Source of the DNA: an uncultured Candidatus Saccharibacteria bacterium
GTDB taxonomy: Bacteria > Patescibacteriota > Saccharimonadia > Saccharimonadales > JAUPVS01
Direction of reading: 5' to 3'
NCBI GenBank assembly: GCA_964410185.1
Contig: CAYPFM010000001.1
Coordinates: 208,860 to 272,859 of the forward strand
Length of the DNA stretch: 64,000 nt
Shown: positions 1 through 64,000 of the stretch, piece after piece
Layout: every line of letters starts with the position of its first letter
Position numbering within the stretch: the stretch's first letter is position 1
The notes under the pieces: generated by a model
Database searches by the model: none
Told to the model about the DNA's origin: nothing
What the model saw: only the letters and a program-made list of their open reading frames with translations
Made by a program: the position numbers and the translations under genes

Positions 1-979
1 ACATCACGCCACCAACCCCGATAATTTCGTAGCTCAAACCCAGCTTCTTGCGAATAGCATCCAGCCGTTTAACCATATCCAGCCCAGCCCACTTAATGCC
101 AGCACCACAGACGCCACTATTGAGGCGGTTTGGCCCGGGTAGAGCCTGTTCACCGTTTTCGTCTACAACTGGAGCCGAGATAGTGTTAATCGACGAAATG
201 GCCGAAATATAGGGTGCTATGTCGGTAATGATTGTTTCTAGTAGCTCCTGTTGTTCCTCCGAAAAATAGCCGAACTTAGCCACTAATGGCAAATCGCCAA
301 TCCGTTCGCGGGTCTTCTTGCAAATACTGACGACGGCGTCGTGGGTGTAGCAAAGCACGCCCTCGGTGGCGACATTCGGGCAGGAGAGGTTGAGTTCAAT
401 GGCCTCAACACCGGTGCTGGCCGCCAGTTCAGCGGCAGCGGCGAAGTCATCGTAGTAATCATCGGCTGAGCCACCTTCTTTAATGGTGCCGACCACACTC
501 ATTATTAATAGCTGTCCTTTGCCTTGTGCCTGGACGGCTTTTTTGAGGTCATCAACCCAAAAGTCGGGGCCGCGCGAGGGATTACCAAACGAGTTGGTAA
601 TCGAAAGCTTATCGAGTGGTTTGTCGGTATCAATTGTGCCGAGCTGTGGCTTGGCGGCTTTCTCGAGTGTAAGGTCTCCGTCCACATTCAAGTAGAGGAC
701 ATTAGGGAACTGATTGCAATCAAACGGCACGCTCCGTTGGGTTTTGTAGCAAACAATGTCAAAACCTTGCTGGAAGGCGTAGGTGGTGTGTTTGCTGTTC
801 AGTAATGGGCCGGCAGGGATACCAAAGGGCGAGTAAACCTTCTTGCCGAGAAATGTGAAGCTGGGTTCGCCCTGGTTCACATAGGGAGTATTTTCTTGCA
901 GGAGCGGGAAAGGCCCATTGTCAAAGTTATCGTCGAATGTTTTGGTCGGATCATACAGAACAGCGGGCTTGTTAGTCAT
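1..979 (-). CDS. pyrD: dihydroorotate dehydrogenase, 3' end runs off the window (absent from ORF track because truncated)
   Basis: Hand translation of the minus strand from ATG at 979 (MTNKPAVLYDPTK...) is open to position 1. It contains the AIELNLSCPN motif typical of DHODH and sits next to pyrF, pyrE and pyrB. Confidence 0.75.
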   Translation of the reverse strand, partial: MTNKPAVLYDPTKTFDDNFDNGPFPLLQENTPYVNQGEPSFTFLGKKVYSPFGIPAGPLLNSKHTTYAFQQGFDIVCYKTQRSVPFDCNQFPNVLYLNVDGDLTLEKAAKPQLGTIDTDKPLDKLSITNSFGNPSRGPDFWVDDLKKAVQAQGKGQLLIMSVVGTIKEGGSADDYYDDFAAAAELAASTGVEAIELNLSCPNVATEGVLCYTHDAVVSICKKTRERIGDLPLVAKFGYFSEEQQELLETIITDIAPYISAISSINTISAPVVDENGEQALPGPNRLNSGVCGAGIKWAGLDMVKRLDAIRKKLGLSYEIIGVGGVM

Positions 980-1022
980 GCTTGGCTCCTTATGTTGCTA
1001 CATGTATAGTAATGGAAATACT

Positions 1023-1781
1023 ATGGATTTTAAACGCAAACCAGTAAACCTTGCCGCAAAAGACCGAATTTTTGTGGCCCTGGACGTTGATACGCTCCAG
1101 GAAGCCAAACAAATGATGGACAACTTGGCGGGGCTTGTCACCAATATCAAGGTTGGCCTGCAATTAGCTACTAGCACTAGCTGGGCCGAAGTGGTGGCTG
1201 CTGGACACGAGCGAGGCTTTAAAGTCTTCTGCGATAGCAAATTTAAGGATATTCCTAACACTGTCGAGCACGCCGCCGCGGCCTTGACTCACCACAAACC
1301 AGACTTTTTTACTGTTATGGCCGACAACAGTATTGATGCCTTGCGGGGCATTCGGGCAGGTGTTGATGGTGCCGCCGAAGCTTCCGAAAAACCAAAAATC
1401 ATCGCTGTTACTGTCCTGACTTCGATTGGTCCCGAAGAATGCCAGTCCATTTATGGTGGTGACGTCCAAACCAAAACCAAGTTATTTGGCACCAATGCCA
1501 TGCAGGCAGGCCTGGATGCAATCGTTTGCTCACCCGAAGAAATCGAATTATTCCGTAGCGACGAAGCCTTTAATGACACGCTCATCATTACCCCGGGTGT
1601 CCGACCGGCCTGGGCCGCCAGCAACGACCAGAATCGTTTTGCTACACCTGGTGACGCCATTAGACGAGGTGCCGACATGCTGGTTATCGGTCGCCCGATT
1701 ACCCAGCCCCCAACCGAAGTTGGAACTTCCCAAGAAGCTGTTCAGCGAATCATTAAAGAAATCGAGGAGGCCCTACAATGA
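1023..1781 (+). CDS. pyrF: orotidine 5'-phosphate decarboxylase
   Basis: ORF 918..1781. I use the internal ATG at 1023 (MDFKRKPVNLAAKDRIFVALDVD) because the TTG at 918 overlaps pyrD. Shows the DxKFxDIPNT-like motif (DSKFKDIPNT) and VIGRPI. Confidence 0.85.
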   Translation: MDFKRKPVNLAAKDRIFVALDVDTLQEAKQMMDNLAGLVTNIKVGLQLATSTSWAEVVAAGHERGFKVFCDSKFKDIPNTVEHAAAALTHHKPDFFTVMADNSIDALRGIRAGVDGAAEASEKPKIIAVTVLTSIGPEECQSIYGGDVQTKTKLFGTNAMQAGLDAIVCSPEEIELFRSDEAFNDTLIITPGVRPAWAASNDQNRFATPGDAIRRGADMLVIGRPITQPPTEVGTSQEAVQRIIKEIEEALQ

Positions 1782-2389
1782 GCGGAGTATCAGAACAAAC
1801 CAAACGAGACGTGGCACTTAGTTTACATAAATTTGGAATCTTACAGTTTGGCAGCTTTACATTAAAGAGTGGGCTCGTCGCGCCGTTTTACATTGATATG
1901 CGTATTGTGCAGTCTTTCCCCGAGGCACTGCACAGTATTACGGCTATCTACGCCGAAATGCTCAAAGACCTTCCCCAGGACGTTTTGTTGGCTGGTATCC
2001 CCGAAGCCGGCATCCCCATCGCCACCGCTGTTGGGTACGAAACCAACCGCCCGCTCATCCAGCCTCGCGCCAAACTCAAAGAACACGGCAAAGGCAAAGC
2101 TATTGAAGGCGAGTGGAAGCCTGGCGACAAGGTCGCTATCATCGATGACCTGGTCACCAAAGGCGATTCTAAGATTGAATCAATCGCTCAGTTTAAGTCG
2201 TGCGATCTAGATGTGATTGGGTTTTACTTGTTGCTCGATCGCGAGATGGGCGGCAAAGAACTGGTCGAAAAAGCCGGTTATAAAGTGACAATCGCCATGA
2301 CGATCACAGAAGTCATTAATATCTTGCTGGAAGAAAAGAAGCTCAGCCAGACGCAAGCTGACGAAATGCTCGCGTTCATCAACAGCTAG
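1778..2389 (+). CDS. pyrE: orotate phosphoribosyltransferase
   Basis: 203 aa with a PRTase motif (VAIIDDLVTKGDS). N-terminus reads FGSFTLKSG. Overlaps the pyrF stop by 4 nt. Confidence 0.85.
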   Translation: MSGVSEQTKRDVALSLHKFGILQFGSFTLKSGLVAPFYIDMRIVQSFPEALHSITAIYAEMLKDLPQDVLLAGIPEAGIPIATAVGYETNRPLIQPRAKLKEHGKGKAIEGEWKPGDKVAIIDDLVTKGDSKIESIAQFKSCDLDVIGFYLLLDREMGGKELVEKAGYKVTIAMTITEVINILLEEKKLSQTQADEMLAFINS

Positions 2390-3300
2390 ATACTAAACAA
2401 ATACTCGAGTAGCGCCATGCGCATGTACAGGCCATTTTTGACTTGGGCAAAGTAGCGGGCCCGGAAGTCTTGGTCGACGGCCGGGTGGATTTCATTAACA
2501 CGCGGCAAGGGATGCAAAATAATGGCGTCTTTCTTCATCTTTTTAACAATTTGCGGGGTGAGGATGAAGCTATCTTTAAGCGCTTGGTAATCCTGGATAA
2601 ATTTAAAGCGTTCTTTTTGGACGCGGGTCATATATAGCACGTCGAGCTCACCGATAATGTCATCCCAATTGTCGCAAAGCGTATAGGGCGTTTCGTGCTT
2701 CTTGAGGATATCAAGATACTTTTTAGGGAGCTGTAGTTGCATTGGTGCAATCAAATACAGCTCGACTTTGTACAAAGCCAACAGCTGGATAAATGAGTGA
2801 ATGGTGCGGCCGTTTAACAGATCGCCCACCATGCCAATCTTGAGGCCATCAATGGTGCCGTGCTCCTTTTGGATTGTATATAAATCGAGGAGGGCTTGGC
2901 TGGGGTGTTCGCCGGCACCATCACCGGCGTTAATGACCGGCACATCCGAAACAGCGGCAGCCCGATCAGCCGAACCAACCTCGGGGTGACGAATGACAAT
3001 GCCATCGGCGTAGGCGTTAAGGGTCAAGATGGTGTCCTCAAGACTTTCGCCCTTCTTGGCGGAAGAAAAATCCCCGGCATTTTCGACGGTAATGAGTTTA
3101 CCGCCTAAGTTCTGAATGGCCGTCTCAAAAGAAAGTCTGGTGCGGGTGCTGGGCTCGAAAAAAATCGTCGCGATGGTGAGGTGTTCGAGTGGCTTGGGGT
3201 ATTCTGCCAGCGGCATGGCCGCAAAGTCAGCCGCTCGTTTAATAAGTCTGTCCAAGACGGCTTTGTCAGTGAACTGCTCGGTCGCTATGGCGTGTTTCAT
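2386..3300 (-). CDS. pyrB: aspartate carbamoyltransferase catalytic subunit
   Basis: 304 aa with STRTRLSFE, HPSQALLD and HPLPR motifs. Confidence 0.9.
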   Translation of the reverse strand: MKHAIATEQFTDKAVLDRLIKRAADFAAMPLAEYPKPLEHLTIATIFFEPSTRTRLSFETAIQNLGGKLITVENAGDFSSAKKGESLEDTILTLNAYADGIVIRHPEVGSADRAAAVSDVPVINAGDGAGEHPSQALLDLYTIQKEHGTIDGLKIGMVGDLLNGRTIHSFIQLLALYKVELYLIAPMQLQLPKKYLDILKKHETPYTLCDNWDDIIGELDVLYMTRVQKERFKFIQDYQALKDSFILTPQIVKKMKKDAIILHPLPRVNEIHPAVDQDFRARYFAQVKNGLYMRMALLEYLFSI

Positions 3301-4262
3301 ATCTGGTTTTGTCCGTCAAAAATAGCCGAGACGGATAAACCAGAGAAACTGGCGCTGATGGCATCGGCGATAAGTGGGGCAATCGAGAGTACTTCAATTT
3401 TGGCGCCGATAGGAACCGGCAAGGTGTTGGTGACAATAACTTTAGTGAAGGCTGATTTTTCAATGCGCTCCAAGGCAGGGTCGGACAAGATGCCGTGGGT
3501 AGCCAGGCCATAAATCTTTTTAGCACCGTGTTCGGCCAGGAGGTCAGCAGCAGCACAAATCGTCCCGGCTGTATCGATCATATCGTCGATAATGACACAG
3601 GTTTTACCCTTTACGTCCCCAATTAAGTACTTGGCCTCAACGCTGTTGTGTTTGGTATGAGAGCGCTGTTTATGGATGATGGCGATGGGGCAGTCGAGAG
3701 CGCTGGCGTAGCGTTCGGCTGATTTAACCCGACCGGCGTCTGGGGAAACAATAACCAGGTCTTTTTGGAGATTCTTTTTAATGTAATCACGTAAAACCGG
3801 CGCCGCAATTAAATGGTCAAACGGTCCGTTAAAGAAACCCTGAATTTGGCCAGAGTGGAGGTCGACACTCATGATGCGGTCGGCACCGGCGCTGGCTAAC
3901 ATATCAACGATTAAACGAGCCGCGACTGGTTCTCGGCCACTGGCCTTGCGGTCTTGGCGGGCATAACCCAAAAATGGGCAGACGGCAGTAATAGAGTGAG
4001 CCGAGGAGCGTTTAGCAGCATCAATCAGCAGGGTTTGTTCCATGATGGCATCATTCACTGAACCGCCGCCGTGAGCTTGGATAATAAAGACATCGCTCCC
4101 GCGCACCGACTCCTCAAGCTTGCAGCTAACCTCGCCATTGGCGAAATTTCCAAGCTTGGCCTTACTCAGCGAAATGCCTAATTTCGCCGCAATCTCTTCG
4201 GCTAGTTCAGGATGGGCGCGCCCCGTCAGGAGCTGTAAGCCGTGCTGTGCAACCTCAATCAT
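3297..4262 (-). CDS. prs: ribose-phosphate pyrophosphokinase
   Basis: ORF 3297..4343. The internal ATG at 4262 avoids overlap with the upstream Nudix gene. Shows the PRPP-binding loop (CVIIDDMIDTAGT) and the GYARQDRK motif. Confidence 0.9.
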   Translation of the reverse strand: MIEVAQHGLQLLTGRAHPELAEEIAAKLGISLSKAKLGNFANGEVSCKLEESVRGSDVFIIQAHGGGSVNDAIMEQTLLIDAAKRSSAHSITAVCPFLGYARQDRKASGREPVAARLIVDMLASAGADRIMSVDLHSGQIQGFFNGPFDHLIAAPVLRDYIKKNLQKDLVIVSPDAGRVKSAERYASALDCPIAIIHKQRSHTKHNSVEAKYLIGDVKGKTCVIIDDMIDTAGTICAAADLLAEHGAKKIYGLATHGILSDPALERIEKSAFTKVIVTNTLPVPIGAKIEVLSIAPLIADAISASFSGLSVSAIFDGQNQI

Positions 4263-4290
4263 TGCATCCAGTGTATCATGGCCCCGCAAG

Positions 4291-4830
4291 CTAGATTGTT
4301 GTTTTATAAAACGCCCAGGCGGCCAGCCCCGAGTAGGTAACAAGCTCTCCGTTGCGAATCATTTCGTCAATTTCTTGTTCGGTGAACCAGTAATCTTCAA
4401 GTTCTTCTTCGATGTCTTGGGTCTTTGAGGTGTCCTCGGAAATATTGGTTGCCAAGAAAACGAAGAACTTACTATCTTTACGACGATTATCAAGGTAGTA
4501 CCACCCCAACAGCTTTAAATCACCCTTGAGTGACGATTCTTCGGCCAGTTCACGAGCGGCGCCGTCTTGAGGAGATTCACCGTCTTCGATTGCTCCACCG
4601 GGCACTTGGTATAACCATTCATTTGGCGGATAGCTATACTCTCGTTGCAGTAGAATCTTGCCCTCAGTGTTAACAGCCAGAATACAGGCGGCATCCTTGT
4701 TTTTGGCAAAACGTACGTATTGGGTTTTGTGGCCGGAGGGTAGCTCGACTTCATCTTCGTAAACAGTTATTCGTGGATGCTCCAGGAGCAATTTTTGGGA
4801 CAGCTTCTTCCACCGAGTGTTACTTGGCAT
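4291..4830 (-). CDS. NUDIX hydrolase (ADP-ribose pyrophosphatase-like)
   Basis: Nudix box GGAIEDGESPQDGAARELAEESSL. Confidence 0.8.
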   Translation of the reverse strand: MPSNTRWKKLSQKLLLEHPRITVYEDEVELPSGHKTQYVRFAKNKDAACILAVNTEGKILLQREYSYPPNEWLYQVPGGAIEDGESPQDGAARELAEESSLKGDLKLLGWYYLDNRRKDSKFFVFLATNISEDTSKTQDIEEELEDYWFTEQEIDEMIRNGELVTYSGLAAWAFYKTTI

Positions 4831-5941
4831 GGTTATTCTCCGTGAATTTTACGATAGTGCTTGCGAACTTTTGCTTGAAATTTTCTGTCGAGAACGCCCG
4901 GGCGTGCTCTCGCAAACGAGCGGCCTTAAACTTGCTGGCAGAAAACTTTTGCAAACTTGCAGACAAAGATTCGACTGTTTGTTCGGCAAAAAATTCACCA
5001 GTGACGCTGGGTTTCACGTAGTCCAAGGCGCCGCCGGCTTTGTAAGCAATAACTGGGGTGCCGGCGGCCATTGCTTCGACCGGTGTGATGCCAAAATCCT
5101 CCAACGCAGGGAAGAGAAAGGCTTCGGCATGTTGCATGTAGCTGACTACGGCTGCGCTATCGGCATTATCATCAAAGTGCACACTCGGACCGGCTATTTT
5201 GACGAGCTTGGCATGGTCTGGCCCGCGCCCAACAACCATTAATGGCAGGTTCAATTGAGTACAAGCAGCCACCGCTAGGTCAATGCGCTTATAGGGCTGC
5301 TGCCGCCCAACCACCACAAACCCGCCACGCTCGTGCGCCTCGTCGCTTATAAACCGCTCAACGTCCACGGGTGGGTTAATGACTACCGAATCGCGCCCGT
5401 AGTAGGTTTTGATGTCAGTCTGGATATGAGTCGAATTGGCAATGTAATAATTGGGTCCTTTTGAGGCACGCAAATCCCAGCGACGCAACGGCCCAACCAA
5501 TAGCTTAAGGCCCAACCGAGCCAAAGGGTTAAAAACGCCAAAGCCTGGTTCGGCCAGGTACTGATTGTAGTTGCGCCAATAAAAATGGGTTGGCGTGTGG
5601 CAGTAGCAAACATGCGTTGCTCCTGGCCCAACGCGAACGCCCTTAGCCTCGCCATTGCCGGAGCTGCTAATCACCAAATCATAACCCGTTAGGTCTAGGT
5701 GCGAAAACCAATGCTGTCGTAGGACTGGCAGAAACTTACGCAGGGCCGAGAAGGGCCAGTGTTGCAGGTAGCCGGTTACTACTCTGGCTGGTGCCAGTTT
5801 TTGTCGCCATTCATCAGAACAGTAGCTCGTGTAAATAGGTGCGTCGGGGTAGAGCTCGCTAATGGCAGCGACGACCTTTTCGGCACCTCCGCCCACAAAC
5901 CAGTCATGAACGATGGCGACCCGGAGTTCTTTAGCTGCCAC
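4820..5941 (-). CDS. glycosyltransferase family 4 (GT-B)
   Basis: C-terminal EDFGITPVEAMAAGTPVIA motif typical of GT1/GT4 enzymes. Confidence 0.8.
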   Translation of the reverse strand: MAAKELRVAIVHDWFVGGGAEKVVAAISELYPDAPIYTSYCSDEWRQKLAPARVVTGYLQHWPFSALRKFLPVLRQHWFSHLDLTGYDLVISSSGNGEAKGVRVGPGATHVCYCHTPTHFYWRNYNQYLAEPGFGVFNPLARLGLKLLVGPLRRWDLRASKGPNYYIANSTHIQTDIKTYYGRDSVVINPPVDVERFISDEAHERGGFVVVGRQQPYKRIDLAVAACTQLNLPLMVVGRGPDHAKLVKIAGPSVHFDDNADSAAVVSYMQHAEAFLFPALEDFGITPVEAMAAGTPVIAYKAGGALDYVKPSVTGEFFAEQTVESLSASLQKFSASKFKAARLREHARAFSTENFKQKFASTIVKFTENNHAK

Positions 5942-7370
5942 TAAACAGTACCCGCACGGTCTTTAACAGGATCACGATGTCATTCCAGAAGGTCCAGTTC
6001 TGGACGTAGTACATATCCAGCTTGCGACGCTCATCAAAGCTAATGCTGCGGCGTCCTGATACCACGGCCAACCCGGTTAGGCCAGATTTAACGCTGAGGA
6101 TGGCATGGCGCTTTTCGTAGACGTTAAGTTCCTGGGGGATTAACGGACGGGGGCCAACCAAGCTAAGATCGCCTTTAATGACGTTGAGTAATTGCGGCAA
6201 TTCATCAAGACTGGTAGCGCGGATCAAACGACCGATACGGGTGATGCGTGGATCATTCTCCAAGAAGTCCCCGTTCTCACGGTACTGTTTGCTCAGCTCG
6301 GGCTTGCCCATAAGCTCAAAGGACTCCTCGGGGGTGATACCAGTGCTGTAACGGCCATGCATAGAGCGAAACTTATACAATTTAAACTCTCGGTTGTAGC
6401 GTGTTAGGCGGACATGGCTGTAGAGGACGGGGCCGCGACCACCAAATAACTTGATGAGAAGCGCAGTTAAGAGCATCAAAGGGCTGACTAAAATGAGCAC
6501 CGGTATAGTGACAGCTAAGTCGAATAAACGCTTGACGATGCGCCCCCAGCCAATTAACGGCGTTTGGTGAATCGTAATAACCGGGACGGAAGACAGGAAC
6601 AAATCCACTTCGATATTACCGACGAATAGCTCGGTATTACCGGGGATGAAGCGATATGAAATGTGGTGCTCCTGAGCATAGTTCATGATTTCGTCATTAC
6701 GGTCTGTATCCTTGTAGAGTTCGGTCTGAATGATGCTATGAATTGTTTCCGACTTCAGCGCCTTAAAGGCTTGCTCGGCGGTATGAAAAACGGTGATATC
6801 GTTGTAGTCAGCCTGTGTGAAGCTCTTGCCGCCGACCACGCCGACCACGCGGTAGCCGGTTGCCCGACTATGGCGCAACGACCGCACCAGTTCTTTTGCA
6901 ATGTCGGTGTCGCCAATTATCAAGACGTTACTAATGCCAATGTTATAGCTAAACAACATGGTGCGAAGGGCTCGGGCTAAATTACGAAAGATAACCAAAA
7001 ACAAAAAGGCTAAGCAGAAACCGTAGATTGGCACCAACTTTGCTGGAAAAATTGGCTTGACCGACATAAAATCAACAGCAATCACAAATAGTAGGCCGAC
7101 AAACGAGCCCATAAACAGCCGCCCCAGTTCACTAAAGCGCTTTTCGTAAATGTTCCGATTATAGAGGCCAATTAGACCGAAGATGAGAATCCAGAAGGGA
7201 AGCAGCAGTAGGAAGAGCTGAAGGTAAGTAACTGCAGGTACAGCTTGGGTAATCGCTTTATCACTAAAGGTGACTCGCAACAGATAGGCGCCGACAAAAG
7301 CCGCCACCAGGGCTAAAAAGTCGCCGATGACGAGGCAAAAGCTATAGACGAACGAGGCATTATTCTTCAT
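5931..7370 (-). CDS. polyprenyl-phosphate sugar phosphotransferase (WbaP/exopolysaccharide-type bacterial sugar transferase)
   Basis: 479 aa. N-terminal TM helices and a C-terminal [22 protein letters not shown] motif. Confidence 0.85.
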
Positions 7371-7396
7371 TGGCTATATACTAGATTGTAACATCT

Positions 7397-8737
7397 ATGA
7401 AGCAATCTGCCGCCCCTACAAAACAACCAAGCCAATTATCGTTTTTGGCAAGCTATTTGATTACGGCGATTCTGGTCTTGTTACCGTTCCATGCGCTACT
7501 AACCACCTGGGTCGGTAGTAACTTTGGTCATCTTGATGCCTTCCGAATCTGGAAGGAGTTATTACTGGTTCCACTCGGAGTCTACGCAGCCGTTCTGGTG
7601 TATAAAAGACCCGCGCTGTATAAGCGTTGGACGAGCTCGTGGCTCGTCTGGCTGAGTCTGGCCTATGGCCTGCTCTTTGCTGGCTTTGCTCTCAAGCTTT
7701 TGTGGAGCCACCAAGCAGCCAGCGCTGCGATTGTCTACAGTCTGCTCAGTAACCTGCGCTTTGTGTGGTTCATGTTGGTGGTTTGGGCGGTAACTTATGA
7801 AAATCCCTTTGTGCGCCGATATTGGGTCAAGATTGTACTGATACCCGCGACCCTAGTCATCGGTTTTGGTCTGGTACAGAAGTTCTTGTTGCCGGCTGAC
7901 TTTTTGCGACATTTTGGATATAGCCCTAAAACCATCCCGGCCACAGAGACGGTTGACCAGAAGTTAGATTACCGTCGGATTCAAAGTACGCTCCGTGGTG
8001 CCAACCCGCTAGGGGCATACCTGGTTATTCCGATTACGACCGCGATAGCCTACATGCGTAAAAAGAGCTATCTTTGGATTTTTATTGTCGCCGCATTGGT
8101 CACATTGTTCTTTACCTACTCCCGGAGCGCGGTAATCGGTCTAGTCGTCGCCGGGGCTTTCTTTGGCTGGCATAGTCTGCGGAACAGCCGATTGCGACAC
8201 GTGCTATTGGGCGGCGTTATTGTCGGCGTACTGCTTTTGGCTAGTCTTACCTGGCTGCTGCGAGACAATAATACGGTACAAAATACCCTGTTTCATTCTG
8301 ACGAGACATCTCGTTCGAGCTTGAGTAGCAACGCGCAGCGCACAACTGCGCTTGGGACGGCGGCGCGAGATGTCTGGCAGCAGCCTCTCGGCCGTGGTCC
8401 TGGTACGGCTGGTCCGGCTTCAACCCGCAATAATGTCCCCCCGCGGATTGCCGAAAATTATTACCTACAAATTGCTCAGGAGGTTGGTGTTATTGGGTTG
8501 GCTTTATTCATCGCGATTAACCTTTTGGTAGTTTGTCAGTTGTGGCGACGGACCGACACCTTATCTCGCGTTTTATTGGCCAGTTTTGCGGGTCTAACGG
8601 TTGTTAACCTCATTTCTCATGCCTGGGCTGATGATACGCTTGGCCTGTTGTGGTGGGGATTGGCTGGTGCAGCCCTAAGCGCACCTGATATACTGAAGCG
8701 TAAGCATGAACAAAAAGCAAAAACCAAAAAAATCTGA
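7397..8737 (+). CDS. O-antigen ligase/polymerase-like membrane protein (Wzy_C-like)
   Basis: 446 aa polytopic membrane protein. YSRSAVIGL segment followed by an extracytoplasmic loop, located in the glycan cluster. Confidence 0.6.
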   Translation: MKQSAAPTKQPSQLSFLASYLITAILVLLPFHALLTTWVGSNFGHLDAFRIWKELLLVPLGVYAAVLVYKRPALYKRWTSSWLVWLSLAYGLLFAGFALKLLWSHQAASAAIVYSLLSNLRFVWFMLVVWAVTYENPFVRRYWVKIVLIPATLVIGFGLVQKFLLPADFLRHFGYSPKTIPATETVDQKLDYRRIQSTLRGANPLGAYLVIPITTAIAYMRKKSYLWIFIVAALVTLFFTYSRSAVIGLVVAGAFFGWHSLRNSRLRHVLLGGVIVGVLLLASLTWLLRDNNTVQNTLFHSDETSRSSLSSNAQRTTALGTAARDVWQQPLGRGPGTAGPASTRNNVPPRIAENYYLQIAQEVGVIGLALFIAINLLVVCQLWRRTDTLSRVLLASFAGLTVVNLISHAWADDTLGLLWWGLAGAALSAPDILKRKHEQKAKTKKI

Positions 8738-9137
8738 GCTCGTCCGCATAACCGAGTATTTCATTAGTGGTGGCGCTTATTTCTGGAGCGGCTACTTTAT
8801 CATCGTATTCTTAACACCGGTAATCGGGTTGTGGTGGGCAAACCTGCTCGGCAATGGAGTCGGCGTGACTATTAATTTTATCCTGGAACGCTATTGGGTG
8901 TTTAAGAATCCCAACAGTAAAAAGCTTACCGAGGTGAGCACCAAGTACGTGATCTACACCGGCTTCAACTTTCTCTTAAATTACGCCATTTTACGTGGTC
9001 TACAAAGCATCGGCGTTCAAGTGGCGATCGGACAATTCATCGCCGCCGGTTTCTTTACCTTCTGGAACTACTTCTGGTATCGCAACTACATATTTAAGGG
9101 TAAAACGCACCACAAGCGAATTCATCATCATGCCTGA
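8706..9137 (+). CDS. GtrA family membrane protein
   Basis: 143 aa with 4 TM helices and a GGAYFWSGY / RYWVF pattern typical of GtrA-like proteins. Confidence 0.65.
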   Translation: MNKKQKPKKSELVRITEYFISGGAYFWSGYFIIVFLTPVIGLWWANLLGNGVGVTINFILERYWVFKNPNSKKLTEVSTKYVIYTGFNFLLNYAILRGLQSIGVQVAIGQFIAAGFFTFWNYFWYRNYIFKGKTHHKRIHHHA

Positions 9138-9609
9138 ACCTGTCAACGACCAACCCGAGTCACTACGTCCAACAAAGAAGCAAAAGGAACTACTGACCTT
9201 TATTGAGGCCTTCATTGCCGAACATGGTTATAGTCCGAGCTACCGCGAGATTATGCGCAGCTGCAACTATACGTCGGTGGCTACGGTTGCTCTGCATGTC
9301 AACAGCCTCATCAAACGCGGGCATCTCAAAAAACGCGATCACGCGGCCCGTTCACTCGAAGTAGTTGAGGCGCCCAAAACGCCGACCCTCGTGACGAACC
9401 AGGTGAAGCCCGGGGATGAAAAATGGCTGGTCGACAAAATCGATCATTATTTTGCCCAGGCAGAGGAGAATAAAGCGCTTGGTGACACCGAGATCGATCA
9501 ATTATACGTGTTAGTTGGTGCCCTCAAGGTGCTTGGTCTCGATGGCGCGGCGCAAAGTTTTATTCCGCGTTTGTCTGAGCTCAAAAAGCGCTATACTAAG
9601 TCGGTATGA
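9130..9609 (+). CDS. LexA-type winged-helix DNA-binding protein lacking the S24 peptidase domain
   Basis: ORF 8995..9609. I use the ATG at 9130, which overlaps the gtrA stop by 8 nt. LTFIEAFIAEHGYSPSYREIMRSCNYTSVATVALHVNSLIKRGHL resembles the LexA N-terminal domain. No Ser-Lys peptidase region follows. Confidence 0.6.
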   Translation: MPEPVNDQPESLRPTKKQKELLTFIEAFIAEHGYSPSYREIMRSCNYTSVATVALHVNSLIKRGHLKKRDHAARSLEVVEAPKTPTLVTNQVKPGDEKWLVDKIDHYFAQAEENKALGDTEIDQLYVLVGALKVLGLDGAAQSFIPRLSELKKRYTKSV

Positions 9610-10406
9610 CGATTCTACAAGCAATCTTTTTGGGCCTCGTTCAGGGCTTCACCGAGTTTATTCCAGTTTCCAGTTCAGGGCACTTAATTTTGGCGCGCCA
9701 TTTTATTAACATGCCCGTCACCGGGTTGACCTTTGATGTCGCCCTAAACATCGGTACTCTTGCTGCTTTGGTAATCTACTTTTACAAAGACATCTGGCTG
9801 CTTACAAAAGCCATCTTTACAAAACAAAAAGAAACAAGATTGGCTTGGATGCTGGTGATCGCTACTGTCCCTGCGGTGATTGCCGGGGTACTGCTAGAAA
9901 AATCGGCCGAAACGGCCTTTCGTTCGCCAAGACTGGTCGCAATTAACCTGTTAATCGTGGCGATTATTATGCTCTTTGCCGAGCGTTACTATCATTTGCA
10001 TGTAAAGAACCCAACCAAGATTAACGACGTCAGTAATAAACAGGCCATCGGTATGGGTATTGCTCAGGCGGCGGCCTTGGTGCCTGGGGTATCGCGTTCC
10101 GGGAGCACTATTTCGGTTGGCTTGTTCTTTGGCATGGATCGGGTGGCAGCGATGCGATTTTCCTTTTTGCTCGGTATCCCGATTATGTTTGGCGGCATTG
10201 CTAAAAAACTACTGGAGCCGGGTTTTGCCAGCGGCTTTCAGCATGAGCAGGCCCAATATATTGCCGGTATCCTCGCTGCCTTTGTGAGCGGCATGATTGC
10301 CATTCGCTTCTTGCTGGGCTATTTGAGCAAACACAGCCTCTCGATCTTCGCCTACTACCGCATTGCTTTGAGCGTGATCGTTCTGTTAGTCCTAGCGCTT
10401 AACTAA
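9606..10406 (+). CDS. uppP: undecaprenyl-diphosphate phosphatase
   Basis: 266 aa with GFTEFIPVSSSGH and PGVSRSGSTI motifs. Confidence 0.9.
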   Translation: MTILQAIFLGLVQGFTEFIPVSSSGHLILARHFINMPVTGLTFDVALNIGTLAALVIYFYKDIWLLTKAIFTKQKETRLAWMLVIATVPAVIAGVLLEKSAETAFRSPRLVAINLLIVAIIMLFAERYYHLHVKNPTKINDVSNKQAIGMGIAQAAALVPGVSRSGSTISVGLFFGMDRVAAMRFSFLLGIPIMFGGIAKKLLEPGFASGFQHEQAQYIAGILAAFVSGMIAIRFLLGYLSKHSLSIFAYYRIALSVIVLLVLALN

Positions 10407-10444
10407 AGCAAAAAATACTACATATAGCGTAAGCGCCGCATGCT

Positions 10445-10611
10445 ACACTGGTTATATTGACAATTAAATTGCCGGAATCAGGTGCGAATCCTGAGCTGTG
10501 CCGCAACTGTAAGCAGATTAATCTGTAAGCCAGACACGGTGTTAAATCTCCCGAGCAGGAGTAAGGCTATTTTTAGCCACCCCCTCGCTCGGTAGTCGAA
10601 CGAGGGTTTTT
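10445..10611 (+). promoter_or_regulatory. cobalamin-riboswitch-like leader ending in an intrinsic terminator
   Basis: GCCGGAAtcaGGTGCGAATCCtgaGCtGtGCCGCAACTGTAA (10471-10512) matches the remembered B12 aptamer core (GGGAA-n3-GGTG-n-GAATCC-n3-GC-G-CCCGC-ACTGT). AAGCCAGACAC at 10527-10537 resembles the B12-box end. The terminator (10582-10611) abuts the ATG at 10613. Confidence 0.5.
10582..10611 (+). terminator. intrinsic terminator (expression platform of the leader)
   Basis: ccctcgctcgg-tagt-cgaacgaggg stem followed by TTTTT. The 5' half (gctcgg, 10587-10592) can instead pair with cccgagc at 10550-10556. Confidence 0.55.
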
Positions 10612-10612
10612 A

Positions 10613-12145
10613 ATGCTTCCAGCCACTGCCGAAATGGTTCACCAGTCTCTAGAACAGCCGCCGATGGCTATCCTGGTGCCAGAGATGTTGGAAGACGAGT
10701 TGGTGCGCCGGCGAGCCGATCGTTTCATCCGCTTCGCGGGGGCAGTGGGGGTGGCCGAGCAAGTCCAAGTTGAAGCGGTCGATCGGGAACACACCCCGGA
10801 GGAGCAAACAACCAGCTTGATGGACTCAATTCACCGCGCTGCTTGGGGCGATCAGATGGCGCGCAAAATGGTGGAAATAAATACCCGAACTGACATGATT
10901 GAGCGCACCATCAAGGCCGGCCATATCATCGCGGTTGATATTTTTGAAGACGATGACGGTAACTTGGTGCAATATGGCCAAAGCATGGAGTCAATCCAGG
11001 CCAACACCCTCCGTTTCGCGGCCGATACTGCGGCCATGCGCGAGCGCGCCGAAGCCGAAACGCATAACACCTTCCGGATTAAACAGTTCCACGAACAGGG
11101 TCTACTCAAGGATTACAACTTTGTGGTAATTTCACGTTTCCCCGATCGCCAGAGCATGTCGATTCAAGAAGCCAAAAAAGCCGGTTTCTTTGTAGACACT
11201 ATGTCGGCCGCCATTCAGGTCACGGGGACTGGCCCACATGGTTTACAGACCGAATCAGCCTTCGTGGCTGGTGTGAGCGGTCCTGATGCTCAGCCGCACG
11301 ACGAGGCCGCTATAATTGCCCTTGGCCAGGCTTTCGAAGTTGATTACTCGGGCAAGACAGCCGCTCAAATTATCGATATGCCTCTGTTGATACATAAAGA
11401 CGCCATGCCAAACGGTGTCTCCGACCTCGTCAAGCTCTATGATCAGTTTGCTGGCGGCACCTTCTTTGGTCAGAATGAGCCAGCTCAAGACTATCAAGCC
11501 TATCGTGAGCAGTGTCGCCAGCGTGAAACTGCCCTGGAGCCAGCCGTCCAAGCGGTTGTCGAGGAACTCATTAACCAAGCTGAACACCTTCATACGCCGC
11601 TTGAGGCAGTCGAAAAGCTAGACGAGCTGTCCGAGCGCGATATGGTAAGGTATAGCGTCAAGTATGATCACTCGATAGACCCACTGGTGTTTGGCGAAGA
11701 GGCGGCAGGCTATATCCGGCAAGCCAGAGCCTACGAACTAGAAGGTGACACGCAAAGTGCCGAGCGAGCTACCGAACGGGCCCAAGAAACGGCCGTCTCA
11801 AGCTCCTGCCCAACCGCGCGCAAAGCGGCTAACGAGGCCAACGAGCAAGAGGAGGTCGAGGTTATTGAATCACCCGAGTCAAAGGCCGGTAAGATCCGTT
11901 GCATCAAGTGCCGAGAGTACGTTAATAAGCGGGAAGTGGTGAAGGCTAAATCCTGGTGTTGTCCAAAGTGTAAGTACGAGGTTGATATATGCAACGGCAA
12001 GGTGCTGAACGAGGCTCAACCTAAACCACAAGCTGAGCCAGAGGCGCATCCCGTAGCAGAAGTGATTTCGTTAGTAGACAAACGCCAACCAGTCGAGTTA
12101 GCTAGCAACTTGCCCAAAGAAGATAGTACAATGAGAGCAGCATAA
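10613..12145 (+). CDS. hypothetical protein with C-terminal CxxC...CxxC zinc ribbon
   Basis: 510-aa ORF. CIKCREY...CCPKCKYEVDIC near the C-terminus. I recognise no other family. Confidence 0.6.
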   Translation: MLPATAEMVHQSLEQPPMAILVPEMLEDELVRRRADRFIRFAGAVGVAEQVQVEAVDREHTPEEQTTSLMDSIHRAAWGDQMARKMVEINTRTDMIERTIKAGHIIAVDIFEDDDGNLVQYGQSMESIQANTLRFAADTAAMRERAEAETHNTFRIKQFHEQGLLKDYNFVVISRFPDRQSMSIQEAKKAGFFVDTMSAAIQVTGTGPHGLQTESAFVAGVSGPDAQPHDEAAIIALGQAFEVDYSGKTAAQIIDMPLLIHKDAMPNGVSDLVKLYDQFAGGTFFGQNEPAQDYQAYREQCRQRETALEPAVQAVVEELINQAEHLHTPLEAVEKLDELSERDMVRYSVKYDHSIDPLVFGEEAAGYIRQARAYELEGDTQSAERATERAQETAVSSSCPTARKAANEANEQEEVEVIESPESKAGKIRCIKCREYVNKREVVKAKSWCCPKCKYEVDICNGKVLNEAQPKPQAEPEAHPVAEVISLVDKRQPVELASNLPKEDSTMRAA

Positions 12146-12153
12146 GCGAAATC

Positions 12154-12705
12154 ATGAAAAAAATCGGCATTTACTCTGGGATATTCGACCCCGTCCACCA
12201 CGGTCATATTTCATTTGCCCAAAAAGCCATGCAAGAGCTGGGACTCGACAAGGTGTATTTTATGGTTGAACCGACTCCCCGACGCAAGACCCAGCAAAGC
12301 GACATTCGGCACCGCCTGAATATGATGTGGCTGGCTTTACGTGATCAGCCTGGGCTGGAGCTGTTACATAGTGACCATCAAACCTTTTCGGTCGCCGAAA
12401 CGCTACCCTGGCTCGAGGCTAAATTCGAAGACGCCAAACTGCACTTCTTGATGGGTTCAGACCGGTTCCTAAAGCTACATACCTGGCCAGGTTTTGAACA
12501 ACTACAATCGAAGGTAAACTTTGTTGTTGGCCAACGGGCCGGTGATGATACCAGTGAAGTCGCTATCGAGCATCAGCCAATTAGGACTGGCTTATCGGAT
12601 CTCGCTTCCTCCGGCGTTCGTAGTCTGCCCACCAATCAGATGGCGACAGTTGTGCCAGACACGGTCGCGCAATACATTCAGGCCGAACAACTCTATACGG
12701 ACTAG
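12154..12705 (+). CDS. nadD: nicotinate/nicotinamide-nucleotide adenylyltransferase
   Basis: GIYSGIFDPVHHGHISFA (cytidylyltransferase HxGH motif), 183 aa. Confidence 0.8.
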   Translation: MKKIGIYSGIFDPVHHGHISFAQKAMQELGLDKVYFMVEPTPRRKTQQSDIRHRLNMMWLALRDQPGLELLHSDHQTFSVAETLPWLEAKFEDAKLHFLMGSDRFLKLHTWPGFEQLQSKVNFVVGQRAGDDTSEVAIEHQPIRTGLSDLASSGVRSLPTNQMATVVPDTVAQYIQAEQLYTD

Positions 12706-14414
12706 TTTTCCTCGCGACCAGTTTCGCTTTGAGAGAATTCTTCGTAGTGAGTCTGTAAATACGCCAGGTGTTTTTCGCGGTACTGCTTGAACTCACTCTT
12801 TTTGAGGCCACTCCGTTTAATAAAGGCGCCAATTTTTTCGGTACCCAAGAAGTGCGGCAAAATGACATAGGCTACCCCTTGGCTATAGAGGTCGGCAGCT
12901 TGCTCAAGCGAATCGGCAGTACAAATAAACACTGTTCGCGGATTATGGGCAGCCAGCCAATTGGCGAGGAACTGGTTAGTCGGGAAGTCAGTAATCATCG
13001 AAACCACCAGCTTCGAGGTCTCCAGGTTAATTTCACTCAGTAGCTCTAGATCGGTCGCATCACCATAGACGTAGCGATTTTGTTTGGCTTCCAGTGTGTC
13101 GATGACATCGGGGTCATAGTCGACCACGACGTAGGGCTTCTTGAGTTGCTCAAAGACATGCAAAAAGTCGCGACCACCTTTATGGTAGCCAAATAGGACG
13201 AGGTCAAAGTGCTCGGTATGTTCGTGCTCGGAGCGGACCTTGTGTCGTTCAAATAGTGACAAATAGCGCTCAAAGAAAGTGTAGAGCTGGTCGGAGTACG
13301 TGATGACATAACTCGACACCGCAATAGTAATCAGAGCCACTACCGTCACCAGAGAGAGGACGGAATTGCTAACCTGACCCAGTTGGTTAGCCAGCAAGAG
13401 GAGAATGAAAGAGAACTCACTAACCTGCGCCCCGGCGATACCAGTCTTAAAGCTGGTTTTCTTGGTGTAACCAGACAGCCCCATGATGGTCATAACGACA
13501 ATTGGATTGCCAACCAAGACAACGGCCGAAAGTAGCAAAGCCCGTGGCAGAATACTGACCACATCTGATAAGACTAGGTGCGAGCCGAGCGATATAAAGA
13601 AAAGTATGATAAAAAAGTCACGCAAGGGCTTGAGCCGTGAGCTGATTTCCTGGGCATATGGTAACGAAGCCAGCGTGACGCCCGCCAGCAAAGCACCGGT
13701 CTCTAAGGAAAAGCCAGCCCAGCTGAAGAGTGTGGCGATACCCAGCCCCCAGCCAATCGCAAATAGGAAAAGAAATTCCTGGGAGTTGGCGATAAAGCGG
13801 TGTAGCTTAGGTAGGATTACCATACGCATCAGCACCAACCCAGCGACCAACAAGGCCATCTTGGTGAGCAGCCAGCCAACGTTCTCGATGTCCAGTCCGC
13901 CCTTGGCGCTGGCCGAGACACCAATCAGCACCAGGGTGGCAATAAGGTCTTCTACCAGCAAGAAACCAATTGAAATCTTGCCGTACAACCGATTTTGTTC
14001 TTTTTTGTCAGTTAGCAGCTTCAGGATAATAATCGTACTCGAGAAGGAGAGGGCCAGACCTAAATAGAGCGAAGTCAGGTTAGAGTACCCAAAAAGTTTA
14101 CCTAAGCTGTAGCCCACAAGGGTGGCAATCGTCACCTTGCCAATGCCAATCAGGGCGGCGATTTTCCCAACCTCCTTAATGACACGTGGGTTCAAGCCCA
14201 GCCCAACGATTAAGAGCAGGAGGGCAATACCGAATTGTGCGAAAATTTCGATACTTTCAGCTGACCCAATAACGCGCAAAACGGTGGGACCAACGACGAT
14301 ACCAGTGAGGATGTAGCCGATAATCATCGGCTGCCGAATAATGCGCATAAATAGGCTGATTAAGACGCCAATTGCGATGACGATGCTGAGGTCGGTAAAA
14401 GTAGCGCTGTGCAT
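12702..14414 (-). CDS. cation:proton antiporter (CPA2/Kef-type) with C-terminal RCK/TrkA-N domain
   Basis: ORF 12702..14477. I prefer the ATG at 14414 (MHSATFTDLSIVIAIG). Polytopic N-terminal part and a C-terminal Rossmann-like LVLFGYHKGG...VVVDYD region. Confidence 0.8.
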   Translation of the reverse strand: MHSATFTDLSIVIAIGVLISLFMRIIRQPMIIGYILTGIVVGPTVLRVIGSAESIEIFAQFGIALLLLIVGLGLNPRVIKEVGKIAALIGIGKVTIATLVGYSLGKLFGYSNLTSLYLGLALSFSSTIIILKLLTDKKEQNRLYGKISIGFLLVEDLIATLVLIGVSASAKGGLDIENVGWLLTKMALLVAGLVLMRMVILPKLHRFIANSQEFLFLFAIGWGLGIATLFSWAGFSLETGALLAGVTLASLPYAQEISSRLKPLRDFFIILFFISLGSHLVLSDVVSILPRALLLSAVVLVGNPIVVMTIMGLSGYTKKTSFKTGIAGAQVSEFSFILLLLANQLGQVSNSVLSLVTVVALITIAVSSYVITYSDQLYTFFERYLSLFERHKVRSEHEHTEHFDLVLFGYHKGGRDFLHVFEQLKKPYVVVDYDPDVIDTLEAKQNRYVYGDATDLELLSEINLETSKLVVSMITDFPTNQFLANWLAAHNPRTVFICTADSLEQAADLYSQGVAYVILPHFLGTEKIGAFIKRSGLKKSEFKQYREKHLAYLQTHYEEFSQSETGREEN

Positions 14415-14533
14415 ATTTGTTTTGCTTATGTTTGGATATATTGTAACGTAAAGCCAGCAAGGAAAGAAATTTTCCATACACTACAGGCTAAAATATTAGC
14501 CGAACACCAGTGTGCACAGCCTCACAAAAATGT

Positions 14534-14562
14534 TTGACAAGCATAAGCAGTCTGTGTAATAC
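14534..14562 (+). promoter_or_regulatory. sigma70-like promoter TTGACA-17-TAATAC
   Basis: Consensus -35 at 14534-14539, a 17-nt spacer, then -10 at 14557-14562. Confidence 0.45.
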
Positions 14563-14678
14563 TAACGGCACTTCGTTCGTAGAGTAAAACTCTAAGAGAA
14601 GATAAAAACAACAAAAAAATAAAGTTCGGCAAGACTGTTTTTACAGTTGGTTCGTGGAGTGCCCCGGAGGGAAAACAG

Positions 14679-14771
14679 ATGCCTGTAAAGGTAAAAGTTA
14701 TGAATTCACCCGAAAAGCGAGTGATCGTCAAAGTGCAGCGCCCATCGTGGCAACGTTTCCTGGTCTACTAG
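14679..14771 (+). CDS. candidate 30-aa basic small protein (below ORF-track cutoff)
   Basis: GGAGGG Shine-Dalgarno sequence 8 nt upstream of ATG 14679. Translation MPVKVKVMNSPEKRVIVKVQRPSWQRFLVY. Promoter upstream and terminator downstream. Confidence 0.3.
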   Translation: MPVKVKVMNSPEKRVIVKVQRPSWQRFLVY

Positions 14772-14786
14772 GAAGTTAGAGCGCGT

Positions 14787-14820
14787 ACAAAAGAAGCCTC
14801 TTCTAAAGAGGTTCTTTTTA
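14787..14820. terminator. bidirectional intrinsic terminator
   Basis: gaagcctctt / aagaggttc hairpin flanked by an A-run and a T-run. Lies just downstream of the minus-strand gene that ends at 14839. Confidence 0.5.
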
Positions 14821-14838
14821 TTGGTTTAAGTGGCCAGA

Positions 14839-15477
14839 CTACTGCTGCGAGGAGTTTTTGATGGCTTCGTCAATGACTTGGCTAAACGCCTCAAGTGAGT
14901 TCGGGTTCTCGATCTTTTTGCCGTTCAGAATAAAGGTTGGCGTACCACTGGCTCCGAAGGCCTGTACTTCGGAAGTGTCAGCGTTGATAGTATTGAGAAC
15001 GGCTTGGCTCGCCATATCTTGCTTAAATTTGGTGATATCTAGGCCAAGACTAGTGGCGTACTGTACAAAGTAGGGGTTGGGATCGCTACTGGCCGACCAG
15101 CTGTTTTGATTTTGGTAAAGCAAATCGTGCATTTCCCAGAATTTTCCCTGTAGGGCGGCGGCTTCTGCGGCACGAGCACCTACCATGGCATTTTGGTGAA
15201 TCTGAACCAAGGGGAAGTTTGCGAAGCGGAAAGTCATTTGATCAGCGTATTTTGTCTGGAGCTGCTTAACGATGGGGTAGAACTGCCCGCAAGCTGGACA
15301 TTGGTAATCGCCATATTCAACCAATGTGACTTTTTTGCCAGTTCCAAGCGTGTGATTAGAGACGGCACTGTTCGAGCTGGATTTACCAGGGGCAGCAGAC
15401 TTAGATTTACTAAAGAAGAAAATACCACCAAAAATAAGCACCAGCGCGGCTAAAATAAGTAAAAATCTTTTATCCAT
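14839..15477 (-). CDS. DsbA-family thiol:disulfide oxidoreductase, membrane anchored
   Basis: N-terminal TM helix, CPAC active site (YGDYQCPACGQF) and a thioredoxin-like fold pattern. Confidence 0.8.
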   Translation of the reverse strand: MDKRFLLILAALVLIFGGIFFFSKSKSAAPGKSSSNSAVSNHTLGTGKKVTLVEYGDYQCPACGQFYPIVKQLQTKYADQMTFRFANFPLVQIHQNAMVGARAAEAAALQGKFWEMHDLLYQNQNSWSASSDPNPYFVQYATSLGLDITKFKQDMASQAVLNTINADTSEVQAFGASGTPTFILNGKKIENPNSLEAFSQVIDEAIKNSSQQ

Positions 15478-15552
15478 ATAGGCAATATAATAGCAGATTA
15501 ACCTGAGAAATACCTGGTCTTTTAACGGTGAGGTGGGGTACTATGATGGTAT

Positions 15553-16605
15553 ATGCTCACGCTTATTACCATCATTGGTTTTGCACTCATCACCCTCTTG
15601 GCAATTATTTTGCAAAAGACCTACAGCCAGGTTAGTCCCAAGGAGTTGAAGCGACGGGCCCAGCAGGGTGATGCCAGTGCCAAGATACTGTACCGGGCGG
15701 TGGCCTATGGGGTTAGTCTCAAGGTTTTACTGTGGATTGTCATGGCTGTTAGCACGGCTGGCCTATTCTATGTTGTGGCCACAGGCTTACCGCTGCTAAT
15801 TGCGCTGGCAGCTATCATTGCCCTGTTTGTAGTTGGCTTTGTTTGGCTGCCGAATACCAAAGCCACCAAAGCCAGCCAGCAATTGGCCTGTTGGGTCACG
15901 CCAACCTTGGCCTGGGTGTTGAATTATGTGCATGGTCCACTGCAGGCTCTCGGCCTCTTTGTTACTAATCACTCTAATTTGGCGCGGCACACGCAGCTGT
16001 ACCAAAAAGATGACTTAATTGAGCTGCTTGAACATCAAGAAAAACAGTCCGACAACCGGATAACCCAACAAGAGATTGATATGGCCGTACACGCCCTAAC
16101 CTTTGGCGACCGTCTGGTGCGTGATATTTTTATACCTTTCAGCCAAGTAAAAACCGTCAAGCTTACGGACAGCCTCGGTCCAGTATTGATGGGTGAACTA
16201 CATGACAGCGGCCATTCACGTTTCCCCGTTTACGACGGTAAATCCGATAATATCGTCGGTATATTGTATCTCCATGATCTGTTGAAGGAGCAACATGGCG
16301 GCAGCGTCCGGAGCATCTATCACAAACAAGTGGTCTATGCGCACGAAGAGCAAAATCTTTACCAAACGCTCCAAGCCTTTCTTAAAACTAAACGCCACCT
16401 TTTTGTCGTCGTTAATCGTTTCGAAGAGGTGATTGGCATTGTGACAATCGAGGACGTACTGGAACAAATTATCGGTCAGCCAATTGTCGACGAGTTTGAT
16501 CAGTATCAAGACATACGGGCTGTAGCCATGCGTATGGCCGAAAAAATTCACAAACAACAAAAACACGAAACGCTAACACCTAATGAACCAGAGGTGGTAG
16601 AATAG
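15553..16605 (+). CDS. CNNM/DUF21 transmembrane protein with CBS pair (HlyC/CorC family)
   Basis: N-terminal TM region, then EIDMAVHALTFGDRLVRDIFIPF...GHSRFPVYDGKSDNIVGILYLHDLL. Confidence 0.8.
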   Translation: MLTLITIIGFALITLLAIILQKTYSQVSPKELKRRAQQGDASAKILYRAVAYGVSLKVLLWIVMAVSTAGLFYVVATGLPLLIALAAIIALFVVGFVWLPNTKATKASQQLACWVTPTLAWVLNYVHGPLQALGLFVTNHSNLARHTQLYQKDDLIELLEHQEKQSDNRITQQEIDMAVHALTFGDRLVRDIFIPFSQVKTVKLTDSLGPVLMGELHDSGHSRFPVYDGKSDNIVGILYLHDLLKEQHGGSVRSIYHKQVVYAHEEQNLYQTLQAFLKTKRHLFVVVNRFEEVIGIVTIEDVLEQIIGQPIVDEFDQYQDIRAVAMRMAEKIHKQQKHETLTPNEPEVVE

Positions 16606-16724
16606 TTTTGATATGACTACTTGGTATAACAACGATACGAACCCTAGGGTCGGCCACTGCTAGACGCGCAGCCGGCTGATGACCCTGCACGAGTCGTTAT
16701 ACAAGCAAACAAGGAGAGAATTAA

Positions 16725-18047
16725 ATGAGAGTTTTGAGCGATGAAGTCATCAAGCATGTTGGCAAGCCTATCCAAATCGAAGGTTGGTTACACAAAAAGC
16801 GACTAATGGGTGGACTGGCGTTTATTAATGTCCGCGATCGTCGCGGCCTGGTGCAGGTGGTTGTGCAGGATAAGGACGAAGTTGAGAAGCTGCGTGGGCA
16901 ACAAATTGGCACGGTACTACGGGTGAGCGGCACAGTAGTTGAGGAGCCCCGTGCTCCTGGTGGCGCCGAGCTGCACGATCCCGAACTGACGGTGTTAGTC
17001 CCTGTCACCGATGAACCGCCTATCGAAATTGATAAGCCCCTGAGTCATAAATCAGAACACCTCGAAACCCTATTCGACAACCGTGTTATTGGCCTACGCA
17101 ACCTGCAGGAGCAGGCAGTCTTCAAGACCAAGGCTCGTGTGGCTCAGTCTATCCGGGAGTTTTTTGCCGATAATGAGTTCACCGAAATCCATACGCCAAA
17201 GTTATTGGCCGAGGCTACAGAAGGCGGCGCCGAAGTCTTTCAGCTTGATTACTTTGGTAAGACCGCCACGCTTGCTCAATCGGCACAATTCTACAAGCAA
17301 ATTATGGTCGGTGTTTTTGAGTGTGTTTACGAAATCGGCTCAACCTATCGCGCCGAACTGAGCGCCACCACCCGGCACATGTCGGAGTTCCTGACTGTTG
17401 ACGGAGAAATGGGTTTTGTAACTTTTGACGAGCTCATGAATACCGTTGGTCGCCTGTTGATTCATGTTGTTGATGACACCTGGAAGCACTGTGAACCAAG
17501 CTTTAAGAGCTGGAACGTAGCTAAGGCCAAGCTACCCGCCACTGCCGAGGAGATCCCGCGCATTGCAATCAGTGAAATACACGAAATGTTCCTAAAGGCC
17601 ACCAAAGAAGATCACACTAACGAGGGTGACCTCGCTCCAGCCGAAGAGAAGTGGATTTGCGAATGGGCCAAGAAGAACAAGGGCAGCGACGCCGTCTTTG
17701 TTACCGGCTGGTCAGCCAAAGATAAAACCTTCAAGTTTTATCATAAAGCGAGTCAGGATGACCCGACGATTGCCGAACGAGCCGACCTACTTTTCCGCGG
17801 CATCGAAATCACGACCCTGAGTATGCGCCAAAATGACTACAAGGTACTGGTTGAGCAACTGAAGGCACTTGGTGGTAACCCGGATAACCCGGGCTATGCC
17901 GCTTACTTAAGCGCCTTTAAGTTTGGTATGCCTCCGCACGGTGGTTTTGGTTTGGGCCTCGAACGCTTAGTTGAAAAACTTCTTAACCTCAGTAACGTCA
18001 AAGAAGCGGCTTTATTCCCACGTGATATCAATCGTCTAGCGCCATAA
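16725..18047 (+). CDS. aspS: aspartate--tRNA ligase, short archaeal/type-2 form (possibly non-discriminating)
   Basis: 440 aa with an N-terminal OB fold and class II motifs (FRAE-like YRAELS, GGFGLGLERLV). Confidence 0.85.
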   Translation: MRVLSDEVIKHVGKPIQIEGWLHKKRLMGGLAFINVRDRRGLVQVVVQDKDEVEKLRGQQIGTVLRVSGTVVEEPRAPGGAELHDPELTVLVPVTDEPPIEIDKPLSHKSEHLETLFDNRVIGLRNLQEQAVFKTKARVAQSIREFFADNEFTEIHTPKLLAEATEGGAEVFQLDYFGKTATLAQSAQFYKQIMVGVFECVYEIGSTYRAELSATTRHMSEFLTVDGEMGFVTFDELMNTVGRLLIHVVDDTWKHCEPSFKSWNVAKAKLPATAEEIPRIAISEIHEMFLKATKEDHTNEGDLAPAEEKWICEWAKKNKGSDAVFVTGWSAKDKTFKFYHKASQDDPTIAERADLLFRGIEITTLSMRQNDYKVLVEQLKALGGNPDNPGYAAYLSAFKFGMPPHGGFGLGLERLVEKLLNLSNVKEAALFPRDINRLAP

Positions 18048-18067
18048 GTACGGTATAATAGCCCTAG

Positions 18068-18424
18068 ATGGTGGAAGACACACAAAATACCAATGCTGCG
18101 CAGGGTGCTAGCCCATCAACTGGTGGCTCACTCCAGCCACTGGCGCAAAGCGGCTTACAACCGCAGCCCGAAAATAACCTGCAACTGCCGGCCGGCAATG
18201 ATTTGCAGCAAACCAGTAGCCAGAGCATCAATGCGATTAACCAACTCGACCAAGGCGTGACAGCTATTAATTTGAACGCAGTTAGCAATAACACGGTTGC
18301 GACCACTCAAGTTGCCACTTCCAAGCCCGTAAACACCAAGCCGGTGATTATTTATGCTGGCGCTGGCCTGTTGGTCATCAGCATTATGGGCTACATGACA
18401 TATCGCCTTATGCGAGCACAGTAG
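18068..18424 (+). CDS. hypothetical Gln-rich protein with C-terminal TM anchor
   Basis: 118-aa ORF. Low-complexity N-terminus and a VIIYAGAGLLVISIMGYMTY helix. Confidence 0.45.
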   Translation: MVEDTQNTNAAQGASPSTGGSLQPLAQSGLQPQPENNLQLPAGNDLQQTSSQSINAINQLDQGVTAINLNAVSNNTVATTQVATSKPVNTKPVIIYAGAGLLVISIMGYMTYRLMRAQ

Positions 18425-18458
18425 TTTTCTGCTAGAATAAGCTCAAGCAGAAAAAAAT

Positions 18459-20297
18459 ATGGCAGACAAGAAAAAGCCCCAAACTAAGGCCGAATCAACA
18501 CCGCAAGCGCAGGAACCAACCTCAGCGCCCCCCCTGCCAGACCATTTGGCGGCTACGCTGACAGCGGAAGCAATCCCAGAAGAAGCAGCCGAAAAATCTG
18601 ACGACCCAAAGACAGATGCGGCCATCGATGATATTACCGAACACGAGGCTGATGAGGTTCTAGAGGCCGAGGACGCAGATTTGGCCAAGGCTTTTGATCC
18701 TTCGGCCGAACCAAAGGGCTTCAAGGCTAAAGTTGCGGCCGTTGCCAGAGCTTGGTGGAACAATAAGTGGCTTCGCTACGGCACATTCGCCGCATTGGCG
18801 GCAATCATCGTAGCTTTAGCGGCAATACCTCAGAGCCGGTACTTCATCCTTAACACGAGCGGCGTGAGGAGTAGTGCCACGGTCATGGTGATGGATGATA
18901 GCACCCAGCAACCGCTCAAAAATGTTGATGTAAAGTTGGCCAACCAAATGGTTCGAACGGATAGTAACGGTGTCGCCAAGCTGACACATCTTAAGCTTGG
19001 TGCTACCAAGTTAGTGATTGTCCGACGGGCCTTTGCGCCAATCACCAAAAACCTAACCATAGGGTGGGGAAGTAATCCGTTAGGAAACTTTAATCTCAAG
19101 CCAACTGGAACGCAGTATACGTTTGTGATTACCGACTTCTTATCCGGTAAGCCGGTCACCAAAGCCGAAGCCAATGCCAACGAAGCCAATGCCGTCGCCG
19201 ATGAAAAGGGCGAAGCTGTTCTCACGGTTGACGCCAACGAGAATAACGACCTATCGGTTACCATTAAAGCCGAAGGTTACCGCGATGTTACCATGCCGCT
19301 CAGTCTCGATGATAAGTCGGTGCACAAAGTGGCTCTAGTGCCCTCCCAAAAGCATGCCTTTGTCTCTAAGCGCTCCGGTAAATACGATCTATACGCCATT
19401 GACGTTGATGGAACCAACGAAAAAGTCTTGCTCGCCGGTTCCGGGAACGAGCGTGATGATATTAGTGTTGTGCCGAACCCAGCCGCCAGCGTCGTGGCGC
19501 TCACTTCTAGCCGAGATAATAACCGCAATAAAGACGGCTTTCTGCTAACGAGCCTGAACGTTATTGATACTAAAACGGGTCAGCGAACACCAGTTACACA
19601 GTCAGAAAGAATCCAGGTTATCGATTGGATTGGCAGTCGTCTGATTTTTGTTCAGGTGGCCGCCGGCGCTAGCGCCAATAATCCTCGAAGGCAACGACTG
19701 ATGAGTTACGACTACACCACCAATACCCAGAAGGAGCTAGCTACCAGTAATTACTTTTATGATTTGGTGGCCGCCGGTGGCAATATCTACTACGCTACTT
19801 CTGATGCTGCCCAGGTAGGTCAGGCGGGCTTTTTCAAATCTAACGCCGACGGCTCAAGCAAGATTACCTTACTCAACAAAGAGGTTTGGAATATATTCCG
19901 AACCCAGTACGACCATCTGAGTCTGGCAGTTGGCCAGGATTGGTATGACTATAAGGTTGGGGATGCCTCAACAAATAAGTCTAGTGCCCCAGCCAGCCAG
20001 CAAAATCGGGTCTACCAAGATGATAGTGGTCGCAAGAATAGTTTGTGGGTGGACAGTCGTGACGGGAAGGGCGTTTTACTGAAGTATGACACTACTACCC
20101 AAAAGGATGTGGTGCTGAAGACACAAAGTGGTTTGAGTAGCCCTATCTACTGGCTCAACGACCACTATGCCGTCTACCGTATTCATACCGATCAAGAAAC
20201 AGCCGACTACGTCATCAATCTTGATGGTGGCCAGCCGCGCAAAGTAAGTGATGTGACAAACACTTCCGGGTTGGGGCAGTGGTACTACTATCAGTAA
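18459..20297 (+). CDS. hypothetical membrane-anchored extracytoplasmic protein
   Basis: 612 aa. Acidic disordered N-terminus, one TM helix (YGTFAALAAIIVALAAI) and a large beta-rich C-terminal region. Confidence 0.55.
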   Translation: MADKKKPQTKAESTPQAQEPTSAPPLPDHLAATLTAEAIPEEAAEKSDDPKTDAAIDDITEHEADEVLEAEDADLAKAFDPSAEPKGFKAKVAAVARAWWNNKWLRYGTFAALAAIIVALAAIPQSRYFILNTSGVRSSATVMVMDDSTQQPLKNVDVKLANQMVRTDSNGVAKLTHLKLGATKLVIVRRAFAPITKNLTIGWGSNPLGNFNLKPTGTQYTFVITDFLSGKPVTKAEANANEANAVADEKGEAVLTVDANENNDLSVTIKAEGYRDVTMPLSLDDKSVHKVALVPSQKHAFVSKRSGKYDLYAIDVDGTNEKVLLAGSGNERDDISVVPNPAASVVALTSSRDNNRNKDGFLLTSLNVIDTKTGQRTPVTQSERIQVIDWIGSRLIFVQVAAGASANNPRRQRLMSYDYTTNTQKELATSNYFYDLVAAGGNIYYATSDAAQVGQAGFFKSNADGSSKITLLNKEVWNIFRTQYDHLSLAVGQDWYDYKVGDASTNKSSAPASQQNRVYQDDSGRKNSLWVDSRDGKGVLLKYDTTTQKDVVLKTQSGLSSPIYWLNDHYAVYRIHTDQETADYVINLDGGQPRKVSDVTNTSGLGQWYYYQ

Positions 20298-20514
20298 AAA
20301 AGCGAAACCCTGGTTCAAAAAGCTCCGTGGCAGCTATATCCCCTGCAGTTGGCAGGGCGCGCTAACCTACATCCCGTTTGTTGTCTTTCTGCTCACCGTT
20401 TTAGTGGCGGCTCTACGCACTCAGCAATCGGTGAGCGATGTCTTTTATATGATTTTCCCGCAGTGGGTGGCGGCCGCGGTGGTCATGACTTGGATTGCTG
20501 CCCGTAAGTCATAG
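20290..20514 (+). CDS. candidate small 2-TM membrane protein without a canonical start codon
   Basis: Open frame ...ISKKAKPWFKKLRGSYIPCSWQGALTYIPFVVFLLTVLVAALRTQQSVSDVFYMIFPQWVAAAVVMTWIAARKS*. There is no ATG/GTG/TTG before the first helix. The ATC at 20290 is the only near-cognate option. Confidence 0.3.
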   Translation: MSKKAKPWFKKLRGSYIPCSWQGALTYIPFVVFLLTVLVAALRTQQSVSDVFYMIFPQWVAAAVVMTWIAARKS

Positions 20515-20528
20515 CCTATAATAGGGGC

Positions 20529-21323
20529 GTGCAAGAAGCTGTTTGGGACTATTACACTCACCACGGACGTGACATGCCTTGGCGTCACCCCGACGTTGGC
20601 GGTGCTTTTGATGCGTACAAAATCCTAGTCTCGGAAATCATGCTGCAACAAACCCAGGTCAGCCGCGTCACCCCAAAATACCTCAGTTTTATTGAGCAAT
20701 TCCCAACGGTTACTACACTTGCTCGGGCCCCGCTCGCGGAGGTACTCAAGGCATGGAGTGGTCTGGGTTATAACCGACGCGCCCAGTATCTGCACCAGGC
20801 TGCTCAAATGACCGGGAAGCAGTTGCCAGCAACACTTACAGGCTTGGTTGCGCTCCCAGGCATAGGCCCAAATACCGCTGCCGCAATTATGAACTACGCC
20901 TACAATCAACCGATCCCTTTTGTCGAAACCAACATTAGAACGGTTTACATCCACCATTATTTCAGTGACTACAAAGAACCCGTCAGCGACAAGAAGTTGT
21001 TGCCACTGGTAGCAGAAACAATCGATCAGGAGCATCCGCGGGAATGGTTTTGGGCATTAATGGACTACGGCGCCCACCTTAAGGAAACGGTTGGCAATCT
21101 CAATCGCCAGAGCGCGCACTACACGAGGCAGTCTGCGTTTGAAGGCTCACGCCGACAGATTCGAGGGCAGGTGATAAAGCTACTCAATCAGGCGCCCCAC
21201 GCCCAAGCAGACTTGGCGCGACAAATCCCGGACGAACGACTTGATTCGGTGCTGAGCGACCTGCTGCGTGAGGGGCTGATAGTTAAGACCAAAACAATGT
21301 ACAATACACCCCATGACATTTGA
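20529..21323 (+). CDS. MutY-like HhH-GPD adenine DNA glycosylase, cysteine-free
   Basis: SEIMLQQTQV, WSGLGYNRRA and LPGIGPNTAAAI motifs. The 264-aa sequence contains no Cys. GTG start. Confidence 0.75.
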   Translation: MQEAVWDYYTHHGRDMPWRHPDVGGAFDAYKILVSEIMLQQTQVSRVTPKYLSFIEQFPTVTTLARAPLAEVLKAWSGLGYNRRAQYLHQAAQMTGKQLPATLTGLVALPGIGPNTAAAIMNYAYNQPIPFVETNIRTVYIHHYFSDYKEPVSDKKLLPLVAETIDQEHPREWFWALMDYGAHLKETVGNLNRQSAHYTRQSAFEGSRRQIRGQVIKLLNQAPHAQADLARQIPDERLDSVLSDLLREGLIVKTKTMYNTPHDI

Positions 21324-21645
21324 TGAATACCAAAAAGTGGCCCTTACCACGGCCATCAACCACCCCGACAAACTAATGAACCAGACCATCTTTGCGATGG
21401 GTATCTCTGGTGAAGCCGGGGAAGTGCTGGAAAAGTGGAAGAAGATTGTCGCCTACGAAGACGGTGTCATCACCGACGAGAAGATCACCGACCTTAAAAA
21501 AGAACTTGGTGATGTAGTTTGGTATGTGGCCGTTATGGCGCACAGTCTTGGGCTGAGTTTTGACGAAGTTATGCAACTGAATGTGGACAAATTAGCCAGT
21601 CGCAAAGCCCGTGGCACCCAACGAGGGCACGGCGACAACCGATAA
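21313..21645 (+). CDS. MazG-like nucleotide pyrophosphohydrolase
   Basis: 110 aa with GEAGEVLEKWKK...ELGDVVWYV EExxE/D-type motifs. Overlaps the upstream gene by 11 nt. Confidence 0.75.
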   Translation: MTFDEYQKVALTTAINHPDKLMNQTIFAMGISGEAGEVLEKWKKIVAYEDGVITDEKITDLKKELGDVVWYVAVMAHSLGLSFDEVMQLNVDKLASRKARGTQRGHGDNR

Positions 21646-21675
21646 TATACGATACCGCTCAGCTAAGCATAAGGG

Positions 21676-21704
21676 TTGCATTCTCATTGAGGAATCAGTA
21701 TAGT
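21676..21704 (+). promoter_or_regulatory. promoter TTGCAT-17-TATAGT
   Basis: Hexamers at 21676-21681 and 21699-21704, upstream of the ORF starting at 21727. Confidence 0.45.
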
Positions 21705-21726
21705 CCAAGTATTAAGGATAAAAAAT

Positions 21727-23067
21727 ATGCCTGCTAAAACAAAAAAACAAAAAAATGGCTCCAGTAACATATTCACAAAATTTTCTAACAGCTCGGGTAA
21801 GTTCAAGCTCTTATCGTTCATAGTTGTCTTTGCGGTGATTGGGCTGGCGACAGTTCTGCTCTCGCACGCCGCGACAGGAGATGGGAGTGTACCAATCTAC
21901 CGTTCCTTTAGCCCGACAGCTAAAGCCCACCTGTTCACAGCCAATGGTACAGAGGCCAATGGTACGCAGGGTCTCAGTTACGAAGGTGTTGCATTTTATG
22001 CCTGGAGCAACGGTCTGGATGGGCGAGTTCCGGTTTACCGAATCTTTGTTAATAACAGCCATCTTTACACATCCTCAACAGCCGAAAAGGATATTGTTCT
22101 AAAAGGTGGTGGCAAATTAGAGGGAATTGCTTGGTATGCCTATTCAGGAGCTGCCCCCGCGAGAATCCCGATCTATCGTTTAGCAGCCGCTAACGGTGAC
22201 CATATGTATGTGGCCAGTGCTGGTGAGCGAGACGCAATCAGTGGTCCGGGCAAGGGCTATACCTACGAAGGCATCGCCTTTTATGTATCTGATCACAGTG
22301 TGCCTCTTAACTACAACGCACCAAGTGGCGTCGTTGATACTGCGACTTGTAAAAACATTGCCGGATGGGCTGTCGATAAAGACTTACCTGATAATGGCGT
22401 GCCTATTAATGTGTACATCGATGGCAAAGGCTATGACCTAGGCTTTACCTCGGTTCCTCGTGGTGACGTCAATGCTGCCGCTCGTGTGGCAGGCAACCAT
22501 GGGTTTAACATGGCTGTTCCGGCAAGCTGGAGCGACGGCCAGGCACACACCTGGGTTGCTTACGCGCTGAACATTGATTCATTCAAGAACGTGATTGGTA
22601 GAAACGTTGAACTAAAACGCGGTGAGTGGGCATGTAACAGTGCTGGTCAGGACGTTATGCCGCAAATTCTAGCGCAGCGAGCCGAAGCAGAACGGCAACG
22701 GCTAGCCGCGATTGCTGCAGCAGAGGCTAAGGCCGAACAGGACAGAAAGATTATCGCTTATGCCGTTGCTGTCGAACAAGCCAAACAGAACGAAGCCGCT
22801 GCCGCTGCCCAGAGTCAGCAAGTGGCAGCTGCTATCAACGCAGCAGCCAGTGGTGTACGGAACCGACAAATGGCAGCCGTCATTACTATCGCCGCTGCCG
22901 AGGCTCGTAACAAGCAAAATGCCGCCCAAGTACTTAGCTCGAACGTTAACAACGCTGCCGCCCAAATAGTTGCCCAGACCATAACAAGTAGCCTGAATGG
23001 CCCAATCGGGGCAATCAATGCCAGAAGTGCCATCGGCGCAAACATTGGCCGCGCAATCTCAAGATAA
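21727..23067 (+). CDS. secreted/anchored protein with three tandem repeats and an Ala/Gln-rich tail
   Basis: N-terminal TM or signal segment. Three repeats of the form (V/I)P(I/V)YR...H(L/M)(F/Y)...YEG(V/I)A(F/W)Y. C-terminus is low complexity. Confidence 0.6.
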   Translation: MPAKTKKQKNGSSNIFTKFSNSSGKFKLLSFIVVFAVIGLATVLLSHAATGDGSVPIYRSFSPTAKAHLFTANGTEANGTQGLSYEGVAFYAWSNGLDGRVPVYRIFVNNSHLYTSSTAEKDIVLKGGGKLEGIAWYAYSGAAPARIPIYRLAAANGDHMYVASAGERDAISGPGKGYTYEGIAFYVSDHSVPLNYNAPSGVVDTATCKNIAGWAVDKDLPDNGVPINVYIDGKGYDLGFTSVPRGDVNAAARVAGNHGFNMAVPASWSDGQAHTWVAYALNIDSFKNVIGRNVELKRGEWACNSAGQDVMPQILAQRAEAERQRLAAIAAAEAKAEQDRKIIAYAVAVEQAKQNEAAAAAQSQQVAAAINAAASGVRNRQMAAVITIAAAEARNKQNAAQVLSSNVNNAAAQIVAQTITSSLNGPIGAINARSAIGANIGRAISR

Positions 23068-23089
23068 GTATAAATAAAGGAAATAAAAC

Positions 23090-23512
23090 ATGAAAACTAA
23101 CAAAATACTACTAATCATCGCCATCGTCGTTGCCGTGCCAGCACTATTATTTGCGGGCTTCGCTTTCCGAGGCTACTACGAAACAAAGCAGGAAAAGGCT
23201 GCTAGTAGCGTCGCAAAGACGTTCGTCGCAGACATCGCAAGTGGCAATACAAATGGGGCTTACGCGCTTACAGGCAAGGCGCTTCAAGCTGGACAGAAAT
23301 CAGATGAGTTTAATTCGACCATGGCCGACTTAAAAGCCAGCTCTCCGAAGTACGAAGCAGCTCAGGTTATGCGACAGGGCTCCCAAGTCTTCTATGTGCA
23401 GCGAGTCACTGGTTTACCAACTACTAAAACAGGTAGTGACGCCGGCAACTTCTATCTTGCGCTCAGCAAAGAGGGCGGTAGCTGGAAGGTAACAACAGCA
23501 ACCGTATTCTAG
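23090..23512 (+). CDS. hypothetical N-terminally anchored protein
   Basis: 140-aa ORF with one N-terminal TM helix. Confidence 0.5.
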   Translation: MKTNKILLIIAIVVAVPALLFAGFAFRGYYETKQEKAASSVAKTFVADIASGNTNGAYALTGKALQAGQKSDEFNSTMADLKASSPKYEAAQVMRQGSQVFYVQRVTGLPTTKTGSDAGNFYLALSKEGGSWKVTTATVF

Positions 23513-24813
23513 CTCTCGGTTTGACTAAACCGTTCACGCAGCCACTCATCGAGGCTGTCACCACCGCCACCGGCCATACCAACCACCATATCGCCCTGCG
23601 CGAGGTGCTTACGGATTACAGTTTCCAAAGCCTCGTCACGCTCCATGGCCGTAGCGAGTGAGGGGTCAGCCAGGTGCTGGATCATTTCAGCCGGTGGGAT
23701 AATACGCTGTTTGGGATCTTCTCGGGCTAGGTAGCTTGGTATCCAGTAAACGTGCTGAGCGCCGCTAAAACAATCCTTATAATCATCAATCATGTAATGC
23801 TGTCGTCGGTTAGTTAGTGGCTCGTAAACAACGATGAGCTTCTTGCCCTGAGCTTGGGCCATTTCCAGGGCTACACTCATACCGCCGCGAACCTTTTCGG
23901 GTGTATGGGCGTAATCACTGTAAAGACCGGGCGCAATCACTTCCATACGGCGTTGTGTACCCGGGAACTGGTTGATCATCTGTACGAGCAACGAAACGGC
24001 CGAGCCGGTGATTTGATGTACCGCCTGAACCGCCAGCCAGGCATCTAAGCGGTTATAGTGGCCTGCCAGCGTAATTGTACTGATCTGAGGGTCGGTAGCC
24101 CTCAAAACGCCTAACCGTGGCTCTGCCTGCAGGGAAAGATAACGGTAGTCTTCTTCCCAAATAAAGGTTTTCTGGCTCTGGTTAATAAAATCCCGAAAAG
24201 CTTGCTGGTAGTCGGCGCGCTCCGGGAAAATTTCATGGTGATCCCAGGTTACGCCGGTAATGAGGCTAACGAAGGGTCGAAACGCCAAAAAATTACGGTC
24301 AAACTCATCGGCCTCGTAAACAAAGTACTGACTCACCGGGTTAAACTGCCCCATTTCACCAAAACTAATCTTGGCACCAACTGAGTAGCTGATAGGGTGC
24401 TTCAGTTGCTTAAAAAGCCAAATAACCATTGCGGTGGCGGTGGTTTTTCCGTGCGTGCCAGCGATTGCCACCAACTGAAGCTTCTTCTTTTCTAGTATCA
24501 GGTTGAGGAGCTCGTCTCGCTTGCTGACTCTAATCCCATTGGCTCGAGCGAACTCTAGCTCCGGATGATGCGGATTTTCCTTGGAAATCGCCGAAGAGTA
24601 GACGAACCAGTCAATGGGCTCTGCTTGATGGACGGCAGCTATGCTGGCTTGATCCTGCCCAATATGAATGTTACTGAGGCCATGCTTCTTGAGGTAGTCA
24701 ATGTATTGCGAGGCTTGCTTGTCTGACCCGGATACTTCGAACCCAGCCTGCTTGGCAATTAACGCCAGAGGGCCGATGGCGGTGCCACCAATGCCCGAGA
24801 AGTAGATATGCAT
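23509..24813 (-). CDS. Mur ligase family protein (MurC/Mpl-like)
   Basis: MHIYFSGIGGTAIGPLALIAKQAGFEVSGSD N-terminus and a GTHGKTTATAM P-loop. Confidence 0.8.
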   Translation of the reverse strand: MHIYFSGIGGTAIGPLALIAKQAGFEVSGSDKQASQYIDYLKKHGLSNIHIGQDQASIAAVHQAEPIDWFVYSSAISKENPHHPELEFARANGIRVSKRDELLNLILEKKKLQLVAIAGTHGKTTATAMVIWLFKQLKHPISYSVGAKISFGEMGQFNPVSQYFVYEADEFDRNFLAFRPFVSLITGVTWDHHEIFPERADYQQAFRDFINQSQKTFIWEEDYRYLSLQAEPRLGVLRATDPQISTITLAGHYNRLDAWLAVQAVHQITGSAVSLLVQMINQFPGTQRRMEVIAPGLYSDYAHTPEKVRGGMSVALEMAQAQGKKLIVVYEPLTNRRQHYMIDDYKDCFSGAQHVYWIPSYLAREDPKQRIIPPAEMIQHLADPSLATAMERDEALETVIRKHLAQGDMVVGMAGGGGDSLDEWLRERFSQTES

Positions 24814-24929
24814 AACCTAAGTCTACCAGATACAGAGGCCCTAGTCAGTAGCTCGTACTGCCGTCCTCGCTTCGCTGCGGGATGTAGTACTCACAACTGG
24901 CTAGGACCCAAGTCTGGTATACTTAGGTT
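24814..24929. promoter_or_regulatory. 116-nt imperfect palindrome filling a divergent intergenic region (probable mirror-image promoters)
   Basis: Arms aacctaagtCtaccaga (24814-24830) and tctggtaTacttaggtt (24913-24929), plus inner matched blocks cctagTcagt / actgGctagg. The outward-facing hexamers are TAGACT and TATACT. Confidence 0.45.
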
Positions 24930-24949
24930 AGTAACTCTAAAAAATAAAA

Positions 24950-25561
24950 ATGAACAAAAAGCATCTGCATCATATCTGGCGCAAACTTCGGTCGGTTAAA
25001 CCGTGGTATTTCTTGGCGGCTGCGGTTATTTGCGGCTTAGTTGGTATCTACAGCTTGCGCCAGAATAACCTGACGATGGTTCGGCTGCGCGAAAAAGTCT
25101 ACCAAGCTGACCAGAGTGGCCAGAACATAGAAGGCTCTTTGCGTGACCTGCGGGAATACGTTTACGCCCACATGAACACCAACCTAACCAGTGGCAATAA
25201 TGCCATTTATCCGCCGATTCAGCTTAAGTACAGTTATGACCGCGCGCTTAACGCGAGCAAACCAGTTGGCGATGACCCCAATACCAAGATCTATAGTGAT
25301 GCTCAAGCCGAGTGTGAGAAACAGTTCCCGAAGGGCCTATCCGGAAGTGGGCGAATTCCTTGTATCCAAGAGTATGTGGCTAGCCACGGAATTAAAGAAA
25401 CGACCTTGCCGGTCGCTTCTTTGTACGAATTTGATTTTGTGTCACCGCGGTGGTCACCCGATGTGGCTGGTCTGAGCTTAGTGGCTGCAGCCATCTTCCT
25501 GATTCTCTTCATCCTACGATGGCTATCAGAGAAGTGGCTGCGAGCCGAGCTCGAGAGCTAA
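24950..25561 (+). CDS. hypothetical membrane protein (TM helix at each end)
   Basis: 203-aa ORF. Confidence 0.5.
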   Translation: MNKKHLHHIWRKLRSVKPWYFLAAAVICGLVGIYSLRQNNLTMVRLREKVYQADQSGQNIEGSLRDLREYVYAHMNTNLTSGNNAIYPPIQLKYSYDRALNASKPVGDDPNTKIYSDAQAECEKQFPKGLSGSGRIPCIQEYVASHGIKETTLPVASLYEFDFVSPRWSPDVAGLSLVAAAIFLILFILRWLSEKWLRAELES

Positions 25562-26161
25562 CTACTGCTTCTTAGTAGTTTCGTTGGCAGCAGGCGTGCT
25601 ATTTGCTGCTGGTGCTGCACAGTTCTGGCCATTTGGGTTTTGCTTTTGGAAGTCTGCGATTGCCTTGGACACTTGGCCATCACTCTTAAGGTTTTCCCAG
25701 AAGACGACTTGCGAAGCATTAATGACCATCTGGTCTGAAGGACCGTGTAATTCACAACCAAGCTTGACTAGCGAGACATCATTTGATGATGAGCTGTTGG
25801 CATTTGGCTGTACAGTCTGATTAACACGCAAGTAGTAGATGTTACTCATGGCAATGTACTTTTCGTTCAGAGAAGTAATTTTACCGAAGTAAACCTGACC
25901 GCCATTTAGGAAGACTGCCTGGTACTGCTTAGTATCGACATACTTGCTTTCTTGACGAGTCTTGCTTGTAGCGATTGAAAACACTAAAGCGATGAGAAGC
26001 ATGACAACTGAGAATAGTAAAACGAGGGAAGCCCACTTAAGGACGACACCCAACTTTTTATTATTCTTTTTAGAACTTGATGCACTTTTCGGTGCTGGAG
26101 CTCCGGCTGCTGGAGCAGGGGCATTATTGCGCTGTGCAAAATCCATGATTTTTGTGACCAC
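25562..26161 (-). CDS. hypothetical N-terminally anchored protein
   Basis: 199-aa ORF with a basic, low-complexity N-terminus followed by a TM helix. Confidence 0.5.
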   Translation of the reverse strand: MVTKIMDFAQRNNAPAPAAGAPAPKSASSSKKNNKKLGVVLKWASLVLLFSVVMLLIALVFSIATSKTRQESKYVDTKQYQAVFLNGGQVYFGKITSLNEKYIAMSNIYYLRVNQTVQPNANSSSSNDVSLVKLGCELHGPSDQMVINASQVVFWENLKSDGQVSKAIADFQKQNPNGQNCAAPAANSTPAANETTKKQ

Positions 26162-26283
26162 CTTTACCTTTAAACACTAATGAATGGTAGTAGTGTAATA
26201 CATAAGCAGATTGTTATGCAACGGGGTTGTTATAAAAACTTTAAGAAACAGGGGTCCACCGTTGTGGATTAGTTATAAAACTG

Positions 26284-26312
26284 TTGACAAGCGCTGCCAC
26301 CCTCGTTATGTT
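26284..26312 (+). promoter_or_regulatory. promoter TTGACA-17-TATGTT
   Basis: Hexamers at 26284-26289 and 26307-26312, upstream of the small ORF at 26358. Confidence 0.45.
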
Positions 26313-26357
26313 AGGGATACATTACTAAGTCATAAGAGAGAGGGAGAGAATCTTACC

Positions 26358-26555
26358 ATGGCATACAAGCACACGAACAGTAAGGGTGTTACATACTACC
26401 TAAACAGCAAAGACGTCACATTGCGCGGCGGCAAATTACAGCGCATCTACTACTTCAGCAAAGACGAGCGCCCAGAAGCCTCAGATCTTCCTGATGGCTA
26501 CTCAGTCAATGAAAACCCACGCAATGGTTTCTTGACCATCAAAAAAGGCGCCTAA
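26358..26555 (+). CDS. hypothetical 65-aa protein
   Basis: Internal ATG of track ORF 26211..26555, preceded by the purine-rich agagagagggagagaa. Own promoter and terminator. Confidence 0.5.
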   Translation: MAYKHTNSKGVTYYLNSKDVTLRGGKLQRIYYFSKDERPEASDLPDGYSVNENPRNGFLTIKKGA

Positions 26556-26583
26556 GTAATACTTAACGCTTTTCAAAACTCCA

Positions 26584-26613
26584 AACACCCGGGCCAAGCG
26601 CTCGGGTGTTTTA
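26584..26613 (+). terminator. intrinsic terminator
   Basis: aacacccg...cgggtgtt hairpin followed by TTTT. Confidence 0.5.
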
Positions 26614-26614
26614 G

Positions 26615-26643
26615 TTAACACGTTAAGTAACATCTGATATAGT
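26615..26643 (+). promoter_or_regulatory. promoter TTAACA-17-TATAGT, 6 nt from the ATG (leaderless-type)
   Basis: The -10 hexamer ends at 26643 and the ATG is at 26650. Confidence 0.45.
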
Positions 26644-26649
26644 GGACAT

Positions 26650-27408
26650 ATGACAAAAGACATCTTAACCGTCAAAGACCTGACCAAAAAATACGACGAT
26701 AAAACCGTCGTCAAAGGCATCAGTTTTAGCGTAAAAAAGGGCGAAATTTTCGGTATTCTTGGCCCCAATGGGGCGGGCAAGACGACTACCCTAGAAATGA
26801 TCGAAGCCTTACGAGAAATAGATGGTGGTGAAGCCTGGGTAGATGGCTATGACGTCTCCAAAGACTCCCAAAAAGTGAAGTATATTATTGGCGTTCAGCC
26901 ACAAAGCCCTGCTTTCATGGACAAGGTCAAACTGACCGAGCAGTTGGAACAACTGGCTTCGGCCTACGGCCAAACGGTTCATGCTAAAAAACTCTTGGAA
27001 GAAGTTGATTTGGCCGATAAAGCCGGTAGCTACGTCGAGAATCTCTCTGGCGGTCAACGACAACGCTTTAGTATCGTCGCTTCGCTTGTACACAAGCCAA
27101 AAGTCTTCTTTATGGATGAGCCAACAACTGGCCTCGACCCACAGGCCCGTCGAAAACTCTGGGATTTAGTTAAAACTACCCGTGACTCGGGCGTCACCAT
27201 TATTCTAACCACACATTACATGGAAGAGGCCGAAGTGCTCTGTGACCGGGTGGCAATTATGGATCAGGGTAAAATCATTGCCCTCGACACCCCCCAGAAC
27301 CTCGTTCAGCAACTTCTTAAACGAGGTTTTAAGAAGTCGCAAAAAGTTGAGCAGGCCGATCTAGAAGATGTCTTCATCGATCTGACCGGGAAGGGGCTTA
27401 AGGACTAA
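26650..27408 (+). CDS. ABC transporter ATP-binding protein (ABC-2/DrrA-like)
   Basis: Walker A GPNGAGKTT, signature LSGGQRQR and Walker B VFFMDEPT. Confidence 0.9.
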   Translation: MTKDILTVKDLTKKYDDKTVVKGISFSVKKGEIFGILGPNGAGKTTTLEMIEALREIDGGEAWVDGYDVSKDSQKVKYIIGVQPQSPAFMDKVKLTEQLEQLASAYGQTVHAKKLLEEVDLADKAGSYVENLSGGQRQRFSIVASLVHKPKVFFMDEPTTGLDPQARRKLWDLVKTTRDSGVTIILTTHYMEEAEVLCDRVAIMDQGKIIALDTPQNLVQQLLKRGFKKSQKVEQADLEDVFIDLTGKGLKD

Positions 27409-27410
27409 TT

Positions 27411-28523
27411 ATGAGCCGACTACCAAAATCACTCCTTCCTGTTAAAGTCTTTGCCAAGGTGGCAATTCGTCGCACCTTCCGCGACAAAACGGCGCTGTTC
27501 TTTACCTTTGCCTTCCCGTTAATTTTCTTGTTTGTTTTCGGGGGCATCTTTGGTAAAAGTAGCGGTACTTCCTTTAAGGTGGCTGTTATCAACGAGTCAT
27601 CATCACCATACGCTAAGCAGGTGACCGAGCAGGTTAATGGCAATAAATTGTATAAGGTCAGCCAAGGTGTTAATACGCTTGATGCTGCCAAGGATAAGAT
27701 GAACCGTGGCCAGCTCGATGCGGCGATTGTTTTGCCAGCCGACTTTGGCAATCAACAAGGGGATACCCCATCAGGCAAGGCCGTTGTGTACTACACTCAG
27801 AATAACGTTCAGGCCAGCCAGGCACTCACCTCCATTTTGCAGGCTCAGCTTCAGGGCATGAACCAGAAGTTTGTCGCCACAGCGACACCATTTACGGTCA
27901 CCGCAACGCAACTCAACCTTAAGGGCCTGACACAGTTTGATTACACCTTCGCTGGCCTGCTTGGGTTCTCGATTATTGGGTTGGGTATCTTTGGACCAGT
28001 CAACGTCTTCCCGGAGCTCAAGAAGCAGGGTATTCTGCGCCGATTGCACACCACGCCGCTCCGGGTTTGGCAGTACTTTATGGCTAACGTGGTCTCGCAA
28101 ACAGTGGTCGGCTTGCTTACGATGGCGCTACTATTTGCGGTTGCGATTGTCGTCTTCCACCTCAATGTGGTTGGCAACTGGTTCGCGGTCGTTTTCTTCC
28201 TGAGCATTAGTATCATTATGATTCTCGGAATCGGTTTAGCACTGGGTGGCTGGGCTAAGAACGAACGGCAGGCCGCACCGCTGTCGAACATTGTGGTCTT
28301 CCCAATGCTGTTCTTGTCAGGCACATTCTTCCCACGCTTCCTGATGCCACAGTGGCTACAGACTGCCTCTAATTTTCTGCCCCTGACACCAGTTATTGAT
28401 GGTATCCGACTGATTACGACCGAAGGTAAAACGCTGTTGCAGCTTGGTCCGCAAATCGGCTTGATTGCCGTCTGGACAGTAGTGATTTACTTCATCGCTT
28501 TCCGCGTCTTCCGCTGGGAATAA
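27411..28523 (+). CDS. ABC-2 type transporter permease
   Basis: 370 aa. One N-terminal TM helix, a large loop, then a C-terminal bundle of 5 TM helices. Adjacent to the ATPase. Confidence 0.8.
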   Translation: MSRLPKSLLPVKVFAKVAIRRTFRDKTALFFTFAFPLIFLFVFGGIFGKSSGTSFKVAVINESSSPYAKQVTEQVNGNKLYKVSQGVNTLDAAKDKMNRGQLDAAIVLPADFGNQQGDTPSGKAVVYYTQNNVQASQALTSILQAQLQGMNQKFVATATPFTVTATQLNLKGLTQFDYTFAGLLGFSIIGLGIFGPVNVFPELKKQGILRRLHTTPLRVWQYFMANVVSQTVVGLLTMALLFAVAIVVFHLNVVGNWFAVVFFLSISIIMILGIGLALGGWAKNERQAAPLSNIVVFPMLFLSGTFFPRFLMPQWLQTASNFLPLTPVIDGIRLITTEGKTLLQLGPQIGLIAVWTVVIYFIAFRVFRWE

Positions 28524-28544
28524 TCACCCCTAGAGCAACAGGGG

Positions 28545-28573
28545 TTGTAAAATTTGCATAAGCGTGATATAAT
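28545..28573 (+). promoter_or_regulatory. promoter TTGTAA-17-TATAAT, 6 nt from the ATG (leaderless-type)
   Basis: Hexamers at 28545-28550 and 28568-28573. ATG at 28580. Confidence 0.5.
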
Positions 28574-28579
28574 ACTAGT

Positions 28580-28882
28580 ATGACATTTGAACAGCCCGAT
28601 CTCTTTGGAGATGTGCCAGCTAAACAGCAACAATTTGACGCACTTGAAGTAGCCTCGCGTATTGCAGCTACGGCCCGCGACAATCCATATGCCGAGCAAG
28701 AGCTACGTGCAGCTCGTATTGCAGAGCAAAGAGAAGGCCGGCTTATCACTGATCAAACAGAAACCCAAAGCATGGCTCCTGCCAAACCAGATGGCCACGA
28801 TGAGTATGAACCGCTTACACGAACAGCTGAAAGTATTGGTCTCCCTGCTGTTCAAGCCATCCGTAATACTCTCAAGAGATAA
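28580..28882 (+). CDS. hypothetical protein
   Basis: 100-aa ORF with its own promoter. Confidence 0.45.
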   Translation: MTFEQPDLFGDVPAKQQQFDALEVASRIAATARDNPYAEQELRAARIAEQREGRLITDQTETQSMAPAKPDGHDEYEPLTRTAESIGLPAVQAIRNTLKR

Positions 28883-28884
28883 GT

Positions 28885-29709
28885 ATGCCTCCACGTAGTG
28901 CTCACCCGCAGGTTGGAGAAATGGTTCTGCCGTTTGAAGGTGGGTTGCCACCACAAGTTATGGGGATAGACTGGGGTCAAAGAATCAGCTTTAGTCGGTT
29001 ACTGAACGTTCTGAGTGCCAGCGAGCCAAGCCTGGAGAGCATGGGACAAGTAACTGTTGAGGAGCTAGAAATAATCAACCCAGCGGCAATTAATGCAGCC
29101 CTACTCGTCGGTTCAGATCGTAGTAAAGTCCAAAACGCCTATAATGGGCTTGTCTTACCAGATGATGACTATCTCGCAGTTGCAGGTAGCCCTCGGACAT
29201 TGGCTGAGCGGACCATGGCAAGAACCGCTCGAAGCCGCAAAGGCATGAGTCCCCCTGATGTTACCGAAGCAGCTAAACTGCGTTCAGCAGGCCATGTATT
29301 GGAAAAGAAAGTGGCTGCCAGCCGGGCCCGCGCACAGGTTGTTGAGACAGAAAACACGGCGGTGAAAGTTGTCCTGGCAGAGTCAAAAAGCAAAGGCGCT
29401 GCGCATTATAAAGCCGGGAATTTATACCCTAAAGTTATCCTTGCTCGTGATACTATTGAGCAAATGGTAGAAGTTGCCGGTAAGCGAATTGGCTGGAGTG
29501 TTGATGACCACACACTTGCCAAGAATGCTCTATACGTTCAATTGCTTGGTCGTCGTGGGGGCGGGGATCAGAGAACGGCAAATTGGGCTCAGTATGGTGG
29601 TGATGCTTATCGCTATGGACGCAGGCGAGCCGCAATTATCCGTAGTGCAGCCTCTAGTGCTGAACGGGAACTGTACAAATATAAGCCTGCCCTCGAACGG
29701 GGTCGTTAG
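28885..29709 (+). CDS. hypothetical protein
   Basis: 274-aa ORF starting 2 nt after the previous stop. Confidence 0.5.
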   Translation: MPPRSAHPQVGEMVLPFEGGLPPQVMGIDWGQRISFSRLLNVLSASEPSLESMGQVTVEELEIINPAAINAALLVGSDRSKVQNAYNGLVLPDDDYLAVAGSPRTLAERTMARTARSRKGMSPPDVTEAAKLRSAGHVLEKKVAASRARAQVVETENTAVKVVLAESKSKGAAHYKAGNLYPKVILARDTIEQMVEVAGKRIGWSVDDHTLAKNALYVQLLGRRGGGDQRTANWAQYGGDAYRYGRRRAAIIRSAASSAERELYKYKPALERGR

Positions 29710-30680
29710 TGCAGGACTTGCCTAAACCCTTCCTGGTCCTCGCTCCAATGGACGATGTTACGGACACCGTCTTCCGACGGGTGATTGCCGGCACGGCGCC
29801 GCCAGACCTATACTTTACGGAGTTTGTGAACGTTGACGGGCTACAAAGCGTGGGCAGGGAAAAGCTCCTCCCCAAGCTGCGGTTTACTGCTAAAGAAAAA
29901 CCAATTATTGCCCAAATTTGGGGCAAAAACCCAGAAAATTATTACAAAACTACTCTGGAGCTCAAGCAAATGGGCTTTGCGGGGGTAGATATCAACATGG
30001 GCTGCCCAGATAAGGCCGTGGTCAAGAACGGCTGCTGCAGCGCCCTGATCAACGACAGGGAAGCGGCAGGGGAGATTATCCGAGCCGTCCAAAAAGCCGC
30101 CGGGGAAGACTTCCCCGTTTCGGTTAAAACCCGGATAGGTTTCGGAACCATCGACTTAACCTGGATCGAGCACTTGCTATCGTTCAAACTTAACATGTTA
30201 ACTATTCACGGTCGGACGACTCGTGAGATGTCCAAGGTGCCGGCGCACTGGGATGTGATTGGCCAGTGCCGCGAGTTACGCGATCAACTCTCCCCCACCA
30301 CGCTGATCGTTGGCAACGGTGACGTAAAAGACTATCAGCACGCGCAGGAACTAGCCGAGCAATACCAGCTCGACGGCATCATGATTGGGCGGGGGGTCTT
30401 TGATGACCCATACGTTTTCGCGGCCCAAAGCCCCTGGGCGACAATGTCATCCGAAGAGCAGGTGCGGCTATTCCAAAAGCATATCGAGCTCTACGCTGCT
30501 ACCTGGCAGAATAATGAAAGAAAGCTTCATACACTTAATAAGTTCTGTAAGATTTATATCAGTGGCTTTGATGGCGCCAAAGAGCTGCGTGAACAGCTGA
30601 TGGCCTGCCAAACAATCCAGCAACTACGCGATATTTTGATAACTGTGGTGCCGGGCACCCCAGTCGGACATCTTCACTAG
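29709..30680 (+). CDS. dus: tRNA-dihydrouridine synthase
   Basis: LAPMDDVTDTVFR, VDINMGCP and HGRT motifs. Confidence 0.85.
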   Translation: MQDLPKPFLVLAPMDDVTDTVFRRVIAGTAPPDLYFTEFVNVDGLQSVGREKLLPKLRFTAKEKPIIAQIWGKNPENYYKTTLELKQMGFAGVDINMGCPDKAVVKNGCCSALINDREAAGEIIRAVQKAAGEDFPVSVKTRIGFGTIDLTWIEHLLSFKLNMLTIHGRTTREMSKVPAHWDVIGQCRELRDQLSPTTLIVGNGDVKDYQHAQELAEQYQLDGIMIGRGVFDDPYVFAAQSPWATMSSEEQVRLFQKHIELYAATWQNNERKLHTLNKFCKIYISGFDGAKELREQLMACQTIQQLRDILITVVPGTPVGHLH

Positions 30681-30953
30681 GATTTCCTGGAGCTCTACCC
30701 CCTTCTGGGTCAGCTCATAGGTATAGCGCGGTGGATGCTCGCAGTACATTCGTTTATCAACTATTTTTTCATCCTCTAGTTTGCAGAGACGCTGACTCAG
30801 AGTACGCGGGCTGATACCGGCTAAAGACGTCTCGAGATCGCCAAAACGGGCCTTGCCAGAAGAGAGGTCGCGGATAATCAGGGGCGTCCATTTGTCGCCC
30901 ATAATGTCGAGAGTTGCCTGAATGCAGCCGGGACGTTTTTCAATATTTACCAT
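30624..30953 (-). CDS. HxlR-family winged-helix transcriptional regulator
   Basis: GDKWTPLIIRDL...FGDL...ISPRTLSQRLCKLEDEKIV...Y.LT.KG pattern, 109 aa. Confidence 0.85.
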   Translation of the reverse strand: MVNIEKRPGCIQATLDIMGDKWTPLIIRDLSSGKARFGDLETSLAGISPRTLSQRLCKLEDEKIVDKRMYCEHPPRYTYELTQKGVELQEILVKMSDWGARHHSYQNIA

Positions 30954-31043
30954 AACAACAGTATACTCTGAAAAAATAGACTTTACAAAGTATAGTTAGT
31001 GACTATACTAAGTGTAGTAATAGTAAGAAAAAAGGAAGCTACG

Positions 31044-31601
31044 ATGAGTAAGAAATTTGCAGTCATTATTGGTTCTACCCGCCCTACCCGCATTGGTCAC
31101 GATATCGCCGATTGGTTTGTCCGGACCGTTGCTGACACGCCCGATGCTCAGTTTGAGACGATTGATTTGCGCGAGGTTAACCTGCCATTTATGGACGAGC
31201 CGAATACGCCGTCACTTGGTCAGTACCAGAAAGACTATACCAACAAGTGGAAGGCATTAGTTGATTCGTATGATGGCTTTGTATTTGTTACGGCCGAGTA
31301 TAACGCTGGCTACCCAGCACCCCTTAAGAACGCCATAGATTACTTGAGTGCCGAGTGGCACGACAAGCCGGCAGCGATTGTCAGCTACGGATGGGGTGGT
31401 GGCGTTGGTGCGGCCGCCCAGCTACGTCAGGTACTAGAACGCCTCAAAATGCGCCCAACTGGCACGAGCCCGGCGCTAACCTTTGGTGCCGATACCTTTA
31501 ACGAATCCGCCCAACTCCAGGATGTTGATAAGAGTTTTGCGGTCAATGTTGACGAAGCCAAGCTGGCGGCCAAGCAGCTTGTGGACCTGACTACTTCGTA
31601 A
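31044..31601 (+). CDS. NADPH-dependent FMN reductase
   Basis: Internal ATG at 31044 with an aaaggaag RBS. AVIIGSTRPTRIG...FVTAEYNAGYPAPLKNAID. Divergent from hxlR. Confidence 0.8.
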   Translation: MSKKFAVIIGSTRPTRIGHDIADWFVRTVADTPDAQFETIDLREVNLPFMDEPNTPSLGQYQKDYTNKWKALVDSYDGFVFVTAEYNAGYPAPLKNAIDYLSAEWHDKPAAIVSYGWGGGVGAAAQLRQVLERLKMRPTGTSPALTFGADTFNESAQLQDVDKSFAVNVDEAKLAAKQLVDLTTS

Positions 31602-32256
31602 AGGTCAGGCTTTTTGTCACCAGCAGGTTGAAGTCGTTCAATACATCGGGGTTGGCTGGGGGTTGGGTGTAGCCAGCCACGTAGGTTTTGCCATTGGTGT
31701 AAAAAACGTAATTCACGACAATCGTCCCGTCGGCCAAGGCTCCCATGCCAGGTGTGTCCGAGGCAGCTTGCCCTTTTGCCGTACCGCTAATTTTCTTGCC
31801 CGTTACGCCATCGACAGTGACGTCAGTTTTAGTGACAGCCGTATAACCGGTTCCCAGTTCATAGTTGCTGCGTGAATCGCCGTCAGTAGACGTGATGTGC
31901 ACCTGTCCAAAGCCTTCCGAAGCACAAACTCCAACTGTTGCAGTGGTTGGTCCAAGCAGGAGGATCCCTGGGCTACAGAGCTCGGGGTGAGTAGCCTTAA
32001 CCCAGGTTGTTGGGTAGCGCAGAGCAAACTTACCGGCCGCATCGCTGTATACAGTCCAGGTCGCCGTAGGGTCGGCTTCTGTTTTAGGCACTGGCGTTGA
32101 AGTAGTTTTTTGGACAGTGGTTGTGGTGGTTGTCGCCGGTGCTTTCTTTTGGTTTTTGTAGACCAGCCAGCCCGCCGCGCCGATGAGCGCAACAATCAAA
32201 ATAATAAACAGGATGGTTAGTGCCGAGCCGGATTGGTTGTTTTGGAGTTTCTTCAT
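31591..32256 (-). CDS. hypothetical anchored/secreted protein with Thr-rich linker
   Basis: 221-aa ORF with an N-terminal TM helix. Confidence 0.5.
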   Translation of the reverse strand: MKKLQNNQSGSALTILFIILIVALIGAAGWLVYKNQKKAPATTTTTTVQKTTSTPVPKTEADPTATWTVYSDAAGKFALRYPTTWVKATHPELCSPGILLLGPTTATVGVCASEGFGQVHITSTDGDSRSNYELGTGYTAVTKTDVTVDGVTGKKISGTAKGQAASDTPGMGALADGTIVVNYVFYTNGKTYVAGYTQPPANPDVLNDFNLLVTKSLTFTK

Positions 32257-32323
32257 AGTACCCTAAGCATAAGCTGTGTTGATTTGTTTTGCAAAGAAGG
32301 GGCTATCCAATATAATCGGCAGT

Positions 32324-33421
32324 ATGAAGAAGATCCGCCTCTTATTGGCCATTGTTCTCGTGAGCATTGGCGTAGCCATCACTTACCATTATTTTGAATA
32401 CGCCGTCCACCATTCGATTACCTACATCTGGGACACCCTGCTCAACACCCAAACTCACCGGTGGCTGGTGGTGCCAACCTGTCTGGTGCTGGGGCTGGCC
32501 TTTTTTGGTTTACAACATTGGCTCGATCCAGCGTCCGAAAAGCATGCCAGTGAAGGGCTCGGCGAAATGCCAACCCCTACCATCGTTAACTTCGCCAAAG
32601 TGTTGTTTATCGGCTTCTTTTCGCTGGTGGCTGGAGCCTCGCTCGGCCCCGAAGCTATCCTGGTGCCCGCTTCGATGGTGATTGGCGGCTATGTCGGCGT
32701 GAAGCTATTCAAAAAAGACAGTCAATTGGCCAAGCTGTTGGCGATGGTTGGCTTCATTGCCCTGTTTGCATCCTTCTTTAATTCATTCATTGCCGGCATG
32801 CTAGGGCTGTTGTTGGTTACCAAGCAGGTCAAGATTAAGCTAAACACTGGCTTAGTACTTGTGGCTGCACTGGCATCAGTTACAACCGTGCTAGCACTCA
32901 AAGTCTTGTCATCTTCGGCCTTTGTAGAAATGCCACCATATAGCTGGCAGCAGTCACCACGGACATTGTTGACGCTAGTAGTCTTAGTTGTTGCCGGGTT
33001 CGCGTTGACCTACATCCTAAAGGGCTTACACATCGGCATTGATAAACTGCACGCCGTGGTTAAGCAATACCCGTGGTGGGTCAAGGGCACCGTGGCTGCA
33101 GTTGGTCTGTCGGCGTTGTACCTACTCGGTGGTTCGCTGGTGATGTTCACTGGTAACGAATCGATTGTACCTATGCTTCAACAAGCACCAACACTTGGTT
33201 TGGTTGGTCTGGCCTGGATCTTGGTGGTCAAGTTATTTGCCATAAGTTGGTCCAAGACCATGGGCTACCGCGGCGGCATGATATTCCCAACGGTCTTTGC
33301 GGCTAGCGTCTGCGTGGCTTTCTCGCAAACCATCGTCAAGGATGTGAACTTCGTTTACGGCTTAATCGCCGTCATCTTTGGCGTCCTGGCAGCCAATAAG
33401 AAGCTACAGATTTTGTTCTAG
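32324..33421 (+). CDS. ClC-family voltage-gated chloride channel-like protein (short form)
   Basis: Internal ATG at 32324, 7 nt after TATAAT (32311-32316). GASLGPEA and GGMIFP motifs resemble the ClC GxEGP and GxFxP motifs. Confidence 0.6.
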   Translation: MKKIRLLLAIVLVSIGVAITYHYFEYAVHHSITYIWDTLLNTQTHRWLVVPTCLVLGLAFFGLQHWLDPASEKHASEGLGEMPTPTIVNFAKVLFIGFFSLVAGASLGPEAILVPASMVIGGYVGVKLFKKDSQLAKLLAMVGFIALFASFFNSFIAGMLGLLLVTKQVKIKLNTGLVLVAALASVTTVLALKVLSSSAFVEMPPYSWQQSPRTLLTLVVLVVAGFALTYILKGLHIGIDKLHAVVKQYPWWVKGTVAAVGLSALYLLGGSLVMFTGNESIVPMLQQAPTLGLVGLAWILVVKLFAISWSKTMGYRGGMIFPTVFAASVCVAFSQTIVKDVNFVYGLIAVIFGVLAANKKLQILF

Positions 33422-33437
33422 CGACAGGGACCATACA

Positions 33438-33466
33438 TTGATAAATATAGTATAAAGTGATATAAT
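33438..33466 (+). promoter_or_regulatory. promoter TTGATA-17-TATAAT
   Basis: Hexamers at 33438-33443 and 33461-33466. ATG at 33476. Confidence 0.5.
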
Positions 33467-33475
33467 ATTGGTATT

Positions 33476-34774
33476 ATGTCCTCGGTCCCTGACATCCTAA
33501 TCCTCACTAGCCTCTCCCCAAAAGAGCAGGCTGGTATGTTGTATTCACCAAACCTCTCTGCTAAAGCCCAGGAGTATAGCCGGTACGAGGGGCAAATGTG
33601 GTCCAGCTATCTAGAGACTGAGCCGGGTGAACTTCTCGAAGAACATGAAGCACGGCGTCTTGCCGACTATTACCACATCAAAACTGCCGAAAAACTCCAG
33701 AATAATCCAAAGAATGCGCTGCTATGGACGGAACGGTTTAATCAGGCAGGGGTGGAGATATACGGTGATATTGACCCGGCAGAGGTTCAGTCTATTGCCG
33801 TGCAAGAACTTAGCTTACTTGGTGATGGTGATGGTGTCGGTTCGTTTGTCGTAGGAGCTTACCAGCGTCTAGCTGGAGAAGGCGGTGAGGTTATAAAATC
33901 TAAAGAAGCTCAGATCGATTTTGGGGAATTCAGGGATGTCTTATTCGATCAATTTAAACCAATCGTGGACACAATTGAAGCACTAGAAGAAGGTCAGTTT
34001 GAAGCACCGGCCGTTCGTGCTTGCTTTCAGGAAATAATCGACAAGTTAGCGAAAGAAGACCCCGAGTGGGACAACTGGAAAATCACAAATCCAGACGGGA
34101 AGACAATGTTAGCAGTAGTGTCACCAAACAAAGAAATCGAAATACCCGATGGTCGTGGCCCGGTTGGTAGTAAGCAGGAGCTGTTCGGGTTGGCCTTGCA
34201 TGAGTTGGGCGTCCATGCGACACGTGCGGTCAACGGTCAAAAAACGGGGGATAGCATGATGGAAAGAAATGGTTTACCAAACTATATAGACTTCGAAGAA
34301 GGGCTTGGTATCTTTTTTGAGTATATGGCCACTGGCAAAGTTCCTGAAAAAGCACGGGACAGGTATGTTGATATCGCCTTGGCAACCGGAGTTGTAGCGG
34401 GCTATCGTCTCAGCCGCGAGGAACTGATAGAACTGGGTAGTAGCCGTCAACAAGCGCGTGCTATGGCTGCGGGGCAAGAACAAGTTGCAGATCATGAAGC
34501 GGTAATCAGCCACGTCAATCGTATTTTTCGCGGTGGTAATGGTCTGCCAATACGCGACGTGAATGGCACCATCATCGACCAAGCGGTCTTCAATAAGGAC
34601 CTGGTGTACTACCAAGGTTTTCTCAAGGTGCAGGACTTTATTCGGACACAACTGCAAGCCGGCCTTTCACCCAAACAGGTGATTGATTATGTGTTGGCAG
34701 GTAAGTTTGATGCCACCAATCCTCGGCACGTTGCTTACGTTGCCCAAAAGCACCAGCTCTCGCTTACTGCGTAA
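33476..34774 (+). CDS. putative zinc metallopeptidase (HExxH; possibly DUF1704-like)
   Basis: LALHELGVHATRA contains HExxH. A downstream FEEGLGIFFEY motif follows. The family assignment is from memory only. Confidence 0.45.
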   Translation: MSSVPDILILTSLSPKEQAGMLYSPNLSAKAQEYSRYEGQMWSSYLETEPGELLEEHEARRLADYYHIKTAEKLQNNPKNALLWTERFNQAGVEIYGDIDPAEVQSIAVQELSLLGDGDGVGSFVVGAYQRLAGEGGEVIKSKEAQIDFGEFRDVLFDQFKPIVDTIEALEEGQFEAPAVRACFQEIIDKLAKEDPEWDNWKITNPDGKTMLAVVSPNKEIEIPDGRGPVGSKQELFGLALHELGVHATRAVNGQKTGDSMMERNGLPNYIDFEEGLGIFFEYMATGKVPEKARDRYVDIALATGVVAGYRLSREELIELGSSRQQARAMAAGQEQVADHEAVISHVNRIFRGGNGLPIRDVNGTIIDQAVFNKDLVYYQGFLKVQDFIRTQLQAGLSPKQVIDYVLAGKFDATNPRHVAYVAQKHQLSLTA

Positions 34775-34871
34775 CCTGTGCTCGAAGCAAGCTTCTGTGC
34801 GCGACATTGTTCTTCGAACCACTTTTGCTTTGCAAAAGCCTTGGTTTGCTCCCAACAACTCATGAGTAAAT

Positions 34872-34893
34872 AAAAACCATCCGGAAGGATGGT
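34872..34893 (-). terminator. intrinsic terminator oriented for the minus strand
   Basis: accatcc-ggaa-ggatggt hairpin (34876-34893). The T-run falls on the minus strand (A-run 34872-34876 on plus). It lies 10 nt from the left att core. Confidence 0.55.
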
Positions 34894-35132
34894 CTTGATT
34901 TACTGGTGGGGACGGTGTCGGCTTATTTGAAACACGCCCATTAGAAGACATCCTAGCAGATATAGCAGTTGGCTGGAATGATACTCGGCGTATCATTGGT
35001 AATCTGCGGTCCGGCACAACACCTGAATTAAGTTATGTCCTATAAGAGGTCATGACTATAAGACGAAAGTGTTTGAAACAAACAATATGCTTATGCTATG
35101 TCATACGGCATACACGGACTAAAATAGTATGA

Positions 35133-36884
35133 ATGGCATACCATCTTATAAGCATAGGAATAGCGGCATACTCAAACCCAGCAAATAATCTGGACTTCCC
35201 TGATGACGATGCGGGCGAGCTAAGCGCCATCATGAGACACAGTTTGGGTAGTGAGCTTACTTACGATGCTTTGCTTAGAGACAGTGAGGCAACCCAAATA
35301 GGCATCAGGACTGCACTTGAGGCGGATGAGCTAAAGGGCGCTACTGCTGGTGATACGCTCATTGTTTATTATTCCGGTCACGGCGCTTTAGTGCAGAACA
35401 ACGGCAGCGGGGAGGCTTATCTTGCACCTTACGATGTAAGTGGCAATGTTGCAGTATCGGGCATCTCTACAACTGAGATAAAAGCATTGCTTGATAATCT
35501 TAACCACGGAAACAAAATCGTGCTGCTGGATTGCTGCTATAGCGGTGGAGCGAATGCAAAAAGCATCAGCCATGTTAAGCACAAAGATTTGACTAGCATC
35601 AAGGCATTTCAAAATCAGAGCTATGCCGAGGGGACTTTTGTGTTTACTGCCTGTAAAGAAGATGAAACTGCTATTGAAGTACAAGACCTTAAGCACGGGC
35701 TATTTACATACCAGCTTATTGAAGAGTTGGTTAAAGGCACTGGCGAGAGCGTTGCTTTGAGTAGTTTACATGACCCAGTCACTAAGGCGGTAGAGGAGAC
35801 TGCGAAGAAGTATTCGCACAAACAAACCCCTACTATACAGATGAACGCGAAGGGTAGTATGACACTACCAAAGCTGGCTAAGCCACCCGTACTAAAGCCC
35901 GAACTTATAAAAGTTCCGACAGTCCAAAACGAAAAGCCGACTGTCGTGGCTGCGCCACAGATTGATATTAGTGACAAAAAAACGCAGGAGCTTGTTCAAG
36001 CGACTATTAGTTTGATAGAAGGTGCATCTAACACTAAATTGGGTCAAATCACCTTTCGCTCAACACTAAGCAAGATACTAGCCATTGTTAAAGACGCACA
36101 TGCTGCTCAACCTAAGCATGTAAACAAAGCCGATGAAGTTGCCGTTTTAGTGGGTAAACTTGAGGCTAAGAGTTTTCAGCTCATGCTTACTGCTGCCGTG
36201 GTTTCTGTAGCTGGCAACGAACAAACTCTTAAGATTTTCAGCGAAGAGGTCGGAGAGATGCTGGTTTGGAAACGAGGTCAGAGCGGTCTCGTAGCCCTGA
36301 TTGAGATGCCTGACGTTATTTTCTTGGCAGTTCTATACATTATGTTCGTGTGCGCTATTTATACAGATGACTATATGCCCGTCGGCAAACTACTCAATAC
36401 CCATGTATACGACCAGTATAGCGGTCGTAGTGGGAGCTATAAGCGCGTTTCACAACACTACGAGATACACTACGCCGATGCTTTAGGCGGTAACGCAAAA
36501 ACCGTAATGACACATATTGTTGACCTGCTTACTTCGCAGGAGTGGCTACTTGAACTGCTTGGGATTAACAAGGAAAAATTAACAAGTCTCATACTCCAAG
36601 CAAACTTATGCCTATGCGTCGTGATGTCACGGAGCGGAGAACGCACATATCCGGGCTACAATGACTTTGAGCTTGCTAATGTTGCACCGTTCGTAAATCG
36701 CATACGCACAGACGAAACAACACGCACCAATGTAGCCAAGCACTTACTAGGGGCTAAGCAGGATGAAGTCGCGCAAATATTTGCGGATGAGGTTGCAAAG
36801 CTTAACCAATCTAGCGGTAGCCATTGGTGGAGCTACTTAAGACCAGAGAGCTTTACTCAAGATGTTGATTTGGAGCAAGACTAA
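35133..36884 (+). CDS. caspase-like (peptidase C14) protease with an unknown ~330-aa C-terminal domain
   Basis: His-Cys dyad context: LIVYYSGHGAL and IVLLDCCYSGG. I recognise nothing in the C-terminal 330 aa. Confidence 0.75.
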   Translation: MAYHLISIGIAAYSNPANNLDFPDDDAGELSAIMRHSLGSELTYDALLRDSEATQIGIRTALEADELKGATAGDTLIVYYSGHGALVQNNGSGEAYLAPYDVSGNVAVSGISTTEIKALLDNLNHGNKIVLLDCCYSGGANAKSISHVKHKDLTSIKAFQNQSYAEGTFVFTACKEDETAIEVQDLKHGLFTYQLIEELVKGTGESVALSSLHDPVTKAVEETAKKYSHKQTPTIQMNAKGSMTLPKLAKPPVLKPELIKVPTVQNEKPTVVAAPQIDISDKKTQELVQATISLIEGASNTKLGQITFRSTLSKILAIVKDAHAAQPKHVNKADEVAVLVGKLEAKSFQLMLTAAVVSVAGNEQTLKIFSEEVGEMLVWKRGQSGLVALIEMPDVIFLAVLYIMFVCAIYTDDYMPVGKLLNTHVYDQYSGRSGSYKRVSQHYEIHYADALGGNAKTVMTHIVDLLTSQEWLLELLGINKEKLTSLILQANLCLCVVMSRSGERTYPGYNDFELANVAPFVNRIRTDETTRTNVAKHLLGAKQDEVAQIFADEVAKLNQSSGSHWWSYLRPESFTQDVDLEQD

Positions 36885-36940
36885 GGTCATCCGTATTTTT
36901 TATAAGAAAATGGATAGCGTAAGTCTCCACTACCCTTGCT

Positions 36941-36998
36941 ATGGACACTCCGCTGTATAAGTACCCAATTTTTGGGGGTGAGTTGACCAACGCTTTTT
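36941..36998. repeat. direct repeat R1 (~58 nt)
   Basis: ATGGACACTCCGCTGTATAAGTACCCAATTTTTGGGGG...CCAACGCTTTTT, similar to R2 at 38638-38695. Confidence 0.7.
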
Positions 36999-37563
36999 AA
37001 ACTTCTAGCAACTTATCGCGTAAGCTATCAAACTTTGTATAACCAGCTCTTTTATTAAAGTGACCAGCATTAGGTATGAATGACAGTTCAACGCCTAAGT
37101 GTTTTGCTAACTCTTTGCCATTATCTAATCCAACATAAGGGTCATCATCAGACTGATATACAACGAAGTTTTCAGCATTTTGTTTAATTTTGTCCCAATC
37201 AAAATCAAAACCGCTAAAGGCATTATCACGGTCATAGTTCAGTATTGGTCTAACGCCTATTGGTGCGCCGACAAAGAATGCCGCTTTAATCGGGTGGTCT
37301 AGCTTTTCCAAGACACGAAGTGTAAAAATACCGCCTAAGCTATGTCCAACAATAATCGTGTCTTTGGTAATCTTATCATCGTACTCTTTCAGGACATCAA
37401 ACCATTCAGAAATCTTTGCGGGAACGACAGGCGGCGAAGGAAACTGCGGAACGGTAACTTCATAGCCTTTTGCTTCAAGCTCCTGCTTTAGCCAAGGAAA
37501 CCAATTTTCCTGCGGGTGTCCTTCTGTGCCATGAAATATAAATACGTTTGCTAGCTTGCTCAT
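36997..37563 (-). CDS. alpha/beta serine hydrolase (YdeN/RBBP9-like)
   Basis: 188 aa with a GHSLGG nucleophile elbow. Short single-domain hydrolase with a late Asp and His (DDDPYV, NAGHF). Confidence 0.7.
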   Translation of the reverse strand: MSKLANVFIFHGTEGHPQENWFPWLKQELEAKGYEVTVPQFPSPPVVPAKISEWFDVLKEYDDKITKDTIIVGHSLGGIFTLRVLEKLDHPIKAAFFVGAPIGVRPILNYDRDNAFSGFDFDWDKIKQNAENFVVYQSDDDPYVGLDNGKELAKHLGVELSFIPNAGHFNKRAGYTKFDSLRDKLLEV

Positions 37564-38081
37564 AGTAGCTCCTTTGCTGTTTGCAGAAATGCCAAGTCAC
37601 GCTTTTGTATGAATTGACCTTCTAGGTTGTCGGGCTTGTCCTGTAATAACAAGGCTATCGTATCATCTATGTCCTTGGCTTTTATTTCAAACATGCCTTC
37701 AGCAAGTTCACCTTCTTCTAGTGCTGATGCAACTTGCTCCCCAACTTGCTTAGCAAGATAGCAGTAGGATGTTTGTTCCAAGCCGCCATCATCGTAATTG
37801 CGGTATTCAACGACAGTGCCAAGTTCAGCTACAATTTCAGCCTTGCAGCCAACTTCTTCCATCAACTCACGCTCTAGTGCTTGTTTTATATCTTCGCCAT
37901 CGTCTATACCACCGCCAGGTAGCTTATGATAGCCGTGCTTACTTACATTGAGTAGGTAAACCTGACCGCTGTTATCAAGCAGAACTGCCCTAGCTGCACC
38001 TCTCTTTCTAAAAGTAGAAGTATCAACTACCGGGCTATTCCGTACGATGTCTTGTTCTTTGATAGTTAGCAGGTTCTTCAT
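37560..38081 (-). CDS. NUDIX hydrolase
   Basis: Nudix box GGGIDDGEDIKQALERELMEEVGC. A 4-nt overlap with the downstream hydrolase gene. Confidence 0.8.
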   Translation of the reverse strand: MKNLLTIKEQDIVRNSPVVDTSTFRKRGAARAVLLDNSGQVYLLNVSKHGYHKLPGGGIDDGEDIKQALERELMEEVGCKAEIVAELGTVVEYRNYDDGGLEQTSYCYLAKQVGEQVASALEEGELAEGMFEIKAKDIDDTIALLLQDKPDNLEGQFIQKRDLAFLQTAKELL

Positions 38082-38560
38082 TACATTGAACCTCTGGCAT
38101 TCTGGTCAACTAAGCCACCAATTACTACGGCAGAATAAATCTCTGTATCGCCGTCATAAATCCACTCATTAACGGTGTGGTCGGTAATATCACCTTCAAC
38201 AGTACTTTTATATGTCAGCTTATCTTTTTTATATTCAGCAGGACCACGATAGGGATTATCCTCACCCGGATGTTGCAACGCCTCACGCAGAAAGTCATAA
38301 ACTTCATCTGCTGGCTTATCTGTTTTCCCGTAATAAACTTCCATAAAAACAGGCTCGGTTTTATAAAATATCACTAAGCGCCCTCCGTATGGTTCGCCAC
38401 CAAAGAAGTTATCGTGCATGTGATAATCGCCGTCTGTAAACTCAATCGTTCGTGAACCGTCTTGCTCCTTAACGGTTTTAGCTGTTCCTGTTGCGTGAGG
38501 TATATTTGCCTTTATCAGAAATGCTTTTAGTTCATCAAGATTTACGCTTTGTGTATCCAT
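38081..38560 (-). CDS. hypothetical protein (first gene of the three-gene operon)
   Basis: Track ORF 38081..38686. I prefer the ATG at 38560 (MDTQSVNLDELKAF) because the longer form reads through repeat R2. A 1-nt overlap with the Nudix gene. Confidence 0.55.
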   Translation of the reverse strand: MDTQSVNLDELKAFLIKANIPHATGTAKTVKEQDGSRTIEFTDGDYHMHDNFFGGEPYGGRLVIFYKTEPVFMEVYYGKTDKPADEVYDFLREALQHPGEDNPYRGPAEYKKDKLTYKSTVEGDITDHTVNEWIYDGDTEIYSAVVIGGLVDQNARGSM

Positions 38561-38637
38561 AACTACATAATAACAGCGGTAACTTACAATATCTACCTGA
38601 AAAGGAATGGGGGCGGGGTCGCCCGTTAATCTGGTAA

Positions 38638-38695
38638 ATGGCACTCCGCTGTATAAATGCCTAATTTTTGGGAGCAAAATCGCCAAGCGTTTTTT
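38638..38695. repeat. direct repeat R2 (~58 nt)
   Basis: ATGGCACTCCGCTGTATAAATGCCTAATTTTTGGGAG...CCAAGCGTTTTTT. The first 20 nt are nearly identical to R1 and the remainder is roughly three-quarters identical, judged by eye. Confidence 0.7.
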
Positions 38696-38940
38696 GGCAA
38701 AAAAGGAATGCCGAATATTTGGGGCTGACTTTGAAAATGAGTTATATTAAGAGTACATATTAACAATCTATGTATTTCATGTAGCAGCCAATACGGAGAC
38801 GACCCGCTCAAAGACCGGGGCAGCACAATACATGAAATGTAAGTAAAACGAGATACGACCTCGGCAAAAAACGGACTTACGAGCGTGGCTAACGATGCCA
38901 TAGCGTACTTTTGTATGTTTGTGGCTTGGGAGTAAAACCG

Positions 38941-39090
38941 TGAGTGCCGTATCTCAAGAGCAAAGCGAGACTGAAAGCAGTCTTAAAGACCTGATTGATG
39001 TTCTACAAGAAATAGATACATCAAGCCCGATGGCTAAAACAAACGAACAATCAATAAGCGACAATAACGGCGGGAGGATTATTCTGTAAT
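38941..39090 (+). CDS. candidate small acidic protein upstream of recombinase A (below track cutoff)
   Basis: Frame open from 38893. GTG at 38941 (or TTG at 38911) to TAA at 39088-39090. ...SLKDLIDVLQEID... Confidence 0.25.
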
Positions 39091-39109
39091 CTAACGCTAT
39101 ACTTGCAAT

Positions 39110-40717
39110 ATGTACGATGAACAAGAGGTAGACTTAAAGACGCTTAAATATGTCATGTACCTTCGCAAATCCACTGAGGATGAAGGAAGACAGATTAGGT
39201 CTATTGGCGACCAAGAAAAAGATTGTAAAGATTTAGTTAAACGGCTAGGCCTAAATGTCATTGATACAATTAGAGAAGAAAAGTCGGCAAAAAAGCCCGG
39301 TCATCGCCCCGCTTTTCTAGACATGCTCAAACGAATAAGACGCAAAGAGTTTGATGCGATTATTGCTTGGCATCCAGACCGACTATCGCGCAATAGTATT
39401 GAAAGCGGCAAAATATTACACATGCTGGACACGGATGTTATAAAAGACATCCGTTTTGTTTCTCATCAGTTTTCAAATGATGCAAATGGCAAGATGCTTT
39501 TGGGGATGCTATTTGTGTTTAGTAAACATTATTCCGATGACCTTTCTTCTAAAGTTAAGCGAGGCGTAAGAGGCAACCTTCGTGACTATAAATCGGGTGG
39601 CACGCCAAAACATGGCTACATACGCGACAACGAGGGTATATACCGCATAGATGGTAAGAACTTTGAGATTATCCAGCGTGCTTGGCAAATGAGAGCTAAT
39701 GGCGAGAATATTCAAATGATATGCGACTTTATAAATGAGCAAGGTTATCAAAAGTTCTTCAAAAAAGAAGACAAAGGGCATCAGACATTTGTAATGACGG
39801 ATAGCGTACTTAGCAACCTTTTCAAAGACACCTTTTATTATGGTGAGCTTGTGCAATCCGATGAAGTCATAGATTTAGTAAAAGCACCTGTACCTTTTGA
39901 GCCTATGATTGACCGTGACACATATTTCAGGGCGCAAGAGTACGGCAGAACTAACCAACGAACCAGCAAAGGTCGTAAGCCAATATTGCCATTACGCTAT
40001 ATGGTGTATTGCTCGGTTTGCGAGTTTGATAGACCAATGCAGGTTGGTCGTTCAAGAGGACGAGATGGAGTTACTCGCTTATATTACAGATGTCTTAATA
40101 GCAAATGCACCAGAGCGTACGGCAGTAGAAGTATTAGAGGCAAGCTAGTTTTTGACGAGATTGACCGAGTTATTAAAGAAAAACTAGAAAGTCTTCCGCC
40201 GGAGGCATATGACAAATACATTAAGGAAGTAAAAACTTATAGCACAACCGCCAAGACGAAAATCAGAGCCGACTTAACTAGAGCTAAAGCTACGCGAAAT
40301 GGTTACGAGGAAAGAGTTATTAAGTTGTCTACATCACTTGATTTAATTTCTAACAAGACAGCACTCAAGACAATTACAGACCAAATTAGCGAGGCAACTC
40401 AAGAGATGAACAGACTAGACCAAGCTATCAAAAAATATCAGAATGATATAGAGAAGGCTACTTTGCCTAAGATTGACCGCAAAGAGTTCGAAAGCACTAT
40501 TTCTCAACTGGGCGCTAAGCTAAAAGCAGCGGATGTGGTTCAAAAGGACATAATTGCTAGTAATTTGTTTTTGAACCTATATTTTGACCATCAAAAAATG
40601 ACGCACTACTCCTTAAAAGAGCCGTTCGCGTCATTAGTTGAGTTAAATGCAATCCAACTTGGTGGGGGTGGTTGGAATCGAACCAACTACCAAGTGGTTA
40701 TGAGCCGCCTGCTCTAA
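39110..40717 (+). CDS. large serine recombinase/integrase; last ~16 codons are antisense tRNA sequence
   Basis: YLRKSTEDE...DRLSRN resolvase catalytic domain, recombinase domain, zinc ribbon (CSVCEF...YYRCLNSKC) and coiled coil. The ORF crosses the att core at 40660. Confidence 0.85.
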   Translation: MYDEQEVDLKTLKYVMYLRKSTEDEGRQIRSIGDQEKDCKDLVKRLGLNVIDTIREEKSAKKPGHRPAFLDMLKRIRRKEFDAIIAWHPDRLSRNSIESGKILHMLDTDVIKDIRFVSHQFSNDANGKMLLGMLFVFSKHYSDDLSSKVKRGVRGNLRDYKSGGTPKHGYIRDNEGIYRIDGKNFEIIQRAWQMRANGENIQMICDFINEQGYQKFFKKEDKGHQTFVMTDSVLSNLFKDTFYYGELVQSDEVIDLVKAPVPFEPMIDRDTYFRAQEYGRTNQRTSKGRKPILPLRYMVYCSVCEFDRPMQVGRSRGRDGVTRLYYRCLNSKCTRAYGSRSIRGKLVFDEIDRVIKEKLESLPPEAYDKYIKEVKTYSTTAKTKIRADLTRAKATRNGYEERVIKLSTSLDLISNKTALKTITDQISEATQEMNRLDQAIKKYQNDIEKATLPKIDRKEFESTISQLGAKLKAADVVQKDIIASNLFLNLYFDHQKMTHYSLKEPFASLVELNAIQLGGGGWNRTNYQVVMSRLL

Positions 40718-40735
40718 CCGATGAGCTACACCCCC
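40660..40735 (-). tRNA. tRNA with CAU anticodon, most like tRNA-Ile2 (lysidine type); tRNA-Met not excluded
   Basis: GGGGGTGTAGCTCATCGGTTAGAGCAGGCGGCTCATAACCACTTGGTAGTTGGTTCGATTCCAACCACCCCCACCA folds as a cloverleaf of 76 nt with CCA encoded. The anticodon arm and variable region resemble E. coli ileX as I remember it. Confidence 0.8.
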
Positions 40736-40811
40736 GTGCTAGGGCCAACAAAGGCGCTAACAGGGTGAGTATAGCAGATTTTGGGTAAAGGATTGTATAA
40801 TAGTGGAGTCG

Positions 40812-41264
40812 ATGCTCGAAAAAATAAAAAACTACCAAAACTATCCCGACCTAAAGCAGCTGCAAGATGTGCGCGTGCTTGGATTGTTGGTATTTGTCGG
40901 TATCGCCATACTGGTGAGCTGGAGTACGATCTCGGCCATTCAAACGAACTACAGTTTGCAAAAGCAAATCTCGGCCTTACAGCAGGAGAACCAGGTATTA
41001 GAGCTCAAGAACAATAACCAAAAATTGGCCAACCAGTACTACAATACCAACCAATTTTTGGAATTGGCCGCCCGCCGACAGTTTGGCAAGGCCGCCCCAA
41101 ATGAAAAGCTGTTGCTGGTTCCAAAAGCGGTGGCGCTCGCGCATACGGTCGATCTCAAAACTACAGCAGCCAAGACCGCCGAGGCGCCGTCGCACACGTC
41201 GACGTACCAGCGTAATTTTCAGGCTTGGATGGACTTTTTCCAGCACCGCTTGAATGATAATTAA
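40812..41264 (+). CDS. ftsB: septum formation initiator (FtsB/DivIC family)
   Basis: One TM helix followed by a coiled coil (QKQISALQQENQVLELKNNNQKL) and a conserved ELAARRQFG segment. Confidence 0.7.
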   Translation: MLEKIKNYQNYPDLKQLQDVRVLGLLVFVGIAILVSWSTISAIQTNYSLQKQISALQQENQVLELKNNNQKLANQYYNTNQFLELAARRQFGKAAPNEKLLLVPKAVALAHTVDLKTTAAKTAEAPSHTSTYQRNFQAWMDFFQHRLNDN

Positions 41265-41284
41265 GGAACCGGTACTGTTAAGCC

Positions 41285-41602
41285 ATGAATCAAATCAATA
41301 AGTACACCTATCATCTACTGGTCGGGGCGGCTGTCTCGATGGTTGCCTTGGGCACCATTTTTTATCATCTAACCGAAAAGTGGAGCTTGCTCGACGCCTA
41401 TTACTTTAGTGTCGTCAGTCTAACGACGGTTGGGTACGGCGATCTGGTGCCGCAGACAGCCAGCGGCAAGCTATTTACGACCTTTTATATAATGGCTGGA
41501 ATCGGTATTCTCGGTGCCTTTATTAATGCCTTCGTAAAAGTGCGAGGCCAGAAGGTCCAAGAACGCGTGCACAAGCGGCAGGAAAGTAAGCATAAGCAGT
41601 AA
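41285..41602 (+). CDS. minimal two-TM potassium channel
   Basis: Selectivity filter TTVGYGD between two TM helices, 105 aa. Confidence 0.8.
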   Translation: MNQINKYTYHLLVGAAVSMVALGTIFYHLTEKWSLLDAYYFSVVSLTTVGYGDLVPQTASGKLFTTFYIMAGIGILGAFINAFVKVRGQKVQERVHKRQESKHKQ

Positions 41603-41668
41603 CACTACTTCCTTGACATAATTTCCACTTAGCGGGATGATTAAAATATCAACTAAGGAGGGATAACA

Positions 41669-42064
41669 ATGGTTGCACCAAAAAATACACCAACCGGGTG
41701 GGTTGGCTGGATCTACTTTGCCGGCATTCTTTTGCTCGTACGTGCTGTACTGCAAGGATTCTTTGGCGTGGTAGCTCTAACTCACAGTACATTCTATGTG
41801 GTTACTGCCAAGCAGCTCGCTGTCTATAACTTTACCGCGTGGGGCTGGATTCACCTGGCTCTCGCTGTCGTGCTCCTGTTCGCCGGTTTCTCAGTGCTAT
41901 CAGGTCATCTTTTTGGCCGAGTAGTTGCTATGATCGTCGCTGCTCTGTCTTTGGTCGCTAACTTGGTCTTTTTGCCAGCCTACCCAGTCTGGTCAATCGC
42001 CGCTATCGCCATTGACGCCTTGATCTTGTACGCTCTCGTTGTCCACGGTCACGAAGTCGAATAA
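41669..42064 (+). CDS. hypothetical polytopic membrane protein
   Basis: 131 aa with 4 predicted TM helices. Confidence 0.5.
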   Translation: MVAPKNTPTGWVGWIYFAGILLLVRAVLQGFFGVVALTHSTFYVVTAKQLAVYNFTAWGWIHLALAVVLLFAGFSVLSGHLFGRVVAMIVAALSLVANLVFLPAYPVWSIAAIAIDALILYALVVHGHEVE

Positions 42065-42077
42065 GATTCTGGGTACA

Positions 42078-42116
42078 CAAAAAACCGGTCGGTAGAATGT
42101 ACGGCCGGTTTTTTAT
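42078..42116. terminator. bidirectional intrinsic terminator between convergent genes
   Basis: 9-bp stem aaccggtcg / cggccggtt flanked by an A-run and a T-run. Confidence 0.6.
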
Positions 42117-42793
42117 TTGAATTCAGTGACGGGCGGGATGTTGTAGAGCTTGACCATGGCGGGGTCGGTGGCTGTACCGCCGTAGAGAACGACCCAATTG
42201 CCGTCGGCCTGCTTGAGATAGTAAGTCTTGCTTGCGTTCGCTGCGTTGGCGGTCGTCGCACAAGTGGCAGTGACCGAGGCGTAGTTCTTGTCGGTTGAGT
42301 AGAGGACTTTCTTTTTATCGGTGCCTGAAGTTCCCTGCGTATAGACCAGCGCTTTGGCAGTGGTTGGATCAACTTGTGCCTGGCAGTAGGCGGTGGTGGA
42401 TTTAATGACTAGCTCATCAGCAGTTGGCTGCGTGGTATCCTTCGTCAGTTTGTCGTTATCGGCCTTGAGCGCCGCGTTTTGAGTTTGCAAATCAGTTATC
42501 TGGCTCTCGAGTTCACCACGTTGGGCAATCAGTCGGTCGACATGTTGATGCTGCCAGTAAAACACACCATAACCAGCCGCGCCCGCGAGAGCGAGTACGA
42601 CAAAAATCATGAGTAAAGCTTTGAGGAACTTATGGCCACCCTTTTTCGCCTTAGCAGGTGGTGGAGTCGGGGTGACAGGAACGTCAGGCTTAAAAGGGTC
42701 TTCTTGAACAGGAGGAGTCGGCGTGACAAGCGGTGCTTGGGGGCCGGGTCCAGGAGGGTTTGAGACGGGTTTAAAATCCATATCCATTTGCAT
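42113..42793 (-). CDS. hypothetical protein (Pro-rich N-terminus, TM helix, coiled coil)
   Basis: 226-aa ORF. Confidence 0.5.
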   Translation of the reverse strand: MQMDMDFKPVSNPPGPGPQAPLVTPTPPVQEDPFKPDVPVTPTPPPAKAKKGGHKFLKALLMIFVVLALAGAAGYGVFYWQHQHVDRLIAQRGELESQITDLQTQNAALKADNDKLTKDTTQPTADELVIKSTTAYCQAQVDPTTAKALVYTQGTSGTDKKKVLYSTDKNYASVTATCATTANAANASKTYYLKQADGNWVVLYGGTATDPAMVKLYNIPPVTEFK

Positions 42794-42993
42794 CCATTAT
42801 TACCGAAGTTAATAATAAACACAAGCGGAAATGAAATGGTAGCCATAGATAGAATTACTTGGAACTTAATTAAGACTGAACTGATTAGTATGTCCCAAAT
42901 CGTCACAATGTACGATAAACATTATCGGGGGTTAGCCTAAGCGGACGTACTAGAACCCCTGAAAGAGCTATAAGCATTAGCATAACATTTTAT

Positions 42994-43021
42994 TTGATAT
43001 GTCAATATTCTCTAGTACAAT
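42994..43021 (+). promoter_or_regulatory. promoter TTGATA-16-TACAAT
   Basis: Upstream of the ORF at 43045, which has a gaggga RBS. Confidence 0.45.
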
Positions 43022-43044
43022 GGTAAGTAAACCGAGGGACGCAC

Positions 43045-45042
43045 ATGAGAATTAGCCACGTTGAGATAGAAAACTACCGATCAATCGAAAAGATTGAGCT
43101 AAGAGTGCTTGACCCGACCATAGCCTGTTTTATTGGAGGGAATGGTAGTGGAAAATCAAACATCTTAAGAGCTATTGCTGCAATGAAGACTGGTCAAAAG
43201 TTTGATGATGACGATTTTTATGTTGAGGCAGGCGAGGAAGATGAGATTAAAGTATCGCTTACATTTATTCTGGAAAAATCAGACTTAGAGCTTTTAGAGC
43301 CGATTGGGCTAAAGTCACAACACGTAAGCGGGTTTAAGGTTACGAAAGTACAGAAGCTTGGGCAGAAACACACCGTATATGCTGAGTTACTAGGTTATGA
43401 CAATGTATTAGAAAAGCGACTTGAGAGTAAGCTTAATGTCATTACGCGTGCCATATCGGCGCAACTGAAACCTGAAGACGACCAAGAAGCCCATCTTAAG
43501 TTGAGCGCGACGATTCGTAACAGTGAAGAAACTAAAGAAGTAATAGACGCTAGTATTGTCAGTCTGATAACCACCCTTAAGCAATATGTGCCAGATGTCT
43601 CTACGCTGGGCATCGACGAGAAAGAACTTGAAGCTTTGGCAAACTTTAAACAGCCCAATTTTGCATACAAAGACCTGTTTGGTGCTATTGATATAGAGCT
43701 ACTTTCACTCGACGACTATCAAATAGCAAATGAGGCTCCCATTGAAGAGCTCCAAGTTAGAGATAGTCATCCTTTCCTATTTGACCTACTCTCCATATCT
43801 GGGAAGTCTGCTACTGACTTTTTGAATGCTGAGGGCAATAAAAAAATCAATATCTCAGAACAGGCTTCAGAACAACTTACCGATACAATGCAGAAAGTTT
43901 GGGGGTCTCATGGGCTACCGCTCGTCGTTCACAAAGATAAGAAGGACACGACCCTATCATTCTGTAGCAGGACGCCAAACCAGAAGGCGATTCCTTTAGA
44001 GAGTGCGAGTAAGGGTACACAATGGTTTCTTCGATTTTACACGAGACTAATAACTGCAAGGAATCACTCGAAGCGTATTATTTGGCTTTTTGATGAGCCA
44101 GACCTTGGTCTTCATGCAAAGTCCCAACAGGACTTAGTGAAACTCATTGAGGAACAGTCTGGCGACTCCCAAATACTATATTCAACGCATCAACCAATAA
44201 TGATTCAATGGCATCGTCTAGAACGTATTCATGTTGTTGAGAACGTCCCGAAGGTAAAACAGGAAAAGTTTGGAAAGGGTACAAAGGTACATCAACGGTT
44301 CTGGGATGATGGGGATTTTGACTCGCCTCTTAAAGAGGTGTTAAAGCTATTTATTGGTGAAGATATTCTCTGGACAAAGGAACATGTGGTTGTCGAAGGC
44401 CCTTCAGATTACTTCTACTTTGTGGGCTGGGCTAATCGTTTTGCCAACGATAATCCAAATGCAAAAATCTGGAATGATGAGTTCTCTTCTCCAAGCAGAG
44501 CTTTTGTTCCGGCCGGTAGTATCACTAACATCCCTCTCTTCTTATTCTTTCTCACAAAGAGGAATGGCGCAGAAACTGTAAACTGGGCGTCTATAACTGA
44601 CACAGGGAAAGATCACAGTGATATTAAGCAGGTAATAAATAGTACATCTCGCCTAAAAAGGTTTAGCGACCGAGTTATTGAATTGCAGAGGCCTGAAGGG
44701 GAGAAACTTGATAAAGACTTTGACGTTGAAGATCTTTTTGACCGACAAGAGTTCTACGACAAGGCAGCAGAGTACTATGCAGCTACGTATCCAGACTGCA
44801 AATTCCCAAACTATAAGGACTTAGCTAAACAAGAAAAAATAACCAAAACCTTAACTTCACAGCTAAAGAAACTTAACAAAGAGAAGATGCCTAACATATC
44901 GTTTGATAAGCCTGGTGTGGCTCAGTATATATACTCCCAGCTAGTGGTTGAAAACAAACCATTCTCGGAAGTATCTTTAAAGAACTTTAGATCGACGCTT
45001 AATGCAATCAATAGGGCATTTAGTCTTGACCCAACTGATTAG
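43045..45042 (+). CDS. OLD-family nuclease: ABC-type ATPase fused to a TOPRIM-like domain (class 1 OLD or fused PARIS-like)
   Basis: Walker A GGNGSGKS, signature-like SKGTQ, Walker B IIWLFDEPDLGLH and H-loop YSTHQP. This is followed by HVVVEGPSDYFYF (TOPRIM/DUF4435-type Glu). Confidence 0.7.
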   Translation: MRISHVEIENYRSIEKIELRVLDPTIACFIGGNGSGKSNILRAIAAMKTGQKFDDDDFYVEAGEEDEIKVSLTFILEKSDLELLEPIGLKSQHVSGFKVTKVQKLGQKHTVYAELLGYDNVLEKRLESKLNVITRAISAQLKPEDDQEAHLKLSATIRNSEETKEVIDASIVSLITTLKQYVPDVSTLGIDEKELEALANFKQPNFAYKDLFGAIDIELLSLDDYQIANEAPIEELQVRDSHPFLFDLLSISGKSATDFLNAEGNKKINISEQASEQLTDTMQKVWGSHGLPLVVHKDKKDTTLSFCSRTPNQKAIPLESASKGTQWFLRFYTRLITARNHSKRIIWLFDEPDLGLHAKSQQDLVKLIEEQSGDSQILYSTHQPIMIQWHRLERIHVVENVPKVKQEKFGKGTKVHQRFWDDGDFDSPLKEVLKLFIGEDILWTKEHVVVEGPSDYFYFVGWANRFANDNPNAKIWNDEFSSPSRAFVPAGSITNIPLFLFFLTKRNGAETVNWASITDTGKDHSDIKQVINSTSRLKRFSDRVIELQRPEGEKLDKDFDVEDLFDRQEFYDKAAEYYAATYPDCKFPNYKDLAKQEKITKTLTSQLKKLNKEKMPNISFDKPGVAQYIYSQLVVENKPFSEVSLKNFRSTLNAINRAFSLDPTD

Positions 45043-45124
45043 CCTTTAGGATACTAGCTTCTATTTCCGCTAAAAGCTCAAAATATTCAACAAGCACAGC
45101 TAGTTCCTCGTCGCTTAGTTTCAT
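45020..45124 (-). CDS. candidate 34-aa protein translationally coupled to the upstream membrane protein
   Basis: ATGA start/stop overlap at 45121-45124. Translation MKLSDEELAVLVEYFELLAEIEASILKANQLGQD. Confidence 0.35.
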   Translation of the reverse strand: MKLSDEELAVLVEYFELLAEIEASILKANQLGQD

Positions 45125-45549
45125 TGGGTGCTATCGGGAGCTGTAAGTACTGGTGGCTCTGGTATTGTTGGTAGCTGTTGTCGGGTGCCTTCAGATTCAC
45201 TTATCGTTCTGTCCAGATCAGCTTGTGAGACAGTGAGCCAAGCGCCCATCGTAAGACCGTAGGCTAAAAGGATAAAGAGTATTGGCTTAAGAATGCGCCA
45301 CCACATTTTGGGCTTTGGTTTGCCAGAGCGTTTGCGAATGTAATAGTTCGCGGCGAGGATGGTAATAACGAGAAGCCCAACACGAGTAAAAGGGAAAATG
45401 GGGTAAAGCCACTGATGGGTAGCGTTTTCAACTTGAGCTACAATCGTTTCAAAGCCAAAGTTCACTAACAGGAAAATGCCGAAAGCCGCAGAATAAACCT
45501 TAACTCTACTCACTTTTTGTTTGGGTTTTGGGGAGCTGTCGTCCGTCAT
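45121..45549 (-). CDS. hypothetical membrane protein (3-4 TM helices)
   Basis: 142-aa ORF with a ggagga RBS upstream. Confidence 0.55.
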   Translation of the reverse strand: MTDDSSPKPKQKVSRVKVYSAAFGIFLLVNFGFETIVAQVENATHQWLYPIFPFTRVGLLVITILAANYYIRKRSGKPKPKMWWRILKPILFILLAYGLTMGAWLTVSQADLDRTISESEGTRQQLPTIPEPPVLTAPDSTQ

Positions 45550-45587
45550 GGCTGATCCTCCATTATGTTATTAATGGGGAGGCCTGA

Positions 45588-45616
45588 ATAAAAAAGGACA
45601 ACCCCTCTAGGTTGTC
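45588..45616 (-). terminator. intrinsic terminator inside the leader of the 45549 gene
   Basis: gacaacc / ggttgtc 7-bp perfect stem (45597-45616). The T-run falls on the minus strand (plus-strand ataaaaaa at 45588-45595). Confidence 0.5.
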
Positions 45617-45757
45617 TACACCAGCACAAGGTTGTACCCTGTGTTTTTCGAGAGGTTGCCCATTGTTGGGTACAACCAATCAAAGATTGGCTTTCACAAG
45701 CTTGTACTGATGTAGACCCCATAATAATAACAGAGAAGTTACTTCAAAATCATCACG

Positions 45758-46261
45758 GTGTATGATGTTCCTATGGCTAAACAGGTGAAGGATAAAAAAT
45801 GGCGTATAATTCGCCCACCGTTAGGAACTGGGTTCTATCTTCCAACAAGGGAAGATTTACTTAAGATAAAGCGGGGCGATGTCGTGAAACTCATCTTTCA
45901 GGCAGGCGAAGACGCACCCGAAAGGATGTGGGTTCAAGTAGAAAAATGTGGAGACTCTGAGCACTGGACTGGACGGCTTGATAATGACCCTGCGCAAGAA
46001 TACTTGGCCTCAGTACTAAAATACAAAGATGTAATTCGCTTTCACCCGCTTGATGTTATTAATATTGATTCCGAAAATAAAGTTCCAGAAGAGCCGAGCA
46101 TTGAACAGATTATAGATAAAAAACTAGGTGACGTTATCAACAGCGTGAACAGGCCGTGGTATAAAAACCCTAACATCATGGTACCGGCTGCCGCCACAAT
46201 CATTGTTGGCCTGCTAAGTGCAGTCGTAACTCTAATCGCTGCTCTCATTAATAAACACTGA
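45758..46261 (+). CDS. hypothetical protein with C-terminal TM anchor (possibly DUF2314-like)
   Basis: 167 aa. ERMWVQVEKCGDSEHWTGRLDNDP pattern. C-terminal helix AATIIVGLLSAVVTLIAALI. Confidence 0.45.
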   Translation: MYDVPMAKQVKDKKWRIIRPPLGTGFYLPTREDLLKIKRGDVVKLIFQAGEDAPERMWVQVEKCGDSEHWTGRLDNDPAQEYLASVLKYKDVIRFHPLDVINIDSENKVPEEPSIEQIIDKKLGDVINSVNRPWYKNPNIMVPAAATIIVGLLSAVVTLIAALINKH

Positions 46262-46531
46262 ACAGAGGTAGATTCTAGGTACACTTGCTTTGTCTCTACG
46301 CGCGAGCGTCTTCACCCCCCCTGCATAGTAGGGGGGTAGGCGTCGTACATTGTCTGATAATGTGCGATGACTATTGAAGCTAACGCATGTTGCAAAAGAA
46401 CTTTTGCGACTTGCTCCGCGCGAATAGCCGGTGTAATTATGTACCCCCACCTTCTCTTTTGTTTTTCCTTCTTCTCTACTTGGTGCACACACAAAATTTT
46501 TTTCTAGGGCAAAGTGTTTAATAATTAGGGC

Positions 46532-46996
46532 ATGACTGCGAATAATAACGGCAAGGTAGTAACCCAAGCACAGCTAGTGCGCATGACTTACATGAAGTTG
46601 TTAGAGCTGGAAGTTAAGTTTGACTTACTTGACACAAAACTTGAAAGCCTCCAGCAAGACGTAAGTAGGAATGTGTTCGTACGTAGTGAGTTAATTAAAA
46701 CTAGATTTGACCACAGGACAAACGAGCTTTATATCACGGAGCACTTTAAGATACCTTTTGAGGGTAACGAAGCCGCTCTGCTAGCCGTCATGTTTAAGAA
46801 GTCTACTGGCCAGCCTAAGAGAACAACCAAGTTCTATCCAGCAGAGCTTGCCGGTACGTTCCAAGACGCCACAGATGGTCTTAAAACACCTAAGGCAATA
46901 CACGGAACGATTGTCAGGATTGATTCAAGCATTAAGCACAGAACAATGGGCTTAGAGGTCTTTAAGATTACAACTAAAGTTTTCTATTTTTTGTAG
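46532..46996 (+). CDS. hypothetical protein
   Basis: 154-aa ORF with an N-terminal coiled-coil-like segment. Confidence 0.5.
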   Translation: MTANNNGKVVTQAQLVRMTYMKLLELEVKFDLLDTKLESLQQDVSRNVFVRSELIKTRFDHRTNELYITEHFKIPFEGNEAALLAVMFKKSTGQPKRTTKFYPAELAGTFQDATDGLKTPKAIHGTIVRIDSSIKHRTMGLEVFKITTKVFYFL

Positions 46997-47053
46997 CACC
47001 CCCTAGTAAGTTCGCGTGAGTTCACTTGCTATCGGTTTTGTTTAAATGGGCAA

Positions 47054-47233
47054 ATGCTATTTAGAGCAAACCAAGCCATCCCGATTTCAGAAGCTCGTGA
47101 GCTACTAGGCGACGAGAGCGACAGTATGACCGACGAAGAAGTGTTAAGGCTGATTGAAGACTTTGACATCATTGCACAGTACACAATTAAATTAGTTCAA
47201 AAGTTTAAACAAAATAAAGCCACAACAGGTTAA
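47054..47233 (+). CDS. candidate 59-aa protein upstream of recombinase B (below track cutoff)
   Basis: MLFRANQAIPISEARELLGDESDSMTDEEVLRLIEDFDIIAQYTIKLVQKFKQNKATTG. Ends 24 nt before the recombinase ATG. Confidence 0.4.
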   Translation: MLFRANQAIPISEARELLGDESDSMTDEEVLRLIEDFDIIAQYTIKLVQKFKQNKATTG

Positions 47234-47257
47234 TATAATGTTAAAATAGTTCTAAGT

Positions 47258-48808
47258 ATGAATAGTGTTGTATATGTCAGGGTATCAACAGACGAGCAAG
47301 TGCTGGGCACGAGCTTAGATATGCAACAAAAACAGTGTTTAGAGTTTGCAAAGGCGCATGGCTGGAACGTACCGAAGGAAAATGTCTTTCGCGATGAGGG
47401 CGAATCAGCAAAGGCTACCAATCGGCCGAAGCTTCTCGCCATGCTTGAGCATTGTCGCAAGAACAAACGCAAAATTGAAAAGTGTATTGTTTGGAAGTTA
47501 GATAGGTTTGCTCGCAACTCTGACGATCATGTAATGATACGTGCCATACTGCGCAAGAATGGCGTATCACTCGTGTCCGTTACCGAGCCTATTGATGACA
47601 GCCCGACCGGCAAACTTATGGAAACGGTGCTTTCAGGCTTCGCGCAGTTTGATAATGAAGTCAGAACACACCGAACAACGGAAGGAATGAAAAGACGCCT
47701 TGAGCAGGGCGGGTGGCCGCATGACGCACCTATTGGTTATATAAAGGCGCGCACTCGTGAGGGCGTAACAACCATCGCTCCGCACTCAGAAATGGCACCA
47801 AAGCTCACACTCTTTTTAGAAACATTTTCAACCGGCCAATACACCGTCAGACAAGCAACTGACCTCGCCTATGAATTAGGTATACGAAACGGTAAAGGTG
47901 AAAAGCGAACATGGCAAACAATTGAAAACACTATCAAGAACCCGATTTACGCTGGGTACATTCAGTCTAAGTACACAGACGGCAATCGCTACGTTGGCTT
48001 GCACGAGGCGTTGATTAGCGAAGCAACCTTTAACAAGAACCAGAGTATCCTTGTTGGTAAACAAAAAGTGTTTACCCGCAGTGACGAGGGTGACTATCCA
48101 TTACGGCGAGACTTTTTACGCTGCATACACTGCGGTAAATTCGTAACTGCGAGTGCGCCAAAAGGGGCAAGCGGTATTAAGTACCCACGGTATAGCTGTA
48201 TTAATTGCAAGACATCGGTAATTGGTAAAAAGGTCAGCAAATCAAGCGAAGAGATTCATAAAGAGTTCCGTGAGGTATTGTCACGAATCCGCTACAAGGA
48301 AAACAGGCTCAAAGTTTTCAAACGTATTGTGTTGCAGCGTTGGTGCGATGAGTATGATGACGCGCTCAAGGCAGCCTATCAAGTTAATAAAGAGCTTGAA
48401 ACCTTGCAGACCGAACGCGCCAAGGTTAATCGCAAGTTCGCCCGCGATGAGTATACGTTTACCGAGAAGCAGGAATTAATCAGAGACATTGACGCCGAAA
48501 TCGTAGACTACATGAAGAAAAAAGTTGAAGCCGACGAGTATGCCAATCAAAAGGAGCAAATCATTGATAATGCCATGCTGTTCATGAACGAGCCATCAGA
48601 GTTCTGGAACAGAGCACCATTACAGATACAAAAGGCAGTACAGCATACACTTTTCCCGCATGGTTTGGCCTATGACTTTGAAAATGGCTTTGGAACTATT
48701 GAGCTGAACGAGTCGTATCTGTTGCTACAAAAAATAGCGCCCGAAGACGCTAATGGTTCTATTGTGGTAGCGGCGACAAGATTTGAACTTGTGACCCCAG
48801 GCTTATGA
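47258..48808 (+). CDS. large serine recombinase/integrase; last ~11 codons are antisense tRNA sequence
   Basis: VYVRVSTDEQ...DRFARN catalytic domain, recombinase domain, zinc ribbon (CIHCGK...YSCINC) and coiled coil. The ORF crosses the att core at 48765. Confidence 0.85.
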   Translation: MNSVVYVRVSTDEQVLGTSLDMQQKQCLEFAKAHGWNVPKENVFRDEGESAKATNRPKLLAMLEHCRKNKRKIEKCIVWKLDRFARNSDDHVMIRAILRKNGVSLVSVTEPIDDSPTGKLMETVLSGFAQFDNEVRTHRTTEGMKRRLEQGGWPHDAPIGYIKARTREGVTTIAPHSEMAPKLTLFLETFSTGQYTVRQATDLAYELGIRNGKGEKRTWQTIENTIKNPIYAGYIQSKYTDGNRYVGLHEALISEATFNKNQSILVGKQKVFTRSDEGDYPLRRDFLRCIHCGKFVTASAPKGASGIKYPRYSCINCKTSVIGKKVSKSSEEIHKEFREVLSRIRYKENRLKVFKRIVLQRWCDEYDDALKAAYQVNKELETLQTERAKVNRKFARDEYTFTEKQELIRDIDAEIVDYMKKKVEADEYANQKEQIIDNAMLFMNEPSEFWNRAPLQIQKAVQHTLFPHGLAYDFENGFGTIELNESYLLLQKIAPEDANGSIVVAATRFELVTPGL

Positions 48809-48841
48809 GTCCTGTGCTCTAACCAACTGAGCTACGCCGCC
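48765..48841 (-). tRNA. elongator tRNA-Met (CAU)
   Basis: GGCGGCGTAGCTCAGTTGGTTAGAGCACAGGACTCATAAGCCTGGGGTCACAAGTTCAAATCTTGTCGCCGCTACCA, 77 nt with CCA encoded. The D arm and variable region are near-identical to E. coli elongator tRNA-Met as I remember it. Confidence 0.8.
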
Positions 48842-48994
48842 ACGGGGTTCCGGGTTGAGGAACAGATGTGAATATACCATGTTTTGCCTCTGTTGGCTAG
48901 CCAGTACGCGAGATTTGTTCGCCTTAGCGCGTATTACTTGCTATAATGTAATTCCAGTATGATTGCTGGAAAAAACATCATAATTTTGTCAACA

Positions 48995-49017
48995 AACGCC
49001 TCGTCTGAGGCGTTTTT
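48995..49017 (+). terminator. intrinsic terminator within the leader of ORF 49043
   Basis: aacgcctc-gtct-gaggcgtt hairpin followed by TTTTT. Confidence 0.5.
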
Positions 49018-49042
49018 CTTATTAAAAATGGAGGTGTAAGTT

Positions 49043-49357
49043 ATGACGATGGAAGCAGACCGTGTTGGACAAGAAGGCAGGAATTTTAATGCCGACGTGC
49101 ATGTAGCGCTCCAGTATCTGAAAGAACAGTGCGCCTGCCCAGATCCGGCACTTGCATTTGATCCGTCCGCAGCCCGGGCTGATCTTGACTGGTTGCAGCC
49201 GCTTGGCGACCCCAACTCAGAGGCCTCCAAGAGGTACAACGCTGCGATTAGTGCTTTTGCGCGAGGTAGCGCGACGCCAGAACAGCAAGCCCTCATCATT
49301 CAGACCGAAGAGATAAAAGGGGCATTTGGAGCCTTACAGGATAAGCCTCGTACATAA
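49043..49357 (+). CDS. hypothetical protein
   Basis: 104-aa ORF with a ggaggtg RBS. Confidence 0.45.
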   Translation: MTMEADRVGQEGRNFNADVHVALQYLKEQCACPDPALAFDPSAARADLDWLQPLGDPNSEASKRYNAAISAFARGSATPEQQALIIQTEEIKGAFGALQDKPRT

Positions 49358-49655
49358 ATAAAAGAACCCTTTCTGCAGAAGGGCCCTTTTATGAGTTTGT
49401 AGTGGTTTGTTTTACAAAGATGAGATTAAATCATCGAATTGCGAAACAGAGCTGTCACTGGTTTGGATGAATTCATACGCTAATTGGTTTTTCACTGGTT
49501 TGATTCTTCCTATTTATTTTTGTATTTGTTTGTCATTTTTGTTTCTTAATGACAAGTACTATTATACATGAAGTTGCTTAATTGTCAAGTATAATGTGAT
49601 AGATATGGTTGTAAAAGCCGCTTGTATCTGTTACGATGTAGCTTGCTCAATCCGC

Positions 49656-49730
49656 CGCGGGGTGGAGCAGTGGCAGCTCGCGTGGCTCATAACCACGAGG
49701 TCGCAGGTTCGAGTCCTGCCCCCGCTACCA
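49656..49730 (+). tRNA. initiator tRNA-fMet (CAU)
   Basis: CGCGGGGTGGAGCAGTGGCAGCTCGCGTGGCTCATAACCACGAGGTCGCAGGTTCGAGTCCTGCCCCCGCTACCA. The 1:72 pair is unpaired (C/U). The first 15 nt are identical to E. coli tRNA-fMet as I remember it. CCA encoded. Confidence 0.85.
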
Positions 49731-49737
49731 AGAAAAC

Positions 49738-49764
49738 AGACTCATCGAAAGATGGGTCTTTTTT
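49738..49764 (+). terminator. intrinsic terminator after tRNA-fMet
   Basis: agactcatc-gaaa-gatgggtct hairpin followed by TTTTT. Confidence 0.65.
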
Positions 49765-49926
49765 CTTGGTCACTGGAGAAGACGAGAACCTGTTGGGCGC
49801 AGCCCAGGTTCGATTATGACGAACACGCGCAGAAGCTTGCTTCGAGCATGTGAGGAAATACGAGCAAAGCGAGGACCTGCCCCCCCGAAGTCATAGGTTC
49901 CACTTCCGTTCGGTCACTGTTATGAT

Positions 49927-50493
49927 GTGGGCAATATGTACGCAGCTTTTAAACCCCTCGGGGTGTTATCGATTGCCATCGGATGGGCTTCAATGCTTTT
50001 TCTGATCACAAAGTGGCGTGGCGACAAGTCCATGTCGTTTAGTCAGCACGCTGCTGCCAATAAGCATGCCTTTTTGACTATGGCTGTCATGGAGTCAATT
50101 TTTTTACCAATGTACTTTATCTTTATTGCCACCTGGTTTTCGTACACTTTTCGGCTTCCACCGGTTTTTGTGTTTCTTAACGCAGTTTCGGTTATTGGCT
50201 TACTAGTTGCGGCTTGGGTGCCCGATGCGCCGGGTATTCGAAGCCGGATCCATCATGGAGTGTGTTACCCAGCTTATGCAGCCATGCCAATAAGTGCGCT
50301 TTTTCTCGTTACCTCTAACAGTGTCAGCCAATTTGCGAGAATCTATAGCTTAATAGCGTTTGTCATAATGTTGGTTTGTGGTGCTTACATAGCATCCAAG
50401 TCCAAGAGCGGCGGCAGTAAATTCTTGTTTTTGCAAGGCTTGTTCCTGGCCTCAATACATTCGGCAATCTTGGTTGCTACATATATTCGCTAA
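49927..50493 (+). CDS. hypothetical polytopic membrane protein
   Basis: 188-aa ORF with 5-6 TM helices. GTG start; ATG alternative at 49936. Confidence 0.5.
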   Translation: MGNMYAAFKPLGVLSIAIGWASMLFLITKWRGDKSMSFSQHAAANKHAFLTMAVMESIFLPMYFIFIATWFSYTFRLPPVFVFLNAVSVIGLLVAAWVPDAPGIRSRIHHGVCYPAYAAMPISALFLVTSNSVSQFARIYSLIAFVIMLVCGAYIASKSKSGGSKFLFLQGLFLASIHSAILVATYIR

Positions 50494-50582
50494 GCCTGCG
50501 ATTATTCATGCCTGCAGTTCTTAAAGAAGTAAAACTGATTATGCCTAGTGACTAGGATGCTAACTGCTGGTATAACTTGTGC

Positions 50583-51092
50583 ATGGCTACAATACAAACC
50601 CACGAAGAAAAACTGAAGCATCACCGACTGGTGGTACAGAGCCTGCGGGCAAAGGCTGATGCCAAAAGGACCTTTACCGACCGAGTAGCCGATAGCCTGA
50701 CCGCCAAATTTGGTACCGTTTTGTTCCTGGTCTTAAATGCCATTTGGTTCTTTGTTTGGATCGTGCTCAACACCAACATTATTCCTGGCGTAAAGCCGTT
50801 CGATCCATTCCCGTTTGGCTTGCTCACCATGATTGTTTCGCTGGAGGCTATATTCCTAGCCATTATTGTTTTGATTTCACAAAACCGCGCCGCCCGAATC
50901 GCAGAACTGCGTGAAGAGGTTGACCTCCAAGTTAACTCAATCGCCGAAACTGAGATTACGAAGATTATCGAAATGCTTGGTGTCTTGATGCAGAAGAACG
51001 GTGTAAAAGTCGATGACCCCGACATGGAAGAGATGATGCGCCCAATCCGCAGCCAAGACATCGAGAAAATCCTCGAAAAACAGCTGCAATAA
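50583..51092 (+). CDS. DUF1003-like membrane protein
   Basis: FGTVLFLVLNAIWFFVWIVLN...PFDPFPFGLLTMIVSLEAIFLAIIVLISQNR pattern. ATG at 50583 within track ORF 50577..51092. Confidence 0.55.
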   Translation: MATIQTHEEKLKHHRLVVQSLRAKADAKRTFTDRVADSLTAKFGTVLFLVLNAIWFFVWIVLNTNIIPGVKPFDPFPFGLLTMIVSLEAIFLAIIVLISQNRAARIAELREEVDLQVNSIAETEITKIIEMLGVLMQKNGVKVDDPDMEEMMRPIRSQDIEKILEKQLQ

Positions 51093-51169
51093 CTCCCTTT
51101 TAGTATTAGCAGGCGCCTGAGCTGTTCGACACGGACTGTTACAATAGATAGGGTAACGAAGGAGAAGCT

Positions 51170-51745
51170 ATGAAGAATACGCTTATTGTTGTTCTGGTGA
51201 TTGCAGTACTGGGTCTTGGTGGCTGGGTAGTCTATGACAGAACCAGGCCGAACACAGCGACTACAACGACCTCAACAACGGCAACTGCCGGCCAGCCAAA
51301 GTCTGCTAATACCTTAGATCTGAGCGACAAAGGACTGACCAAGGTTGGTCCAGAAATCTATAACCAGACCAACACTACTGCGTTGATTCTGTCTAACAAC
51401 AACATTCAAACGCTGCCATCAGAGATGGGCAAGATGACCAAGCTTGAGGTCTTTACTATCGACCATAACCGGCTTGACGGCTCACTGATTGGCGAGATAC
51501 GCAAAATGCCACTCAAAAGCCTCGATGTTAGCTATAACAACATGACGGGTATGCCAGCTGAAATTGGGCAGCTGAACAAGCTGGAGACACTTAATTACAG
51601 CTACAACAAAATAACAGGGATACCAAACGAGATTGCGAATCTAAAGAACAATCTCAAGGAGCTGAATCTTACCGGCAACCCAGTCAGTCAATCGACATTG
51701 GCCAAGCTGAAGTCGGAGCTACCCAGCACGAACATAATTTTTTAG
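51170..51745 (+). CDS. leucine-rich repeat protein, N-terminally anchored
   Basis: TM helix, Thr-rich linker, then about 6 LRRs (LxLSxNxIxxLPxEIGxLxxL). Confidence 0.7.
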   Translation: MKNTLIVVLVIAVLGLGGWVVYDRTRPNTATTTTSTTATAGQPKSANTLDLSDKGLTKVGPEIYNQTNTTALILSNNNIQTLPSEMGKMTKLEVFTIDHNRLDGSLIGEIRKMPLKSLDVSYNNMTGMPAEIGQLNKLETLNYSYNKITGIPNEIANLKNNLKELNLTGNPVSQSTLAKLKSELPSTNIIF

Positions 51746-51753
51746 GAGTTACC

Positions 51754-52005
51754 ATGAAACGAACGTTTACGAATGAAGAAGCGAAAGCGATTGGCGACAG
51801 CCTAGGGATAGACTGGCAACAGGTTAATCTTGAGCAGTTCCGCATGGGCCTAACTGTGGAGTTCGAGCACGGCTCGCATGATAGTGAAACGAATGTTACC
51901 AACGACGATACCACAATGACAGGGAAGATTGCTTGGGCCCATCTCAAAGAAATCCCGGACTACTATACGCGTCTAGCTAAAATGGAGGCCGAGGCCGAAA
52001 GCTAA
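51754..52005 (+). CDS. hypothetical small protein
   Basis: 83-aa ORF. Confidence 0.5.
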   Translation: MKRTFTNEEAKAIGDSLGIDWQQVNLEQFRMGLTVEFEHGSHDSETNVTNDDTTMTGKIAWAHLKEIPDYYTRLAKMEAEAES

Positions 52006-52085
52006 CAAACTGTGACCTAGGTCATAGAAATTGTCTGGTAAAAAGGTTATGCTTGTGACAAACAAGCTTTAAAAAGGAAACAAAA

Positions 52086-52631
52086 ATGGCCAAAAAAACA
52101 GATCGAAAAACAATTGATATGGTGTTTGTATTGCTCGGCGCCGCGATGACCTTAACACTGGTTGTGGTGGGTGGTATTTCTATGTACGCCTACAACTTTG
52201 CTACCACGAGCGTCCGCACCGAGCTCGTAGCCCAAAAGATATACTTCCCTCCAAAGGGTAGCCCAGCCCTTGATCCAAAGGAATTTCCTGACCTACAACA
52301 ATACGCTGGCCAGCAAGTTGACGATGGTATCAAGGCCAAGGCGTATGCCAATGGCTTTATTGGTCGTCACCTCGAAAAAGTAGCTGGTGGCAAAACCTAC
52401 TCCGAAGTTAGTACCGAGGCTATGAAAGACCCAACCAACCCTAAGTTGGCTGCTCAAAAGGCCACACTATTTCAGGGTGAAACCTTGCGCGGTATTCTAC
52501 TCGGTGACGGCTACGCCTACTGGACCTTTGGCCTAATCGCCTTCTACGCTGCTATCGCTGCCTTTATCGGTGCCGCTGTTATGGCTGTCCTAGTACTGCT
52601 CGGCTTCCGCCACATGTCTAAGCAAAAGTAG
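52086..52631 (+). CDS. hypothetical membrane protein (TM helix at each end)
   Basis: 181-aa ORF. Confidence 0.5.
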   Translation: MAKKTDRKTIDMVFVLLGAAMTLTLVVVGGISMYAYNFATTSVRTELVAQKIYFPPKGSPALDPKEFPDLQQYAGQQVDDGIKAKAYANGFIGRHLEKVAGGKTYSEVSTEAMKDPTNPKLAAQKATLFQGETLRGILLGDGYAYWTFGLIAFYAAIAAFIGAAVMAVLVLLGFRHMSKQK

Positions 52632-52681
52632 CTCAATCACTTCTCAGCCCGAATTAAGCCAGGCAGACTATACTACGAGTA

Positions 52682-53701
52682 ATGAAGTATAGTCTTGCCG
52701 ATACCCACCAACTCACTCCCAGCACTATTCTGCTGACGTTTGAGCCCAAAGGTGGCAAAGCCATTGGCTTTATGCCCGGTCAGTATGCTGCGTTACGCTT
52801 TAAGCACAATGGTCGACCAACGCCCGCCCGCTGCTTCTCGATTGTTAATCGGCCAAACCAAGAGGGCACACTACAATTCGCCGTTAAGGTAGAAGGGAAG
52901 TTCACCTCGGCGTTGAACGAACTAGCAGCTGGCGCGACCGTTGATATCGACGGGCCATTCGGTGAATTCGTCCATGACCGGCAGTACGACCAAGACTCGG
53001 TTATGTTGGCCGGTGGCATTGGCATTACGCCAATTATGAGTATTTTAGCCGATGCCGTTCCGCAGGGTGGCGACAATACTTTTACGCTACTTTACAGTAT
53101 TCGTGATCAACAAGATGCAGCTTACGCCGATGAGTTATTGGCGCTCGAAAAAACCAACCCTAACTTTCGGGTAGTTTTCTTTGTTACTGGTGGTGGGGCG
53201 CCGCGGTTTGACGCCAGTCACGCCATGTTCCGGCGCATAACCCCAGGTATTATCGCCAAGGCGGCAGATGACGACTTCGAAAATACCAGTTTCTTTATTT
53301 GTGGGCCGGCTAGTTTTATCGACTCTATGCGGGATATTTTGCGCCAAAAAGGCGTGCCACCCCTCCGCATTAACACCGAGGCCTTCACGCAAGCTAAAGC
53401 GGTAGTCGAGAAACCAAGCCTTGTCTCATTGTGGCAGCGTTTTTGGGTGTACGGTCTGGCGGCCGCCTCTTTTGTGCTTGTTATGGGCGCCGTCGCAACG
53501 ACTGACGTTTTGGCGAATTCCTCGGACGAAAAACCAACCACGGTGATTGTGCCAACGTCCGGCACTACTTCGACCTCATCCGAAAGTGAAGCGGGTGAAG
53601 ATACTGTTCCAGCCCAAACGACGACCCCTACAACTACTCCGACGGTAACAACGCCGAGAGCCACTCAAACCTACCAACGTCCAACCTCATCGGTGTCGTA
53701 A
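52682..53701 (+). CDS. FNR-like FAD/NAD(P)H oxidoreductase with C-terminal TM helix and Thr/Ser-rich tail
   Basis: RCFS (RxYS-type FAD motif), MLAGGIGITP and FFICGP. Followed by the LWQRFWVYGLAAASFVLVMGAV helix and a T/S/P-rich tail. Confidence 0.75.
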   Translation: MKYSLADTHQLTPSTILLTFEPKGGKAIGFMPGQYAALRFKHNGRPTPARCFSIVNRPNQEGTLQFAVKVEGKFTSALNELAAGATVDIDGPFGEFVHDRQYDQDSVMLAGGIGITPIMSILADAVPQGGDNTFTLLYSIRDQQDAAYADELLALEKTNPNFRVVFFVTGGGAPRFDASHAMFRRITPGIIAKAADDDFENTSFFICGPASFIDSMRDILRQKGVPPLRINTEAFTQAKAVVEKPSLVSLWQRFWVYGLAAASFVLVMGAVATTDVLANSSDEKPTTVIVPTSGTTSTSSESEAGEDTVPAQTTTPTTTPTVTTPRATQTYQRPTSSVS

Positions 53702-54618
53702 TGAAGCACCTGAGCCAGCAAACTAAAACTGCCTTGGGGTCCCAAGTGCTTTTGACCATAGTGAGCGATGAACCAGGTGAAGAATTGCTGGAGCAATTGT
53801 GGCGTAAGATTGACAGCTTTGAAGCTCGGTTTAGTCGGTTTAAAACCGACAGCGAGTTAACGCAATTTAATCACGCCGCTGGCCACGAAACGCCAATTTC
53901 GTCGGAGTTTCGGGCTATCTTACTGGCCGCCAAAGAGATGGCTGAAATAACCGATGGCTTGTTTAACCCCTTCATCCTGCCGGCTTTGCAAAAGGCTGGC
54001 TACAAGCAGTCTTGGCTGCGTGATAGCACCGTAGCAGCCGATTTTTCAGAACGGCGAGTCGCTGAGCCATCGGAGCTGATTATTAAGGCTACCACTGCCG
54101 CCATCCCGCCGGATGCCGCTATCGACCTAGGTGGGTGTGGCAAGGGCTACCTGCTTGATTTGCTAGCTAAGGAGCTGACAACAGCTGGCGTGACTGACTT
54201 CTGGCTGTCTTTGGGCGGCGACATCGTCGTCAAAGGCTGCGACGAGAACGGACAGCCGTGGCAGATTGACATTGCCGATGCACTGGAACCGGACCTGACG
54301 GTCGCGGTGGTGCAGGCACCAACGACGGGCCTGCTAGCCATCGCGACATCGGGAATCACCAAACGGCAGGGTATGCATCATGGTCAACCGTGGCACCACA
54401 TAATTAATCCAACCGATGGGCAGCCAGCGGAGACGGATATCTTGACCGCTACAATCTGCGCGCCAACCGGACTGGCTGCCGATGTCTATGCGTCTTGCAT
54501 AGTGACACTTGGTACGGCCCACTATCAGGCGTTTGCCAACGAACATAAACTATCAGATACACTCGTCCAAACGGTGGCTAAAAAAATGCTAAGAGGTGAT
54601 AGGATGAGCTTACGATGA
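53701..54618 (+). CDS. apbE: FAD:protein FMN transferase
   Basis: 305 aa with an ApbE-like pattern (FNPFILPA..., DLGGCGKGY, ATSGITKRQ). A 1-nt overlap with the upstream stop. Confidence 0.75.
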   Translation: MKHLSQQTKTALGSQVLLTIVSDEPGEELLEQLWRKIDSFEARFSRFKTDSELTQFNHAAGHETPISSEFRAILLAAKEMAEITDGLFNPFILPALQKAGYKQSWLRDSTVAADFSERRVAEPSELIIKATTAAIPPDAAIDLGGCGKGYLLDLLAKELTTAGVTDFWLSLGGDIVVKGCDENGQPWQIDIADALEPDLTVAVVQAPTTGLLAIATSGITKRQGMHHGQPWHHIINPTDGQPAETDILTATICAPTGLAADVYASCIVTLGTAHYQAFANEHKLSDTLVQTVAKKMLRGDRMSLR

Positions 54619-55229
54619 GTACTATGACGCTTCGATTCGCAGTTGAGCCGCATGTACGGGTTCTGCATACCTGGCCCTGGTATCTCACTCGGTCCTCGGG
54701 CCTTGTTGCCGCCATCTCTTTGGTGTTGTTGATGGTAACAGGGATTACGATGTTCATTGGCTACGAATTCAAGTTTATGCAGCCGCTGAAGGCGTGGGCC
54801 AACCACCGTACCTTGGGCATCGTTTTTAGTGTGAGCGTCGCGGTACACGTGCTGTCCCTGCTTTTTGATAAGTACATTTCCTTCAATATCCCACAGGTAT
54901 TGGTGCCTTTTGTTTCTGACTACAAGCGAACGCAGCTGCTAGGGCTTGCAGTCGGCTCCTTAGGGGTGGCCCTGGGAGTTATCTCGTTGTATCTGGTGAT
55001 AGCGATAGTCTACACCTCGCTGACTAAAACAATGACGAAACGTCCAGCCCTCTGGAAGTGGACTCACTATCTGAGCTACCTCGTCATTTTATTCATTTTC
55101 TTCCATAGCATCATGATTGGTACCGATCTTAAAAATGGTTTGTGGCGCTGGAGCTGGATCATTGCCAACGTCGTAATTTTAGTACTAGTTGGTTTACGTT
55201 TGCGCCGCGTTGGATCCCTTAACTCCTAA
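54615..55229 (+). CDS. ferric-reductase-domain-like bis-heme membrane protein
   Basis: Two TM helices carry His pairs spaced H-x13-H (HRTLGIVFSVSVAVH) and H-x12-H (HYLSYLVILFIFFH). ATGA overlap with apbE. Confidence 0.6.
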   Translation: MSTMTLRFAVEPHVRVLHTWPWYLTRSSGLVAAISLVLLMVTGITMFIGYEFKFMQPLKAWANHRTLGIVFSVSVAVHVLSLLFDKYISFNIPQVLVPFVSDYKRTQLLGLAVGSLGVALGVISLYLVIAIVYTSLTKTMTKRPALWKWTHYLSYLVILFIFFHSIMIGTDLKNGLWRWSWIIANVVILVLVGLRLRRVGSLNS

Positions 55230-55250
55230 ACTGTTTGCTATACTGCTGCC

Positions 55251-55802
55251 ATGACGGAATTATGGCAACTTTATAGCGAAGACGGCCAGCCACTAGTGGG
55301 CAAAGGCGCCACCAAAGACGAGACCTTCAAAAAAGGCCTCCTACACGGTGCGGCTCACGTTTGGGTTTGGCGACGGACACCACGCGGCGTCGAGGTTCTG
55401 GCGCAAAAACGAGACTCCAAAAAACGCACCTGGCCCAACACCTACGACGCCTCGTCGGCAGGGCACGTTAGTCTTAACGAGAGCCCTTTACAAACGGCAG
55501 TCCGAGAAACCGAAGAGGAAATTGGCCTAGTCGTTGATACAGAAGATTTGCAGCTTGTGGCGCGCCTGAAGCCCCGAAAAATTCAGCCTAACAATGTCGA
55601 TACCGAAAACGAGGTTCGCTGGATATATTTTTACGAGTTGCAGCACGATTTTGAATTTCGTTTGGAGGCCAACAAAGTGGCTGCTCTTGACTGGAAAAAT
55701 TTAGAGGAGCTAAAGCGCGAACTGTTTGAGTTCCCCGACCGTTATCTCCCACAGGGTGACGAGTATTATCAGACCTTAATTAGTGCGTTAGAAAAACTCT
55801 AG
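55251..55802 (+). CDS. NUDIX hydrolase
   Basis: Nudix box GHVSLNESPLQTAVRETEEEIGL. Confidence 0.8.
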   Translation: MTELWQLYSEDGQPLVGKGATKDETFKKGLLHGAAHVWVWRRTPRGVEVLAQKRDSKKRTWPNTYDASSAGHVSLNESPLQTAVRETEEEIGLVVDTEDLQLVARLKPRKIQPNNVDTENEVRWIYFYELQHDFEFRLEANKVAALDWKNLEELKRELFEFPDRYLPQGDEYYQTLISALEKL

Positions 55803-56236
55803 AGGCTAAGCGTAGTGATATCGCCGTGTAAGACAACTGGGCCCATGCCCCGGATCTCTTCGATGAATGATGATTCCTCGGGGAGTTCGTTTAGAACAAA
55901 GATTGGTTTGTTCAGGTAAAACGCTAGTGACATTTCGATTAGAACATTGCCACCCACGTAATCTTTAATGCCGTGCTTTTCATTGTTTACTACCAAGATG
56001 GCGTCGGCTTTTTCGATTTCACTAAAGTGGCCACGCATTAAATCAGCCTTTTTGTGGTAATCTTTGGCGTCCTCGAACCAGGTTTTATAATGGCTGACGT
56101 CAAAGTCGCCGGTTCGCTTCATCTCGAGAGCATTCGATGGAACAAGTACTTTATACCCCCGTTTCTCTAAAACTTCTTGGATATCGATTACTTGACGATA
56201 AAAATTGGCGCTGGAACAGATGGTGATTGTCTTCAT
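55799..56236 (-). CDS. hypothetical protein (possibly nucleoside 2-deoxyribosyltransferase-like fold)
   Basis: 145-aa ORF. MKTITICSSANFY N-terminus. The family call is weak. Confidence 0.4.
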   Translation of the reverse strand: MKTITICSSANFYRQVIDIQEVLEKRGYKVLVPSNALEMKRTGDFDVSHYKTWFEDAKDYHKKADLMRGHFSEIEKADAILVVNNEKHGIKDYVGGNVLIEMSLAFYLNKPIFVLNELPEESSFIEEIRGMGPVVLHGDITTLSL

Positions 56237-56286
56237 GTACCAATCATAGCAGAGAGGCTTTATACTAAGGGTAGAAGAGGGGACCT

Positions 56287-56952
56287 ATGGTATTTCGTAA
56301 AACAACTTCAACTGAGGCGATTACAGATTATGTTAGCGATATTCTTCGCACTAAACTGGGCGCTGGCGAAAGGGTTTTATGGCTGGTAGCCGGTGGTTCG
56401 GCCATTAGTGTGGCGGTGGCGGTGGCGCATAATTTACAGGGCTTGGACCTGAGCAACCTAACGGTTACCTTAACTGATGAACGCTACGGCCCGGTTGGGC
56501 ATCCAGATTCTAATTGGGCGCAATTGGAGCAGGCTGGCTTTAGTCTGCCAGGCGCACAGCTCGTGCCAGTTTTACATGGTCACTCCATCGAAGATTCCAC
56601 CACCGAGTTTGCTCGGCACTTACAAGAGTATTGCCAAGGCGCGACCTATTGCTTGGGACTTTTTGGTATTGGTCCCGATGGCCATACGGCTGGCACCTTA
56701 CCTCACAGCCCTGCTGTTGAGTCGACGGAGTGGGCGGCCAGCTACCAAGGACCCGACCATATGCGGGTGACTATGACGGCCTCAGCCATTGCTGCGCTGA
56801 GCGAGGCAGTGGTATATGCTATGGGGGAGGCTAAGGCCGAACCGCTAAAGCGTCTAAACACAGGGGTTCCAATCGCTGAACAGCCTGCCCAGGCTCTCAA
56901 AAAAGTGCCCATACTAACCATTTTTAATGACCAAATAGGAGACACCGTATGA
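56287..56952 (+). CDS. pgl: 6-phosphogluconolactonase
   Basis: GLFGIGPDGHTAG motif. Adjacent to gnd and zwf. Confidence 0.75.
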   Translation: MVFRKTTSTEAITDYVSDILRTKLGAGERVLWLVAGGSAISVAVAVAHNLQGLDLSNLTVTLTDERYGPVGHPDSNWAQLEQAGFSLPGAQLVPVLHGHSIEDSTTEFARHLQEYCQGATYCLGLFGIGPDGHTAGTLPHSPAVESTEWAASYQGPDHMRVTMTASAIAALSEAVVYAMGEAKAEPLKRLNTGVPIAEQPAQALKKVPILTIFNDQIGDTV

Positions 56953-57854
56953 AAATCGCAATTGCTGGACTTGGCCGGATGGGAATGCAGATTTCCCGCA
57001 AACTAAGTGAAGACGGACATGAGGTAATCGCGCACAACCGTAGTCAGGGCCCAATTGATGAAGCCGTCGGCTATGGTGCCAAGGCCGCGCCAACCGCCAA
57101 TGACGTTGTTGAAGCCTTTAAGGGTGAGCAGCTCATACTTTGGATTATGCTGCCAGCCAACATTATGGACGACACCATTGCTGAATGGCTCAAGCTTGTT
57201 CCCAAGGGCAGCATCTTAATTGATGGTGGTAACTCCGATTTTCGCCTGACCCAAAAACGATCTGAGCTAGTTGCAAGCCAAGGTTCAACCTTGCTTGATG
57301 TCGGCACCAGCGGTGGCGTGTGGGGCTACCAGAACGGCTTCTCGATGATGGTTGGTGGCGACAAAGCTGCCGTAGCAGTGATCGAGCCCGTCTTGAAGAC
57401 ATTGGCCGCGCCAGAAGGTGCCTACTTCCACTTTGGTCCCAGCGGCTCCGGCCACTACGTTAAGATGGTTCACAACGCGGTTGAATATGGCATGATGGAG
57501 AGTCTGGCCGAAGGCTACCGAATGCTCAAGGAAGGCGCCTACAAAGACCAGATAGATCTCGCTGCTGCCGGCAACGTTTGGCAGCACCATAGCGTGGTTA
57601 CGTCATGGCTAAACGAGCTGTGTCAGTCGGCTCTAGAAGAAAATCCCAACCTCGATGGCATCGAAGGCTTTGTGGCTGAGTCAGGAGAAGCGCGCTGGAC
57701 GCTCGAAGCCGCCAAAGACCTCGGTATCCCGCTACCGGCTATTCAAACAGCTTTTGACGTGCGTTTGGCATCACAAAAGGGTGAAGTTAATTTTGCTACC
57801 AAACTACTATCGGCAATGCGCAATAAATTCGGGGGCCACGAGCTAAACAAATGA
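56949..57854 (+). CDS. gnd: 6-phosphogluconate dehydrogenase (decarboxylating), short form
   Basis: IAGLGRMGMQI Rossmann N-terminus, GHYVKMVHNAVEYG motif, 301 aa. Confidence 0.8.
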   Translation: MKIAIAGLGRMGMQISRKLSEDGHEVIAHNRSQGPIDEAVGYGAKAAPTANDVVEAFKGEQLILWIMLPANIMDDTIAEWLKLVPKGSILIDGGNSDFRLTQKRSELVASQGSTLLDVGTSGGVWGYQNGFSMMVGGDKAAVAVIEPVLKTLAAPEGAYFHFGPSGSGHYVKMVHNAVEYGMMESLAEGYRMLKEGAYKDQIDLAAAGNVWQHHSVVTSWLNELCQSALEENPNLDGIEGFVAESGEARWTLEAAKDLGIPLPAIQTAFDVRLASQKGEVNFATKLLSAMRNKFGGHELNK

Positions 57855-59185
57855 GCGACATTACGCAGCCGACCATCCTGGTTATCATTGGTATCTCTGG
57901 CGACTTAGCACAGCGTAAATTACTACCGGCACTTCGTGAAATTGCCGAAGCCGGCGCCCTGCCAGACGCTTTCCGTATTATTGGTATCTCCCGTCGAGCC
58001 TTACAGCTGTCTGATATTGCACCGGCGGATGACACTTTCTGGGAGCAGCATCTAGAGCTACATCAGATGGATCTGAGCGACATACAGGCCTACCATGACT
58101 TCGCCACACAACTTCAGGGCATTGAACGTTCCTTGGGTGGTTCAGCCCAGCGCTTGTTCTATCTTTCGGTGCCGCCGGAGGCCACCCAGTCAGTTGTGGA
58201 GATGTTGGGCAACTCCGGGCTAGCCGAAGTACCAGATACTAAACTATTGCTAGAAAAACCATTTGGGACCGATTTAGCGTCGGCACAGCAGTTGGTCGAG
58301 CACTTACAGCAACACTTCAAAGAGGAGCAGGTCTACCGGATTGACCACTATTTGGCCAAGGAGATGGCTCAAAACCTGATTGTCTTCCGTTCTGCCAACC
58401 CCGTCTTTTCCGAAACCTGGAACAATAAATTCATCTCTAGCATTGAGATTATCGCCAGCGAAAAGATTGGCATCGAGGGCCGCAAAACTTTTTACGAGCA
58501 AACTGGTGCTTTGCGAGACGTTGTCCAAAGCCATCTTCTGCAGCTGGCTGCGCTGACGCTTATGGAATTACCAAAGCTGAACGATATGCAAAGTACACCA
58601 CGACTGCGCTGCCAGGCGCTATCAGCAATACGACCGGTTGAGGATATCGAGACCAATGTGGTGCGAGGCCAGTACCAAAGCTACAAAGACGAAGTCGGCA
58701 ATCCGGATAGCGCCGTTGAGACGTTTGTTTCGTTGCGCCTGCAATCGAATGACGAGCGCTGGAAGGATGTGCCAATTATACTCACCACTGGGAAAGCGCT
58801 CGCCGAGCAACGCACCGAGATTCGTGTCAGCTATCGCGGTGAAGGTAACACCGACGCAAACATTTTGATCCTGCGCGTTCAGCCTGACGAAGGTGTTCAG
58901 GTCTGTCTGTGGGTCAAGAAGCCAGGCCTTGATAACGCTTTGCAACAGATTCCACTCTCCTTTGAGTATAAGCATCACTTCAACGACAAACTGCCCGATG
59001 CCTACGAACGGGTTTTTGTAGACGCCATGCGCTCTGACCACAGCCTGTTTACAACCAGCCAAGAAGTTTTAGCGAGCTGGCAGATTTTGGCGCCCGTCCA
59101 AGAAGCCTGGAATCAGACCGATGCCGACCTACGCATCTACCCAGCTGACAGCTCACCCCAGGACATTATTAAAACCAAGCAATGA
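57851..59185 (+). CDS. zwf: glucose-6-phosphate dehydrogenase
   Basis: GISGDLAQRKLLPAL N-terminus and YRIDHYLAKE motif. Confidence 0.85.
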   Translation: MSDITQPTILVIIGISGDLAQRKLLPALREIAEAGALPDAFRIIGISRRALQLSDIAPADDTFWEQHLELHQMDLSDIQAYHDFATQLQGIERSLGGSAQRLFYLSVPPEATQSVVEMLGNSGLAEVPDTKLLLEKPFGTDLASAQQLVEHLQQHFKEEQVYRIDHYLAKEMAQNLIVFRSANPVFSETWNNKFISSIEIIASEKIGIEGRKTFYEQTGALRDVVQSHLLQLAALTLMELPKLNDMQSTPRLRCQALSAIRPVEDIETNVVRGQYQSYKDEVGNPDSAVETFVSLRLQSNDERWKDVPIILTTGKALAEQRTEIRVSYRGEGNTDANILILRVQPDEGVQVCLWVKKPGLDNALQQIPLSFEYKHHFNDKLPDAYERVFVDAMRSDHSLFTTSQEVLASWQILAPVQEAWNQTDADLRIYPADSSPQDIIKTKQ

Positions 59186-60066
59186 AAACAGCACTGCCCG
59201 CCGGACAATATGTCGTAGCCGTTTCGGGTGGCGTTGACTCAATGGTGCTATTGGATCTACTCAGCAAGCAGGCTGATCTGCAACTGACGGTGGCTCACTT
59301 CGACCATGGTATTCGGGAAGAGTCGTCCGAGGACCGCCTATTAGTGCAAAAAGCGGCACAGAGGTACGGCCTACCCTTTGTGTATAACCGTGTTGAGCTT
59401 GGTCCAGGAACCAGTGAGGCGGTGGCCCGCAAGGCTCGCTACGAGTTCTTGCATACAGTTCGTGTAGCGGCTCGGGCCCGGGCAATTGTCACCGCTCACC
59501 ATCAGGACGACATGCTCGAGACGGCCATTATCAACATGTTGCGCGGGACGGGCCGCCGAGGGCTCAGCTCGCTTAAGAGTCGGGATCGGGTAATTCGACC
59601 ACTCTTGATGTATACCAAGGCAGAAATAACCAGCTACGCTCATCGCCAGGGCATCCTTTGGCATGAAGATAGCACCAACCAGGACGAGACCTACCTGCGT
59701 AACTACGTTCGCCGCCAAATCCTCGCGAAGTTTACCGTCGCGCAGCGCCAGCAGCTCCTGGTTCACCTTAATACCGCCAGTGAGCTCAATCAGGAACTCG
59801 AAGTTTTATTAGCCAACAACCTGCATATCCAGCCGGCTCCCCACCAACTGGATAGGCAGTGGTTTATCCAGTTACCACACCAGGTCGCTAAAGAAATTCT
59901 GGCCAGCTGGTTACGTGAAAGGGGAGTCAGTTTTAATACCAAGACGCTCGAGCGGTTGTGCGTAGTGGCCAAAACTTACCAGCCGCACAAGCAAGCCGAC
60001 GTTAATAACGGGTATGTAATGGAGGTAAAACCAGCTTACTTGGCACTCAAGCAGGCCGACCGCTAG
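59182..60066 (+). CDS. tilS: tRNA(Ile)-lysidine synthetase
   Basis: PP-loop VAVSGGVDS, 294 aa. Confidence 0.8.
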   Translation: MKTALPAGQYVVAVSGGVDSMVLLDLLSKQADLQLTVAHFDHGIREESSEDRLLVQKAAQRYGLPFVYNRVELGPGTSEAVARKARYEFLHTVRVAARARAIVTAHHQDDMLETAIINMLRGTGRRGLSSLKSRDRVIRPLLMYTKAEITSYAHRQGILWHEDSTNQDETYLRNYVRRQILAKFTVAQRQQLLVHLNTASELNQELEVLLANNLHIQPAPHQLDRQWFIQLPHQVAKEILASWLRERGVSFNTKTLERLCVVAKTYQPHKQADVNNGYVMEVKPAYLALKQADR

Positions 60067-60103
60067 ATTTCCGGGTTTGGAGCCGGTATAATAGAATACA
60101 CAT

Positions 60104-61984
60104 ATGGATAAAAAACCTTTTCGCAACACTAGCTCATCTCAGCAACCAAAAGGCAGCAGAAGAGGTTTAAAAAATCTCATCCTTCTTGTCGTTCTTGCTA
60201 TCTTCGGCGTCGCCATCTTCGCCGCCTATAGCCAACCACGCAAGCTGGCCGAAGCGCCACTTTCCGAGGTTGTCGCCGCCGCCAATGCCGGCCAGGTCAA
60301 AGAACTGACCATTAAGGGGACCGAAGTCTTGGTTACCAAAAAAGACCAAAATCAACCAAGTCAGCGCGCTTACAAAGAGGCTGGCTCGACCATCTACGAT
60401 CAGGGTCTGAAGCAAAACGTCGAAGGACTGACGGTTAACCCAAAGCCAGATTCTGGCAATGGTGGTCTCTGGGTCTCGCTGGCGAGCGGTATTTTGCCAG
60501 TCATTCTGATTAGTGGTGTCTTGTTCTTTATGCTGCGCAGCGCGCAAGGGCAAGGCAACCAGGCCATGAGCTTTGGCAAGAGCAAAGCCCGTCTCTACGG
60601 TAACGAGAAGGATAAAGTAACCTTCAAGCAAGTTGCTGGTAGTGATGAAGCCAAGCAAGACCTCGAAGAAGTTGTTGAATTCCTCAAGTTTCCTAAGAAG
60701 TTTGAAGGGCTTGGCGCCAAGATTCCAAAAGGCGTTCTTTTAGTGGGCCCTCCTGGTACCGGTAAAACCATGCTCGCCCGCGCTGTTGCCGGTGAAGCCA
60801 ACGTGCCATTCTTCAGTATTTCTGGTTCAGAGTTTGTTGAAATGTTCGTTGGTGTCGGTGCGAGCCGTGTTCGCGACTTATTCGCCAAAGCAAAAAAGAA
60901 CTCACCTTGCATTATCTTTGTGGACGAAATCGATGCCGTTGGTCGCAAGCGCGGTTCTGGTATGGGTGGTGGTCATGACGAGCGCGAACAGACCCTCAAC
61001 CAGATTTTGGTAGAGATGGACGGCTTTGAACAAGGCCAGAACGTTATTGTCTTGGCCGCTACCAACCGTGCCGACGTGCTTGACCCAGCTCTGTTGCGCC
61101 CAGGCCGTTTTGACCGACGCGTTAACATTGGCCTACCAGATCGCAAAGACCGCGAAGCAATTCTTAAAGTTCACTTTGCCAAAAAGCCATTGGCAAAATC
61201 GGTTGATATCGATGCCTTGGCTGCCAAAACGGCTGGCTCATCGGGTGCCGACCTGGCTAATATCGCTAACGAAGCTGCCATCTTGGCCGCCCGTCACAAC
61301 AAGAAGGAAATCACCCAGGCTGAAGTGACCGGTGCCTTCGAAAAGATTGCGATTGGTCCAGAGCGCAAGAGCAAGATTATGAATGACAAAGAAAAGCAGA
61401 TGACTGCCTATCACGAAGCTGGTCACGCCATTGTCGGGCACGTCCTGCCAGATAGTGACATGGTGCATAAGGTGACGATTATCCCTCGTGGCGGTACCGG
61501 TGGTGTTACTTGGTTTATTCCACCCGAGGACAAGAGTTACCACAGTATCATTGAGTACAAAGACGTTCTGGCACGAATGCTGGGTGGACGCATCGCCGAA
61601 GAGGTCATTTATGGTCCAGAACGCGTCACCACTGGCGCCGGTAGCGACTTGCAAAAGGCTGCCGAATTGGCTCGCGACATGGTCATCAACCAAGGTATGG
61701 GTAAACAGCTACGCGACCAGGTTTTTCATGTTGACGAAGGCATCATGATGGACAAGCTCATGCACGAGCGTGAATATTCTGAAGAAACTGCCAAGATCAT
61801 CGATGACGAGGTTGAGGCCTTAATTACCGAAGCCGGCAAACGCGCCCGCGCTGTCATCAAGTCTAACAAGGCCAAGCTCGAAGAACTCAAGGACGCATTG
61901 ATCGAAAAAGAAACGGTTGAAGCCGAGGAAGTCCTGACGATTTTGAAGGGCTCACACCTGCCAAAAGAAGCCGCACTTTATTAG
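60104..61984 (+). CDS. ftsH: ATP-dependent zinc metalloprotease FtsH
   Basis: GPPGTGKT, the second region of homology, and HEAGHA zinc site. Confidence 0.95.
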
Positions 61985-62030
61985 AACTCCAGCGTGCAAT
62001 CGAAGCCACTTACTCTTATAATAAGGGCTA

Positions 62031-63617
62031 ATGAATCGATTCCTCAAGCGAGCTAACAAGCGTACGAGCCTTGGTAACGCTGCATTCCTGCTGATTGTCA
62101 TCTCCTTGGTTGGACAGGTGCTCGGTTTCTTGCGCTACAAGCTGATTAACGCTAACTTTTCGGCTGTTGGCCCGCAGAGTACAGACGCTTACTTTGCTGC
62201 CGTCAAAATCCCTGATTTCTTCTTCTTTACGCTAGCCGCCGGTGCTCTCGGCGTTGCTTTCATGCCAATTTTGGCGGAGCACATGAACCGCGGCGACAAG
62301 AAAGGCGTCTGGGAACTTTCGAACAGTCTGATTAACCTGCTTTCGATTGTGATGCTTATTGCTGGCGCATTTATTATCGTCTTTGCTAAGCCGATTATTC
62401 ATGGAATTGTGGCACCAGGCTTGCCACCGGAGCAGCTAAATAATGCCGTGACAATCATGCGCCTGATTGCGCTAAACCCGATGCTGTTTGCGATTTCGGG
62501 AGTGCTGACCAGTGTACAACAGACCTATGGCCGGTTTGTATTTTATGCACTGGCACCAATTGGCTACAACTTGGCAATTATCATTAGCATCTTTGCTTTC
62601 CGTAATAATATTGGCTTGATTGGTCTCGGTGTTGGTGCCTTGATAGGCGCTATTCTACAGTTGATTATTGTCCTGTTTGGTCTGCCGGGCATTAGTTTTC
62701 GATGGCGGCCCAAGATTATGTGGCGTAATAAGGACTTTAAACTTATCTTGCGGAACCTGCCGCCGCGCTCGATTGACCAGGGGATTGATTCTATTAACAG
62801 TATTGTCGAAACCAACCTGGCCGCCCGTATCGGCCTGGGTAACATCACCTATTACGAAAATGCCTATATCTTAAGCACGACGCCGGTGCTACTAATCGGC
62901 ACCGCGATTGCTACCGCCGCATTCCCTCGTTTAAACGACAGATTAGCCCAAGGGCGCAAAGATTTATTCCGTCGGGATTTTCTGCAGGTATTACGCGCCA
63001 TGATTTGGCTAGCGATGCCGTTAAGTATAATTTGTTACTTTGCCCGTGGTTACTTTGCCCGTTTAATTTTTACGACCAGCGCTCCAGAAATCGCCTTAAT
63101 ATTTGGCTTTCTTGCGGGGGCAATCTTCTTTAGAACGCTGTATTCGATTATTTCGCGCTGGTTTTACGCCCAAAAAGATACGGTGACGCCATTGGTGGTG
63201 TCGGTTATTTCAATTGCCCTTAACTTGTACTTAGCAATTACACTATCTCGTCCGAGTGCTTACGGTATTGCTGGTCTGGCTATGGCCCAGTCGATTGTGG
63301 CGACGGTTGAAGTAGGTATTCTATTTTGTATCATGCTCTATCGTGATCCAAAGCTGTTTGACCGTAAGTTCTGGGGCGGCGTACTCAAAATTACCTCTGT
63401 AACAGGTTTTAGCGTGTTGACGGCCTTCATTATGATTTCACTTTTGCCGCTCAGCTTGGGTGACCGCGGTTTTATCACGCTCGGATTTAAGTTAGCGGCG
63501 ATTACTGGCATGACCTTTGCGGTGCACGTTGGTGTTTCATGGCTGTTTGGGCTCGAGGAAGTTAACCCCGTGATTAGTAAAACTCGCCAAATCTTCAAAG
63601 CCACGGTTCGAATTTAA
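62031..63617 (+). CDS. murJ: lipid II flippase MurJ/MviN
   Basis: 528-aa polytopic protein with an MviN-like N-terminus (LGFLRYKLINANF). Confidence 0.8.
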   Translation: MNRFLKRANKRTSLGNAAFLLIVISLVGQVLGFLRYKLINANFSAVGPQSTDAYFAAVKIPDFFFFTLAAGALGVAFMPILAEHMNRGDKKGVWELSNSLINLLSIVMLIAGAFIIVFAKPIIHGIVAPGLPPEQLNNAVTIMRLIALNPMLFAISGVLTSVQQTYGRFVFYALAPIGYNLAIIISIFAFRNNIGLIGLGVGALIGAILQLIIVLFGLPGISFRWRPKIMWRNKDFKLILRNLPPRSIDQGIDSINSIVETNLAARIGLGNITYYENAYILSTTPVLLIGTAIATAAFPRLNDRLAQGRKDLFRRDFLQVLRAMIWLAMPLSIICYFARGYFARLIFTTSAPEIALIFGFLAGAIFFRTLYSIISRWFYAQKDTVTPLVVSVISIALNLYLAITLSRPSAYGIAGLAMAQSIVATVEVGILFCIMLYRDPKLFDRKFWGGVLKITSVTGFSVLTAFIMISLLPLSLGDRGFITLGFKLAAITGMTFAVHVGVSWLFGLEEVNPVISKTRQIFKATVRI

Positions 63618-63635
63618 TCCCACCTCTGTTATACT

Positions 63636-64000
63636 ATGCACACGATGGATCAGGAACAGATTAGAAACTTTTGTATCATTGCGCATATTGACCACGGTAA
63701 GTCGACGCTGGCTGACCGCTTGCTGGAATTGACCGGTACGGTAGAGAAGCGAGCCATGAAGGCTCAGCTGCTTGATAAGATGGACCTGGAACGCGAAAAG
63801 GGCATTACTATTAAGTTGGCGCCGGTGCGCATGAATTACAAAGGTTATCAGCTTAACCTGATTGACACCCCCGGGCACGTTGACTTTAGTTACGAAGTCT
63901 CGCGTAGTCTTGAGGCTTGTGAGGGAGCAATCCTGATTGTTGACGCCAGCCAGGGAATCCAAGCTCAGACACTCGCTAACGTCTATCTGGCGATGGCCGC
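63636..64000 (+). CDS. lepA: elongation factor 4 (LepA), N-terminal part, runs off the window
   Basis: Hand translation [31 protein letters not shown]...DTPGHVDF. Alternative ATG at 63645. Confidence 0.9.

Follow-up and report, generated by a model that had tools for sequence, protein, structure and literature searches.

A compact class-II-type cobalamin riboswitch precedes a family of zinc-ribbon proteins in Saccharibacteria with a possible role in B12 handling

The gene for a 510-aa protein, here called X, lies directly behind an RNA leader that is almost certainly a genuine riboswitch, in a 64-kb stretch of DNA from an uncultured Candidatus Saccharibacteria bacterium (the window; all features described below are on its plus strand). 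This RNA is another member of a known riboswitch class and not a new class. Taken together, the evidence leads us to favour, on balance, a joint explanation in which a compact OFF riboswitch of the class-II type controls X, and X serves the AdoCbl-dependent ribonucleotide reductase (RNR) by salvaging or handling cobalamin.

When the whole window was scanned with Rfam cmscan, positions 10474-10537 matched RF00174 with 34.7 bits (gathering score 31.5, E=4e-5), the sole riboswitch match in the 64 kb. The cobalamin aptamer core that a first-pass annotation of this DNA had suspected is recovered above threshold by the Rfam model, and every string and coordinate that it listed for the leader is present in the sequence. 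The core extends from 10471 to 10540 and scores 93.8 bits with our own covariance model, R1. It comprises helices P3 (10471-10474 with 10537-10540), P4 (10478-10482 with 10490-10494), P5 (10497-10498 with 10504-10505) and the base of P6 (10507-10509 with 10531-10533), together with GAA as J3/4 and UGCCG (10499-10503) as L5. GCCGGAATCAGGTGCGAATCCTGAGCTGTGCCGCAACTGTAA occupies 10471-10512 and AAGCCAGACAC, the B12 box of J6/3, occupies 10527-10537; between them a 5-bp hairpin (10513-10526) stands where the P6 extension would be. The GGAA and GGUG..AAUCC core strings are conserved, as is the B12 box, which reads AGCCA-GACAC with a one-base deletion against the consensus AGCCAGGAGAC in the cmscan alignment; the family variant of the box is AAGUCCGAUAC. 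The RF00174 alignment is a local one that runs from position 47 to position 167 of the 189-position model, and a 59-position segment of the model is reduced to 3 nt. Neither P1/P2 nor the peripheral P6 extension is matched in this alignment, and a search for P1 pairing around a conserved AACAA stretch 5' of P3 found none that was consistent. Since the aptamer lacks both a P1/P2 match and a P6 extension, we assign it to the class-II type and not to class I, in agreement with the earlier impression of a shorter variant without a long peripheral extension.

Among Saccharibacteria, 25 loci encoding homologues of X were examined, and the same leader is present at every one. Model R1 finds exactly one copy per locus, directly upstream of the X gene in 25 out of 25 cases, and none elsewhere in approximately 300 kb. 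A leader conserved upstream of homologues was what the first-pass annotation had proposed to look for, and it is found with compensatory base changes: these occur at nine base pairs in helices P3, P4, the P6 base and P13 (see below), P5 being invariant, and 98.3% of the pair cells in the leader alignment are paired, compared with 29-49% when the partners are slid. Members of the RF00174/RF01689 clan reach the gathering score upstream of five of 20 homologues, four of them with RF00174 and one with RF01689 (AdoCbl-II). The other 15 of these 20 leaders score below it, which might suggest that the Rfam match arose by chance or that the aptamer is a variant with a changed ligand; the window's own margin of just 3 bits, the unmatched P1 and P2 and the deletion in the B12 box point in the same direction. 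We give hardly any credence to this reading, given the retention of the leader at every locus with compensatory changes in four helices, the five orthologues that do match cobalamin models at threshold, and the occurrence of the same core in front of genes for PduO, DUF4430, a BtuF-like protein and NrdD. From this company, which also includes DUF6580, we infer that the ligand is cobalamin.

Downstream of the aptamer is a regulatory hairpin, P13 (10548-10561; CUCC-CGAGCA-GGAG), whose stem covaries among orthologues as CUCC/GGAG, CUCU/AGAG and CUUC/GAAG. Its loop, L13, is kept in 22 of 23 loci with invariant pairing bases, and four loci have small variants (e.g. CGUGCA) or an extended loop. At locus L023 a different hairpin without the L13 sequence takes the place of P13, and at L016 the Shine-Dalgarno sequence is formed by the 3' arm of P13. 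The L13 bases CG(A)GCA (10552-10557) are complementary to L5 UGCCG (10499-10503) over five pairs with A10554 bulged, and an L5-L13 interaction is the regulatory switch in cobalamin riboswitches (PMC6158498). The bases of this putative kissing loop never vary and so show no covariation.

P13 is followed by an intrinsic terminator (10582-10611; CCCTCG...CGAGGG plus TTTTT), in which RNAfold pairs 10582-10587 with 10601-10606 ahead of a run of five U residues (10607-10611). The terminator ends one base before the ATG at 10613, and its 3' arm contains the Shine-Dalgarno sequence, GAGGG at 10602-10606, which is separated from the AUG by 6 nt; this arrangement, GAGGGUAUUUUUAUG, is found in most orthologues. 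A simple promoter and terminator scan of the window picked up neither signal for the X gene, the terminator being missed because of a loop limit of 8 nt in that scan and the promoter because it is of the extended -10 type. The P13 segment CCGAGC (10551-10556) is complementary to GCTCGG (10587-10592) in the 5' arm of the terminator. The alternative pairing and the terminator form are nearly iso-energetic (−23.3 and −25.1 kcal/mol, respectively), and the alternative is the minimum-energy fold in eight orthologous leaders. Both a terminator abutting the ATG and a competing pairing of 10550-10556 with its 5' arm had been pointed out in the first-pass annotation, and these results bear them out.

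We propose that in the cobalamin-bound state L5 (UGCCG) would kiss L13 (CG-A-GCA) and lock P13, and that the downstream terminator would then form, stopping transcription and burying the Shine-Dalgarno sequence in its 3' arm. When cobalamin is absent, the 5' strand and loop of P13 would pair with the 5' arm of the terminator (CCGAGC with GCUCGG) as an anti-terminator, so that the X gene would be transcribed and translated. X would be made only when B12 is scarce; the architecture of the leader argues for an OFF switch, and we consider this logic very likely. The closest known systems are the class-II cobalamin riboswitches (env8 Cbl-IIa; RF01689 AdoCbl-II, RF00174; clan CL00101), which have in common with the X leader the four-way junction of P3 to P6, the GGAA of J3/4, the GGUG...AAUCC of P4/L4, the B12 box in J6/3, the lack of a large P6 extension and, as predictions in the present case, the regulatory L5-L13 loop-loop contact (PMC6158498) and OFF logic. 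The X leader differs in that P13 is combined with its own downstream terminator, in which the ribosome-binding site is hidden as well, no P1 or J1/3 is recognisable, the invariant L5/P5 sequence CUGUGCCGCAAC is specific to this lineage, the P6 insertions of orthologous leaders range from 4 nt to roughly 170 nt, and most copies fall under the Rfam threshold. In env8, by comparison, the ribosome-binding site lies inside P13.

The regulated gene (10613-12145) encodes a cytoplasmic protein. Its family (237 homologues; 401 clusters at 50% identity) consists entirely of unnamed proteins from Saccharibacteria, and an exhaustive phmmer search of 1.8 billion representatives returned only this family, with no distant named relative. 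Searches of Pfam, NCBIfam, PADLOC and the PDB with the single sequence and with a profile gave no relatives beyond a C-terminal zinc ribbon, for which there are weak profile matches to eL43 and to the Cas12f TNB ribbon; the ribbon had also been the only recognisable feature in the first-pass annotation. The structure prediction that it had recommended yielded a confident AlphaFold2 model (pLDDT 88.7, pTM 0.79) in which the core domain is mostly helical with a few short strands, followed by a flexible linker and the CxxC...CxxC ribbon (C430-x2-C433 ... C453-x2-C456) on strands 427-466 at pLDDT 90-95. C430, C433 and C453 are kept in at least 90% of the family. Foldseek comparison of the model with the PDB and BFVD gave no match with E<0.08; the top matches, to PAS/LOV/GAF-like and IclR-type (TtgV) ligand-binding domains, were weak (probability ≤0.35) and were set aside. 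No RNR catalytic barrel or RNR family signature, as would be expected of a B12-independent RNR isozyme, was detected in X by Pfam, NCBIfam, PDB or Foldseek searches. No corrinoid-binding site could be identified in the sequence of X. Class II RNRs carry a C-terminal cysteine-rich zinc finger (PMC5704485), likewise a CxxC...CxxC motif after a flexible tail with a conserved cysteine, and X-like genes stand in the NrdJ neighbourhood (see below). The likeness is one of layout, and X differs as a separate protein with its own 400-aa domain and one invariant extra cysteine, not a redox pair.

In a regulon survey, metagenomes were scanned with the riboswitch core. It was found ahead of genes for B12 uptake and activation, namely DUF4430 (in three cases), a DUF6580/ECF S-component protein, PduO and a BtuF-like binding protein, and ahead of NrdD at locus L090. 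The commonest genes behind it, accounting for about 20 of 47 assessable matches, encode very divergent proteins that are laid out like X and are referred to here as X-like. In four of four annotated loci from other Patescibacteria, two of which were reached from NrdJ (the class II, AdoCbl-dependent RNR) alone, the gene order is NrdR, NrdJ, (DUF4430, DUF6580), PduO, riboswitch, X-like; tblastn revealed further instances. Two genes further downstream, the X-like loci share a HerA/FtsK-like ATPase (DUF8128/DUF87). Three loci (L033, L054 and L136) are syntenic orthologues too diverged for the X HMM, and L033 is joined to the X-like group by phmmer (E=1e-6). Alignment of X with X-like by hhalign gave a probability of 85% (E=6e-6), with confident columns over the zinc ribbon only. 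Beyond the ribbon, the link is supported by synteny, with L033 as a bridge, by an identical order of secondary-structure elements in the AlphaFold2 models, and by colinear motifs, the residues kept across the superfamily alignment being E97, R98, R145, E149, P257 and C399 (within SSSCP). On these grounds we infer that X is probably the Saccharibacterial branch of a fast-evolving superfamily distributed across Patescibacteria, which appears to be undescribed in the literature that we searched. In that literature, no paper connected cobalamin riboswitches with Saccharibacteria or with CPR bacteria, and none connected NrdJ with Saccharibacteria. A protein search for NrdJ in Saccharibacteria returned matches from Microgenomates-type Patescibacteria only, and none of nrdJ, nrdR, pduO, nrdD, DUF4430, DUF6580 or btuF is present in the 64-kb window.

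This gene context raises the prospect, still tentative, that X has a role in handling B12. The first-pass annotation had put X forward as a candidate for a new cobalamin-related function; the divergent relatives directly after pduO in nrdR-nrdJ clusters of other Patescibacteria strengthen that proposal. For instance, the flexible arm of X carries an invariant cysteine with which the protein may capture or process incoming corrinoid ahead of adenosylation by PduO. X and the X-like proteins could constitute a bacterial cobalamin-processing or chaperone step of novel fold that feeds PduO and NrdJ, though we would not put this at even chances. Eukaryotic CblC/CblD and bacterial BtuM are cobalamin trafficking or processing proteins that use a thiolate. 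Their likeness to X is in the proposed role only, namely that incoming cobalamin is handled before PduO/MMAB-type adenosylation and that the invariant cysteine may act as a nucleophile or ligate cobalt; X has no sequence or fold similarity to them, and its role is read from gene context alone.

A gene that B12 switches off and that stands in nrd clusters would fit equally well with a B12-sparing bypass, in which a real riboswitch controls a protein that supplies or spares deoxynucleotides when NrdJ is starved of its cofactor, for example by degradation of imported or damaged DNA or other deoxynucleotide salvage, with the ribbon binding nucleic acid. OFF switches commonly control B12-independent substitutes, as the same type of riboswitch before NrdD in L090 illustrates, and the conserved Glu/Arg pairs with a C-terminal zinc ribbon would suit an enzyme acting on nucleic acid. 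The retained HerA/FtsK-like ATPase also speaks for this reading. The promoter region of X, on which the first-pass annotation had not commented, is relevant here too. An extended -10 promoter element, TGCTACACT (10441-10449; family consensus TGnTAnACT), is kept in position and sequence across orthologous leaders and probably functions as such. At about the -35 position lies a 16-bp, partly palindromic box, ATACTACATATAGCGT (10415-10430), which resembles a single NrdR box. NrdR boxes are 16 bp long, with C4, A6, A8, T9, T11 and G13 highly conserved and at least 63% AT between C4 and G13 (PMC13584703). The box in the window has all six key positions and 88% AT; 17 of 23 loci likewise show six of six, with the box always the same distance from the aptamer. 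It is the sole site in the 64 kb with at least 13 of 16 consensus matches; a 12/16 match at 52110 is inside an ORF and probably reflects chance. On the other hand, the canonical architecture of two NrdR boxes with a 15-16 bp linker is absent from most of the 23 loci, including the window, where the best second box has three to four of the six positions; a second box with five of six occurs only in L010 and L013. X is, moreover, without similarity to RNR, kinase or nuclease families or folds, and its neighbours, whether immediate or under separate copies of the riboswitch, are genes for B12 uptake and adenosylation and not for salvage. We therefore regard a B12-sparing bypass as unlikely, and its more specific form, a novel-fold enzyme family that circumvents the AdoCbl-dependent RNR by a new deoxynucleotide route and allows survival without B12, as very improbable.

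There is a partial precedent for the combination of control elements seen at the X locus. Borovok and colleagues are said to have found in 2006 that nrdABS of Streptomyces, a class Ia RNR operon, is under both a B12 riboswitch and NrdR (a study cited in PMC13584703). That system likewise combines a B12 OFF riboswitch with an NrdR-type promoter box in a group that relies on class II (AdoCbl) RNR. In contrast, X is neither an RNR nor a protein of known fold, most X loci have one good box in place of the canonical pair 15-16 bp apart, and the window contains neither nrdR nor nrdJ.

The box at 10415-10430 might also be the target of a different protein. A gene at 8995-9609 encodes a LexA-type DNA-binding domain only (Pfam LexA_DNA_bind, E=7e-15); TIGR00498 matches just its N-terminal half, and no S24 peptidase domain was found in the product. 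Neighbouring genes were read in 10 Saccharibacterial loci, all of which have a LexA-like gene upstream of the switch; its product is a candidate binder of this operator-like box. The synteny of the two genes, and the overlap of a palindrome-like operator with the -35 region, would fit a third possibility: that X is a starvation or checkpoint effector without B12 or nucleotide chemistry, for example a brake on growth or replication under the control of the riboswitch and a LexA-like repressor. Also in keeping with this are the unusually fast evolution of the X family, a typical trait of regulators and binding proteins, and the occurrence, in 35 of 120 family members, of a terminal -AA reminiscent of a degradation tag. 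Nevertheless, the invariant polar residues (E, R, R, E, C) persist over very deep divergence and thereby suggest an active site, and an effector role does not explain the fixed place after pduO in non-Saccharibacterial lineages that have no LexA-like neighbour. We consider such a role rather improbable and retain cobalamin handling as the preferred reading.

On the other side of X, a gene for a NadD-like adenylyltransferase (12154-12705) starts 8 nt after the X gene and is therefore probably co-transcribed with it; the same gene follows X in 10 of the 10 Saccharibacterial loci with neighbouring genes read. The identification of nadD in the first-pass annotation agrees with the NF005519 match (E=1e-33), TIGR00482 falling just under its cut-off (109.5 versus 112.45 bits).

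Patescibacteria have tiny genomes, cannot synthesize B12 and, for their DNA precursors, seem to rely on an RNR that requires AdoCbl. As the X family has no annotated relative or known fold, the riboswitch is at present the sole handle on its function. The RNA leader is in addition a compact natural B12 switch from a phylum for which inducible expression tools are being sought (PMC11665869). The following concerns the X family. Its constant place after a B12 switch, together with its fixed position beside nrdJ and pduO in many lineages, makes the family a strong candidate for a step that is missing so far, and it may show how Patescibacteria acquire, process or do without B12.

A cmscan of the whole window matched the first-pass annotation's cobalamin-riboswitch-like leader to Rfam RF00174 (Cobalamin) at 10474-10537 on the forward strand, above the gathering score (34.7 against 31.5 bits, E=4e-5), and permissive settings returned the identical match. 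The strings and coordinates originally given for the leader were correct on re-reading the window sequence. This is the only riboswitch in the window, where the sole other Rfam matches are three tRNA genes (40663-40735 and 48768-48841 on the reverse strand, 49656-49727 on the forward strand). The cmscan alignment is local and spans positions 47-167 of the 189-position model; P1 and P2 of RF00174 are unmatched, and 3 nt stand in place of its 59-position P6-extension stretch.

We compared 20 genome loci and five metagenome loci (L-numbers below denote individual loci, from this set and from the later scans) encoding homologues of X, the 510-aa protein behind the riboswitch. Five of the 20 genome loci gave a cobalamin-clan match at the Rfam threshold, each directly 5′ of the X homologue on the same strand, and reading of the upstream DNA revealed the same leader wherever the 5′ flank was intact. 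Our own covariance model, trained on 18 of these leaders, placed the leader before the X homologue in 25 of 25 loci, with exactly one copy per locus (49-114 bits) and no further copies on both strands of ~300 kb. Standard pairs fill 98.3% of pair cells in a MAFFT alignment of the leaders, compared with 29-49% in controls with the 3′ partners slid by 1-3 columns, and nine pairs in P3, P4, the P6 base and P13 show compensatory changes. This conservation and covariation rule out a chance Rfam match. The leader RNA adds a new, lineage-specific member to a known riboswitch class; most copies of this leader fall below the Rfam threshold and may therefore stay unannotated.

Downstream of a putative extended −10 promoter element (TGCTACACT, 10441-10449), the aptamer comprises P3 (10471-10474 with 10537-10540), P4 (10478-10482 with 10490-10494), P5 (10497-10498 with 10504-10505, enclosing L5, UGCCG), the P6 base (10507-10509 with 10531-10533), a 5-bp P6 hairpin (10513-10526) and the B12 box (AAGCCAGACAC, 10527-10537). 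The P13 hairpin CUCC-CGAGCA-GGAG (10548-10561), a small hairpin (10565-10578) and a terminator (10582-10611) follow, the 3′ arm of the last containing the Shine-Dalgarno GAGGG 6 nt 5′ of the AUG. The ligand-dependent switch of cobalamin riboswitches is the L5-L13 contact (PMC6158498). Here L5 and L13 offer five possible pairs, with A10554 bulged; the pairing bases are invariant in our set, so covariation is uninformative on the contact. In some orthologues (L010 2622-2873, L015 2732-2916, L019 2690-2872, L011 2747-2885) insertions ranging from tens of nt to ~170 nt lie in the P6 hairpin, the remaining aptamer being unchanged; our model split each of two such leaders into two matches.

The sequence supports the alternative pairing proposed for the terminator 5′ arm: CCGAGC at 10551-10556, made up of a single stem base of P13 and five bases of its loop, is the complement of GCUCGG at 10587-10592. 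Forced anti-terminator pairing gives −23.3 kcal/mol versus −25.1 kcal/mol for P13 plus terminator, and the anti-terminator form is the unconstrained energy minimum in eight orthologous leaders. From these competing pairings we infer that ligand turns the gene OFF and its absence ON: ligand-stabilized P13 would let the terminator form and hide the ribosome-binding site, and unliganded P13 would be free for anti-termination. The L016 leader is without a terminator, and its P13 3′ arm, AGAGGA, is itself the ribosome-binding site; the same OFF logic would operate there by a purely translational route. In L023, an unrelated hairpin (GUCUCA-CCAAACA-UGAGAC, 6952-6978) replaces the conserved P13 with its CGAGCA loop. 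No obvious terminator was found in that leader, and its regulation is unaccounted for by the kissing-loop model.

Metagenome contigs were scanned for the invariant core CTGTGCCGCAACNGT, and among the 120 stretches returned our model confirmed 55 riboswitches. Among the downstream genes are those for DUF4430 (three times), a DUF6580/ECF S-component protein, a PduO-type adenosyltransferase, a BtuF-like periplasmic binding protein and the class III RNR NrdD. The set is that of a typical cobalamin regulon and supports cobalamin as the ligand. The commonest downstream class (~20 of 47 assessable matches) is made up of cytoplasmic proteins, 317-554 aa long and unannotated, with no Pfam match in any of 10 scanned. 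Their common layout is a strand that ends in S-P-P-G or a similar string, a cysteine following small residues (TGC, GGC, GSC and SSSC variants), a linker rich in Gly and Ser, and a zinc ribbon at the end. Those of L046, L116 and L129 are plain X family members; several others were placed by motif inspection and a 28-sequence alignment, which is weaker than an HMM match. Other unannotated proteins without a Pfam match, two helical ones of 240 and 245 aa and one of 290 aa, also lie behind this riboswitch type (L113 1106-1985; L140 120-1060; L034, minus strand, downstream of 6860).

X itself (ORF 10613-12145, 510 aa) has 237 homologues in a set of 5.8 billion sequences, and exhaustive search gave 401 clusters at 50% identity; every one is 400-580 aa long, unnamed and derived from a Saccharibacteria/Saccharimonadales MAG. 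It is without match in Pfam, NCBIfam, PADLOC and PDB. Its AlphaFold2 model is confident (pLDDT 88.7, pTM 0.79, 120-sequence alignment); Foldseek returned no match at E<0.1 in PDB and none below 0.08 in BFVD. The C-terminal CxxC...CxxC ribbon noticed at first pass appears in this model as a well-predicted zinc ribbon. No hydrophobic segment was found, so X is predicted to be cytoplasmic. Invariant family residues include E97, K101, Q120, R145, E149, N152, S174, D230, R304 and, in the string SSSCP, C399. Family members often begin M-A-x-A-A-E (a loose form of this pattern matches 50 of 120); 35 of 120 end in -AA and 52 of 120 in A, reminiscent of a C-terminal degradation signal of the ssrA kind (the two ends of X are at window 10613-10640 and 12131-12145). 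The last ~35 residues are predicted disordered.

Very divergent riboswitch-controlled proteins of the same layout (X-like) adjoin pduO in other Patescibacteria. In L033, L054 and L136 a gene stands precisely where X does in Saccharibacteria, after a uppP or LexA-like gene and the riboswitch and before a nadD-like gene, yet its product goes undetected by the X HMM; the family therefore diverges very fast. By phmmer the L033 protein has a match (E=1e-6) in the X-like protein of L064. For the X-like protein of L078 the family has 25 homologues, labelled 'Patescibacteria group bacterium', and aligns with X at an hhalign probability of 85%, the confident columns being the ribbon only. Relaxed hhalign is colinear and brings ER, RxxxE, S, P and C, invariant in both families, into register, the AlphaFold2 models have identical helix/strand order, and the 28-sequence alignment retains E97, R98, R145, E149, P257, C399 and four ribbon cysteines. 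X and X-like are probably homologous, short of formal proof. The superfamily has no named relative or known fold, and is unmentioned in the literature searched, whose incomplete coverage makes this absence no proof.

L145 and a second locus share the order NrdR, class II RNR, (NUDIX, DUF4430, DUF6580), PduO, riboswitch, X-like. The RNR has Ribonuc_red_lgN, Ribonuc_red_lgC and TSCPD domains, and NCBI names its relatives adenosylcobalamin-dependent. PduO and/or NrdJ adjoin riboswitch-controlled X-like genes on several more contigs (tblastn), and a search started from NrdJ recovered the same cluster on two contigs of ~1 Mb, both with the riboswitch in the gap between pduO and the next gene, X-like by HMM (E=1e-122 and 2e-83). 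This recurrence ties X-like to the AdoCbl-dependent RNR and its cofactor supply. Some Patescibacterial class II RNRs, P0385 and P0392, relatives of the L145 NrdJ, are ~1190 aa with intein/LAGLIDADG domains (PF14528, PF14890). Non-Saccharibacterial Patescibacteria also have two cobalamin riboswitches within ~1-2 kb, before uptake/pduO genes and before X-like (L145 6920-7017 and 7829-7970; L148 9565-9646 and 11297-11386; L114 271-366 and 1470-1560; L130 3126-3224 and 4685-4799), so that each unit has a switch of its own. In four of four annotated loci a small unannotated gene and a ~790-aa DUF8128/DUF87 (HerA/FtsK/TrwB-like) ATPase gene lie 3′ of X-like (L145 9581-12435; L148 12994-15908; L149 11615-14393); they may be no more than syntenic neighbours, or may belong with X-like to one functional unit.

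In Saccharibacteria X has other but no less constant neighbours, a LexA-like gene before it and a nadD-like gene after it. In the window uppP/BacA (9606-10406) is the gene 5′ of the riboswitch, the gene after X is NadD-like, as first annotated, and the 64 kb hold no nrdJ, pduO or B12 uptake genes. The LexA-like gene, always just 5′ of the riboswitch-X unit, encodes a 150-204-aa protein with the LexA-type winged-helix DNA-binding domain only, the S24 peptidase domain being undetected (window 8995-9609; L022 6326-6781; L023 5614-6111; L024 6227-6721; L146 7351-7809; L147 8629-9096). Conservation is strong in a 16-bp box, ATACTAyATnTAGCGT, that overlaps the −35 region (window 10415-10430) and lies ~57-66 nt 5′ of P3 in L001-L024, and the LexA-like protein could be its binder. 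The box has six of six NrdR-box key positions in 17 of 23 loci, with a good partner box 15-16 bp away in L010 and L013 only; a TAGCG half-site recurs ~32 bp 5′ of it in several loci.

From the leader we infer that X would be made only at low B12. Such expression, co-regulation with genes of B12 uptake and adenosylation and the place after pduO in nrd clusters fit two readings, a B12-sparing bypass of NrdJ and a step that captures, processes or delivers cobalamin for PduO and NrdJ. The bypass seems unlikely, and a checkpoint or regulatory role, though possible, improbable. With nothing in X resembling the RNR fold, an RNR-like activity is very unlikely. Known B12 trafficking proteins use thiolate chemistry, which the invariant cysteine of X, on a flexible arm, may recall. 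Since the co-regulated genes immediately next to it all serve B12 uptake or activation, we tentatively favour a role for X in the capture, processing or delivery of cobalamin.

Follow-up and report, generated by a model that had tools for sequence, protein, structure and literature searches.

A serine-recombinase island in a Saccharibacteria genome with its attachment site inside the integrase gene

The island, its boundaries and its cargo

The analysed stretch of DNA, hereafter the window, comprises 64,000 nt of contig CAYPFM010000001.1 (assembly GCA_964410185.1) from an uncultured Candidatus Saccharibacteria bacterium. It contains element A, a small integrative island of this genome that is mobilised by a large serine recombinase (LSR) and measures 5,756 bp when the core is counted once. 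The island adjoins the 3' end of a tRNA gene with anticodon CAU, which, by comparison with E. coli sequences, is probably the lysidine-modified tRNA-Ile2 and not tRNA-Met. The features are listed in Table 1.

Table 1. Features of element A and its insertion site, in window coordinates.
Feature	Position	Strand	Evidence
Intrinsic terminator of the minus-strand tRNA, moved 5.76 kb by the insertion	34873..34896	-	Hairpin, then minus-strand T-run
Common core (8 bp) TGGTGGGG, attL copy, crossover within	34904..34911		L005 homology start and empty-site breakpoint
Detached integrase 3' segment: last 44 codons and TAA, tail DGVGLFETRPLEDILADIAVGWNDTRRIIGNLRSGTTPELSYVL	34912..35045	+	Reconstruction; homologous tails in 24 elements
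TTGAAA motif, attP P' arm, +23 from core start; resembles tRNA T-loop complement; candidate zinc-ribbon-domain (ZD) binding motif	34927..34932	+	+23 in 23/24 elements
Conserved non-coding end of the left-end module, with palindrome GTCATGAC	35046..35080		blastn and alignment with L005: identity to 35080, then ends
Cargo: caspase-like protease (Peptidase_C14), uncharacterised C-terminal domain	35133..36884	+	Pfam 2.2e-19; PADLOC caspase 1.6e-11, PDC-S65
Cargo: serine hydrolase (alpha/beta fold)	36997..37563	-	PF06821, 3e-23
Cargo: NUDIX hydrolase	37560..38081	-	PF00293, 6e-16; PADLOC PDC-S07, 1.6e-9
Cargo: DUF5680 protein	38081..38686	-	PF18931, 3e-20
Conserved 49-aa ORF just 5' of the integrase, C-terminus ...SPMAKTNEQSISDNNGGRIIL	38940..39089	+	Gene call on L055
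Large serine recombinase, integrated form, 535 aa	39110..40717	+	Pfam
attR copy of the common core, complement of the tRNA 3'-terminal CCCCACCA	40660..40667
Intact target tRNA, anticodon CAU	40660..40735	-	ARAGORN; Rfam 63.7 bits
TCGAAC (T-loop complement), attB B' arm, +18 from core start	40678..40683	+

An earlier reading of this DNA (the sequence-only reading) had proposed a 5.76-kb serine-integrase element between two copies of the 8-mer TGGTGGGG, the right copy being the complement of the last 8 nt of the tRNA. The 8-mer occurs six times in the 64-kb window (1.8 expected; four of the six on the plus strand), so a second copy within 6 kb could easily be due to chance, and the repeat taken alone is weak evidence of a boundary. 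The boundary is genuine because two further observations coincide with the 8-mer: the homology to a related island (L005) begins precisely at 34904 in blastn and alignment, and the joins in empty sites fall exactly on it. Three contigs (L056, L057, and L058), which belong to a relative at about 80% nucleotide identity, carry the MATCAP / tRNA(CAU) / ftsB locus without the 5.76 kb. They join 34911 to 40657-40668 across the 8-mer, and the uninterrupted attB is present in each, as befits a precise insertion. The GC content between the 8-mer copies is 0.426, compared to 0.499 in the left flank and 0.498 in the right flank; the interior is AT-richer, as had been noticed, and its composition is not host-like.

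The hairpin ACCATCC-GGAA-GGATGGT (34876-34893), 10 nt from the left 8-mer and with its T-run on the minus strand, had been read as the terminator of a tRNA that the insertion left intact. In L056-L058, where the site is empty, 11 nt separate the end of the tRNA from an orthologous hairpin with compensatory stem changes. The observations of the sequence-only reading were thus confirmed and its interpretation is supported, with every element of the inference borne out and neither of the outcomes that it had named as refuting seen. A classical tRNA-gene island of the Islander type, with a tyrosine integrase and a long displaced tRNA fragment as direct repeat, was also considered and was ruled out, since element A has no Phage_integrase domain and its repeat is only 8 nt.

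The cargo of element A is swappable and partly defence-like. In the comparison to L005 the end modules are conserved, whereas the cargo is different, and the divergence starts past 35080. Related elements range from 3.1 to 10.4 kb and carry metabolic or defence-like cargo. LSRs are classically phage integrases, and a circular relative (L001) has a DUF5681 gene, as might be expected if element A were a remnant prophage or phage satellite. However, the Pfam assignments of its cargo are non-phage, and virion, packaging, and replication genes were not found in it. A PHROG search returned no matches for the DUF5680 protein, three proteins of a second element (below), and the 49-aa ORF, and no relative of the integrase was found among the IMG/VR viral contigs. 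Together with the small size and the kind of cargo, these results make a remnant prophage or phage satellite most improbable.

The C-terminal motif of the 49-aa ORF recurs upstream of the integrase in L001, L003, L009, L012, and L045, and incidentally in L017, L031, L037, and L041. The ORF matched no Pfam or PHROG family. No known recombination directionality factor was recognised in element A, and the 49-aa ORF is a candidate cofactor or directionality factor.

Two kb away in the same window lies element B (42837-48771), a distantly related LSR island of the same build. Its integrase is 29% identical to that of element A in the catalytic domain. The sequence-only reading had included neither this second element of the same design nor the fact that the arrangement is a family trait in Saccharibacteria.

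Integration splits the integrase gene

The integrase ORF of element A (39110-40717) has Pfam matches to Resolvase (PF00239, 2.2e-21, residues 15-154) and Recombinase (PF07508). Residues R19, K20, and S21 do not vary across the alignments, and the N-terminal resolvase-type catalytic domain has its nucleophilic serine. In the Cys4 zinc ribbon, every aligned sequence has C301, C304, and C333, and at least 90% have C328; PF13408 was recorded for some homologues. In an AF2 model, long helices (379-450) separate strands at 299-343 from strands at 487-502, and the catalytic domain, alpha-E helix, recombinase domain, zinc ribbon, and coiled coil are complete by residue 515.

Only residues 1-519 of the resident protein come from the element; for the final 16, the tRNA gene is read in antisense. 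About 1000 homologues were found, and nearly all of them have C-termini that are antisense-tRNA peptides. The annotated integrase C-termini in hundreds of Saccharibacteria genomes are antisense read-through into a tRNA gene and not the real protein end. Two points are new here: the integrase ORF enters the tRNA in antisense orientation, and joining the element ends restores a tail. The entry of the ORF into the tRNA and the true C-terminus at the left end are both absent from the sequence-only reading. When the ends of element A are joined as a circle, the reconstructed integrase gains 44 codons from the far left end, giving 563 aa instead of 535. The reading frames of the tail segment (34912..35045) and of 39110-40667 match only in the circle. 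In the integrated element, the sequence reads without an ATG, GTG, or TTG start in the tail frame, which is closed by a TGA at 34896-34898; selection can therefore act on the tail only via the circular form.

A homologous tail was reconstructed in 24 integrated elements, which target tRNA-Met, Ser, Pro, and Leu. The dN/dS of the tail is 0.09-0.30, similar to that of the gene body, and substitutions favour synonymous changes precisely in the junction frame. In the family of element B, three proteins in the attP form also have a conserved tail, which appears unrelated to that of family A and is equally conserved. A free circle with attP was seen for one member of family A, L001. This 9.3-kb contig has a 30-nt terminal overlap, which marks it as a circular assembly, and lacks a tRNA. 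Its 559-aa integrase is unbroken: the ORF contains TGGTGGGG, has TTGAAC at +23, and continues directly into the tail. The tail physically ends the integrase ORF in L001 and in P0094, P0111, P0085, and P0107. As a separate observation, L029 has an unsplit integrase that follows host-like genes; this is a point against the split-gene picture, which does not account for it.

The tail region might be conserved apart from the integrase, as a promoter or operator of the cargo or as a separate small gene, with the junction frame incidental. The conserved left-end module does continue for 35 nt beyond the stop codon and includes the palindrome GTCATGAC, and cargo genes follow on the same strand. In contrast, the synonymous bias is exact to the junction frame, the integrated frame has no start codon, and five ORFs physically end in the tail. 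By a rough estimate, an open frame of at least 42 codons would occur by chance in about 0.07 of cases per element, yet all 24 elements have one with homologous sequence. A role apart from the integrase is highly unlikely.

The 5.76 kb might also be an old, fixed, and immobile island with a relic integrase, the empty sites reflecting ancestral absence. Neither the circular junction of element A nor its own empty site was found in exact-pattern scans of JGI metagenome contigs, the element has no transfer or replication genes, and L055, from another sample, is the sole other occupied copy found and is identical in sequence. However, purifying selection acts on the integrase, the small ORF, and the tail, none of which is disrupted, L005 combines the same end modules with other cargo, and a related free circle exists. 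Selection on the tail, moreover, requires passage through the circular form. We consider a fixed island improbable.

We hold with great confidence to the structural description as a whole, in which attP of element A sits inside the integrase reading frame, insertion removes the last 44 aa, and excision would restore them; our confidence in the overall explanation is also high, if slightly less so.

Attachment sites and comparison to known systems

The att sites are short, as is typical of LSRs. Among 24 relatives the core is 6-13 nt long, without a long direct repeat, and the only part shared by all is 6 nt (positions 0-5, TGGNNN), the complement of the tRNA 3'-terminal NNNCCA. This agrees with the earlier suggestion of a crossover inside a short core. 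The crossover lies within the 6 bp that encode NNNCCA; it therefore keeps the tRNA intact and moves only its terminator 5.76 kb off. The P arm corresponds to codons of about 510-519, the core to the Gly-Gly codons, and the P' arm to the first ~8 codons of the 44-aa tail. With attP inside the integrase frame, the free circle therefore encodes the 563-aa integrase. Integration relocates these last codons to the far side of the island, and the resident copy retains all canonical LSR domains, with 16 antisense-tRNA residues replacing the tail.

In 23 of the 24 elements, B' has the motif T[TC]GAA[AC] at +18 and P' has it at +23; this was seen for the right-hand arms only. In LSR sites, the distance from the centre to the ZD motif is 5 bp shorter in attB than in attP (PMC3783163). 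Judged by motif position, the +18/+23 offset of the element A family equals this 5-bp shift. The top-conserved tail residues, F/L-E (codons TTTGAA), overlap the P' motif and may be conserved as DNA instead of protein.

Like the integrases of Listeria A118/LI, Bxb1, phiC31, and SPbeta, integrase A has catalytic and recombinase domains and a zinc ribbon with a coiled-coil insert. It also shares with these phage LSRs short att sites with few identical central bases and the 5-bp shift of the half-site motif (PMC3783163). Unlike them, the element A family targets the CCA end of tRNA genes (a contrast drawn with Mageeney et al.), adds the conserved 44-aa C-terminal tail, resides in Saccharibacteria, and has no recognised directionality factor.

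Archaeal integrases of the SSV1 type are tyrosine recombinases with attP inside the integrase gene and tRNA genes as targets, and integration splits them into two non-functional parts. Element A resembles them in attP position and target; in contrast, it loses just a C-terminal appendage. In the clostridial LSR element Tn4451 (TnpX), the joint of the circle creates a promoter, so that recombinase expression differs while the protein sequence is unchanged. Circle and integrated form differ in element A as well, but here the protein sequence changes.

The attB sites of Myxococcus phage Mx8 lie in tRNA-Asp genes. In this phage, attP falls within the coding part of the integrase gene; after integration the gene has another 3' end and the enzyme another C-terminus, and the prophage version is reportedly altered, not dead (PMC6070905). 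As in Mx8 intP/intX, the attP core of element A lies inside the integrase gene and integration swaps the C-terminus (563 vs 535 aa). However, Mx8 is a single 49-kb phage with a tyrosine recombinase, whereas the element A design is common to whole families of 3-10 kb islands with a serine recombinase. Element A is therefore Mx8-like in gene layout only and not a member of the Mx8 family. In mycobacteriophages BPs and Brujita, attP lies in the 3' end of the repressor gene, and integration alters the C-terminus and the behaviour of the repressor (PMC4557955). In that integration-dependent immunity the split gene encodes a repressor, the integrase is a tyrosine integrase, and integration strips off a degradation tag, whereas in element A the integrase itself is split.

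Tycheposons of Prochlorococcus are likewise small cargo islands at tRNA genes of a streamlined genome, and a minority of them, 27 of 937, use a large serine recombinase (bioRxiv 10.1101/2020.12.28.424599). Unlike element A, they mostly use tyrosine recombinases and many have replication genes; an attP-spanning integrase is not mentioned in the passages drawn on here.

Possible roles of the tail

The overlap between integrase gene and attP could be mere genome compaction in a very small element, with a dispensable tail and both protein forms alike. Every canonical LSR domain is already complete ahead of the crossover point, AF2 models the tail as disordered (pLDDT below 50, which gives no structural hint of a role), and the F-E pair, part of the tail conservation, is explicable by the att-site DNA motif. 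However, the tail is 42-50 aa long in every clade and extends ~35 codons past any plausible att site. A Trp and the terminal Y-x-[YL] persist even across clades with just 40% integrase identity. The dN/dS of 0.1-0.3 and the equal conservation of the family B tail also speak against compaction, which we regard as rather unlikely.

Tentatively, the gain and loss of the tail may act as a genuine activity switch. The tail would then alter the action of the enzyme; most likely it would be needed for, or would tune, attP x attB integration. The shortened enzyme of the integrated copy would have lower activity or require a cofactor, possibly in combination with the 49-aa ORF, and the recombination state would in turn influence the recombinase, as for intP/intX of phage Mx8. 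Somewhat doubtful is the proposal that the C-terminal swap is a built-in directionality or commitment switch of a serine integrase. The full-length enzyme, a product of the circle only, would drive integration; the truncated resident enzyme would differ in competence and may be locked, or excision-prone with the 49-aa ORF product, and the state of the DNA would set the state of the enzyme without a classical directionality factor. If true, this would be a new control mode for large serine integrases, widespread in Saccharibacteria.

Large serine integrases are prized for genome engineering since their direction is simply controlled, and a family in which the recombination state rewrites the C-terminus of the enzyme would, if this holds, represent an unexplored control principle. 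The family also supplies ready-made attP/attB pairs for the ends of Saccharibacteria tRNA genes, in a group where genetic tools are very few. For the biology of reduced genomes, the islands are small shuttles whose cargo is interchangeable and partly defence-like, and they occupy sites that spare essential tRNAs.

Boundaries of element A and its empty site

The sequence-only reading placed the ends of element A at two copies of the 8-mer TGGTGGGG, and these are present at 34904-34911 and 40660-40667. The right copy is the complement of the 3' CCCCACCA of an intact tRNA, which ARAGORN and Rfam located at 40660-40735 on the minus strand, with anticodon CAU. The 8-mer occurs six times in the window versus 1.8 expected, so the repeat is little proof by itself; being too common within the window, it was rejected as sole proof of the boundary. 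The interval is AT-richer, as had been noted (GC 42.6% versus 49.9% and 49.8% in the flanks), and the serine recombinase at its tRNA-proximal end corresponds to an ORF (39110-40717) for a large serine recombinase (LSR), in which Resolvase and Recombinase domains were identified. Ten nt separate the 8-mer from the hairpin at 34876-34893, which has its T-run on the minus strand and received a terminator-like score.

The left-hand neighbor of element A is a MATCAP/DUF1704-like gene. An exact-protein look-up of its product returned no record, owing to a different start-codon call, and a scan of genome contigs with the protein gave no relative. A protein homologue search followed by contig look-ups yielded a homologue with 84% identity (P0122) on four ENA contigs, and by this route an empty site was reached. 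A blastn comparison of the empty-site contig L056 with the window returned three collinear blocks (32405-34911, 40657-42843, and 48764-49033); the gene order MATCAP, tRNA, ftsB (DivIC), K-channel is thus kept, with the 5.76 kb and 42844-48763 absent. The first junction in L056 reads ...aaaaaccaccctttaggtggtgttcgtttaca-TGGTGGGG-gtggttggaatcgaacc..., and the attB junction predicted from the window is ...GGTCTTGATTTAC-TGGTGGGG-GTGGTTGGAATCG.... At this unoccupied site the hairpin, with compensatory stem changes, is 11 nt from the tRNA end, where the terminator had been expected. Element A is a serine-integrase element inserted site-specifically at the CCA end of the tRNA; the tRNA was left intact and its terminator displaced. 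Exact-pattern scans of JGI metagenome contigs matched neither the attB reconstructed from terminator, gap, and tRNA end nor the attP junction of element A; the two checks that had been proposed gave the empty site, in L056, and no circular junction in the JGI contigs.

The occupied site is present in another sample, in which a Logan contig (L055; SRR12404947) is 100% identical to 30734-40290 of the window. A MAG contig (L005) encodes an integrase with 96% identity to that of element A and has only 34904-35080 and 38554-41156 in common with the window. On the left, homology begins precisely with the 8-mer; L005 has unrelated cargo between the shared segments and a different left host flank. Together with the empty site, this pattern indicates that two conserved end modules flank exchangeable cargo in an element of 5,756 bp (one core copy counted).

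attP lies within the integrase gene

In the integrated state, the integrase ORF reads 58 nt into the tRNA in antisense, with ...AIQLGGGGWNRTNYQVVMSRLL as its C-terminus (535 aa, the resident form). When 40667 is joined to 34912, as in the excised circle, the frame remains open for 44 further codons; the resulting protein has 563 aa and ends ...LGG-DGVGLFETRPLEDILADIAVGWNDTRRIIGNLRSGTTPELSYVL. The predicted attP junction is ...GCAATCCAACT-TGGTGGGG-ACGGTGTCGGC.... The attP is embedded in the integrase ORF, and the state of the DNA sets which of two protein forms is encoded.

We recovered 986 homologues with the 563-aa query, and all those with a taxonomic name were Saccharimonadales or Saccharibacteria. 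In nearly all of them, the C-terminal peptide is the antisense translation of a tRNA 3' end (GGGGW[TIDN], GGGGWNRTNYQVVMSRLL, or GRGDRT immediately before the stop, as well as ..RIRTDDL.. and ..EIRTPAPG..). Four homologues (P0085, P0094, P0107, and P0111) carry long tails that are not of tRNA origin. The contig that encodes P0094 (L001, from Logan; 9,352 nt) contains no tRNA, and its 30-nt end overlap indicates a circular assembly (k=31). Its integrase ORF contains ...GGA-TGGTGGGG-CAGAAGCCATGAATTTTGAAC..., which is attP within the gene.

Two close relatives of the integrase, P0003 and P0073, end in neither way (..FQTGAILQPCPN and ..LGGGWRPHRRILRF.., respectively); these ends may reflect secondary-site insertions or frameshifts. 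On two MAG contigs (L029, CAXSFI010000005.1, 10001-11689; L035, 10001-11704) the integrase is unsplit and full-length, has a long tail, and is not accompanied by a tRNA. Host-like genes (miaA, folP, M50 peptidase, ABC transporter, MazF) precede it in L029, where it adjoins a TnpB-like ORF and is 1.4 kb away from the end of the contig. Such genes could stem from an assembly path through the circular junction, or from a copy that is not integrated via its own attP.

Conserved tail and attachment-site geometry

A scan of species-representative genomes yielded 50 integrase loci, in most of which the 3' end of the integrase overlaps a minus-strand tRNA. Met(CAU) is the commonest target; Ser(GCU), Pro(GGG/CGG), and Leu(UAG/CAG/UAA/GAG) also occur. 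In L010 (11613-11837, minus strand) and L011, a group I intron interrupts the anticodon loop of the target tRNA(CAU) (Rfam RF00028, 72.4 bits), so the integrase ORF runs via the 3' exon of the tRNA into the intron, which accounts for the 553-aa P0028 and the 559-aa P0026.

Both element ends were available for 24 loci, and these were used for reconstruction. Each has a core copy of the tRNA end, 6-13 nt long, 3.1-10.4 kb upstream, and circular joining at this copy lengthens the ORF by 42-50 codons, which encode a recognizably homologous tail. Pairwise Nei-Gojobori dN/dS values were 0.09-0.30 for the tail, similar to the 0.07-0.34 obtained for the final 120 codons of the gene body. Once the element is integrated, neither ATG, GTG, nor TTG is available in the tail frame, and a TGA five codons upstream closes it; only the circle therefore allows translation of the tail, and an independent small gene was ruled out, as there is no start codon. 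The conservation of the tail points indirectly to a circular form that is expressed and of importance to the element. The tail would modulate integrase activity, and we tentatively entertain a genuine switch of that activity with the state of the DNA. About 35 nt past the tail stop codon (35046-35080) are conserved with L005 and include a perfect palindrome, GTCATGAC, which may act as an operator or mark where the integrase transcript ends in the circle.

In an AF2 model of the full-length integrase (mean pLDDT 76.8), the catalytic domain, alpha-E helix, recombinase domain, and zinc ribbon (299-343 plus 487-515, with a long coiled coil in between) are complete by residue 515, short of the crossover at residue 519. 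All canonical domains are thus kept in the resident protein, which loses only an appendage. The tail was modelled with pLDDT below 50, from an alignment with five tail-bearing rows only. That the tail is a dispensable compaction seems only slightly less probable to us than the activity switch; another role, such as protein stability, takes up the probability that remains beside this and the activity switch. In a PDB sequence search, the sole match was the TP901-1 catalytic domain.

Core positions 0-5 read TGGNNN, the complement of NNNCCA, in all 24 loci (TGGTGG in element A), and since every core contains them, the crossover must fall within these positions. When the central dinucleotide was sought by dyad symmetry, only a weak maximum at +4/+5 emerged; as that position would be palindromic in the Pro and Leu clades, the crossover is placed only within positions 0-5. 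Counted from the core start, the T-loop complement T[TC]GAAC is found at +18 in the B' arm, in the tRNA, and T[TC]GAA[AC] at +23 in the P' arm, in the element, each in 23 of the 24 elements. Rutherford et al. proposed that the zinc-ribbon domain of serine integrases discriminates attP from attB by a half-site motif located 5 bp nearer the center in attB (PMC3783163); the family of element A has the same 5-bp shift, with attB nearer the center. Given this geometry, the enzyme probably reads the T-loop sequence, and the conservation of the F/L-E pair (tail residues 7-8, codons TTT GAA) may be one of DNA. The other ~35 tail codons lie outside any plausible att site.

Cargo, precedent and a second element

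The features of both elements are collected in the table. Phage, conjugation, or replication genes were not found in element A, nor were relatives of its integrase in IMG/VR. Two copies of a 53-nt direct repeat (CACTCCGCTGTATAA..AATTTTTGG.., 75% identical) lie in the cargo at 36946-36998 and 38642-38694, one just beyond the hydrolase gene on its 3' side and one at the 5' end of the gene for the DUF5680 protein. The 49-aa ORF has no family in Pfam or PHROGs; upstream of the integrase, its C-terminal motif, ...SPxAKLNExSISDNNGGRIxL, is found again in clades with only 40%-identical integrases, and in L001 and L003. The ORF is a candidate for a cofactor or directionality factor. Between the tRNA (40660) and 38863, no terminator was detected on the minus strand, so transcription of the tRNA may continue antisense across the integrase while the element is integrated.

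Features of elements A and B (window coordinates; motif positions relative to the core start)
Feature	Position	Strand	Remarks
Element A, 49-aa ORF	38940-39089	+	ends 20 nt before integrase start codon
Element A, caspase-like protease			PADLOC caspase and PDC-S65
Element A, serine hydrolase			
Element A, NUDIX hydrolase			PDC-S07
Element A, DUF5680 protein			
Element A, TTGAAA	+23		attP
Element A, TCGAAC	+18		attB
Element B	42837-48771		GC 43.1%; second serine-integrase island
Element B, core TGGTAGC	42837-42843, 48765-48771		3' end of second tRNA(CAU), 48765-48841
Element B, AriA/OLD/GajA-like ATPase	43045-45042		cargo
Element B, integrase	47258-48808		reads into tRNA

The closest precedent is by analogy Myxococcus phage Mx8, whose attP lies in the integrase gene and whose integration creates a new 3' end of the gene, such that the product is altered, not dead (PMC6070905); the Mx8 integrase, however, is a tyrosine recombinase, whereas that of element A is a serine recombinase. 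In the searchable literature, we found neither a serine integrase whose own gene contains attP nor any LSR element described from Patescibacteria or Saccharibacteria. In a 2020 survey, serine integrases were described as not previously known to target tRNA genes (PMC7192596); a minority of tycheposons carry LSRs at tRNA genes (bioRxiv 10.1101/2020.12.28.424599). The chemistry and site logic of element A are ordinary for an LSR. Relative to the searchable literature, the split gene, the conserved tail, the targeting of tRNA ends, and the host group are new.

Judging from E. coli sequences, we take the target of element A to resemble tRNA-Ile2 (lysidine) and that of element B to resemble elongator tRNA-Met. 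A third tRNA(CAU), at 49656-49730 on the plus strand, is unoccupied, with a terminator directly after it and the C1xU72 mismatch typical of an initiator.

Element B is also missing from L056, and the breakpoint is its core. Its integrase has 29% identity to that of element A, in the catalytic domain only, and lengthens from 516 aa when integrated to 536 aa after circular joining. It has 327 homologues, and nearly all among the matches listed end in ...LVAATGIEPVTSGL before the stop, which is antisense tRNA; the tails of P0207, P0212, and P0220 match the reconstructed ..TWNLIKTELISMSQIV.. of element B. This pattern indicates that the design is common to two distant LSR families.

Follow-up and report, generated by a model that had tools for sequence, protein, structure and literature searches.

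Phage Mx8 integrates at the 3' end of a tRNA gene. Its attP lies within the integrase gene int; on integration the gene is recombined and receives another 3' end, and the enzyme (IntP/IntX) is reported to be altered and not inactivated (PMC6070905, with reference to Tojo 1996 and Magrini 1999). Islander names Mx8 together with SSV as having integrases that extend across attP (PMC4383910). In the 'suicidal' integrases of the SSV type, which occur in archaeal viruses and plasmids and are described as so far restricted to archaea, attP again lies in the ORF, the att is translated, the targets are tRNA genes and the gene is partitioned to both ends of the integrated element; tandem integration is predicted to rebuild an intact or hybrid gene, which was reported as not observed (PMC7253208). 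Mycobacteriophage BPs and its relatives have attP in a coding gene, and integration truncates the product and changes its behaviour (PMC4557955). Among serine integrases, for which the control of directionality is a central open problem, also with regard to their use in genome engineering, an engineered integrase-RDF fusion indicates that a C-terminal appendage can reprogram directionality (PMC5737554), and such a fusion has been used for cryo-EM (10.1101/2025.05.02.651858). The Islander group does not know serine integrases to target tRNA genes (PMC4383910, PMC7192596), and large serine recombinases (LSRs) occur in a minority of the tycheposons of Prochlorococcus (10.1101/2020.12.28.424599). 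Our literature search recovered no LSR with an intragenic attP, with the reservation that its coverage was incomplete and a prior description is not excluded. The first-pass annotation of the DNA studied here had stated that partitioning of the gene on integration is known for tyrosine integrases of the SSV type and that no case among LSRs was known to it, and tyrosine integrases are indeed the only precedents that we found (PMC7253208, PMC4383910, PMC6070905).

The window analysed here, 64,000 nucleotides from an uncultured Candidatus Saccharibacteria bacterium (contig CAYPFM010000001.1, positions 208,860 to 272,859), belongs to a host that homologues put in Saccharimonadales. ARAGORN predicts three tRNA-Met genes in it. 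Two of them, both on the minus strand, are entered by the 3' ends of long plus-strand ORFs, one ORF for each. Each of these two sites is the terminus of a low-GC island (about 42-45% GC, compared with about 49-51% in the flanks and in the 2.1-kb spacer; the drop spans roughly 35-41 kb and 43-49 kb), and each island ends in an LSR gene that reads into the antisense of the tRNA-Met 3' end. The explanation that we favour, and regard as very probable, is that these are two independent small integrative elements, A and B, each inserted by its LSR at the 3' end of a tRNA-Met gene, each with an intragenic attP, and each with the tail of its integrase split off in the process. The features on which this rests are:

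about 34904-40667: element A, low-GC island of 5.76 kb
about 42837-48771: element B, low-GC island of 5.93 kb
40660-40735, minus strand: target tRNA-Met (CAU) of A (ARAGORN; Rfam tRNA, 63.7 bits)
48765-48841, minus strand: target tRNA-Met (CAU) of B (ARAGORN; Rfam tRNA, 68.5 bits)
34904-34911 (left, attL, plus strand) and 40660-40667 (right, attR): A core of 8 nt, TGGTGGGG, equal to the 3'-terminal 8 nt of the tRNA-Met
42837-42843 (left, attL, plus strand) and 48765-48771 (right, attR): B core of 7 nt, TGGTAGC, equal to the 3'-terminal 7 nt of the tRNA-Met
39110-40717, plus strand: LSR A, integrated form, 535 aa (Pfam Resolvase and Recombinase)
47258-48808, plus strand: LSR B, integrated form, 516 aa (Pfam Resolvase and Recombinase; homologues)
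34905-35045, plus strand: tail A, the last 46 codons and stop of the circular-form integrase A (frame, profile, dN/dS)
42839-42940, plus strand: tail B, the last 33 codons and stop of the circular-form integrase B (frame, profile, motif)

The first bases of both cores are TGG, exactly the antisense of the CCA of the tRNA 3' end, and the attP/attB identity blocks (6-13 nt) begin at this TGG; analysis of attP and attB for dyad symmetry revealed no clear centre and did not locate the crossover dinucleotide. LSR A overlaps its minus-strand tRNA-Met by 58 nt and LSR B by 44 nt. The former is element-encoded as far as the core, and its final 16 residues (GGGGWNRTNYQVVMSRLL, then a stop) are tRNA antisense, as are about 11 terminal residues of the latter. 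To the left of the left junction of element A the GC content is of host type, and a minus-strand hairpin, accatccGGAAggatggt, followed by a T-run (about 34868-34895, read by eye) fits the terminator of the original tRNA; Rfam identified no family here other than tRNAs. When the window was compared by BLAST with every locus retrieved, none proved to be a close relative whose tRNA is unoccupied (empty attB), and the host flanks of a 96% identical locus (L003) still differ from those of the window. As no empty attB was recovered from a close relative, the element boundaries rest on cores, composition and homology. We take it as established that both elements were inserted by their own LSRs on the CCA side of tRNA-Met genes, a different one for each.

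Judged by their domains and predicted fold, both proteins are bona fide large serine recombinases. The resolvase-type catalytic domain (PF00239) is detected at E = 1.9e-21 in A and 1.7e-34 in B, PF07508 (Recombinase) is present in both, and the catalytic Arg and Ser are invariant (R19/S21 in A1, R8/S10 in A2). In the family of LSR A, cysteines C301, C304 and C333 are invariant and C328 is found in at least 90% of sequences. The AlphaFold (AF2) model of the circular form of A (mean pLDDT 80.9) has the expected domains and a long coiled coil, with long helices at 379-450, and Foldseek matches it to the full-length SPbeta, phiC31, Bxb1 and A118 integrases (E = 1e-17 to 1e-8). With these integrases A and B have in common a catalytic domain, a recombinase domain and a zinc ribbon with a coiled-coil insert, as well as the position of the integrase at one end of the element, and their att identity blocks are short too, with the crossover dinucleotide unresolved; they differ from them in that the known examples place attP outside the gene and use a separate directionality factor, whereas attP is intragenic in A and B and the targets are tRNA 3' ends. 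A and B have only 29% identity to each other, over their N-terminal 178 aa, and on this comparison they represent two distant LSR families. No relatives were found among IMG/VR viral contigs, and the elements are therefore not recognised viruses.

When each element is joined through its core, the predicted full-length integrases are 563 aa (A) and 536 aa (B). Frame A then continues as GGDGVGLFETRPLEDILADIAVGWNDTRRIIGNLRSGTTPELSYVL to a stop at 35043-35045, with 44 stop-free codons beyond the core, and frame B as VAIDRITWNLIKTELISMSQIVTMYDKHYRGLA to a stop at 42938-42940, with 31; the core itself is translated as a Gly-Gly junction in A and as Val-Ala in B. At both left ends only the continuing frame is open, the other two being stopped within 1-12 codons, and an in-frame TGA (34896-34898) lies immediately 5' of tail A. 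What the first-pass annotation had said of the C-termini, frames and stops of A and B, this TGA included, was correct throughout on re-checking. Open frames alone are only suggestive of coding, however. Frames of this length arise in local shuffles with P = 0.043 (A) and 0.073 (B), and with such modest probabilities they might be accidental, or the left end might be conserved as DNA in an attP arm or as RNA, the more so as roughly the first 25 bp past the core must belong to attP. It is the comparative evidence that we consider decisive for the tails as predicted protein segments. A profile of A tails from other genomes has one significant match among the 2,457 six-frame segments of the window, at 34899-35042 (E = 6.8e-15; next best segment 0.22), and a profile built from distant relatives only still ranks this segment first (E = 0.026). 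Likewise, the profile of B tails from other contigs has its only significant match at 42764-42937 (E = 2.7e-7; next best 0.13). At the nucleotide level tail A is 72-93% identical to the left ends of eight other loci (L003, L004, L006, L007, L016, L017, L020 and L022).

A search with the circularised protein A returned about 1,000 relatives. Among the best 120, whose ends were inspected, nearly all finish a few residues past the core in tRNA antisense (GGGGWT, GGGGWNRTNYQVVMSRLL or GRGERT followed by a stop, or ..RIRTDDL..). According to the first-pass annotation, an intragenic attP would be refuted if homologues ended at or before the core without conservation of the extended tails, and at first this appears to be so, in that most stop 4-16 residues past it; these last residues, however, derive from the antisense of the tRNA in integrated copies, and the conserved tails are found at the opposite end of the elements. 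Family A loci were collected from fifty species-representative genomes with 10-kb flanks; at 37 of these loci the LSR gene extends into the antisense of a tRNA (Met, Ser, Pro or Leu), with TGG in the same codon phase in 35 of the 37. Several apparent exceptions are due to a group I intron that hides the tRNA from ARAGORN; Rfam confirmed this in L016. Joining through an upstream core copy, 1.5-8.8 kb before the integrase start, yields homologous tails of 45-53 residues in about 24-26 family A loci, for instance ...LFETRPLEDILADIAVGW...ELSYVL in the window, ...SFELLMADLAQWFVNNP..W...ELNYRY in L029 and ...TVERIISELADWFIEHP..W...PAYQY in L043, and a C-terminal end of the form Y-x-[LYF] is conserved in the family. 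A profile search that is independent of the core detected an orphan tail in 34 loci, always on the strand of the integrase and 5' of it. Over tail codons 3-46 (132 nt) of nine close relatives, dN/dS is 0.08-0.28 in 34 of 36 pairs, with dS saturated in the other two and often near saturation overall; the segment is therefore selected as protein. Related A elements have in common only the left 177 bp and a segment that starts about 370-550 bp 5' of the integrase and includes the whole integrase gene; these two parts adjoin one another, as one continuous module, only in the circle.

These results refute the idea that the tails are accidental frames or conserved non-coding DNA, to which we leave next to no credence. 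The dN/dS values lie far below 1 over 132 nt, well past any 50-bp att site; amino-acid profiles find the tails where the DNA has diverged; every orphan tail shares the position and strand just described; the tail is in frame with the gene in the circular and tandem contigs discussed below; and there is no Rfam match. The suggestion that local composition alone might have produced the open frames is overridden by homology and selection. An independent tail gene was likewise rejected as a candidate: no ATG, GTG or TTG start occurs in the first half of tail A, the TGA stands just upstream, and the host flanks are unrelated between loci. With such flanks, no start codon and, in the window, a stop immediately upstream, the tail is predicted to be untranslatable where it lies in the integrated element.

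Evidence from family B is thinner than that from family A and points in the same direction. Nearly all of 120 B homologues end in tRNA antisense of the type ..VVAATGIEPVTSGL followed by a stop. Three database proteins (P0179, P0184 and P0192) are full-length, with long tails that have the motifs T.WN.IK.EL..M.QI and TWNLIKTEL in common with tail B. Reconstructed tails with a W-N-x-[IL] motif were obtained from L136 (CP023991.1, a complete genome of 1.0 Mb), in which the LSR has 88% identity to B, from L133 and L076, and from more distant LSRs at tRNA-Glu and tRNA-His (L054, L059 and L071). The pN/pS of the B tail is 0.36, from one close pair with few sites. Small hydrophobic residues stand at the end of several B tails (..GLA, ..RAA, ..VAV), an ending reminiscent of C-terminal degradation tags. 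In both families, then, homologous tails at the far end of related integrated elements place attP inside the 3' end of the integrase ORF, as the first-pass annotation had inferred; in both elements of the window this position, established by inference from the reconstructed frames, is 31-44 codons before the natural stop. The intragenic attP is thus found, on the same kind of evidence, in two distantly related LSR families.

The uninterrupted gene that such reconstruction predicts is present in two circular Logan contigs, one of 9,322 bp after trimming with an LSR of the A superfamily (L140, protein P0094) and one of 4,414 bp after trimming with a B-family LSR (L141, P0179). Circularity was called from identical 30-nt ends, the k-1 overlap of a circular path, and other ORFs, of 242 and 538 aa, cross the contig ends seamlessly. 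Neither contig carries a tRNA, and in both the LSR ORF runs across a tRNA-like core (TGGTGGGG and TGGTAG) into a tail. Over its whole length, the tail among it, P0094 has 62% identity to the gene as reconstructed from L029, an integrated element. Such assemblies might in principle stem from identical tandem copies. Tandem arrays do exist: in L133 a core and tail lie at 337, the first integrase continues through another core, at 5660, into a complete tail, and the second integrase ends in tRNA-Met; decay of the downstream element in L134 has left a 77-aa remnant of its integrase, joined to the tRNA. Full-length genes are regenerated at the internal junctions of both arrays, the upstream integrase being joined to its neighbour's tail as a hybrid gene, and in L001, L027 and L033 an orphan tail lies upstream of a full-length gene. 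For this reason, the full-length database proteins of these five loci were rejected as free forms; only L140 and L141 are circular among the full-length cases, and L002 is undetermined. The earlier expectation that free and integrated forms differ in their C-termini is met by the contiguity of tail and gene in both circular contigs and at the internal junctions of L133 and L134.

We take these observations to show the following course of events. In the circular form the gene encodes the complete integrase together with its conserved C-terminal tail, at 563 aa for A and 536 aa for B. On integration the tail-coding segment shifts to the opposite end of the element, without a start codon, and the tRNA stays intact; the integrated gene, which keeps the catalytic, recombinase, zinc-ribbon and coiled-coil regions, reads into the antisense tRNA up to a chance stop and is capped by 11-16 residues of tRNA antisense. 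The full-length gene is given back by excision, or when a second element inserts in tandem. As is described for Mx8 (PMC6070905), attP of A and B lies in the 3' part of the integrase gene and integration changes the 3' end, with the rest intact. Mx8 Int, however, belongs to the tyrosine recombinases, whose mechanism is unrelated and which have no control of directionality by a coiled coil and another att architecture, and Mx8 is a single phage, whereas A and B represent two broad families of small cargo elements. BPs and its relatives differ in that the split gene is a repressor and the integrases are tyrosine recombinases; A and B split the integrase itself. The integrase-RDF fusions are artificial and carry a whole, excision-favouring RDF, whereas the appendage of A and B is natural and present in the form that must integrate. 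An intragenic attP with C-terminal remodelling, in LSRs that target tRNA genes, is thus supported, an arrangement that we found described only for tyrosine integrases; what was known from Mx8 and the SSV type is hereby extended to a recombinase superfamily of unrelated mechanism and to candidate phyla radiation bacteria.

What the exchange of the tail does to the enzyme can only be inferred. That it modulates activity or directionality in the manner of Mx8, reversibly with the integration state, is a possibility that we weigh at a little under an even chance in the absence of functional data. The full-length form might be an efficient integrase, and the tail-less form might be changed or attenuated in its activity, so stabilising the insertion, and might excise, with or without a small protein encoded upstream. 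The orphan tails are intact and under purifying selection even as they are predicted to be untranslatable, which argues that the elements must pass often through the circular form; excision from the integrated state would then be feasible, and the tail-less protein not simply dead, its activity being itself an inference. A more specific version, in which the tail is a built-in, cis-acting determinant of directionality or activity, with full-length protein promoting attP x attB and tail-less protein permitting or limiting attL x attR, and which would be widespread in two or more Patescibacteria LSR families that, unlike the serine integrases characterised before, target tRNA 3' ends, is put forward more tentatively still. 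If true, it would mean that an LSR reads its own integration state from the structure of its own gene.

Integration might instead kill the recombinase, as with SSV-type integrases, if the tail is essential, and the elements would then be dead ends unless a full-length enzyme were supplied in trans or by a tandem array. A and B do resemble the SSV type in having attP in the ORF, a gene split between the element ends and tRNA targets; the tail is conserved and so matters to the protein; tandem arrays regenerating full-length, partly hybrid genes exist, as do decayed copies (a frameshifted integrase in L018, the remnant in L134 and orphan tails in L017). SSV integrases are, however, tyrosine recombinases, and A and B serine recombinases of Saccharimonadales bacteria; the SSV split leaves two inactive pseudogenes, whereas A and B lose only a tail of 31-44 residues and keep their known domains together; and tandem reconstitution is seen here. 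Moreover, only about 6-8% of the protein is lost (92-94% is kept) with all recognised LSR domains retained, an intact frame of more than 500 codons is kept by nearly all integrated genes, the preserved orphan tails imply a frequent return to the circle, and no replication genes that could maintain a free pool were recognised on the A or B elements by Pfam or PADLOC. We consider such a lock-in unlikely, without dismissing it.

The overlap might equally be neutral with respect to recombination, an outcome of compactness and of an attP that mimics a tRNA, with the tail serving elsewhere, in stability or as a degron, and the truncated enzyme behaving in the same way. The small size of the elements (3.1-10.4 kb) is in keeping with this, as is the resemblance of several B-tail ends to degradation tags. 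Tail A is also predicted to be flexible (pLDDT below 55), with a core-encoded Gly-rich linker, an amphipathic helix at 530-548 and a disordered end; given this low confidence, and only five sequences with tails in the alignment underlying the model, no docking site for the tail can be inferred. There is also a candidate for a conventional directionality factor. A small ORF lies 5' of each integrase:

38919-39089, plus strand: small ORF A, 56 aa, with the C-terminal end ...SISDNNGGRIIL, directly 5' of integrase A
47054-47233, plus strand: small ORF B, 59 aa, ...ISEARELLGDES..TDEEV..LIEDFDIIAQY..., 5' of integrase B

Small ORF A is kept in 15 of 17 family A loci examined, distant ones included, and small ORF B, with the pattern ...EARELLG..SDEE...IED.D.IAQY, in L136, L138, L133, L076, L134 and the circular L141. 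Neither the small ORFs nor the tails have a match in Pfam or PADLOC, and membership of known families was rejected for them on that ground. Each small ORF could encode a conventional directionality factor or regulator, a candidate role without functional data, and a switch based on the tail is for that reason not required by the data. Against neutrality, the arrangement and its codon phase relative to CCA are kept across two LSR families with 29% N-terminal identity and, within family A, across four tRNA types, and the conserved tail sequence, with its conserved Y-x-[LYF] end, speaks for a specific function. A neutral overlap seems to us improbable, to about the same degree as an essential tail. 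For the control of directionality, the natural difference in C-terminus between the attP state and the attL/attR state provides a simple pair of proteins to compare.

The overlap of LSR genes with tRNAs reaches beyond these two families, to 12 further tRNA types. A metagenome scan with the B alignment hit generic N-terminal motifs, mostly in distant LSRs, and was of no use for close relatives of B; it revealed the breadth of the overlap instead. An ORF of LSR size ends in antisense tRNA at 39 of 87 further loci, most of which are metagenome contigs whose LSRs are distant from B (23-47% identity). The tRNAs belong to 14 types (Glu, Ala, Gln, Asn, Lys, Asp, His, Arg, Pro, Leu, Met, Phe and others), so that at least 14 types are represented at LSR 3' ends here; no more than a few of the 39 loci yielded a tail. 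Serine integrases can hence specialise on tRNA genes, which earlier surveys did not know them to do. There are consequences for annotation as well, in that the C-termini of these integrases in databases are mostly tRNA-antisense artefacts, the true tails being called as orphan ORFs of 40-90 aa, and island-finding tools that expect long repeats of tRNA fragments will miss such elements.

Between their ends the two elements carry the following cargo:

35133-38686, mixed strands: cargo block of A
35133-36884, plus strand: caspase-like protease (Pfam; PADLOC caspase and PDC-S65 matches)
36997-37563, minus strand: serine hydrolase (Pfam)
37560-38081, minus strand: NUDIX protein (Pfam)
38081-38686, minus strand: DUF5680 protein (Pfam)
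43045-46996, mixed strands: cargo block of B
43045-45042, plus strand: AriA/OLD/GajA-like ATPase (Pfam AAA_15; PADLOC AriA, 1.1e-28)
45121-45549, minus strand: membrane protein
45758-46261 and 46532-46996, both plus strand: two unknown ORFs

By these matches the cargo of A and B looks like defence genes, and the PDC-S65-like part of the protease is its C-terminal region. Because of this defence-like cargo (the caspase-like protease and the AriA/OLD-like ATPase), elements of the A and B type are likely vehicles of immune gene exchange in Saccharibacteria. BLAST shows that the cargo differs between related A elements. Just past the stop of tail A lies one further conserved feature:

35057-35080, plus strand: conserved non-coding motif TATAAGACGAAAGnGTTTGAAACA

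This motif follows the tail stop in nine of nine close relatives, and the BLAST-detectable conservation of the left end of element A stops with it, at 35080-35081.

Where several elements stand in tandem at a single tRNA gene, the internal junction restores a full-length integrase that carries the tail of the neighboring element, giving rise to hybrid genes. Such arrays, which are unexpected if the sole recombination partner of attP is the true attB, were found at these loci with related integrases:

L133 (337, 5660, 11356): tandem array
L134 (3983-5593, 9197-9463): tandem array
L001, L027 and L033: tandem arrays

Decayed copies were also encountered. Three B-type tails lying apart from any integrase gene are clustered within 3.3 kb of one another:

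L017 13797-14012, minus strand: orphan B-type tail
L017 15717-15833, minus strand: orphan B-type tail
L017 16989-17099, minus strand: orphan B-type tail

These adjoin a tRNA-Met gene (13298-13372, plus strand) with no integrase between them, and look like the scars left by a decayed array. The A-type copy at L018 (10001-10768), in which the integrase ORF is interrupted after 255 codons and the core is one G short (TGTGGGGG), is an integrated element in decay.

Alignment of attB from 10 A-clade loci (in the window, 34864-34903) revealed no conservation between genomes in the host-side half of attB, 3' of the tRNA; the tRNA half is conserved. Recognition of attB may rest largely on one half-site, and if so, this might also explain tandem insertion. 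Two further features concern tRNA-Met genes:

Window 49656-49730, plus strand: third tRNA-Met of the window, with no large serine recombinase (LSR) running into its 3' end
L005 12370-13830, minus strand: third, more distant LSR, 31% identical to integrase B

The L005 recombinase heads for the 3' end of a further tRNA-Met, encoded on the other strand (12252-12326, plus), 0.6 kb away from the A-type element. Different LSR elements can sit in several tRNA-Met genes of the same genome. The region around the third tRNA-Met of the window (49-52 kb) is slightly low in GC (0.46-0.475).

At L016 (11613-11819, minus strand) a group I intron (Rfam RF00028, 66.6 bits) splits the target tRNA-Met 3' of the anticodon, and intron-interrupted targets also occur in L008, L009, L017, L022 and L032; ARAGORN misses these genes because of the interruption. 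In intron-bearing loci the LSR ORF sometimes continues into intron antisense, yielding proteins of 553-559 aa (P0026, P0028).

In a library of 1.84 billion proteins, tail A matched almost only 'proteins' of 42-91 aa (P0241-P0254), in each case at the C-terminus or close by; these entries are spurious ORF calls at attL ends. No full-length LSR with a tail of the close A type was present among the representatives of this library. Two non-coding features mark the left end of element A:

Window 35057-35080: conserved motif TATAAGACGAAAGnGTTTGAAACA, 11 nt past the tail A stop, kept in 9/9 close relatives
Window 34868-34895: hairpin accatccGGAAggatggt, bordered on both strands by runs of A and of T

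The motif could be a terminator, promoter, operator or protein binding site; the octamer TTTGAAAC recurs within the tail A coding sequence (codons LFET). The hairpin looks like a bidirectional terminator serving both the host gene upstream of it (33476-34774) and, before insertion, the original tRNA-Met.

Each integrase is immediately preceded by a small ORF:

Window 38919-39089, plus strand: 56 aa, 5' of integrase A
Window 47054-47233, plus strand: 59 aa, 5' of integrase B

Neither matched a known family; both are conserved as far as distant relatives and one circular element, and are candidate directionality factors or regulators. The cargo of both window elements is defence-like: A encodes a caspase-like protease (35133-36884) whose C-terminal region is PDC-S65-like, and B an AriA/OLD/GajA-like ATPase (43045-45042) for which no partner gene is obvious. 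Cargo in related elements includes Schlafen/AlbA_2, Peptidase_M78 and SNase, among others.
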